DNA of 58,855 nt from Phoronis australis. Taxonomy: Eukaryota > Animalia > Phoronida. Position numbers and translations under genes: made by a program. Below are positions 1 to 58,855 of this stretch, piece by piece. The notes beneath the pieces are model-generated. The model made no database searches, had not been told where the DNA came from, and saw only the letters and a program-made list of their open reading frames with translations. Where the stretch lies: assembly GCA_002633005.1 (NCBI GenBank), contig NMRA01001081.1, positions 1 to 58,855 of the forward strand, written 5' to 3'. How positions within the stretch are numbered: position 1 is the first letter of the stretch; every line of letters starts with the position of its first letter.

Positions 1-3000
1 GGACGCCAGTGGAAGCCAGCAGACGGCAGTGGAGGCCAGTGGAGGACAGTGGAGGCCATTGGAGGCCAGTGGAAGCCAGCAGAGGGCAGTGGAGGACAGT
101 GGAGGACAGTGCAGGCCAGGGGAGGCCAGTGGAGGACAGTGGATGCCAGTGGAGGCCAGTGGAAGGCAGTGGAGATCAATGGTGGCCAGTGGAGGCCAAT
201 GGAGGACAGTGGAGGCCTGTGGAAACACGTGGAAGCCAATGGAGGCCCGTGGAGGCCAGAGGAGGGACGTGGAAGCCAGTGGAAACCAGTGGAAGCCAGT
301 GGAATACTGTGGAGGCCAGTGGAGGACAGTGGAGGCCAGTGGAGCACAGTGGAGGTCTGTGGAGACCAGTGGAAGACAGTGGAAACCAGTGGAGGCCACT
401 GGAGGCCAGTGGAGGACAGTGGACATCAGTGGAGGGCAGCGCAGGCTAGTGGAAGCCAGCAGAGGGCAGTGTAGGCCAGTGGAGGCCAGTGGAGACCAGT
501 GGAAACACGTGGAAGCCAATGGAGGCCCGTGGTGGCCAGTGGAGGCCAGTGAAGGCCATTGGATGGCAGTATAAGCCAGTGGATATGAGTGGAGGCCAGT
601 GGAGGCCAGTGGACGCCAGTGGAGGCCAGTGGAGGCTAGTGGAGGCCAGTGGAAGCCAGTGGAGGCCAGAGGAGTCCAGTGGAGGTCAGTGAAGGCCAGA
701 TGAGGCCAGTGGAGGCTAGTGGACGCCAGTAGAGGCCAGTGGAGGGCCGTGGACGCCAGTGGAAGACAGCAGAGGGAAGTGGAGGCCAGTGGAGGACAGT
801 GGAGGCCACTGGAGGCCAGTGGAGGGCAGTGGACGCCAGTGGAAGCCAGCAGACGGCAGTGGAGGCCAGTGGNAGGGCAGTGCAGGCAAGTGGAAGCCAG
901 CAGAGGGCAGTGGAGGCCAGTGGAGGCTATCGGAGGCCAGTGGAGCACAGTGGAGGTCAGTGGAAGCCAGTGGAATGCAGTGGAGGCCAGTGGAGGCCAC
1001 TGGAGGCCAGTGGAGGCCAGTGGAGGCCAGTTGAGGGCAGTGGACGCCAGTGGAAGCCAGCAGAGTGCAGTGGAGGCCAGTGGAGGCTATCGGAGGCCAG
1101 TGGAATCCAGTCGAGGCCAGCGGAGGTGAGCGGAGGCCAGTGGAGGCCAGTGGATACCAGTGGAGGCCAGTGGACGCCAGTGGAGGCCATGGGACGCCAG
1201 TGGAGATCAATGGTGGCCAGTGTAGGCCAATGGAGGACAGTGGAGACCTGTGGAAACACCTGGAAGCCAATGGAGGCCCCTGGAGGCCAGTGGTGGGCCG
1301 TGGAAGCCAGTGGAAGGCAGTGGAATTCTGTGGACTCCAGTGGAGGACAGACTAGGCCAGTGGAGCACAGTGGAGGCCAGTGGAGGCCAGTGGAGGCCAG
1401 TGGAAGACAGTGGAAGCCAGTGGAGGACACTGGAGGATAGTGGAGGACAGTGGAGATCAGTGGAGGGCAGTGGAGGCCAGTGGAAGCCAGCAGAGAGCAG
1501 TGGAGGCCAGTGGAGGCCAGTGGAGACCAGTGGAAACACGTGGAAGCCAATGGAGGCCCGTGGTGGCCAGTGAAGGGCAGTGGAGGGCAGTGGAGGGCAG
1601 TGGATGGCAGTGGAGGCCCAAGGAGGCCAGCGGAGGCCAGTGAAGGCCAGTGTATGGCAGTGGGTGGAAGCCAGTGGATATGAGTGGAGGCCAGTAGAGG
1701 CCAGTGGAGGACAATGGAGACCAATGGAGGCTAGNGCCAGTGGAATACAATGGAGGCCAGTTTAGGACAGTGGAGGCCAGTGGAGCACAGTGGAGCCCAG
1801 TGGAGACCAGTGGAATACAGTGGAAGCCAGTGGAGGCCACTGGAGGCCAGTGGAGGCCACTGGCGGCCAGTTGAGGGCAGTGGACGCCAGTGAGTGGAAG
1901 CCAGGAGAGGGCAGTGGAGGCCAGAGGAGGACAGTGGAGGCTATTGGAGGCCAGTGGAGGTCCGTCGAGGACAGCGGAGGTGAGCGGAGGCCAGTGGAGG
2001 CCAGTGGATACCAGTGGAGCCCAGTGGAAGCCAGTGGATGAAAGTGGAGCCCAGTGAAGGCCAGTGTATGCCAGTGGAGGGCAGTGTATGCCAGTGGAGG
2101 TAAGTGGAGGCCAGTGGAGGCCAGTAGAGGCCAGTGGAGGCCAGAGGCGGCCAGTGAAGGCCAGTGGATTGCAGTGGAGGTCAGTGAATACCAGTGGAGA
2201 TCAGAGGAGGCCAGTGGAGGCCAGGGGAGGCCAGTGGTGGACAGTGGAGACCTGTGGAAACACGTGGAAGCCAATTGAGGCCCGTGGAGGCCAGTGGAGG
2301 GACGTGGAAGCCAGTGGAAGCCAGTGGAATACTGTGGAGGCCAGCGGAGGACAGTGGAGGCCAGTGGAGCACAGTGGAGGCCAGTGGACACCAGTAGAAG
2401 ACAGTATAAACCAGTGGAGGCCACTGGAGGCCAGTGGAGGACAGTGGAGATCAGTGGAGGGCAGTGCAGGCTAGTGGAAGCCAGCAGAGGGCAGTGGAGT
2501 CCAGTGGAGGCCAGTGGAGACCAGAGGATACACGTGGAAGCCAATGGAGGCCCGTGGCGGCCAGTGGAGGGTAGTGGAGAGCAGAGGAGGGCAGTGGATG
2601 GCAGTGGAGGCCCAAAGAGGCCAGCGGAGGCCAGTGAAGGCCAGTGGATGGCAGTGGAAGCCAGTGGATATGAGTGGAGGCCAGTAGAGGCCAGTGGAGG
2701 ACAATGGAGAACAATGGAGGCTAGTGGAGGCCAGTGGAGGCCAGTGGACGCCAGTGGAGGCCAGAGGAGGCCAGTGGAATTCAGTGAAGGCCAGATGAGG
2801 CCAGTCGAGGCTAGTGGACGCCAGTAGAGGCCAGTGGAGGGCCGTGGAAGCCAGTGGAAGCCAGTGAAATACAGTGGAGGCCAGTGGAGGCCACTGGAGA
2901 CCAGTGGAGGCCACTGGAGGCCAGTTGAGGGCAGTGGACGCCAATGGAAGCCAGCAGAGGGCAGTGGAGGCCAGTGGAGGTTATTGGAGGCCAGTGGAGG

Positions 3001-3333
3001 CCAGTCGAGGCCAGCTGAGGTGAGCGGAGGCCAGTGGAGGCCAGTGGATACCAGTGGAGGCCAGTGGAGGCCAGTGGAGGCCATGGGACGCCAGTGGAGG
3101 ACAGTGGAGGCCAGTGGAGGCCAGTGGAGGGCAGTGGAGATCAATGGTGGCCAGTGGAGGCCAATGGAGGACAGTGGAGACCTGTGGAAACACGTGGAAG
3201 CCAATGGAGGCCCCTGGAGGCCAGTGGAGGGCCGTGGAAGCCAGTGGAAGCCAGTGGAATACTGTGGAGGCCAGGGGAGGACAGAGGAGGCCAGTGGAGC
3301 ACAGTGGAGGCCAGTGGAAGCCAGTGGAGACCA
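1..3333. repeat. G-rich 10-bp tandem satellite (consensus GGAGGCCAGT) with higher-order blocks
   Basis: Roughly 330 degenerate copies of a 10-mer. Variant blocks such as ggagatcaatggtggcc...ggaaacacgtggaagccaat recur at ~171, ~1202 and ~3137. Single n joins at 873, 1735 and 3334. Confidence 0.97.
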
Positions 3334-6300
3334 NCTCTTGTACATCTTATTATAGCAGTTAAAGCTGCATTTTGCACTAAAAACAAAAATCAAATTTGGC
3401 TTTTCAGTCTCAAGAATTAATCTCGTAATACTCCCAACTGTGATAGGATTCCATGTCCATTACCAAAAAGAACATTGAAATATATACGTATATTATTATA
3501 TGTAATAATGATAACTATAAGTAACTCAAGAAAACACTTCAGCTGATACGGACATTGAATCTTATCATGGTCAGAAATATTACGAGACCAATTTTAAAAG
3601 GCATAAATCAACTTTCCTTTTTATTGAAATGCCGACAGTCACACTTTGCAGAGCTAAGCTGTTCACCTGAACTGAATATTATGTTAATGCCGTACTCAAA
3701 GTCTGTCATCAGATATACAGTGATTGATATGACTGTTCACTTTACACGCATTCAATTGCTTTGCCATGGTGGGTTGTACAATTTGTCTTAAGACTTTGGC
3801 CTTAGATTAGACTATATTCTGGAGTCTTATGATAGTGTGTGCATCAACTTTTGTTTTTTTTTTTTTTTTTTTTTAACTTTATTTACAATTTAGTGTTTTC
3901 TAGATACTTTAGGTTGTAAGTTACTTGCTCACTCTTTCTTAACAAAGTCCATGCTCATACGGTTTAACATGCTTTTTCAGCTTATCGCCCACCCCCAAAA
4001 TTTCCCTTCTTTCACTCCGTAGCATCCATGCTTGGCTTACCTTTCACTCTGAATTTTATGAGAGTGCGAATTCCTGAAAGGTGTTCATGTCTGTCTCAGA
4101 ATTTTAGCTCCCAAAAAGCACTTAACTCTCCTTATTTTGAGTAATGATTACCTTAATCAGATTTAGTGGAACTTTGCCTTATTCAAGTGGGAAAATGTCC
4201 GTACTGTCCTGCTCTTTACTCAAAGGAGACATAAAATAGCTCTTTTAAATCATTCTAAAATTATTGTAGCCATGTGTAAAAACTGGTGAACACATTCGTG
4301 TCAACAGCGAATGGCCAGCACATTATGTGAGCAATGTTTGCATCGGAAAATTTAAACATACACTGCTTAACATGCTATTGAACTACTGTGCATGATCACT
4401 TCATTCTGGATACTATAATAGTCTTACTGCATTGTTGCGTGGAGTCCAATGTCAATATACATTAGTAACTCTCTAGGCCTTAAACCTATTGGCCATTTAG
4501 GTACCTTCCTCCTCTAGTTTCTCAAAAAAAATTGTTTTTTGAATTCCCATGCTTGGATTAAAGCTCACCCTCTAACTTATGAGTTTCCAATGTACGCACC
4601 CTGGCCAATAACCCAGTACTGTATTAGCACCACTGTGCCTCTTCCTCATGGTCACTCTGATAGTGACTTTAGATGCACAGAAAAAGTGACCAGTGGTGAC
4701 CCCATTTGACCGGTGGGGAAGCAACACACCTTCATTTGGAAGGTGTCCAGGGCGTCCAAATGGATACCCTAAGTTAAATTTAGACACCCTAGTTAGAATG
4801 CCCTGTTCAGCATTTGGGCACCAAGTAAAATACTGGTAAGTGTGATGTCTCTTTTGACTTTATAGCAGCAGCTCTGGGACATCATTGACGTGTCTCAAGA
4901 AATAGTTTGTTTAACTATGAAATAAAGTATGAGGTACTTTGTTGCAGAACGATATCTCCGCGGCAACATTTTAAACTATATCTCCATAGTAACATACCAA
5001 ACTATATCTCCGAAGTAACATACCCAAACTATAGCAGCAATTTGACTTGCATTATTAGTCATGAACACCCTCTGAAATTGGGAAATCCATTTTGGATACC
5101 TGGATGAACCCTGGAGCACAGTCTGAAAAAGTTCTTTGAAAGTAGACACAATAAGGCTCCACAGTTTAGGACAATATGTGATGTTTTTCAAATTTCTTTA
5201 CAAGATTAAGATTTAATTTTGCTTCATTAATGACTTGATTGTATTGTGCAACTCTCATCAAACAATCATTTCAAAATATTTTTTAATTGAAACATCTAGT
5301 AGATCTTGCTACATGTGTATGATCTACTTCCGGTTCTGTATTTAGAACTGTACAGAATGCTGTGTATTTCTCCAGAGAGTGTTAATAATTGATATAATCC
5401 ATTAAGTTGGAGACTGCATTCTTGGTTTCACCGTACTTGTCTTGTTAATTTTTGATATTAAAGTGGCATATTGCCTGGTGATATCGTTTTGCATGCTTGT
5501 ACAGCAAGGTGATGATGTCTGTGAATGGTGTGAATTAAAATTAAATTGCTTGATTGACAGAAAATAGAGCCTTGGTGTTCATCCATTTTAGATTTTATCT
5601 AGTTAGTGATTTTTGAACTTTCATAATTAAAAGTGCTCATGTAAATTGGCCCTGAGCAAACATTAAAACATGATGCCAAGTTCATGTACTGTCATTTCCT
5701 TTTTGTTAATTTAGAAAAAAAAAAATTAGTAACACATTATTTTCATATGCTATGCATGTCACCTCTATGCCACAACACTATTTCAATCATGAACTTAGTA
5801 ACTAAGGCTTTTCAGGCTTGACTTAAGAGTTCAAACTTGGCTGAAGATTTCCAAAAGTGGTTCAAAACATTTCAGACAGCGGCACCCTGTTTGAATACAT
5901 ATAGGGAGAGCTCTGCAACTGTTAGAGAATGACTTAAAGCTTGCGAGCTCATGATCTCAACATGCCCACTGTATCATTTACTAGTAGCTAGTCAGGCTGA
6001 AACATAAAACTGATGAAAAATGCCGCCCACATATCTTATTGTAAAGTGTTTCCAATCATTTACTTACTTTCTCAGGTGTTTGATAATGTAGTTTAAGAGA
6101 ATTTTACATCATAATACTGAAAACCAGATAGAGTTTTGTCAGTTATTTCTGCATAATTCCAACAACCTTTTTTATTTTAGTAAACGAAGTTGGCAGTCCT
6201 TTACCTTTAGAAATGACACTGCATGTCACTTTAATTAGTGTCTTATGCAATTCATAATTTATCAAAATTCATTTGTGGAATTACCAGCAATTCCTTAGAG

Positions 6301-6415
6301 ACTTAAGCAGATAACCTATGACTCATAAACCTGGTTGCACTCTTTTCAGGAGTTTGTAGATGGTGGTTGAGTATGATCGTCATCGCCCCCTAGTGTCAAC
6401 TGGCAACTAGCCACC

Positions 6416-18463
<12,048 letters not shown>

Positions 18464-18619
18464 CAGCTGGCATAGTAATACATGTGACGACTGGAGTCAT
18501 GCAGGTAACATGTTTTATTGGCTTGAACTTAGGACATCTAGTTGGGTATTACTTAAGTCCCTGTGTGCACTAACAATAACGTTTGAGTTTTTTTAAAAAC
18601 TAATTTAATAATTAGTAAT

Positions 18620-18795
18620 GACTGCAGGCGGTCTGGTACATGTACCAAGCATTTATCACCTGCAGCCATTTCTATGCATTATTAATAAGCTGAGGAGCTA
18701 GAGACCTGACTCAAGGGTCTAGCAATGTGCCCTAGTGGGGCTCGCACCCACAACTTTGAGTAAAAGATACGGACACTTGTCCCAATAGTCCTCAC
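18620..18795 (-). mobile_element. Probable tRNA-derived SINE copy in the presumed TTBK 3' UTR
   Basis: Aligns by eye with 49745-49945 (tgcaggcggtctg...atcacctg...gaggagctaga.acctg.ctcaa.ggt.tagca.tgtg.cct.gtggg.ct.g.acccac.ac). Carries a reverse-complement B-box-like motif. Confidence 0.55.
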
Positions 18796-20566
18796 TGGCA
18801 TTCACAGCTGTATGCTGTATCTTAGTACCACGTCGCAATTTTTTTCTATGATGTGTGTTGGGCCCACATTACTGGGCACTTCAAAGAGTTGGGTCCTCTG
18901 CATGTCAGTGTTTAGAAGTGTGGAGCTAACATTGTAAGTTTGCCTCTCATTGGCATATATGAAAAAGATATCCTTCATCTTTACTTAGGAGAGATTTAGT
19001 CATGCGATAAAGCTAAAAATCATTTTACAGTTTTCATCTATTTTCAGAAGATAGAAGTATTACAGAATGGAGGTGTTCTATACATGCACGATCCCCCAGA
19101 GTGGAGGTGTTCTATTCCTGCATGATCCCCCACATGGCTAATTTACTCCATCTCTCCATCTTACAAGTTAAAAACAAGTTTGTAGCCTTTCTGTTCCAAA
19201 CACAACTTGTTTGTTATATTAATCAAAATGTTGTCATGGGGTAAGCACTGCAAAGGGTGGATGAAAATCAAAACTTGCAGAATGGAATTTATGCGCGTTT
19301 TATGGTTCAACTGTATTTCTTTACTCTGTGATTAAAAAAACGGAATGTGTTTAAGACAGGCAAATTATAAATCTCGTTTTTTATCAGATTATTTCCCAGT
19401 TGTTTTTTATTTGAAGTGTTGTTTAAGCAGTATGTAATGTTAGGTAAGCCTGCAAATTGTCTGCACTGTGACCTCTGTGTGACCTCTGATTAATGTGCTT
19501 TTTTCTTTATGGAATATGAAAGTCAGGGCTTTTCAGTTTTTTTAGTTACACCTGTATTTTGCTACGGTTCCTCTGTTTTGGTCAGTGGGAAAGTTTTACT
19601 CCTGTACTTAAACAGCCATTGTAACTCCTCTCAAAATAGATGAATTAAACTGCAGAGTTGCACAACTCTACTGCAATGGGAAAGGTTATATCCACTCTGA
19701 TAAGTTTTACTGCTAGAGGTCACCACTTGTAACGCATCAGGTTTTTAATCTAAAATATGAATCAACTACGCCATCTGGTGTTTAATCCATTGAACCAGGG
19801 GAAACTGATGTCACTACCTGAAATGAGTTAGCAGGAAGGGTAAGGGGAGTTGTAATGGAGTTTTGATAAACCAGAGTTTCACTGATGGGAAAGTAACATC
19901 AAAGGAAGTGGACTAAAAATCCACCTTACTTCTTATCTCATTGATGGTTTATTACAACTGAATATGGAACCTAATGCCACTGTGTCAAGGCAGATTTGAT
20001 CAGCAGATTTCTTGATTTTACTTTAACCACTTAGTGGAAAGGAAATAAAGCTTTAACTTAAGCTGAAGTAACTTATAATCCCATAAACTGTGGTTCTTTT
20101 CATTGACTTTCTGTTCTGAAAAACTTGGCAATATGTGTCTGATAAGCTGTTTGTGTTTGTTTAGAATGTACGCCAACATATGGTGTGCTGACGGGACATA
20201 GAATGTTTAGAACCTACTTTAAGTTGCCCTTTATGTTTATACCTTGCATGCTTTATTCTTAAATCCATCATGTGACGGTTTGTGAAGCTCTTAGTAATGA
20301 AATTTTGTTACCTTTGTCTCTGAGATGATTGTAGTCATACAACAGAATCCTTCACAAAATATTGATTTTACCCATCCCTGGTTGTGACTCCATGAACTGA
20401 GGTCAGTTTCATGGAAAGTGACTATAGACTTATGTAGGAGCTGAGAAAAATGTTCAAATATGGATAACTTTGGAGCATCGTGTCTCCAAAACGGTTCGTT
20501 GGATTCATGTGAAACTGTCAGGTACTGAGGAGCTACCAAAAATAGGACTTTTATTATTTTCATAAA

Positions 20567-20576
20567 AATAAATAAA
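20567..20576 (+). promoter_or_regulatory. Candidate poly(A) signal (overlapping AATAAA x2) for TTBK
   Basis: aataaataaa about 2.1 kb after the stop, followed by TG/T-rich sequence. No transcript support. Confidence 0.25.
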
Positions 20577-20807
20577 GTTGCATAAAACAAAACGAAATGA
20601 TATCTTAGAAAACTGTTAACAGTGTTTTTGCAATGTAAAGTTGAACATTTATATATTAATTAAAATTTGTTCATGTGATTGATACCGTTGTTTTGCTATC
20701 AGTGAATCTTACTTTTCTGCTAAATTTCACTCACTATCAAGTTGTATCAGCTTTCTACTTTCAGAAAATGTATATGTTTGTTAAATTGAAGTCTGTAGAT
20801 ACTTGTC

Positions 20808-21172
20808 TAAATATGAACAGCTGTCAAGAAGGTCCTACATGACCTTAAGGCATAAATATGAACAGCTGTCACCAAGGTCCTACATGACCTTAAGGCATAA
20901 ATATGAACAGCTGTCACCAAGGTCCTACATGACCTTAAGGCATAAATATGAACAGCTGTCACCAAGGTCCTACATGACCTTAAGGCATAAATATGAACAG
21001 CTGTCACGAAGGTCCTACATGATTTTAAGGCATAAATATGAACAGCTGTCAAGAAGGTCCTACATGACCTTAAGGCATAAATATGAACAGCTGTCACGAA
21101 GGTCCTACATGACCTTAAGGCATAAATATGAACAGCTGTCAAGAAAGTCCTACTTGACCTTAAGGCATAAAT
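20808..21172. repeat. 45-bp tandem repeat x8 (taaatatgaacagctgtcaccaaggtcctacatgaccttaaggca)
   Basis: Eight near-identical adjacent copies with no spacers. Confidence 0.95.
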
Positions 21173-22479
21173 TTTGTCTTAAGCTCCACATGCCTGCTTC
21201 TGAAAATAGTGTTAACTCGCCCAAGTGCAAGGTCCTTGAAAACAAACTCATGATTTGTTGTTGCTCATGAATTATTTCCAAACTGTGACCGGAATTACAT
21301 GGCAAAACTTTATTCTGTAATTGTGAAGAGGGGCTGTAAGTTAAAATTTCTGACTTAAGTCTTGAGTCATTTTTTATGAAACATTACCCTGAGGCCTGTT
21401 TCAGTGAGGTCAACAATAGGTCTTGAGCTCAATGTTTTAATGTTGTCATGAGGTCAGCATTGGTGTTCAACAGTTCAAATGGGCGTGGTTAATTGGTTGT
21501 AATCAGTCATGTGACTTGGTGAAATGGATCCTAGCTCAGGACTAGCAGTCTTCCGTCCTCTCCAAATGTTGCTGATGGTGTTTTTCATAGGAACACTTTC
21601 TTATCTCATGAGCTATAACTGATGCACTGTGTGTCTTGGGAACATGCTTCTTTCCTAGTGAAGCGCATGTCTTTTTGCAAACAATCTTCTTTTCTCATAA
21701 CAACTGATGGTACCCAGCTCTAGAGTAGAGGCAGTTTGATACACTGTACTGACTACCTGCTTATCCAAGCTTCTTGTCATAAAGTGAACAGAACTGTGGT
21801 TCATGAGAAAAATGTGTTTGTAAAAAAAGAATGAACTTGTGAGAAAATGTTTGTGAGATGCAAATGAAAGTTATTAGAAAAATGCTGGGGTTAGATCATT
21901 GTTTTGTTTCACTCCATTGTGGAAAGGTGGGTTTGTTGATGTCTATGGTGAATAATGATTGTGTGACTTTCTAGTATAAGAACTCATTCTAGTTCACTGA
22001 GTAATCCTTCTGCAACTGGATATCGGGATTTGTTAATTGTCTTGTTATTAGTTCCTAAATCTTCCAAAAGGCAGAAATTTGCATTTAGGCTGTATTGTAA
22101 ATGTTCATTTTTGGTTAACTTTTTTTACAAACTAAGGGATGTAGATTTGTTTGCAATGACTGTGAAGGTTTCGAGATTTTGTTTGTACATTTGTATGATA
22201 TTAAGTTATTAACTTTGTATATAAAGACCTCATAAACCAGTTCAAAATAGCGTGTTCTTTTCTTTATATATCCGGACATTTAACATTGGCAAATGTTGGA
22301 TAAGAGAGCCACAATTTTGAATGAAAATGATCTGGCAAGCTCCAAAACTATGGTTAAGTTGTTATTACAATATAATTGAGTATTTTTTTATTTTTTTCAG
22401 TCTTTTTCAGTTGGTCCTAATGATCCACCGTACAAAAGTCGTTTTTAAGATTTTTGTGAAATGATCTGGGTTGTTCTTA

Positions 22480-23850
22480 ATGAAACTTTTATTAATTCAA
22501 CCAACCAGTACATAGTTGTGCAGCAATATGAAATCTAGTCAAGTACATCAAACAAATTATTTAACCCTATAAAAGCTAGTTGCTAGGCAAAAAGGAAGAT
22601 CACCTTGCCTGGAATCTCTAAGGATCCAATTTATAATTGTAAATATTTTTCCAGGTTGTGGTAATCACATACCTCACGTAAAAATAACTGAAAATTGGGC
22701 TTAGCCTTTTGCAGTCTCCCTATATAAGTGAAATTTCGCTAAGCAAAGAATTACAACTTCTAATCTACAGGCTGGGTCTCCAAACAGGGCGGTGGACATA
22801 CTTAGCTGCAGAGGGAAATCGTACTGATTTATTATCCATGTTTTTAAACATCCCCAAAACTTCTGAACAAGCGAACACTACCAATACAAATGTAGAATTG
22901 TTTCTTCGTTATGCTCACAGAAAGAACACAAAGAAGATTCACTAACACCTATTTTCTTTAAATAAGAGTTTGTACCAATAAGTCTGAGGTTGATACGGAA
23001 TTGAAACCACCGAGTCTGACATCGGAAGTACAATGATAAATTACAGAATGAATTTTTTTTCCAAGACTGAGTATCATCACATAAGTTAATTTCTCTCTCC
23101 CACTTCAATTCCACGAAAGGTTTTACATACAATTTGGAAATAAATAATTGATAGATTTTCCCGTCCCTTTATTTTCCGAGGAGATTCGAAAAATATGTTT
23201 TAGAAAAAATGGAGTGACTATAGTACTATTGTCTCTTAGATGATTCCAAGAATGAAGTATTGACCTTCGAATTCCATAAAAATGAGTAATACAAAGGCAA
23301 AATTGAAAATGTGTACAGACGGTATGATAATCACAAATATATTCTTTATCAGGGTGAATTAATTCATGAACGTATCGTCTACTTTCTTGAAACCACTCGT
23401 TCCAATTTTAAATCTTTTTTCACAGCAGAGCTTATCACCAAAACATATCTTGGAACCAATCCATATACAAACAGTTTTATCGATATTGGGTGCCAAACCA
23501 AAATACTTAGCAAAACTGATCAAGAAGGTTAAATGGCGATTTTAAAGAGGTCTTTGAACCATCTAGAAAGAGGACCGTGTCGTCTACATATTGCATTAAT
23601 TTAAACTCTAAAGAGCCTATTTTTATGCCTGTAACATTCTCGCATTGCGAAATGATCTGAGTTGATTTTAAAAAAGTGTCAGCTGATCTTTTTCAGGGCT
23701 TGCAATTTTCCTCTTTTAAGAGGATTTCTTCTTTTTAGTTTCAATTTCCTCATCTGATTTCCAGTATATTCTTTTTTCGTCTCTTTTATCATTATTTTGA
23801 CTTTATTTATTCAAAAATGTTTATTTCAGTTAAATTTTACAACACAATTA
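22480..23850 (-). mobile_element. Decayed L1/Tx1-clade LINE 3' portion (zf-RVT)
   Basis: ORF 22878-23132 reads RWFQFRINLRLIGTNSYLKKIGVSESSLCSFCEHNEETILHLYW, the CxxC..E...H.F/YW zinc knuckle downstream of L1-type RT. Flanks are degenerate and boundaries approximate. Confidence 0.7.
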
Positions 23851-25573
23851 TTTCTATTACGCAAGCCCATTTATTTGTGGAACGATACATCACCTGGAAA
23901 ATTTCCCTTCCATTTTGTCACGGGTCATTCCAAGCCCTGTTTTTTGCCTTTTAGGTTATTTAGTTTTCCACTTTGACTTAAGCAAACACCGCCTGATCCA
24001 AAAGAGCGCCCCGAGAGTGTTTTTTTCTGGAAAACCGCTGGTCGCTGTGAGCATTCTTTTGAAACAACTTATTCTTTGAATGATAGGCATAGATGCATAT
24101 CATACGCCAAATATCAACATATTACATTAACGTTGAAAGCATATAGCGTCATTCCATCAACACGCAAAAATAGCTATTGAAATGAACAAGGACATTTGTT
24201 GAACCAACAATGCAAAGTTCATCGCCGCACACGCAAAAGTTACAATCCAGTCTAAAAGTTCAAATTACTTGGCAAAAATGCAGCAGAGTTGCATTTAAAC
24301 TCCGACTTCATGGGAATGTTTTTTTCTGAAAAATCTGTAAAAGCTTTCTAAAATCCGGGTTCATGCAAATTTCTTCTTTTGGATGATCGCTCTTTCGGGG
24401 ACTGCTCTTTAAAGGGTGCCATGTTTTGGATATTCCCAGTAGACGAGCCTACAATTTTAAATTAAAAAGCGAACTAAGCGCTTGATCTGGATGTACATGT
24501 ACGCATACAGAAGGCCTCGGCGTATTAGATCGAGCCTTTATCATTCAGTTGACAAAAATCTTCACGGCATTCAGCCAGCCAAATAACTGCGTATTTTTTA
24601 AAGGACGGGGTTCGCCAAGACATTAATTTCAAGTATGGGTTCATCTAACTGGTTCACGTATAAACGCATGCGCGTAATTCCGAATACAGACGTAAGTTTG
24701 ATGTTGGCGCATGTGCCTAATTACGCACGTGAGCAGAAATGGTGACATTTAAAAAATCTTACAATATCTTTCGCAGAAGCTATTGTTCCGAAGTTATAAG
24801 TTAACATTTTTGGTTCTTGAGTGACTATCGCCTTTTTCTGCAAGGCTAGTTCATGGGGAGACTCAAAGGAGCCCCCATTTGGCGAAGTGGGCAAAAAGGT
24901 CCTCCTCAGAGAGACAAAAAGTCCTACAAAAGGAGAAAAAAGTCCACTTCAAGGCAGGAATTCGGCGAATGTACAAATCGTAGCTTTGAACGTAACCCGT
25001 TTTTTTAGTAAAACGTCCGCATTCACAAAAATTCAAGCCCCCCTATATTTTAAGATGGGTGTAGGCCTACGCATGTAGTTAGCAATCCGGCATTCTAAGT
25101 GCCGAATATTAGCCATCGTTAACCAGTCCCCAATGAAGAAATTCACGAAGGTTTGAAAACGGTAAATAAATCTGTGACCTAAAGAGCTGTCACTTTTCGG
25201 AATGTTTGCCCTCCAGACTTTCGGCCCTTCGTACAATCGACCATCCGACTATCGGCCCTTCGAACTATCGACCCTACGGACTAGTGCCCTCTGATGGAAT
25301 ATTATTGTGGACTCAGCTATTCGGACTACATTTGTGTGGGCTAAATGATTCATTTCAATCTCGAAGAAGTTTGAGCTGGGAACATCTAACATGTTTTGCG
25401 TATTCAATAACAAGTCCTCTACAGTATACGCCATTTCCACTGTGAAGTTCAAAATTTGCGTGACCGACCGGTGGCGCTACCCCCAGCGAATGGCTTCCGA
25501 ACTGCTAGCTTTCAACAATTACTTGAGATAACACTCCTCTGTTAAGCATTTGGGAACGCAATTGAGAGCTTTA

Positions 25574-26912
25574 AGGCGAAAGCAACCTTTTTTCATGTCA
25601 CTTTTAGCAAAAATAAGGTTCGTTGATTATCCCAGACACATTTTTCACTTAATTACAGCTTTTCGTAATTTGATTAATTCCTCGTCCTCTACTCCGGAAG
25701 TGACGTTTTGGGAGGCAAGAGCTTCGCGTCAATTTCTTTTCATTATAATCTGACTGAGAGCTGTCGAGTCAGTCATTGTTCTACCTCGGTTGTGATATGT
25801 TCGGTCGTCGTTTGCGTTTGTTTACAAGTCAGTCAACATGCCAAGCTGTTGCTAGCTACGTGCCGGGATGTACCCATTATCGTCTCACGCGCTTTTTGTA
25901 CCTTGCGTCGCTTTCCGAAGGATGACACACTTCGCCGTACTTGGCTAGCTCGTTCATGTGAAGAACGCAGCGCTACCCGTCCACGCAACGTACAAAGCAG
26001 TGGAGAGTTACCGATTGTGTGGCAAGCATTTTCTGCCGTCAGATTATGACAGATATGTACGCTGAATTGATGAAGGTCCCTGCGAAACAACGCCTGAAGA
26101 AGGGTACCATACCGTCGCGGTTGATTCCCGGCAGTGTCCCGTTGCCAACCCCGAGAAGCGTGTTTTTGAAGCGAGAAGCCTCGTGAGCTGTGGCCACTAT
26201 ATACAGTGACTGGAGGCACTTCATCTACTGTCACCCATGCCTCCGAACGTACCCCATTGCGTGCAATTCCAGGAACTAGCAGTCTTTTATTATTCGCCCT
26301 GTGCTGTTGTCTCTAGCCCAGAGCCTGTAAGCAGCCCTGCAGCGATGTTGAGTAGTGTGAGTGAATACAGGCCCAGTTCGACACCCAGTGAAGAGGACAG
26401 TTCGTCATCCAGTGAACAGATATGTGAGCCTAAGTTTGATAAGTTTACTGCGGACTTGTATTGGAGCTAATTGGAAAGTGCCAGGTGTGTGGCGAGGGAG
26501 TCACACGGCGGGATGTAAGCAGTTTGGGTGCTCAGATCACCCTTCAGTGGGAGTGTGTCGCGGGACACTCGGGCAAGTGGGACAGTTCTTCCTCTGTACG
26601 CGAGACGATAATGAGTACACCCCAGTACGCAGCAACAGCGTGGCATGTAGACTAACTCGTAAGCAAAAGCAAACGACGACTGAACTTATCACAACCGAGG
26701 TAGAACAATGACTGACTAGACTGCTCTCACAGTCAGACTATATGAAAAGAAAATTGGCGCGAAATTCTTGCCTCCCAAAACGTCACTTCCGGAGTTGACG
26801 ACGAGTAATTAATTAAATTACGAAAAGCAGTAAATAAGTGCAAAATATGTCTGGGATAATCAACGAACCTTATTTTTGCTAAAAATGACATGAAAAAAGG
26901 TTGCCTTCTCCT
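25574..26912 (+). mobile_element. Kolobok-type non-autonomous DNA transposon, copy 1, with ~290-bp inverted arms and a decayed THAP/transposase N-terminus
   Basis: Ends AGGCGAAAGCAACC...GGTTGCCTTCTCCT with degenerate TTAA flanks. Internal frameshifted THAP: MPSCC..PGCT / FPKDDTLRRTWL / RLCGKHF / RLKKGTIPS. Followed by CQVCG...WECVAGHSGKWDSS. Confidence 0.8.
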
Positions 26913-28181
26913 TTACTTACGAGCAAGGTGTGTATATTTCCAAAAATCATCAAACCGTACGACATTTGGTAGACAGCCGAGTGGATTTGCAGTTCTCCGC
27001 CTTCCAGACATTCGTGCTTATTTTTAAGTATGAATTTATGAAAAGCTTATAATGTTTTCAGTCTTTGACTTATGAACTGATTGAAATACCTCGGTGACTG
27101 GCTCTAGGAACCATACCGTTACTGTTTCCTAGGTGATCTCCAGAAACGAGTAACTGCGGTTCCTAGGTGAGCTTACAAAAAAATCGAATGACCTCGGCCA
27201 GTCGGCGGCTTCCACAAAACATTTTTCTTAATGAGTATATTCGCTTTGAAAGCACATCATCTGATAATTATTACTGCTAACTATGCGTTTTTGATGAAGT
27301 ACTATTACCAGAGTAGTGTTGGACATCATGTCTGAACTCTAAAATTACGTAACGGGCAAAGCGAGACCGCGTTTTGAGACCCGGCAGTTTGTTCTGTCCC
27401 GCACCTTGTTCTTGTTTTCAATGAAATTATTTGAGTTGACCTCTCGACCGAAGGTAAGTAACGGATGATTTGCTTTGATTCAGCGTGACCCGCACTGACG
27501 GTAACAGTCATAAAACTGTTTGGGTCATTGAAGTGGAGTGTGTCGGCTTTCCCGGGGGAGACTCCCTGATAAGTGTAACTCGTCCTTTCCGTCCGTCTAT
27601 TGCAATACACGCACTTTGTAAAATACGCCCAAAGTGATCAAACTGAACGAACAAGATTTGGACATACCAGTTCTCAACTGCATGAAAAGCATATTTGTAA
27701 ATAGTAGGCCTAAACTAACACTTGAATGGTAAAATGTATTCTGTGGGTGTGGTCGTGGCTGTGCGCTGGGCTCACGACTTCTCCTGGGCACGCATCATTT
27801 CAACGACGAGTCTTGATGTACGTGATGTGTTTTTGCAAGTTCTGAAGTGAAGCTAGCACTCCCGAGTTATACATGACTGAAGGCAGCAACTGTGGCAGTG
27901 CCGAGCACATCTCAAGTTACATGTATATTTTGATAAGTTTTACACTGACCTCAAACATATTATTATGTCTTAATTTGAGGTTGCACGTGCAGTCTGGCTA
28001 TAATTATAAAACGTTTATCTGCAATCATAGGAACAGACTGTACTCGGTAGAGTTCGCAAAGACGTTCAGAATAAGAACCCCCTGACAACTGTGAGGTTAC
28101 GCAGAGTTCGGTGTTTTTAGTTTGACCTGTCTGCAACCATTTTTTAGTCGCTTGCTGATTTACCTGGCCGTCCGTCTGATC

Positions 28182-28274
28182 ATGGAGTTGTTGACGTTAG
28201 TACTTGTCGCGGGAACAGGTGCAGGGCTTGCGTTTGGACTCGTGATTTACTTTCTATCGAATTCTTCAAAAAAG
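28182..28274 (+). CDS. SQLE: SQLE-like exon 1: hydrophobic N-terminal anchor (MELLTLVLVAGTGAGLAFGLVIYFLSNSSKK), GC donor
   Basis: atcATGg context, ~22 hydrophobic residues, AAG|gcaagt donor, and an in-phase join to the acceptor at 29525. Confidence 0.65.
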
Positions 28275-31200
28275 GCAAGTAACATTTAACACCATAACTA
28301 AAAAGAATCACGAATAAAGATTGAAGTGGACAAACCATCATGGTTTCATTTAGTTTGTAGGTGCAGTGATTTGTTAATTCAGTACGCTTTGTTTTTGTAT
28401 CAACCTTAAGAAGTCTTTTTATTGTCGTTGTTATGGTTACTAGCTGGCTACCTATAGGGGTAACTAGAAAGTAAAAACACTTGTAAATGATAATGCAATA
28501 TGACGGCAGCCAACCATGACTTTCAATACCATTATTGAAAAATACCCGAAACCACAGTTTGTTTGTCATTGTATTGTCAGTATAAGCGACGTACAAAGAT
28601 AATTTACACCGAACTACAAAATCTTTGGTACAGAGACAAACTCGGTATCAATCGCGTAATTTCGCCATGGGCAGAATGTTGGATCATCAGCCAAAAAGCA
28701 AGTTATATGACTTTTAAACTTGAGAATGATTGACCGTAACGACTGAAGTTCGCACACTGTGGTCAGATAACATTCCCATCCATCCTAAAATAACCGAGGT
28801 GTTCCATATGAATCCATTGCTACTCCGTCGCTGCCACTCGCTGGTGCAAGAATGGAATCATCTGTTATTATAACTGATAAGCATTTCATACATGATACGC
28901 GGTCACCATGAGAACTGGAATCTATGTATAATATACTTTTAGGTGCAGCCATTCACTTGTGGCCATCTCAGTGCACATGTTTGGGCTCCAATGCAACGCC
29001 ACGAAAGGCTTAAACTCACTAGTGTGATTATTGTGGGGGGTATTTGTTTTGGTTGTTTTACCACGTCACGAGCCATTGTGTTTTATGACAGTAAAAAGTG
29101 TCCGTGCATGTTTAAACTTGCTTATTTCAATGAAATTAGACTTCACATTTGAATAATTCTGCAATTCGAACGTGCAATAGAATATTTTACCCTATTTGAT
29201 GCTACGAAAATACCCGAGGTCAGTGCGGATGTTCCTGATGCCATGTAGGATAAAGTATAAATTCTTGATAATTGTCTGATCAAACTCAAATAACACCTCG
29301 AGACTACAGTGAAGCCGACTTGGATGCTCGGCTGAACAATGACAACTTTCGCGGTATGTTCCGGCCATGCACGGCGAAAACTGCATAGGCATGTTGCTAC
29401 GTCATATACTAAAATTAAAATCCATTCTTTTATTCAAATTCAAACCGAAGGAGCGCCAGTCTTATCAGTATCCAAGTATTCACGTACGTTTGGTGTAAGA
29501 ATTGTGGGTTGTGGCTTACTTTTAGATAAAGGCGCCCCAGCCCACAAGAAATGCCAGCATGGATGATGCGGACATTGTGATCGTGGGCGCTGGCATTTTG
29601 GGTACGACGCTTGCTATAAGCATGGCACGCAATGGCCGTCAAGTTGCGGTGATTGAGAGAAACATGGGCGAGGTTCAAACCATAGCTGGAGAAGTCTTGA
29701 TGCCAGGAGGGAGAAAGGCACTTCATAAACTTGGCCTCGCAGGTATAGGGGTCGAGCTCAATAATTGTATCGCCGGCGCCGGTCGAGAAAAATCTAACCT
29801 ACGAAAATCACGTGCTCCTGTTGAAAATACATGGCGATATCTAGCGACATCTTGCTTTTCCAGCGACATCTTAGTGATATTAACTCGGCCCTGGTCGTTC
29901 ATTTTTGACCTTACTCCACGTTCTCGAAAAAATTTTCACATAGTAACGAAGAGAAGATCTTGTGATGACTCGAATCTTTACCGATACTGCGCGCTGTGAG
30001 CGTATTTTGTGTCGACACCTAACGCTTCGTGTAGCTACATTTAGCAAAACTATGTTGTCTGTTGATTATTGTCCCTCATCATCAATAAAAACTAAACACT
30101 AGGTTTTACTTGAAAATCAATTTCAGGTGTGATTGCCGAGATTGAGGGAGCCGTGGCACATACAAATCTTTATAGCGTGTTGGTTGACGAAAACATAGAG
30201 TGGAAATTTACATTCCCTCAGCCTGTAATTGGATTTCATCACGAGAAATTCCTTACTGCATTGCGTGAAAGAGCAAAGCAAGAGAAAAAGTAAGTTGTAT
30301 TGAAACGACACCTATAGGCGTTTTTCGTGAATCTTGTCTGAGTGTACTCAACGACAACTAGACAAGCACCCCTTAATATCGTTTCGTGAATTTCGTGAGA
30401 CCAAAAGATGTCATTGACAACGGTTGAAAGTTTTTAACCGCAGGGTAGGTATACCTTTTGTTCTAAATGACGTCACGAAAACATGGGACTGTCACCAATG
30501 TAAACTGGGCAGAGTTCAGAAACCATGAGACCTCGCTAAAAAGCAAAACTTCGCGAGATTACGTGAGATATTGCCGTGTATTTTAAACGAGAACACGTGA
30601 TTTTGTCTAGATTTTAGCGAGGTCCTAGCGTAGTTCCTGGCGTAACTGAATTCTACCCTGTATTTGAAACAAATTTCGTTGGTATTTTCTTTTCTTTTCT
30701 TTTAGGCTACACTGTCTAACATTGCTACTCAAATAGTGTACCCTAGCTGTTACTCATGATCGTGAATACATGATTATGAAGTGCATTGATACGAGATAAA
30801 ATGTAACAATTTCGTAAAATGTAAGACCATTGTTACATTTTACGTCATTGTTACATTTTACGTTGTTAAACCTCTCCTAAAATGTAACAAGTTGTTACAT
30901 TTTACGTCGAATGCACACGCGAGAAATGTACCATTGTTATTGACCAAAATTATGAACAAGTAGTATCTGACACGGCCGGGGGCTACTCAAGTATTTTTGG
31001 AGCAGCGGTGCCGCCCGAAAAATTTGGATACCTACCTGTTTAGAGTCGGCTCGGACAGATAGTGACCCACTTAGAGACTAATTTGGTGTAAAAATTCACA
31101 TTTCAGCAGTTCTGTTTCAGAAATTCAGAAAAGGCACTCTTTTAGATAGTATTTTGTCGAAGATTATACCATTTTGGAGAGTATTTTTGCTGTGAAAAAA

Positions 31201-34200
31201 CAGCCACGGGGCGGCGCTTTTCCATAGGAATGTCCTCCTGGCTTACACAGCATGAATCTGGCTACCCATTATCATTTTTATTACTATTGTTATTACATTG
31301 CTATTACTACCATAACTGCCATTACTACCATAACTGCTATTACTACTGTTACTACTTTCACTAACAATTATTCGTTATCGGTATCGTTATCATCATTATT
31401 ATTTTTAATTTATTTAAAGAGGACATACACAATACATGTTTTATAAAAGAGCTAATACATCATGGTCATCAAAGATTTTAAAAGCATCTCTTTTATGGTT
31501 CAATGTTTTCACCGGGCTTCCCATAATGGACAGAGAGTGTTATTTCAAAAGGATTTTAAAGGGGTTCCCATGTTCAGCCTTAACGATATTGAGAGAAACC
31601 TCTTGACAGCGGTGGGTGCAGAGTAAGTCTGCTTTTTGGAAACGAGGAGATTGCATGGGCGGCGCAGCACTGAAATAAGTTGGGGCTAATTTCCGATGCT
31701 CTAAGCCTACGCCATTGGGATGGTCCAGTTACCGGGGGGTACTCCAATAGAAGAGGTACAGGGTACGTTCGGCCAAGGGGTGCCATTTTCGAAAAAAAAA
31801 ACTTTAAAAAGGTGCGTTTTTTGAATTTTTAAAACAAAAATGTGCAAAAATGGGTAGGTATCTTAATTTTCAGAGCGGCACTTCAGTCCAAAGTGTTCGA
31901 TTCCCCCAACCCCCGGTCCAGTTTTTGGTGTATTCATTATTTACTGCAATAAATTAAGACAGCAACAAAAAGGAGATGGACGATGTTTAACATGTGTTCA
32001 TATCTGACATGACTGAGTAGACGACAGAGCAAAAAATTGTCAACGTTGTTTTGTCTGTTGTCGCTTACGCTTGCATTTGAACGTTTTAGAAACTGAATGG
32101 CCAGGTTACGCGGCTCCGTAACAAACAAGGAGACAAACGTTATGTTGGTGTGTCTTAATTGACAGAGCTAAAATTTTCCAAAGTTGTTTCGCCTATTGTT
32201 GTTTACGCCTACAAACGTGTTACAAATGTCTAGTAGGTTTATTTTATCCAACCGTTCTCTGTGACTGTTCAGAATGCTCAAGCTCATGAACCTTTCCTGT
32301 CCCATAGTTGATCGTAACCACGTTTTTACTCTCCTTGCTGTAGAAAACGTTCTCTCAACCGACGTACTGGTAGCAGGGTTCACTAAAACAAGTTCGAAAA
32401 AGCGTTACTACATTGTTGATCAACGACTTTACGAAGTCTTCAAGACCCTTCACGATCTCAAGAATATCCCCGAAACACTTACAATTTTGTTCACCTGCAA
32501 ATTCTTTAAGGGTATTCAATTGCGTTACCAAATTGTCACCAACGAAGTCTTGTGAATACGTTTCCATCACCTGCGTTAGCTCAGGCTCAAGGTTTTTCTC
32601 TCGTGACGTAGCCTTAAAGGCGAATGCCACCCGATTTCATAAGTCTTTTTTGCCGTCTTAATCGGTCTATTTCCACATCGCCTCGCATACGGTCGACCTT
32701 ACTTTGCCAAGAGGTGTCACGTTAACATGTGAGGAAGGTGAGAAACGACGCTAGCGACGTCAGTGGTTCATATGCAGAATGAATGCCGCTATGTTGCGGT
32801 GTATCGTTCCCGCTTGTCCGAACTAAGCAGCCGCGAGGAAAGCGAGTGTATCGTTTTTTTACTTCCTCGAGAGTCCAAAATGCTTAGGAAGTGGCTCATG
32901 GTAGTGAAGTGAAATGTACGCTGTAAATAGCAAGTGTGAGGCCGTGAAATATCTCCGTGTCTGTGGCCTGCAGACGACGTCGACAGTGCCTCACGAATGC
33001 CGGCTTACCAAATAACTCCATACGTTCCGTTGTCTGAGCTTGTTCACGGCGCCTCTCTAGTATTTCTTCATTACTGTATTCCTGTTCGTGATAATTGATA
33101 GCCTGTAAAACTTAACGATCCACCTGCGAAGTCGGTATTGATGAGCCGCTCTAGCTCGTCCTAAGTCGGGATTGCGAGTTGCCATGTTGGCGTTTATCAT
33201 ACTGAGCGTTCCGTTTCAAAATGAATTATTCTCACCCTAACCAATACTTACATAAAACTGAAACAAAATCTGTCTCATTAGATGCAATTTGTAATGCCTT
33301 TGGAGTGTTCGTGAGTACACGAAATGATTTGAGAAGCTAGCAATGAATAAATCACTGCGTTACCGGCTTTAGGTGCAATAAAACTAATTGACGGGACACC
33401 GCGAGGCCGTGTGAGCTCGTGCTAATTTAGTGTTTGCTGACAGAAACTGTTGTGAAACAACTCGATTTCCACCCTACGACCAGGTGTTAGGGGAATTTTT
33501 ATTTACATTTACTCAAATAATGATTGTCAATGTACAACTTCTGCCCTGACGGTGCTGTGGCCAAAGCGGAACTGAATTCGCAGCCCCCGACGAGTAAGTA
33601 GATTTGCAGTTTCGTGGCTAATTCACCAACATAATCACGTGCACGTTACTTTGGCTCACCAGTATAGTATTTTCTTGACTGGAAGTTTAGTTTCCACTGA
33701 ACTTTCGCTGGTTTGTTCGTGATGTCTGATCAGTTTCCGAGCCACTCGACTGGCCGGAATAACGAGTCAATCCGGCCGACCGCGACGGGCCGGATCGGGC
33801 TCCGAGCCACTGGCCAGGATAATAAGCGTTTTGTGTTTAGAACTCAGAAAATCACAAGTCTAAACAACACAGATCTAGGTTCTCCTGTCTGTATCTCACG
33901 GAAAATACTTCGAAATTATCTCCGAACACACCCCAAACTCCTGCTACGGACCTTATTGGCCTCCCGAACTTTGTCATAGGCAACGGTGTGTCCAAATACC
34001 AATAAATCCGTAAGAGCGAAATAAAACTACACGTTTTTGTAAGAACTCGGTGTATTTTTAAGGGTTTTACATCGAAGTTTGATGATTTATTGGTGCTAAA
34101 CGATGATTCCAAGCGATAAGCTGACACCAGTAACCCGTGTTGTGAACTGCTGAACAGAATGCTTGTGAAACCGATGACGTAATAGCGGAGTTGCAACGCC

Positions 34201-37200
34201 GCCATATTGGAAATGGGTCAGAATGTTGCATTGTGGTTAAGCCGGTAAACAAGTACGTCGGCAAGCGTGGGGGCGAACCGGCCACAGGGAGGTTATACGT
34301 GTTGTGTGCCTGGCATGCTATAATACCAGTTAGCGAAATAAAAAATTTAGTTACTACCTGTTTCCCAAGGATCAAGAACTGCGTTAAACATGGGTCAGAG
34401 ACATCGGTAGAGCTGGTAGCAAAGGCCGACTTCGTGAATTCTTTCCGACTTCGTAGCATAAAGTGTGCAGCGCTCATTTTGAGGGCGGCAAGAAAACGTA
34501 TCTTAGAAACTGCCCAACAATATCTCCCTTCAAAGAAACAGTAACAAATACTCCACGGCGGTTGGTAGTGAAAAAAAANNNNNNNNNNNNNNNNNNNNNN
34601 NNNNNNNNNNNNNNNNNNNNNNNNNNNNNNNNNNNNNNNNNNNNNNNNNNNNNNNNNNNNNNNNNNNNNNNNNNNNNNNNNNNNNNNNNNNNNNNNNNNN
34701 NNNNNNNNNNNNNNNNNNNNNNNNNNNNTTACAAGGAAAAAATGGCGGCGTTCAGGACAAGTTCCTGAACTGATGAGCCGGAAATGTGGGTACGGAAATA
34801 ACCGATGACAACCGGTAATCATACGCTCAGAGAGAAGGGTCAAATACTGTTAAAAAATCGCTTTTGGCAAGAAAGGCGAAAAGAATATAAAGAAAGGGTG
34901 TCGAAAATAAGAATTTATGTAGTAAGTATTTTCGGATACTAGAACCACATGGGCAGTTTGCAACAAGCACATTAAGGATCAGCGATTCGAGGACCACGTA
35001 CATTTTGAACGCTTCTTGGTCAAATCTTTCTTAGATTTTAGCGATTAAATGATTTAGTATCTCGTAATATATTGGTCTATAATGATCGACTAGGCTTGCT
35101 GAATATTCGAGTTCTGCCGACCCTGTTTCAATACGCGCCGGTGCTCTGCGTTTACGAGGTAACGTGGGATCTCCAATTTGGTTGAAAGACTTGCTCTTGG
35201 AAAGCGTTGTTTTCCAAAATGAGTCGAAAGACTCATCCTTTCTGGTGGACTTCAACGTTTCAACAGTCAGTTTTGCCAGCCGCTGTCCTTGGGTGGCAGA
35301 TAGAGACTTATTTTGAAGAGTTTTGGCTAGATTGTCAATAACGTAGAAAATATATCTGAAACTAAATAAGGCGATCCAGATCCTCCCAAGGATACTATTG
35401 TTTCATGAAATGAAGAATATAAATCGGTTAATAAAACAACAAGAATGGATCAACTGAAATTTGAAATTTTCGGATGTAATAACTTCCTTTGTCAACAAAA
35501 ACAGAAATAAAGTAAAATCAAACAGGCAAAATGACAATTGACACATAAGATATGGTGTCAGGAATATGATACATTTTTGCGTAAAAAAACTGTGATTCTC
35601 GCACGGATTTCTGAGTCTAAATTCTGCAATAAGCACCAGTTCCAGGTGTCAAAGCCAGATAATTGTCCAATACACGCTTGTAGCATTCGGCTTTAAGTGT
35701 CCCATCTCGTCTGACAGAGTTTTAAGAGTCCAGTTGGTGAGAAATTGTCCTCGTCATCGTCGATGTTGTTTTTAATTTCCCAAATATTTGTTCACATTTC
35801 GGAGAATACTGTTCCCATTGTGGTGGACAAAAGTTTGTTTTCTTTACTGAGTCATATCTTTAAAGCCTAAACAGTGAACGAGTGGCAATGACAATAAGTA
35901 AGTACTTCTTTTGGCTGTTCTTGTTGTATAGTCTTGGCGACATCTGTTTTCTTCCCTAACATCGCACTCGCACCGTCGTAACGTTGTCCTCGACATTTGG
36001 TCAGTGATAGTTTTTAAACTTAAAAGTTCTTACAATCTAAATTATTTTTATTGCATGCGATGTTGTTCCAGCAGCAATATCTGGTAGGTATGTAAAACCT
36101 ACAAAATCTTCATGATATTCAGGTTGTTTGTCCACCCAACGGATGCACATGTAGAGCTGTTCTTTGTTACAAATGTCGGTATATTCGTCGCACATTAGCG
36201 AGAAAATTCTATTCCCAATGTCTGCCATCAAATCCCGTATAACCCGTGATGCCATCAAGTAATAATATCATTTTGAACGTCGTGGCAGAGATACTTATCA
36301 CCCTTTCTGCTGTCAATCCATTGCTGCAAATTAGGATCATCTTTCCCGCGTAGTCGTAAACGTTGCATAAAATTCGAATTCTTCCTCGGTTTTCCCTTTT
36401 ACTGCAATACCTTGTCTTGACAAAAATTGCAATGTTTCAACAATTTTAATAAGGCATTCACAAAGTCCGATAAAATGAGACAAAAGTCCACTAAACACAC
36501 TAAACAAGCGCAAGTGCGCAATTCACAGTGGTGCGCCAGTTTTTTCTTTTTTTTAATTCACCGGCTATTTTGTTACCAAAAAGTCCACAACGTTAGGAAT
36601 TCGAGTCCCCCACATTGAAGGCTGGGTGCGCGCATGTAATACTAGAATATCCAATCTCTGTCTTTATTTATATGTGCTTCGAACTAACGAACATGGGCCA
36701 AATAGCAATTTTAATTGATATTTTATCTTAATGATAACAGAGAAAGAAAATGCATGTTTTTGTAGGTGAAAGGTTGACAGTCAGCTTTATTCGGACTATT
36801 GCTCCTTTAAACTATAGACCTAGACCCAGTTTGAGCAAACAGTGCCAAAATGTTTTCTATTTCCACAGCTAGGCCTTCCATTTTTACGTATACACGTCAC
36901 GGTTTGATCTATTGTTATCACCACTGTTTCCGAGGGTTTGAGCTGCTTAAAACATGTTACTATGTCGCCACTTTTCTAAACTGTTGTCTCGCCCTTCTCA
37001 AAGGCAATCTTTTGCTGTTTGTTGTAACCATCCAGGTTATCCAAAATAGGGCTGCCCGGAATATCGAAAACCTTCATAAAGAGACTGGTATAATGAAGAT
37101 TTACACAAGACATCAATTCCTATCTGCTTGTTGTATGTACAAATGTTTTAAAAGTCTTGTCCCATCTTACTTATGTGCTAAGTTTAAGATGACTACTAAT

Positions 37201-40200
37201 CGCTAGGTCCTCATCATCATCTGATTTCAATCTTCCTAAACGCAGAAGCGAAACTGGGAAAAATCATTTTCCTACAGCGGACCCTTTTTATGTAACTCTC
37301 TCCCTGCAGATGCCAAATCTACATCATCCTTTCGAACCTTTAAAAGAATTATAAGAAATAGATTTAACTTCATGTAGTATCTAAGAATTGCATGTTTATT
37401 CATTTGTTATTTATATAATGTCTTACTTTTATTAATTATTTATTTTCTGTTTTAATTTCTTATATTTATATTTATTTTTTAGTTAATTATCTTGTCTTAA
37501 TTTCTTTATCTTCTATTTATCATATTTCATTTTTTATTTTGCTTCATCAGTCTTTCCGTGTTAATTTCTTATTCTTTGCTTATTACTTAAATTTGTCTTT
37601 CATTTTGTAATTCTGTTTTTTTCTTACTATCTATTTGTTTTTTACTGAGGGCCCCCATGGAAAGCAGTGTGAACTGATGGGGCTACCCTCATTGTAAATA
37701 TTACATTAATAATAATAATAATAATAGTTGCACTGGCAAAATTCGTCAACCTGCCCGCAAGTAAATGCGTGTTTTTTGCCTTCCACCACAATGCATTTAG
37801 GAAATTGTCGTTCGTAACTAAAGTTTCAGACAGAACCAGTCGGCATCAGAAACTTTGATCTTGCTCCTTTTGTGTGAAACAATAGCGAGGACTCCAAGGC
37901 AATAAAACACCGGCTGAAATAAATCAAACTATCGTGGACTAAAACGGGTGATTTTTCAATCAAACTGGCTTCCGTGAAAAAAACATGTTATTGTCGTTTG
38001 TTCCGAAGAAATACGATAAAAATTAACCAAAAAACGACGTCATTGTGCTTACCAAGAGAAGTGTGTTTACTGTAATGCCTGATATACAATTGGTTTATGA
38101 CCTGTGAGTGACGACATAAGATTGCAGAAACGCTTTAAGAATAAAAACTTGTTACAATTACATAAAATGTAACAACTTATTACATTTACGTCATTGTTAC
38201 ACTTTACGTTGCTAAGTCTCTCCTAAAATGTAATAAGTTGTTACATTTTACGGCGTATCACTGCATGTGTTATACACGTTGGGCCGAGTGCACACCTAAT
38301 ATCTTCCTTTTATTGTGACTGTTCAATCGATTCTGTTCGACAGTTTGGACTAAAAGAATAATATTTCTACAAACTCTTGTAGTTTTAAATTAGTATAAAC
38401 ATTCGGAGAATGTTCTTAATTTTCATGACACTTTCATAATGTTCAGGAAAACATTTCAATGGCGGGAAACATGTAATGCACGCATGTCTGCCAGTTGGCC
38501 CTATATCCGAACTTGAGAGCGTGAGCCGAGTAAAACGCTGGGTAATTTTACAACTTACAAGGATGGTGTATACCGGAATTGCCGCTCCGAAGAGTGGGGG
38601 TTTCACTGTTGACAAAAGGATATCATCTGGCGATTGAATTCCTTACAGGAGGTATCAGGAAAAAGGGTCCAGTTTTGCTTCGGAATCCTCACATTTTTCA
38701 TATTCTATTTAGGTTTGGTGGGTGAATTATAATTTTTATTTGATTGATTAAGCCATTTGTTGTGGTAAAACCTAGCCAAAAGTGAAGCGTCAAAGGAACA
38801 AACATCTACGACGTGTTGACTTTTTCGCAAACCCTTTAAAAATGACGACAACTCTCCAGATGAAATTTTATAATTATGCTAACTCTCTAGAAGAGTAGTT
38901 AGCTTTGTTTTTCAGCGGCGCATTCCATCAAAGCGAATGAGAGTAATATTATTTATCCCGCGCACGTTGAATCTGTCGAGGGAAATACGGCCATGAAATA
39001 AAGTTTTCCGTATTCACCTCCCGCATTACTTTAACAACGACCTCTGACATGGAAAGTTCAAAAGGTAGGTCAATGTCGACTCGACGTCTTCAGCCGGTTC
39101 GATCATCAAACTTTCCGAATATAGTTTTAAGTATCACAGTATAACTAATACTCGACATGCAACCACAGGCGTCCTCATCTTCTGTTATCTATCAGACATT
39201 TGCTAAAATCAAGCCCACTGACTTAACCAGTAAAATACGTCGTTTCATGTGGGCTTTAACTTTGGCAACAGCGTTAGACTGTGACTACTGGATTGCACTG
39301 GATTCGAAAACGCCCTACGGCTGATCTGATGATTCGGATGCTAGTGTGTATGATTTGTATTCGTATTTGTGATTTTGTGGCTCGTGCGCATGATTTTTTT
39401 GTATGCACGATCATCATGGGTTCGTAGGTGGTTCGTGCGTGAGATGCGATGCTCGTGCGTGTTTTTCTATGTCCCTGTAAATAATCGGAAAATGTTTGCA
39501 GCGTCAAGTTCATTGGAGGCACAGTGACTGAATTGCTCGATAAAGATGATGGTCCTGTGAATGGTGTCCAGTATCGGAGCGCTGAAACCAATGAAGTGAA
39601 GGTAACGTGCGAGGGAGTGGACAGTAAAAGAGGTCTGTTGACTCAGATGAGCTAGTTTAGTAGCATGTAACATGTGGAAAGGATAGTTTAACTTATTTGG
39701 CCGTTGATGGTTCACAGCGTTCATTAGTACACTCAGTTTTGAATGAAAAATAATTCTTGTTGGTCAAAACTAATTCGAGTAACCCTTCGTGTTAAGTTGT
39801 GGAGTAGATATTGAAGGACCTGCCGTCACCATACATCCTGAGTGTACGGTGACGTAACACCCAGTAAAGAAATATGTAGGTCATTGCTAAGAATATTCTT
39901 AAGCAATTCTTATCGAGAAAGTCGAAATAAAACAGCTCAGAAGCATACTTAAACGCATCACAGGATTCTTGCACTAAAATTGTTTTAATAAAAGTTCTTT
40001 CGGCGTTGTAAAAGTTCATGTGGTGTGTCACCTTAAGTGTTTTGTTAAAGGGTTTCGCTGCGAGGGGAAAAATTCTGCGGTGCGTGGTAAGGGTTCCATT
40101 AAAACTTCCCTTTTAAAACGTAGACATGACATCTCAGTTTTGTATGGTGAGTGACGATGGCTCCTTACCCGGTGAGGGAATTCGACTACCGCCCTTGACA

Positions 40201-43200
40201 ATTACACGACTACTTTCTAGGAAATTCATGCCGCCCTTACGGTAGTTGCTGACGGTCGATATTCCAAATTTCGCAAGGCACTGACGCGCGAGAGTCCCGT
40301 GAGCGATCACGTTGTTGTTGGTATGATCTTCGACGGACCTATAGAAGATGAAGACAGGAAGAACATAAAGTTGTACAGCTTCAAAAATTTGCCATACTAC
40401 ATGTCATTGTACAGCATTTCTGACACAGAATACCGAGGAATGGCTTGGATCCCAGACGGTGCAATAAAAAACGTGCAGGAATTCCTTGTTAACGAAATTG
40501 TTCCCAGAATGCCTGGTAAGTTTTTCGTCGAAAATGCTGATGTTTATAGATTTTTTCTAATGAACTGTAATTTTTCATAGTTCAGATTTTGAAACTCAAT
40601 AACATTCATTTTCTTTCATGGATTGTGGCCAGCCTTTATATTTACGGTACACTGACTTGTTTGAAATCTGAAAAGTGGTGTGCTTTTAAATTATTTTGGA
40701 GGAAGCATTTTATTGTTAGATGCTTGTCGTGTTTGTGGTTTGTGTGTTGTACATTCTTTTAATAAACAAGCGGGCCATTCTCACCACTAAAGTCAGTGTT
40801 TTAGCGATACTGCTGTGCTAGTACTTTCCGATCAAGATGAGATAAATTTAGTGGCACACTCATCAGCAAGACCGACTAATTACTCTCTCAACGAGGTCTC
40901 CGTTGTTTAGTTTAAAGGCGAAGGCAACCTTTTTCCATGTCATTTTGAGCTAAAATAAGGTTGGTTGGTTATCCTAGACATATTTTCCACTTAATTACAG
41001 CTTTTCGTAATTTTATTAATTACTCGTCCGCTACTCCGGAAGTGACGTTTTAGGAGGCAAGCNNNNNNNNNNNNNNNNNNNNNNNNNNNNNNNNNNNNNN
41101 NNNNNNNNNNNNNNNNNNNNNNNNNNNNNNNNNNNNNNNNNNNNNNNNNNNNNNNNNNNNNNNNNNNNNNNNNNNNNNNNNNNNNNNNNNNNNNNNNNNN
41201 NNNNNNNNNNNNNNNNNNNNNNNNNNNNNNNNNNNNNNNNNNNNNNNNNNNNNNNNNNNNNNNNNNNNNNNNNNNNNNNNNNNNNNNNNNNNNNNNNNNN
41301 NNNNNNNNNNNNNNNNNNNNNNNNNNNNNNNNNNNNNNNNNNNNNNNNNNNNNNNNNNNNNNNNNNNNNNNNNNNNNNNNNNNNNNNNNNNNNNNNNNNN
41401 NNNNNNNNNNNNNNNNNNNNNNNNNNNNNNNNNNNNNNNNNNNNNNNNNNNNNNNNNNNNNNNNNNNNNNNNNNNNNNNNNNNNNNNNNNNNNNNNNNNN
41501 NNNNNNNNNNNNNNNNNNNNNNNNNNNNNNNNNNNNNNNNNNNNNNNNNNNNNNNNNNNNNNNNNNNNNNNNNNNNNNNNNNNNNNNNNNNNNNNNNNNN
41601 NNNNNNNNNNNNNNNNNNNNNNNNNNNNNNNNNNNNNNNNNNNNNNNNNNNNNNNNNNNNNNNNNNNNNNNNNNNNNNNNNNNNNNNNNNNNNNNNNNNN
41701 NNNNNNNNNNNNNNNNNNNNNNNNNNNNNNNNNNNNNNNNNNNNNNNNNNNNNNNNNNNNNNNNNNNNNNNNNNNNNNNNNNNNNNNNNNNNNNNNNNNN
41801 NNNNNNNNNNNNNNNNNNNNNNNNNNNNNNNNNNNNNNNNNNNNNNNNNNNNNNNNNCTCCACTGCTTTGTACGTTGCGTGGACGGGTAACGCTGCGTTC
41901 TTCACACGAACGAGCCAAGTACGGCGAAGTGTGTCATCATCGGAAAGCGATGAAAAGGCACTCCCAAAGCGCGCGTGAGCCGATAATTAGTACATTCCGG
42001 TACGCAGCAACAGTGTGGCATGTTGACTGACTAGTAAATGAAAGCAAACGACGACGGAACTTAACATAACCGAGGTACAACAATGACTGACTCGGCAGCT
42101 CTCACAGTCAGACTACATGAAAAGAAATTGGCGCGAAATGCTTGCCTCCTAAAACGTCACTTCTGCAGTAGCTGACGAGTAATTAATAAAATTACGAAAA
42201 GCTGTAATTAAGTGGAAAATATGTCTAGGATAACCAACCAACCTTATTTTAGCTCAAAATGACATGGAAAAAGGTTGTCTTCGCCTTTAAGGTTCAAGTA
42301 CATTAAGGGGATATACATAGGTACAGTGACTGGTGACGAGGCTCTCTCCACAAATTGTTCACCAACTAAAAATAATATTTGAGAATAAAACCGTGAATTA
42401 TATCTGGGAAAATTTCGTGATTTAGTTTCAGAATACGACGTCATTCCTTCGATTCGTCTTTGCTCCTTCATCATGTAGTCGGACCTATAATTCAAACATT
42501 TTCTTCATTCATTTTATTATTCTTCCATTTTCAAAAATCTAGCACACCCTGTGAAAATGACCAGTGATCAAATCCCTGGACTTTTAATACATTTTATATC
42601 GACGATAGTCTTATATACTTTATATGGATCTGCATAGTTTTTATCTCCAGCGACTGGTGTTAAAGCGACATACACCCGCCTTCAATCAAACAAAAAACAT
42701 TTAGTTCATCATATCAGACTACGTATAGAGGTCGCATTGTAACAACGTGTCATTTGATGGCCTCTTCATCTGTCAGTTTTTCCAAGAGTAAAACACCACT
42801 TCTCTTTTGAGTAAGGGACATATTGAAACCAGAAACTTACAGAGGAAAGTGGTCTCGATTAAAATTTTGTCTCTTTGACAGAACGGGGCTTATAACTACT
42901 TTAAGTGTTAATTTTGTGTGGTCACGTTAATGAGCACACCGGAGATAATTAGGCAGAATAGTCCATGTATTCAGGCTTAAGTATGTCTTCAGGACCTTCA
43001 TCGCTCTTTTAATGACATTCCAGAGAGACTACAAGAGCCGCTTCGCCTTGGCATTTTAAAGAATGGCCTTCGAACATGTCGGGCGAACTATCTTCCCTCC
43101 CAACGCGTCGTAGTTCCCGGTCTTTTACTGCTGGGAGACGCGCTGGGTATGCGTCATCCTGTTTCAGCTAGCGGTATGACCATTTGTTTCCAAGACGTCG

Positions 43201-46200
43201 TCCGATGGACTGAGCTTCTGTCCGAGGTACCAGACCTCTACGACTATGAAAAAATGATGTTGGCTTGTGACAGCTTCTTCACACAGAGGAAGCCAAGTGT
43301 GTTGACTATGAGTTGCCTGACCGAGATCATGAACAATGTCTTTAGTTCAACTGACGGTAGGTGTGATTTGTCCATTTATTTGTTTTTGAGAATGTTATGA
43401 TAAGGGAGCCTACACAGTCTACGTCTGCTGATTTGACAAGCTCTCCCATAAAATTTGTTTGAAAACAGTTATTGTTATTTACTATCATAACACCTCCTCA
43501 AGGGAGAACGAGATAAAATACAATGAATAACAGACAATAGACAAATTAAAACTAAATTAAATCACCTGGTTAAGAGTCTCAGAAGACAAACTCAACCGAC
43601 GCCGGATTACGGATATTATTCGAACGAAAGAGGAGTCTCCCACAACACCATCATTACACTCAAATGACATGAGACGCCGTGGGACAGACGATCGACACAA
43701 CAGACCATGCCGATTATTTTAGCTGGGAGGGTCCCTGGAACAACTACTACATTATACAAGTATATTGATTAGTAGGTATATACACAGGCGTGTACACGGA
43801 GCGTCTACACGTCAGACGCGCATAAATAAACCAGCAGTAGAATTATTAATAACCGGCTGAACACTCGAGATGCCAAGGGCACTCACTAATAAGGTATGGC
43901 GATTTCTGCCACCTACCGGCAGAACTGCATTACAACACTGCCGTGAATTTTCCAGTTTACATAAACAAAAAAGATAAAAAATTGGAGGGGAACCAACGTT
44001 TGTATCTTTACATGATTGACCTGTGTTTACGATGGAGCTCACAACCGCTATTTTAATTTACTTTATTTTAGGTTTAATCGCAATTTTCTGGGTTTTCAGG
44101 AGTCTGACACAGTTCTATATAATTTCATTTAGCTTTCACTTCGCAGTTTTTCGTTTCACGAAGCGACGTAGTAAAGTTAATACTAATTTGAATTCTTAAA
44201 CAAGTTGTAAATACTGTCATATCTTTCATAATGTGTGCATCATTCATAAAACATCTAAAATGACACTGACCGAGTTCACCAGAACATCATATAAACGTAA
44301 AGATCATTAAAAATCCACTTTCTTGACGTTCTCGGAACAGCAGTGGAATGGCACTAAACTTTGCTTTTCATAAAATCAAGAAAACTGGTAACAAAAATGT
44401 AAATAACTTACAAAACAAGACTGCTTACGAAATGTTCCTATTTGCGCTACATCTTTCGATAAATTCGTTTGGTGTTTTATATGAGTGAAAAACAAAGGGA
44501 AGGGAACGTTTAAGGAAGGTGCACTGTAGTAATTTAGACCCTTTCTCTTAGACTGCGTTGTTAACACAAGTCTCCAGGAGGGGCAGTGGTATCACTGACA
44601 GTCCACCACGCATGTGCAAGATATGGCACCTACTCAGTTATACAACTAGTCTGACATAGGGTCATGATATGAAAAAAATATTTAAACTTAAGTTAATAAT
44701 AAAATGGTGCAAGATGAATTAATATGTACAATTTTAAGAAAGAAATTTGAAACAAACTATTAAAAATAAACAAAGAAAAGTTTTAGATTATTATGTAAAA
44801 TTATTAAATATTACCGGGGTACTTGGACTTGGATAAATTGAAATAATTAATTTGACGGATGTCAATATCGAGATTGTTCCGTAGCAACGCTCCAACGTGG
44901 GGAAAAAGAATGTTTGCCAAAATTAATTCATGAGGACATTTGAAATGATTAGAACTGGTTCTATTGTCTGAGAAACATGTGTTTGTGACTATTTATTTGC
45001 AGGTTTTGGGAAAATGAGTATGCTGAACTATTTCAAACTTGGAGGCAAGTGTTCAGAAGAGCCAGGTCTGATGTTCTCTGCGTTAGTATATTTGCAATAG
45101 ATTCTCAGTAGTAGTAGAAGAAAGCTTTCCATGTAAAAGCCGACGACTCGTATTACAATAAAAAACAAGGAAGGTGTGAAAATGATAACCCCTCAATACG
45201 TAGTTTTCGCTTCCTGGGAAGAATCTGCGTATGCTTTTTTATGCACCCACGTATCTATATGTGAGTGCGCATTGCCGTCATCTCTGCCTGGGGATCCGGC
45301 GGCCAGGAGTCCGTCGTCCATATCATAAGATTTGGCAGATAAGTTCCTATGAAGCTGACGAAGAATGACGACGAATTTAGGACCGATCCGACAACCACTG
45401 TGCCCTAGCTTTCTTTTGTGTATTTGGATGGATTTTCATGAAATTTAGCAAATAAAAACTATTTAGGAGACGACGACACTTTTCCATTTTTGGACGATTC
45501 CACCTGGTGGCCATTTTTAAAAATTTTTAAGTCGAGTTTTTTTGGCGTCCGTCTTTCTATCTGCCAAAGCGCTTAAAAATCGTTAGAGAAATAGCCAGAT
45601 GTGTTCCTAATGAGGAGACCCCATATGACGTTGATTTTTCGGTCGAGTTTCACTACTCTGGCGTCCCCTAGTGGGGATTTTTTTTCTTCCGCAGCTATAT
45701 CTCCTTAACCCTTAACCAAGAATTTTGTGATGCCAGGCAGTCTTGTTCCTATGGAGATATTAACAAAAGATGACGACTTTCAAATCCAGCCGACAATTGG
45801 TGTGCCCCCCTTGTGTCAGTTTTTGCGTATTCCTGTGTATCGCCGGAGTTCTTTGATGGGTTTTTATGAAACTTGGCAAATTGATTTCTATTACGGATAT
45901 GATAATGTCTTCCCATTTTCGGACAGATTTGACGTATTGAGGGCTACCTAATTTGGGGGGTTTATAAAAATTTCGAGTCCGGTCTTGGTGTCCGCCTCTC
46001 TATGCACCAAAACGCTCGAGTGGCACTTTTTGCGTATGAGGGTCTGTCTCCTTAACCCATTGCAAGATCTTTGTTAAATTTAGCGAATGTGTTCCTATGA
46101 AACTGAAAAGGGATTACCACAAGTTTCAGACTAATCTGATTATCGCTGTGCCCCCTAATGCCAGTTTTAGTTTTTCTCGTTTGCCTCTGTATCTTCAGAA

Positions 46201-47326
46201 TTCATTGATTGATTTTTGTGAAATTTTGCAAATAGGTTTTTATTACGTGATAAAAAATAAACATGACCAAGGTTGTGGCTTTACATAGAATTTCTATGCT
46301 AGGACTACACTGTCATGGTGGCTCTTTGTTGCTAGAGGCTCTTTTGGAAATCCTCAGTATCAATTTACTGCACAAAACTGATGTGGCTAAGATTAGAGCG
46401 CACGCGATAGTTGTCTGCCTAATACGAAGGATGTTCCAGTAAAAACACATCTTATTTTAATTCTTTCATCTAATTAACCATATAGAAAAAGACACATTGT
46501 TGCCCTACAATACTATGATGTCAGAATCTCACTGATCTGTAAATAATCTTTAGAATGAAAAACGTAGATCAAATTATTACGAGGAACAAACGGACGTATG
46601 AATTAGCTATCGGCCGGGCCACTGGGCAGTATCAAGACAAATAAAAGGGAGGGTGTTAACGAGTTGTGTAAAGAGTCGCTGATCATTTGCCAACTAGTTA
46701 CGAACACAAAGATGAACACTCTTACATTGACACTGAGCATATTATAGAGAACTGAACTGCAATGACACCTCGCGGCGTATATGTAAACTATACTAGCTAT
46801 AAATTGTGGGGGAGCGAACGTTTGTCTTAACCCATGCCAAATGACGTCGTATGGATGTCGCAAGGTATTGTTTGATTTGCGAGATCCGTGCGACCGGCGT
46901 AAGCGCGTCGCATGGTTATCTCCTATGGGACAATTCCATTGTTTTACTTTGTTGCGTCTTTGTTGAACACAACAATACAGGTCGCATGGATATAGTACCG
47001 TGGTCGCACATCAGCCCGTTACCGATTAATGCTTGCTATTATCTTTATTATAAGAAAACAAAAACAAAGTGAACAGTGGATAGGCCTATCTATCGATATC
47101 TATGCGACGAGCAGAAGTCACTTATTTTTCATTGTGTAATTCCAGATACATAACATCCCCTGTTACTCTCATCAAACACCTAGCAGCCAGCACGTTGTAC
47201 AGCAGCTACAAAACGCTCATCAAGAAACCTCTGTGGAACCCCACTGGCGTCTTCGATGCAGTTAACGTTCTGATAAACGGCACGAAAGGAATTCTCAAAT
47301 ACGTTTTGCAAGAGATAAAAGTTTAA
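28182..47326 (+). CDS. SQLE: Squalene monooxygenase/epoxidase-like FAD monooxygenase, divergent, whole gene: join(28182-28274,29526-29742,30127-30289,39502-39601,40221-40515,43024-43356,45003-45081,47146-47326), 486 aa
   Basis: The 1461-nt spliced frame is open with matching phases (0,1,2,0,1,1,2). Motifs VIVGAGILG, VIER, GE.L.PGG, FHH.KF..ALR, EIHAALTVVADG.YSKFRK, LLLGDA..MRHP, PDLYD and YFKLGG.C are collinear with animal SQLE. Confidence 0.88.
29526..29742 (+). CDS. SQLE: SQLE-like exon 2 (Rossmann GxGxxG)
   Basis: DADIVIVGAGILGTTLAISMARNGRQVAVIER...GEVLMPGGRKALHKLGLA; ttttag acceptor, gtatag donor. Confidence 0.9.
30127..30289 (+). CDS. SQLE: SQLE-like exon 3
   Basis: GVIAEIEGAV...IGFHHEKFLTALRERAKQEK; tttcag acceptor, gtaagt donor. 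Confidence 0.88.
30976..31241. mobile_element. Short CCGGGGG...CCTCCTGG MITE
   Basis: G-run/C-run termini; flanks ctgacacgg / cttacacag (7/9). Confidence 0.45.
31268..31410. repeat. (TAT/TAC)n low-complexity microsatellite
   Basis: Repeated attact/ataactgct/ttatca triplet runs. Confidence 0.7.
31732..31916. mobile_element. Short CCGGGGGG...CCCCCGG MITE
   Basis: Inverted termini with direct flanks tccagtta / tccagttt (8-9 bp TSD). Confidence 0.65.
32618..34971 (+). mobile_element. Insertion at a duplicated TTAA inside the hAT ORF (Kolobok-like left end), containing two decayed THAP domains
   Basis: TTAA at 32614-32617 and 34972-34975. Removing the insert restores hAT ...ESLIL-K-ATSRE... Left end is AGGCGAATGCC. 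THAP relics at ~32791-32975 and 34288-34530. No clean right TIR; N gap inside. Confidence 0.7.
34288..34530 (+). pseudogene. THAP11/Ronin-like THAP zinc finger relic
   Basis: With one frameshift and three stops it reads GGYTCCVPG/CYNTS*RNKKFSYYLFPKDQELR*TWVRDIGRAGSKGRLREFFPTS*HKVCSAHFEGGKKTYLRNCPTISP. Confidence 0.75.
37030..37727 (+). mobile_element. CR1/L2-group LINE 3' end with (AAT)n tail
   Basis: QVIQNRAAR...MYKC...PSYL and LPK..SETGK.SFSYSGP...NSLP fragments, an AT-rich 3' UTR and an aataataat tail. Confidence 0.7.
39502..39601 (+). CDS. SQLE: SQLE-like exon 4
   Basis: NVKFIGGTVTELLDKDDGPVNGVQYRSAETNEVK; ttgcag acceptor, gtaacg donor. Confidence 0.88.
40221..40515 (+). CDS. SQLE: SQLE-like exon 5 (DG motif)
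   Basis: EIHAALTVVADGRYSKFRKAL...LYSISDTEYR...EIVPRMP; ttctag acceptor, gtaagt donor. Confidence 0.9.
40916..42286 (-). mobile_element. Kolobok-type non-autonomous element, copy 2 (interior mostly N gap)
   Basis: TTAA|AGGCGAAGGCAACC...GGTTGTCTTCGCCT|TTAA with perfect TSD. Minus-strand THAP start MPHCCCVPECTNY...FHRFP..DDTLRRTWL at 42021. Same family as 25574-26912, opposite orientation. Confidence 0.85.
43024..43356 (+). CDS. SQLE: SQLE-like exon 6 (GD motif)
   Basis: ERLQEPL...PGLLLLGDALGMRHPVSASGMTICFQDV...VPDLYD...VFSSTD; ttccag acceptor, gtaggt donor. Confidence 0.9.
45003..45081 (+). CDS. SQLE: SQLE-like exon 7
   Basis: GFGKMSMLNYFKLGGKCSEEPGLMFS; ttgcag acceptor, gttagt donor. Confidence 0.85.
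45220..46330. repeat. Unclassified interspersed repeat with internal sub-repeats (related to 11190-12330)
   Basis: Shares gttcctatg, gattttcatgaaattt, gtgccccct and ctgtatct motifs with 11190-12330. Boundaries approximate. Confidence 0.5.
47146..47326 (+). CDS. SQLE: SQLE-like exon 8 (C-terminal membrane-associated helices, stop)
   Basis: YITSPVTLIKHLAASTLYSSYKTL...LQEIKV*; ttccag acceptor in phase 2. Collinear with the SQLE 'P..LI.HF.A...Y..Y' tail. Confidence 0.8.
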
Positions 47327-48936
47327 TATGTCAATGGGGGTATATGCGATTTTGACAACAATAAGTTTGTATTGATAAGTTACGCGTACGTGCTTAACGT
47401 ACACTTTTGCATTTAAACCTAAATATTAAATCTTTATGAATACATGGATAAAAACTAGCTGTGCTTTTTTATCGGCAAATACAGTCATAGTCATTGCATT
47501 GATTATACGTTTGTTTTAGGGAGTTAAAATACTAGATAGGCACGGTCTTCAAGTAGCCCAGTTTGTGTTTTTCTTTGTCAGAAAAACAACAATTATTTAA
47601 ACTCGTTTGCAAACGAGAGCTGTTGCAGGAACACCGTTCCCGAGTCGTGCGACGTAGGACGCATTCTATGGTCAAGTCCATGACTTTCATTTTAGAATTC
47701 ACAGATTGAATCAACCGTAATGAGTGATCCTGGGAAACAACGGATTTGGCATTACTTCGCTTAGCTTTTAAAGCCGTGCTATTTCTCTGTAAGTAAAATG
47801 TGTTTGACTCGCAACGTAAATCGAGGAGGCTTGTAAACGACCAGGCGTAAGTAAATTTATTGAGACATTTAATTTTGTACTTTACAGCTTGGAATAGGAA
47901 TTCAGGGTTGTTGTGTTCTGAATTTTTTATAGATATTTGGCTATGTGCGCGAACTTACCAATAGGTTGTAATTGAATTCTTAAAAGAAACTGGTATACGT
48001 TGAACGGTGCCGTCATTATCATGCGATATGGAAAAATGAATAAAGTCGGCACACTCAGTTTTCTGCAATTCAAATTTACGACATAGTCGTACACGGTAGG
48101 ACTGAAATAACGCTTGTAGTGCTGTGAATTTGTCCAACCCTCATATCTTTTGTATCAAAATATCCGCGTTCTTATTTAAAGAATAAACGCTTGATACAGT
48201 TGAAAACGTGTGTTAGTTGATTTACTTTTTTAATATGTTGTAGAAAGTATATAAAGCGTCGGCTGTCATCATTCTCATTGCTATCGTCGTCACTATAATT
48301 TGATCATTGCTGAGGCGAACTGCATATGTCTTATTAGCTTCCGACAGATGGTTTGGAAACTCCCAAATTTACGAGATGGTAATGAGTTTGCGGCACAAAA
48401 TGGTCAACAAACTGCATGTCTTATGCAGTCTTATCTTTTTATGTGGACGTATTATGTTGTCATCCTCGTCCGTCTGTCCGTTCCGATGGATGTGCAAGAC
48501 CAAATTAAATAAAAATAACTTAAGACCGAAATTTATCACGTCAGGACTGAAAGTATATTACGTCAGAGCCTATAATTTATCATCACGTCAGGACCGAAAA
48601 TGCCAGAAAATTGTCGCGTAAGATCGTGTGACTATCCACAAATATTGACCCCACAAAGTGATGACCTTAGTGCAGAGTGTTTAATTCCTGAATAGAAAAT
48701 ATGTGTCCTGAAAATTTTCGGCTTTCCATAGATCCCAAACAGTGAGTTTTGTGGCCGATGATGCTACTACAGACCATACTCTGGAGTTAAAAACGCCAAC
48801 TTTCTTCACAGTCTTATTCAAAGCAAGGTCATCGCATTCTTATCTTTTGTTCGAATTTAAACTGACAAATGGTCTGGGATTCCCTCAACGGCTACTTTGT
48901 GACTCAAACTAACTCGCCGTGACAAGTATTTTAACA

Positions 48937-49090
48937 AGCGTGGTCTGAAGCAATAATGGGCGTGGTCTGAAGCAATGACGGACGTGGTTTGAAGCAATAA
49001 TGAACGTGGTCTGAAGCAGTGACGGACGTGGTTTGACGCAATAATGGGCGTGGTCTGAACCAATAATGGGCGTGGTCTGAAACAATAGTG
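48937..49090. repeat. 22-bp minisatellite x~7 (cgtggtctgaagcaataatggg)
   Basis: Direct tandem copies visible in the sequence. Confidence 0.9.
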
Positions 49091-49744
49091 ACCTGATATT
49101 TCTTCTCAAGCCTGAAAATCAATTCTAATCTGAACAAGGAACAAAATGAGACCGATTTTAGAACACTAGGTAGCCTACCGTGATTCAGAAAATAGTTTTT
49201 TAAAACAATGTCGCCGCAATTTGTACAGATATAGAGATACATTGGCCAAACATACCTATCGCAGAAAATAAGTGCTTTGTCAAGAGACGTGTTAGGTTGC
49301 ACGTGGTGAGGAACTGCCAAATAAACTCTCAAATAAATTATTCAGTACCTAATCATAAATAAAATGGTGATTTTGTTTTTGATTATTTGCGGTTGCCAAT
49401 GTATTTCAATGTGCCCTCCTTTATGAGGTTCCTTGTCACTGCACGGCTCTACGTGAAAGTTCGTGGCTCAAAGTACGTGTGTCGGTGTTGAGGGTGATTT
49501 GTCAAGAACGCCATCACGGTAGAGATGTCTTTATTTGGAACACCAACTAAAATTTTACATTTGCCCTTTTATATAATATAGCTCGTGACTTGACAGTTTT
49601 TATAGCTATCAAAATAACCTTTTATGATTGACAAATGCGATTTGTCAATCATTGAAAGCTACAAAATGCTAAGTACAAAAAATATGAAATGTCTGTCAAT
49701 TGAGGCAGGTAGCACAGCACCCTATGTTAATGATAAAAAATAAT

Positions 49745-49945
49745 TGCAGGCGGTCTGATACACGTTGTATCAGACGTGCGCAGGCCTCACATGTGGGCCC
49801 ATTGCACTGATCACCTGGAAATATTTTTATGCTTTATTGATATATGGTTAAAACCGAGTTGAGGAGCTAGAAACCTGGCTCAATGGTTTAGCAGTGTGAC
49901 CTGGTGGGACTTGAACCCACGACCTCGAGTAAAGAAAGCGGGCCA
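49745..49945 (-). mobile_element. Probable tRNA-derived SINE copy
   Basis: Paralogous to 18620-18795; gggacttgaacccacgacc is a reverse B-box-like motif. Confidence 0.55.
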
Positions 49946-50509
49946 CATCGAGGTCAATATGTATTTTTAGACAACGATCGCCGAGCTTGTTTTGAGTCCC
50001 TAGTGCACAGACGTTAGACTGTTGTACTTCAACTTGGAATCCTGCTTAATCTCAAGAATAAGCGGAAGTGAGTGTTGCGTGAACTTGCAATTCCAAGATC
50101 ACGCAAGTGATCTTGAGATTAAGCAAACTGCCAAACCCAGTACGTGAACTTGGAATCTTGCGTGAACTTGGCACTAAGCAGCTGCTTGGCACACAATCAG
50201 AGAACAAGGCGCTTGGGCTGAAATCGTTACTGAACCGGTAGGCTACGGAGAGAAGGGATTTCTAAAAAATCGAGATAAAGCTTTCGTGGCCTGGTCATGA
50301 ATACTGGGAGGGACTGGAATAAAAAATCATTTAAGGACTGTATTGTTATTACACGTCCCTCAGTAATGCACCGGGCATTCATGCCAGGTCATAGCCCTAC
50401 GACTACGGTGGTCATTTGAGTCGTATTATTTCTATGTTGCTGCCTATTCCAATATAAAAATAAAGCTGGATGTTTGAAATTAGTGCCTGGTTGACGTTAG
50501 ATCAAGGGG

Positions 50510-51800
50510 TGAATTAAACATTCTCTAACTGGCTGCAATACATTTTAAATGTTTTTTTTCTATTACCTTTAGAGCACTTCTGAGCGCATTCGCAGTTTTT
50601 TCTACCTTATTCCGAGTTTAAGCAAGCCACACTGGTTGCTTAAACTTGGAATAATTCAATTTCTTCTCTAAAATATTCGCGATGTGAACCAAACCTTCTC
50701 TTAATGATTGCAATACAATGTAAATGCATTTTCTATTACTTTCAAAACACTTATAAATGCAGTTGTTTTCTACCCAATTCCAAGTTTAAGCAAGGGCGTG
50801 GCTCGCTTCAACTTGGAATAACTCAATTTCTGCTTCACAAAAACTCACGTGGTGAACCAAACATTCTCTGACTGGTTGTAATACATTTTAAATGCTTTTC
50901 TCTATTACCTTTAGAATACTTCTGAGCGCATTCGTAGTTTTTTAACCCCGTAAATTCAACGTTTAAGCAAGATACGCCCTTGCTTTAACTCGGAATAATT
51001 CAATTTCTGCTTAACAAAAAAATCCCATAGTGAACCAAACATTCGGTAACTGGTTGCAAGACATTTTAAATGCATTTTCTAATAATTTTGGAACACTTCT
51101 GAGCGCATTCGCAGTTTTTTCTACCCAATTCCAAGTTTAAGCAAGGGCGTGGCTCGCTTAAACTTGGAATATTTCAGTTTCCGCCTTACAAAAAATCACG
51201 TGGTTAACCAAACATTCTTTCACTGGTTCCAATACATTGTAAATGCATTTTCTATTACTCTTGAAACACCCCTGAATGCATTTCGTAGTTTTTCGTACCC
51301 AATTCTAAGTTTAAGCAAGCCACGCCCTGGCTTAAAATTGGAATAATTCAATTTCTTCTTTGCAAAAAATCGTGTGTAGCAAATATTCTCAGACCGGTTA
51401 CAGTATGTCATAAATGCATTTTCTATTACGTTTGGAACACCACTGAATGTATTCTCAATTGTTTACTACCCAATTCCAAGTTTAAGCAGGCCAAGCCCTT
51501 GCTTAAACTTGGAATGATTGTTTATTAGCTTTACAAAGTCACTTGGTGAACCAAACATTTTCTGGCTGGTTAAAATATGTTGTAAGCACAACTTTTTTCT
51601 TATCTTGAGACTTTATTGAACAAGTTGACAATTATTTTCTTCAGTATTCTACGTTTAAGCAGGCCATTCTATTTTCGCTTTACAAACCCTATGTTGTGAA
51701 GTAAGCATTCCCTGAAAGATTACAAGACATTATGAACAATTTTTTGTATCCCCGTAAGTTATCAGCGATTAATTTTTACCCAATGTCAAGTTTAAAAGAT
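50510..51800. repeat. ~173-bp tandem array (about 7 units), each with an 18-bp inverted-arm palindrome
   Basis: ATTCCAAGTTTAAGCAAG-N7-CTTGCTTAAACTTGGAAT at 50609, 50777, 50954, 51128, 51302 and 51473, plus a truncated copy at 51646. Confidence 0.9.
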
Positions 51801-54615
51801 GACTGCAGTAAAACTAATGCAGCAGTAAACCGGTTCTAACATACACATAAAACTCACATTTGCCCGGGTTGCGCTCCAAACAAATCTGACTCACACTTAA
51901 TTGTAAAAACACTGCTGACAGCAGTCTCTGATTGGCTGATATGTCAGTGGTTGACAGGGCATCGACTGCTTATCACATATTTCTGCTCCATATTGGGGCA
52001 TTGAGTGGATAGAGTTTACATTGCGTTTTATAATTGTATCACCAATTCTCATTATTTACTGTTTTCCAGTGTAGTAAAAAATTCTCCATGCCTTTTTGTA
52101 TGGCATCTAGTTGTTCAAACTCGGCGAAAAAGGTGTCGTCCAAGAGGGCGGACATAGGACACCATCCGTTGCCCTTGCCTTGGTACAAAGCTGTATGCTA
52201 AATTAATTCAGAACAAAATACTGTTCCCTTAAATAAGAAAACTTGGAATCAATGTCTTTTCATTTCACAAAAAAACTAAGTGGTGAAGCAAGCTTTCTCT
52301 CGCAGATTACAATAAACTGTAAATGCAATTCCTGTTCTTGAGACAATTCCAACACATCAGCAATAGTCTTCTACATAATTTCAAATTTAACCAGTACTTA
52401 AAACAGTATGGGGTTTCACATTTTCAATTGTATAAAAATTTTAATACCTTTAATGAGACACTTTCATAGACAAAAATGAAATCCTCGAGTTGGGTCCATT
52501 CTTTTTGGAAAGCTCAGGGGGTCACGGAAAACATGTTCTACATGTTAGTGCAGGTGGACCGTAGTCTCTCACTGGAGATGATGTATGTTAAAACAAAAAT
52601 GGTGGATAGTTTTTAAAGATATTTAAACATAAGAATGTGACTTTGCTTTAACAATATCTGCATGGACAGGTCTAAGTTTTTATTTTTTCCAACATACCAC
52701 CAAATTATAATACAACATGAAATATACTCTGTAAAGGTACAAAGGCTAGCATACAGTATATTTCAAACTAAACTACACAATGTCGTAATTTGACAAGGCT
52801 AATAAAATATTTGTTTCTTTTCCAAAAGAATCCAATCCAATTCTAGCTAAATCTTAACAAAAACAACTTATTGCACAAGACCAGTCTCAAACAAAAAATT
52901 AAGGACTAGACACAATGTCAAAATTCAACTCTGACAAAAGTTCGACTACGTAAACTGACAAATTATTCTGGTAAGAAGTTTATCCAAATTTGGCAGTCTT
53001 GGAGACTTCTGTTGAAGTCTGTCAATTTGTTGGCATCAGGTGATACATAGTTACATCTAAAATGCTCTCTGCCCCCACCAATGTTTGAACCCAGAACTTT
53101 CTGCTAACCCGTTATTCAACACCTGATGAGATCAACATATGGCGTATGTGAAGACCAACAGTTATACGACATCATTCACTGCGCAGTAAAAGAAAAGTGT
53201 TCAAGCATCAGGTTAAGGTTATGGGAGATCCTAGACAAATGTCTAAACTTGCTAAAGCGGAAAACATATCTTGCAAATGGCTGATAGGATTCCAATAAAA
53301 ACTTTCAGATCTTGTACTTTATGCACTGTTCCCCATCAGGCTTTTAGTGATTGTCTTTTGACTGATCTACTTTGGCATGGGAGGGCTAGCTAAAACAGGG
53401 TCTTTCAGTAATTTCATGAAAAACTCAAACATTGATTAAAACGAAAAGGGTTACTGTAAAAACAAAATCGTCATTTTTCAGATTCCATCTTGAACATTTA
53501 TATAAAAAGAAAATTGGTCATGTTATCTACTCCACTGTTTTGTTATGAATGTATTCCCTTTTCCGGAATCTTATTAAAGATATGGTCAAAGGGCCCAATT
53601 AATGGTAGATTGATACATAAAGTCATTATATACAGACTCTCTACTTTCATGAATTAAAGTAGTGTTTTAGAAAGTTAAATTCCAAAATTTGTAGATATTT
53701 GTCAGTAAGGTGCCACATAACCTTATGTCCTGACATTAAATTTTGGGTTGCTCATGTTGTTTCATTACATGACAACTGATACTTCTGTCCTCTGATTGTC
53801 TGGAACACAGTTTGATAATTTTGACCCACCACCCTGTGGAATAACACTTTTCATTTACGCCACCAGGATGTCACGCAACTAGCAATGTGACCAATCAGAT
53901 ACCATAAAAATCATAAACCCTGACAACAAAGTAAGCAGACAATGTCAGTACATCAAACTTAGCAGTAATAAAAGAAATATAGACTGATCTATCAGGCAGA
54001 TTAGGTTACATAGACCTGAGAGGGACATATGCTGCATTTAAGGTGATTCATTGGCAAGCAGCTTCAAATGCTGTAACATCAATGAAATGGGGTCCTCCAA
54101 TTTTGGCTAATCTGTTTTATGCAGGATACAGTAGCACGAATGGTTATCACCGATTCCGTGTAAGCGATAAAGATGTTCACTAACATGTGCTGTCAATGAG
54201 ACCAGTTGTGTGTCCCTGATTTAGTGGCATGAACGTGCTGCGTCAGTTGAGGGGGACTCTTCCTCTTATCCGTGACTTTCTGAAAGACAGGAAGCTGCTT
54301 GGAACATGTTTAAAATAAATAGAATAGTTTAAATTCCTTTTATGCAAACACGATAATACTACATACAAAGCTCTCCAATCAAAAATACGCATTACATAAA
54401 AATTGTTTTCATATTGACGTGCACAAATACAAACGAGTTTTGAAAAGTGAACAAGGATCCAGATTTATTGTCAGTAGTTGAATGTTGGATCTAAAAGAAA
54501 GTCAAGTAAATGGAAAATCTATTATTCTCTGTTTCCACATTTTGTCAATGGTAATTTATTTGTCAGCAGATTCAAACAAGATCACCCATCGCATTCAAGT
54601 ATTTTATGTACTATA

Positions 54616-54845
54616 CAGTGGCGGATCTAGGATACCATAAGGGGGACGGCCCAACATGTTGCCTCAGGGAATTGGACAAAGCGCGATTGTATATGCATTC
54701 CACCGCAAAGTGGGATCTGAGCCCCCCCCATCCGCTACCGGTCCACTCCTAGTTAATGAACTCTCTTTTTCTTCGCGCTTCACGCTGTTTCTGTTTCATT
54801 TTGCTGGCGGCAGTCAAGGGGAGAGGGGGCGGGCCCCCGCCTATG
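54616..54845. mobile_element. Possible hAT-type MITE
   Basis: CAGTGGCGGATCTAG start and ...CCCCCGCCTATG end; GC-rich island in AT-rich DNA. TSD not clean. Confidence 0.35.
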
Positions 54846-54851
54846 CTATAG

Positions 54852-57800
54852 ACAACTAAATACAACCTATAAATGAAAGCGTTGATGGAAAAAACACGTT
54901 CCTGATAGAAGACAACCTTCAAAGACAATGACAACTGCATAAAAAAGCTGAAAATCACATTTCTTGCATAACGAAAAACCAATATTAACACAACTTAGAT
55001 ATGTCATTACCTCTGTAGGCTCCTCACTCACATTGAAACATTTGTATCAAACATTACTGTATGCCACCATGTTTCAGTCCAGTTGTTAAATGGTAACAAG
55101 TGTATTTAGAAATGTCAACAACCTGCACAAGACGCATATGCATATGTTACCTCACTCAGTCTAACATGGTTTTCAAACTGGGCAGTGGCTTGTAAGCTAT
55201 TGTGCCAAAGCAAGTGGTATGGACAGTGTTATTTCACTGGACCACTTTTGTCTGTCTTTACATACATTGGCGTATTGTTATGTGGGTCTGTACTGAGCAG
55301 AGAAAGGCAAAAATATCGTAGGCCAGAAAAGTCTAATCATCTATGAGAACATTCAAAACCTGTCAACAGAACTTCAGAAAGTTGTGTTCTGTAACTTTTG
55401 TCATATTGTCATCAATATTTAGACCTGATGACATCACACAGCACACCAATGAAAAACTAATATTCATTAAATTACACGTTTAAAAATGAAATGAGTATTT
55501 CCACTTTATTTGCCAGAAATAACACTTTTACTCAACAAGCGTTATCTGAACTTCTTCCTTAATCAGATAAGAAAGAATTACAGATCCCTGCTTAGACCAT
55601 GCTGGCAACGATTGGCGATGTCATAAGCCAGATATAAATGAAAACACTTCCACCAATTACGAGCAAATTGCGAGCTCCAAGCACTGGCGTATACACGGGG
55701 GGTGAGGTGGCAGGTACAACGGGGCATGACAAACTGTTCAATGTAAAACCCCTCTCGGTACGGTAGGCCTACATTCATTGTATCCTAGCTCTTAATCTTA
55801 ATCCTTTTCCTTGCAAAGGCCCCAGGTTACCAGTCATTTCAGCCCCTCGGTCACAAACCCAACCATCCCAGTCAAACCACCTTAACAATTACCAAGACCA
55901 GAATAACATACAGGATGGGCAATAAAAATAATTAAAACAGAAACAATAACCTACGACAACTGAATTCATGTCCACCATTCCACTTGCGTGAACTTGGAAT
56001 AGAAATTTATGCCAAGTTCACTCATGATTCCAAGTTGAAGTACAACAAAACGACACCGATCTATTATGGCTCGTAACTGGTACAAAAACTAGCGAGCAGT
56101 TTACTTAAGACCATCATAGGGCAAAAAAGAAAAAAAAATGTGTCTATAAGCCAACAAAAGTGCCAGGGCAACACGCTAGCAACCATCGAATACACAGTAA
56201 AGACCTTCGTATGCTTTCAATTTGATGGCAATAATTGTATCACTTCACTTGTATAAAACAGTTACATGTGAACAAATTATCACCACAGCTATAAGTGTGT
56301 CTACGGAGTGCAATCACTGGGATATGCCTCAGGATTCGTTTCTGTTTGTTAATGAAGTACGAATACTCTAAAATGCCCTATTTTAAGCCTTACACGTATG
56401 TCACGAGGCGGCCTGTATGCCTAGCACTGATTGCTAATATTGCCCTCAATAATGTTGGCTTACGTGAGGCTGTCAGTGGAAGTATTCATCCAGACAGTTT
56501 CAGTTTCGCTTTCGAAGTCGATTCCCATGAATTCTCGCAGTCAAGAACTAGCTAGCACTCTCGTTGCATTCCGCGGGGGGTGAGGCTCACGACTTAACGC
56601 TAAATATCGACACGCAGATCAGAACGACGTACACTGGCTACTATTTAGAATATTTTTAGTCCGACTTACGTACAAGCAAAACATTATTTGATTTCCCTTT
56701 TGTAAATAAATCCCATTGGCACTTTAAGTGACATCGAACTCCGTCAAAAATGTTTGTTTCAAACAAAAATTTTAGGAGAGAAAATGGCGGACAATAAAGG
56801 CTGCATTATTGAGTCATTTTGTTAACAGTNACAACTAAATACAACCTATAAATGAAAGCGTTGATGGAACAAACACGTTCCTGACAGAAAACAACCTTCA
56901 AAGACAATGACAACTGCATAAAAAAGCTGAAAATCACATTTCTTGCATAACGAAAAACCAATATTAACACAACTTAGATATGTCATTACCTCTGTAGGCT
57001 CCTCACTCACATGGAAACATTTGTATCAAACATTACTGTATGCCACCATGTTTCAGTCCAGTTGTTAAATGGTATCAACTGTATTTAGAGATGTCGACAA
57101 CCTGCACAAGACGCATATGCACATGTTACCTCACTCAGTCTAACATGGTTTTCAAATTGGCCGGGCAGTGGCTTGTAAGCTATTGTGCCAAAGCAAGTGG
57201 TATGGACAGTGCTATTTCACTGGGCCACTTTCTTTACATACATTGGCGTATTGTTATGTGGGTCTGTACTGAGCATAGAAAGGCAAAAATATCGTAGGCC
57301 AGAAAAGTCTAATCATCTATGATAACATTCAAAACCTGTCAGCAGAACTTCAGAGAGTTGTGTTCTGTAACTTTTGTCATATTGTCATCAATATTTAGAC
57401 ATGATGACCGGCATAACACAGCATACCAATGAAAAACTAATATTCATTAAATTGCACGTTTAAAAATGAAATGAGTATTTCCACTTTATTTGCCAGAAAT
57501 AACACTTTTACTCAACAAGCGTTATCTGAACTTCTTCCTTAATCAGATAAGAAAGAATTAGAGATTCCTGCTTAGGCCATGCTGGCAACGATTGGCGATG
57601 TCATAAGCGAGATATAAATGAAAACACTTCCACCAATTACGAGCAAATTGCGAGCTCCAAGCACTGGCGTATACACGGGGGGTGAGGTGGCAGGTACAAC
57701 GGGGCATGACAAACTGTTCAATGCAAAACCCCTCTCGGTACGGTAGGCCTACATTCATTGTATCCTAGCTCTTAATGATCTTAATCCTTTTCATTGCAAA

Positions 57801-58855
57801 GGCCCCAGGTTACCAGTCATTTCAGCCCCTCGGTCACAAACCCAACCATCCCAGTCAAACCACCTTAACAATAACCAAGACCAGAATAACATACAGAATG
57901 GGCAATAAAAATAATTAAAACAGAAACAATAACCTACGACAAATGAATTCATGTCCACCATTCGAAATTTTAGTTAACAGTTGCTCACTAGATGTCGCAA
58001 GTGCTTGCTTAATCTCAACTTGCGTGAACTTGGAATAGAAATTTATGCCAAGTTCACTCATGATTCCAAGTTGAAGTACAACAAAACGACACCGATCTAT
58101 TATGGCTCATAACTGGTACAAAAACTAGCGAGCAGCTTACATAAGACCATCATAGGGCAAAAAAGAAAAAAAATGTCTCTATAAGCCAACAAAAGTGCCA
58201 GGGCAACACGCTAGCAACCATCGAATACACAGTAAAGACCTTCGTATGCTTTCGATTTGATGGCAATAACTGTATCACTTCACTTGTATAAAACAGATAC
58301 ATGTGAACAAGTTATCACCACAGCTATAAGTGTGTCTACGGAGTGCAATCACTGGGATATGCTTCAGGATTCGTTTGTGTTTGTACGAATACTCTAAAAT
58401 GCCCTATTTTAAGCCTTACACGTATGTCAAGAGGCGGCCTGTATGCCTAGCACTGATTGCTAATATTGCCCTCAATAATGTTGGCTTACGTGAGGCTGTC
58501 AGTGGAAGTATTCATCCAGACAGTTTCAGTTTCGCTTTCGATGTCGATTCCCATGAATTGTCGCAGTCAAGAACTAGCTAGCACTCTCGTTGCATTCCGC
58601 GGGGAGTGATGCTCACGACTTAACGCTAAATATCGACACGCAGATCAGAACGACGTACACTGGCTACTATTTAGAATATTTTTAGTCCGCCTTACGTACA
58701 AGCAAAACATCATTTGATTTCCCTTTTGTAAATAAATCCCACTGGCACTTTAAGTGACATCGAACTCCGTCAAAAATGCTTGTTTCAAACAAAAATTTTA
58801 GGAGAGAAAATGGCGGACAATAAAGGCTGCATTATTGAGTCATTTTGTTAACAGT
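54852..58855. repeat. ~2 kb direct duplication (54852-56829 / 56831-58855) across a single n; probable haplotype overlap
   Basis: Both copies start acaactaaatacaacc and end ttttgttaacagt. They differ by scattered SNPs and small indels, e.g. an extra ~55 bp at ~57963-58018. Confidence 0.9.

Follow-up and report, generated by a model that had tools for sequence, protein, structure and literature searches.

The contig NMRA01001081.1 of Phoronis australis (assembly GCA_002633005.1), whose 58,855 nucleotides we call the window, carries an SQLE-like gene in which a first-pass annotation had seen conserved cofactor motifs next to a rewired active site. The question raised by this locus is whether its product still epoxidises squalene or has turned to another lipid.

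An intact and transcribed gene

The gene lies on the forward strand and comprises eight exons coding for 486 amino acids followed by a stop, with no internal stops. Exon 1 (28182..28274), placed by its RNA joint and by hydropathy (1.4-2.2 in windows beginning at residues 1-9), holds the start codon and an N-terminal hydrophobic membrane anchor and ends on a GC donor; intron 1 is GC-AG and the remaining six are GT-AG. Exon 2 (29526..29742) carries the GxGxxG FAD motif (29586-29603) and the flavin-proximal loop (29676-29711), exon 3 (30127..30289) a strand with Asn117 and Tyr119, a shortened 212-223 loop (human numbering) and FHHEKF, and exon 4 (39502..39601) FAD-domain strands. The ADG motif (40248-40274) and the substrate-binding sheet are found in exon 5 (40221..40515), the GD fingerprint with the RHP loop (43134-43184) and a helix in exon 6 (43024..43356), the helical domain in exon 7 (45003..45081), and the C-terminal helices and stop in the coding part of exon 8 (47146..47326), beyond which the 3' UTR extends past 47700. 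All seven joints were recovered in each of three stranded raw RNA-seq runs (19-85 reads per joint), and one contig of a fourth run contained six of them exactly and the seventh with two differing letters, bearing out the uninterrupted spliced frame first proposed from the open reading frames. RNA reads pass directly over both intronic N gaps, indicating that no constitutive exon is hidden there. A TTBK-like kinase is the upstream neighbour, and no further SQLE-like stretch was found within the window.

Purifying selection acts on exon 6 (pN/pS ~0.17), where four amino-acid variants segregate, one of them at the L416 position. Since the gene is both transcribed and constrained in this exon, it is not the untranscribed locus with dN/dS near 1 that would have spoken against a neofunctionalised enzyme; pN/pS in exon 6 and expression in all three runs argue for function, and a pseudogene was rejected on the spliced joints and the same pN/pS value. 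A retrocopy or a horizontal transfer is unlikely because the gene has seven introns, one of them at a position common to related animal fragments. Reads recruited to exon 6 at 80% likeness, a search blind to distant paralogs, included none under 90%, and no close paralog was seen.

The SQLE family and its FAD motifs

Judged by its sequence, the protein is a member of the SQLE family: Pfam SE (PF08491) matches exon 5 with 42.6 bits and exon 6 with 85.6 bits (gathering cut-off 20.1), and the whole protein matches a profile of 60 SQLE sequences with an E-value of 1e-107. The SE domain follows a Rossmann start that binds FAD. Among PDB entries, human SQLE ranked first for all three exons searched (2, 5 and 6), whose human counterparts were verified against PDB 6C6N, and it also gave the top structural matches to the AlphaFold model of exon 5 (pLDDT 81.8). 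An Atlas search returned nothing beyond generic SE clusters, and a search of exon 6 against longer proteins, which is weak evidence, gave no significant hit among 219 candidates. Every motif quoted in the first-pass annotation was found at its expected place. All three FAD fingerprints (GxGxxG, DG and GD) are present, and the 19 FAD-motif sites that we picked from these motifs are all retained when compared with 60 non-redundant SQLEs.

The domain order is the same as that of human SQLE (PDB 6C6N, 6C6P, 6C6R), described in PMC6327030, and identity to vertebrate SQLEs is ~36-39%. Human SQLE has an N-terminal regulatory region of ~100 residues, whereas the P. australis protein has one short N-terminal anchor; the canonical acorn-worm (Ptychodera) SQLE is likewise short at this end. 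Divergence is uneven along the protein. With segment boundaries set approximately by us, identity to Ptychodera SQLE is 46, 53 and 53% in the FAD segments, and falls to 21 and 24% in the substrate segments, in line with the strong divergence previously noticed in exon 5, and to 19% in the helical domain. In the substrate and helical segments, the tardigrade and Capsaspora enzymes share 55-56% and 51-58% identity with Ptychodera.

A remodelled substrate pocket

The conserved hydrophobic lining of the substrate tunnel of canonical squalene 2,3-epoxidases (EC 1.14.14.17), including the RHPLTGGG loop, is not preserved. Compared with the 60 references, rare residues occupy 16 of 26 pocket sites in the P. 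australis protein, or 14 once positions 322 and 324, where the alignment is poor (posterior ~0.4), are set aside. The most divergent reference has 9 rare pocket residues and 45 of the 60 have none or one. In human numbering, the flavin-proximal loop carries R161T, V163A, F166V and Q168M, exon 3 carries G227E within FHHEKF, and exon 5 carries L333S. In exon 6, the RHP loop shows N411G, L416V, T417S, G418A and G419S, so that LTGG reads VSAS, with P415 retained; the helix that follows keeps L469 and F477 and shows L473M. Exon 7 keeps F495 and P505 with C491M, V506G, L508M and L509F, and exon 8 keeps L519 and H522 with F523L and V526S. The far end of the tunnel is still hydrophobic. The 212-223 loop counts 5 residues, against at least 8 in all 60 references.

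The substitutions in the exon 2 loop, in FHHGRF and in the GGG motif had been reported at the outset, and they stand at the expected places. Gln168 is Met90 here, a change found in one reference, the other 59 having Gln; L416V, T417S, G418A, L333S and G227E are each absent from all 60; and N411G, G227E and Q168M fall in columns that are 97-98% conserved. A motif starting with ASG occurs in 4 of 383 retrieved motif-bearing proteins, a set partly retrieved using such motifs. Such substitutions might have proved common among invertebrate SQLEs, yet the canonical tardigrade and acorn-worm enzymes retrieved retain all 26 pocket sites, as does that of Capsaspora, and S. pombe Erg1 has a single pocket change. 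Relative to the remaining conserved columns, changes are modestly enriched in the pocket at two of three thresholds (p 0.016 and 0.046) and not at the strictest (7 of 13 pocket columns against 19 of 48 others, p 0.53), so that general fast evolution explains some of the signal.

Two tyrosines deserve separate treatment. Tyr255 (codon 40410-40412) aligns with human Tyr335 with a posterior of at least 0.95, and the residue required for the water bridge to flavin N5 is thus in place. For Tyr195, MAFFT and a profile HMM pair it with Tyr119 (codon 30171-30173, exon 3) through a two-residue insertion, with a posterior of ~0.8, while the distance to the PGG motif, which is 26 residues in 58 of 60 references, points to Asn117; in that register Tyr119 would fall at Ile197, another pocket-lining position. 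Because the profile alignment keeps the residue as Tyr119, the originally proposed replacement of Tyr195 by Asn is not secure, and the tyrosine is probably retained. The proposal that cofactor binding is conserved and substrate contacts are not holds for the FAD motifs, the pocket and the asymmetry between domains, but not for the loss of Tyr195. In either register the Tyr195-Gln168 hydrogen-bond pair is absent, Met90 standing at Gln168. Human SQLE devoid of the Tyr195 hydroxyl loses more than 90% of its activity, which the authors credit to the bond with Gln168 (PMC6327030); the same text yielded no Gln168 mutant.

Remodelled relatives in a brittle star and a lungfish

Proteins labelled 'squalene monooxygenase-like' in Amphiura filiformis (XP_072028583 and its kin P0302, P0392, P0393 and P0375), together with P0125, have R161T, P389R, L416V, G419S, A472I and F523L in common with the P. 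australis protein; all lack Gln168 and have a shortened 212-223 loop. The Amphiura and P. australis proteins have 9 rare residues in common against 2.7 expected. The Amphiura copies lack Tyr195. The P0302 model adopts the SQLE fold (TM 0.80-0.82 to human SQLE), and identity to the P. australis protein is 31% over 398 amino acids, below that of canonical SQLEs. Amphiura-related genomic fragments share the phase-1 intron that separates exons 5 and 6 and, unlike the P. australis gene, have an apparent extra intron within the exon-6 region.

Three 'squalene monooxygenase-like' proteins of the lungfish Protopterus annectens (XP_043922864, XP_043922870 and XP_043922159) keep the FAD motifs and are changed at 11-16 of the 26 pocket sites, with R161T, V163A, F166V, L333S, G418A or F523L in varying combinations, as in P. 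australis. They have 7-13 rare residues in common with the P. australis protein against 2.3-2.8 expected, one copy exceeding with its 13 the 9 of Amphiura. Unlike the P. australis protein, they keep Gln168 and a full 212-223 loop. The lungfish also has a canonical SQLE (P0187) with which these copies nest, and a tree built without the P. australis protein shows a lungfish-specific duplication within vertebrate SQLE; the likeness to P. australis is likely convergent.

The P. australis protein has an end branch of 4.1, whereas those of canonical animal-type rows measure 0.14-0.9. Added on its own, it sits on a very long branch and does not resolve. With Amphiura and P0125 included, it groups with them outside the canonical animal clade (96/97), in a tree where long branches meet. 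With the lungfish copies added, the protein was pulled among vertebrates (one such tree being a quick tree), a placement rejected as attraction since it was lost when these copies were removed. A metagenome search gave 20 loci, 15 of which look fungal to us by sequence and GC and 5 of which are Amphiura-like fragments; no close relative of the P. australis gene was among them.

Proposed function and alternatives

As the FAD motifs are kept while over half of the pocket residues are changed, the protein likely oxygenates a different lipid. We lean towards a neofunctionalised flavin epoxidase of the SQLE family whose substrate would be not squalene but another lipid-soluble isoprenoid, probably a bulkier one; a sterol side-chain alkene as substrate is a guess. 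By analogy with human SQLE (PMC6327030), the enzyme would reside in the ER membrane and receive electrons from NADPH-cytochrome P450 reductase; the water bridge of its retained Tyr335 would help to form a C4a-hydroperoxyflavin, from which a single oxygen would pass to a C=C bond lying over the flavin. The Tyr195-Gln168 hydrogen bond would be lost through Q168M, and with smaller side chains at 166, 333, 416 and 417 the tunnel would gain ~110 cubic angstroms at its flavin end, a figure estimated from residue volumes rather than from a full model. The gene would be a duplicate, able to diverge because a canonical SQLE is presumably present elsewhere in the genome.

The most serious alternative, to which we give a clearly lower though appreciable chance, is a sole, fast-evolving SQLE that still makes 2,3-oxidosqualene from squalene, its pocket changes compensating each other. 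This would agree with the single expressed locus and the absence of exon 6 reads under 90% likeness, with the retention of Tyr335, several far-tunnel residues and probably Tyr195, with the modest pocket enrichment, and with the absence of a canonical Amphiura SQLE among the 120 matches listed in an incomplete search (7994 candidates scored). However, none of the 60 references approaches 16 pocket changes, the canonical tardigrade, acorn-worm and Capsaspora enzymes keep the pocket entire and S. pombe Erg1 nearly so, and in the lungfish it is additional copies, next to a canonical gene, that show similar changes.

We consider it improbable that the protein is an oxidase of broad specificity for lipophilic compounds of dietary or foreign origin, one that drifts because its substrate constraint has relaxed and is not tuned to a single new substrate. 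Divergence scattered across the substrate and helical domains and the segregating exon 6 variants would fit such an enzyme, as would the Amphiura data, where four such models, counted as clusters or members, are on a contig of one length and five related fragments lie within one assembly; detoxifying families often show multiple copies of this kind. Against it, the same rare residues return in independent lineages above expectation, and the 80% likeness reads show no close expressed paralog. A protein that binds FAD or lipid without catalysis, or a recent duplicate in decay, could account for changes in 97-98% conserved columns but is very improbable given the open frame, the splicing of all seven introns, the exon 6 pN/pS, the 19 intact FAD-motif sites and Tyr335.

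Implications for the SQLE family

Diverged squalene epoxidase duplicates have a precedent in plants. According to bioRxiv 10.1101/2023.09.21.558849, the 'SQE-like' SQE4-7 of Arabidopsis, of unresolved biochemical function, form a clade confined to Brassicaceae and Cleomaceae, independent in origin from the P. australis gene, and SQE4-6 do not complement yeast erg1. Our literature search, which covered few subscription journals, brought up no account of divergent SQLE paralogs in animals.

Extending the preferred reading of a neofunctionalised epoxidase, we speculate that an unrecognised second animal SQLE branch exists in P. australis and brittle stars, reinvented in lungfish by the same pocket changes, that epoxidises sterol or triterpenoid side chains. 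If true, this branch would fill a gap among the oxygenation steps of steroid chemistry in marine invertebrates, for example towards 24,25-epoxysterols; the 24,28-epoxide, a step of phytosterol dealkylation, is another candidate product. If instead the gene is the sole SQLE, squalene epoxidation would require neither the Tyr195-Gln168 pair nor the LTGG loop, a point relevant to the mechanism. Sterol synthesis in animals is usually taken to include SQLE as a conserved housekeeping enzyme, and 'squalene monooxygenase-like' labels may wrongly be read as a sign that sterols are made de novo. A remodelled copy that is intact, selected and expressed, with parallels in a brittle star and a lungfish, suggests that this scaffold has repeatedly been recruited into new lipid chemistry and provides specific enzymes to assay for unexplained oxygenation in invertebrate steroid metabolism.

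An expressed gene of the SQLE family

The SQLE-like gene lies on the forward strand at 28182-47326, and its eight exons encode 486 amino acids followed by a stop. Intron 1 is GC-AG and all others are GT-AG; the GC donor of this first intron (28274/29526) is backed by RNA joints. All seven joints were recovered in each of three stranded RNA-seq runs under the species label, with 19-85 sense-strand reads per joint, and in a 2209-nt contig from a fourth run six of the joints match exactly, the remaining one having two differing letters. Because RNA reads splice straight past both N gaps, the gene model is complete. Exon 6 was covered by 105, 201, and 270 reads in the three runs (18-19% of each run sampled), corresponding to about 23-68 reads per kb per million records. 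Of its 11 variant sites, 7 are synonymous (out of 77 such sites) and 4 nonsynonymous (out of 253), giving a pN/pS of about 0.17 for exon 6 alone.

Exons 5 and 6 score above the Pfam SE cut-off, and PDB searches with three exons each gave human SQLE (6C6N) as the best match. When exon 5 was modelled on its own with AlphaFold (pLDDT 81.8), the strands of the substrate sheet kept their order, and human SQLE filled the top three structural matches with E values of 0.003-0.007, above the tool's 0.001 line. The protein also has an N-terminal hydrophobic stretch, together with the cofactor motifs and Tyr335 (its own Tyr255). The data show that the gene encodes an expressed SQLE-family protein. No close relative was found among the retrieved proteins, the best full-length identity being 39%; short-stretch identity peaks at 61-63% across 43-44 residues.

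Other features of the window

A spliced protein-kinase gene (9792-17213, forward strand), which presumably resembles tau-tubulin kinase, has Pfam Pkinase matches below the curated cut-off, contains an 812-codon open stretch (14778-17213, forward strand), and can serve as a synteny marker. Two stretches, one upstream of the SQLE-like gene (25567-26915) and one in its intron 5 that spans an N gap (40909-42291), are copies of an element of ~1.35 kb whose terminal inverted repeats are long (~320 nt and at least 151 nt); this is likely a DNA transposon of the non-autonomous kind. Intron 3 contains repeat-derived DNA (32600-36300) that attracts many reads from other copies and includes a reverse-strand DUF4371 fragment (36040-36267) scoring below its cut-off. 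Two head-to-tail 2-kb copies at 54852-58855, 94% identical with a single N between them, may be a pair of haplotypes that the assembly placed in tandem. The degenerate, GC-rich array of short repeat units at 1-3400 has long open frames on both strands and is probably satellite rather than gene.

The substrate pocket is changed and the FAD motifs are kept

Pocket residues were taken from the available text of Padyana et al. (PMC6327030), with Gln168 added. Sites were numbered on a 574-aa mammalian SQLE (P0190), whose register agrees with that text at 27 of 29 checked sites; 'L234' of the paper is Arg in P0190, and L324, named elsewhere in it, was used instead. From 227 near-full-length matches, 60 non-redundant proteins served as references once nine divergent lungfish and Amphiura proteins had been set aside; a residue was called rare when present in <10% of the references. 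The window protein keeps 19/19 FAD-motif sites and carries rare residues at 16 of the 26 pocket sites, of which 322 and 324 align poorly. The references reach at most nine, and 45/60 have zero or one (tardigrade, Ptychodera, and Capsaspora 0; S. pombe 1). Against the canonical Ptychodera SQLE, identity is 46, 53, and 53% over the FAD segments, 21 and 24% over the substrate segments, and 19% over the helical domain; in the last two of these, tardigrade and Capsaspora reach 55-56% and 51-58% (all boundaries approximate).

The sequence observation of the first-pass annotation is borne out, except for the Tyr195 register. Tyr195 had been read as Asn: the PGG spacing favours Asn117 and the HMM picks Tyr119 (posterior ~0.8), leaving this substitution uncertain. 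Since Gln168 is Met in the window protein, the Tyr195-Gln168 bond is lost under either register. The protein belongs to the SQLE sequence family yet lacks two defining features of a canonical squalene epoxidase, this pair and the conserved lining of the hydrophobic tunnel, RHPLTGGG loop included. Across nine flavin-proximal sites, summed side-chain volume falls by an estimated ~110 cubic angstroms, and deeper sites are barely altered.

The further claim that cofactor binding is retained and substrate contacts are not, so that the gene may be a duplicate acting on another lipid, holds in part. Pocket columns were changed in 14/22 cases versus 41/119 other conserved columns (p 0.016), in 13/21 versus 32/90 at a second threshold (p 0.046), and in 7/13 versus 19/48 at a third (p 0.53); this excess is only modest and counts against this reading. 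That the protein is instead the sole, fast-evolving SQLE of the animal we consider doubtful, at perhaps one chance in four.

Remodelled copies in other animals

Alongside a canonical SQLE (P0187), the lungfish Protopterus annectens carries several models labelled 'squalene monooxygenase-like'; these have changes at 11-16 of 26 pocket sites and nest with vertebrate SQLE in a tree built without the window protein. P0006, P0153, P0002, and P0003 are such lungfish-specific copies with remodelled pockets; no discussion of them was found in the literature searched. In Amphiura filiformis, four or more divergent SQLE-like models lie on a contig of one size, and the predicted model of one (P0302) has the full SQLE fold. 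Five Amphiura-like genomic fragments all come from one further assembly. P0043, P0121, P0007/P0395, and P0004 are additional divergent SQLE-like exon fragments, and the location of P0043 and P0121 on 4.3 Mb contigs of identical size suggests tandem copies. Gln168 is absent in 10 of 260 proteins carrying the motif, including three from Amphiura and the SQE copies P0281, P0334, and P0287 (plants) and P0063 (fungus).

With one lungfish copy, the window protein has 13 rare residues in common where 2.6 are expected, and with Amphiura nine where 2.7 are expected; the crude BLOSUM background behind these expectations probably underestimates chance matches. With the lungfish copies left out, a careful tree places the window protein in a clade with Amphiura and the SQLE-like relative P0125 (support 96/97), in which, as the tool warned, long branches meet. 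These three share a short 212-223 loop seen in 0/60 references. Adding the lungfish copies pulled this group among vertebrates. Given the meeting of long branches and this pull, the sequences have likely converged on the same pocket residues; an old second SQLE subfamily is possible.

Within the limits of the literature covered, no study of divergent SQLE paralogs in animals came up. A 513-aa sea cucumber squalene monooxygenase has been cloned, according to the available text of PMC13412492, and its two qPCR primers, translated here, give canonical-looking stretches, a faint hint that canonical SQLE may persist in echinoderms. The Arabidopsis duplicates SQE4-6 do not complement erg1, and their function is described as unresolved (bioRxiv 10.1101/2023.09.21.558849); the window protein would work in a similar way.

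Proposed function

We lean towards the window protein acting on a changed, specific substrate. A broad detoxifying oxidase is improbable, and a non-enzyme even more so. By analogy with human SQLE, the specific enzyme would reside in the ER and have its flavin reduced by P450 reductase; a C4a-hydroperoxyflavin would then form and pass oxygen to an alkene. Judging from the pocket, its substrate would be other than squalene and probably bulkier close to the flavin. Our best guess is a sterol or triterpenoid side-chain alkene, which resembles the terminal alkene of squalene.
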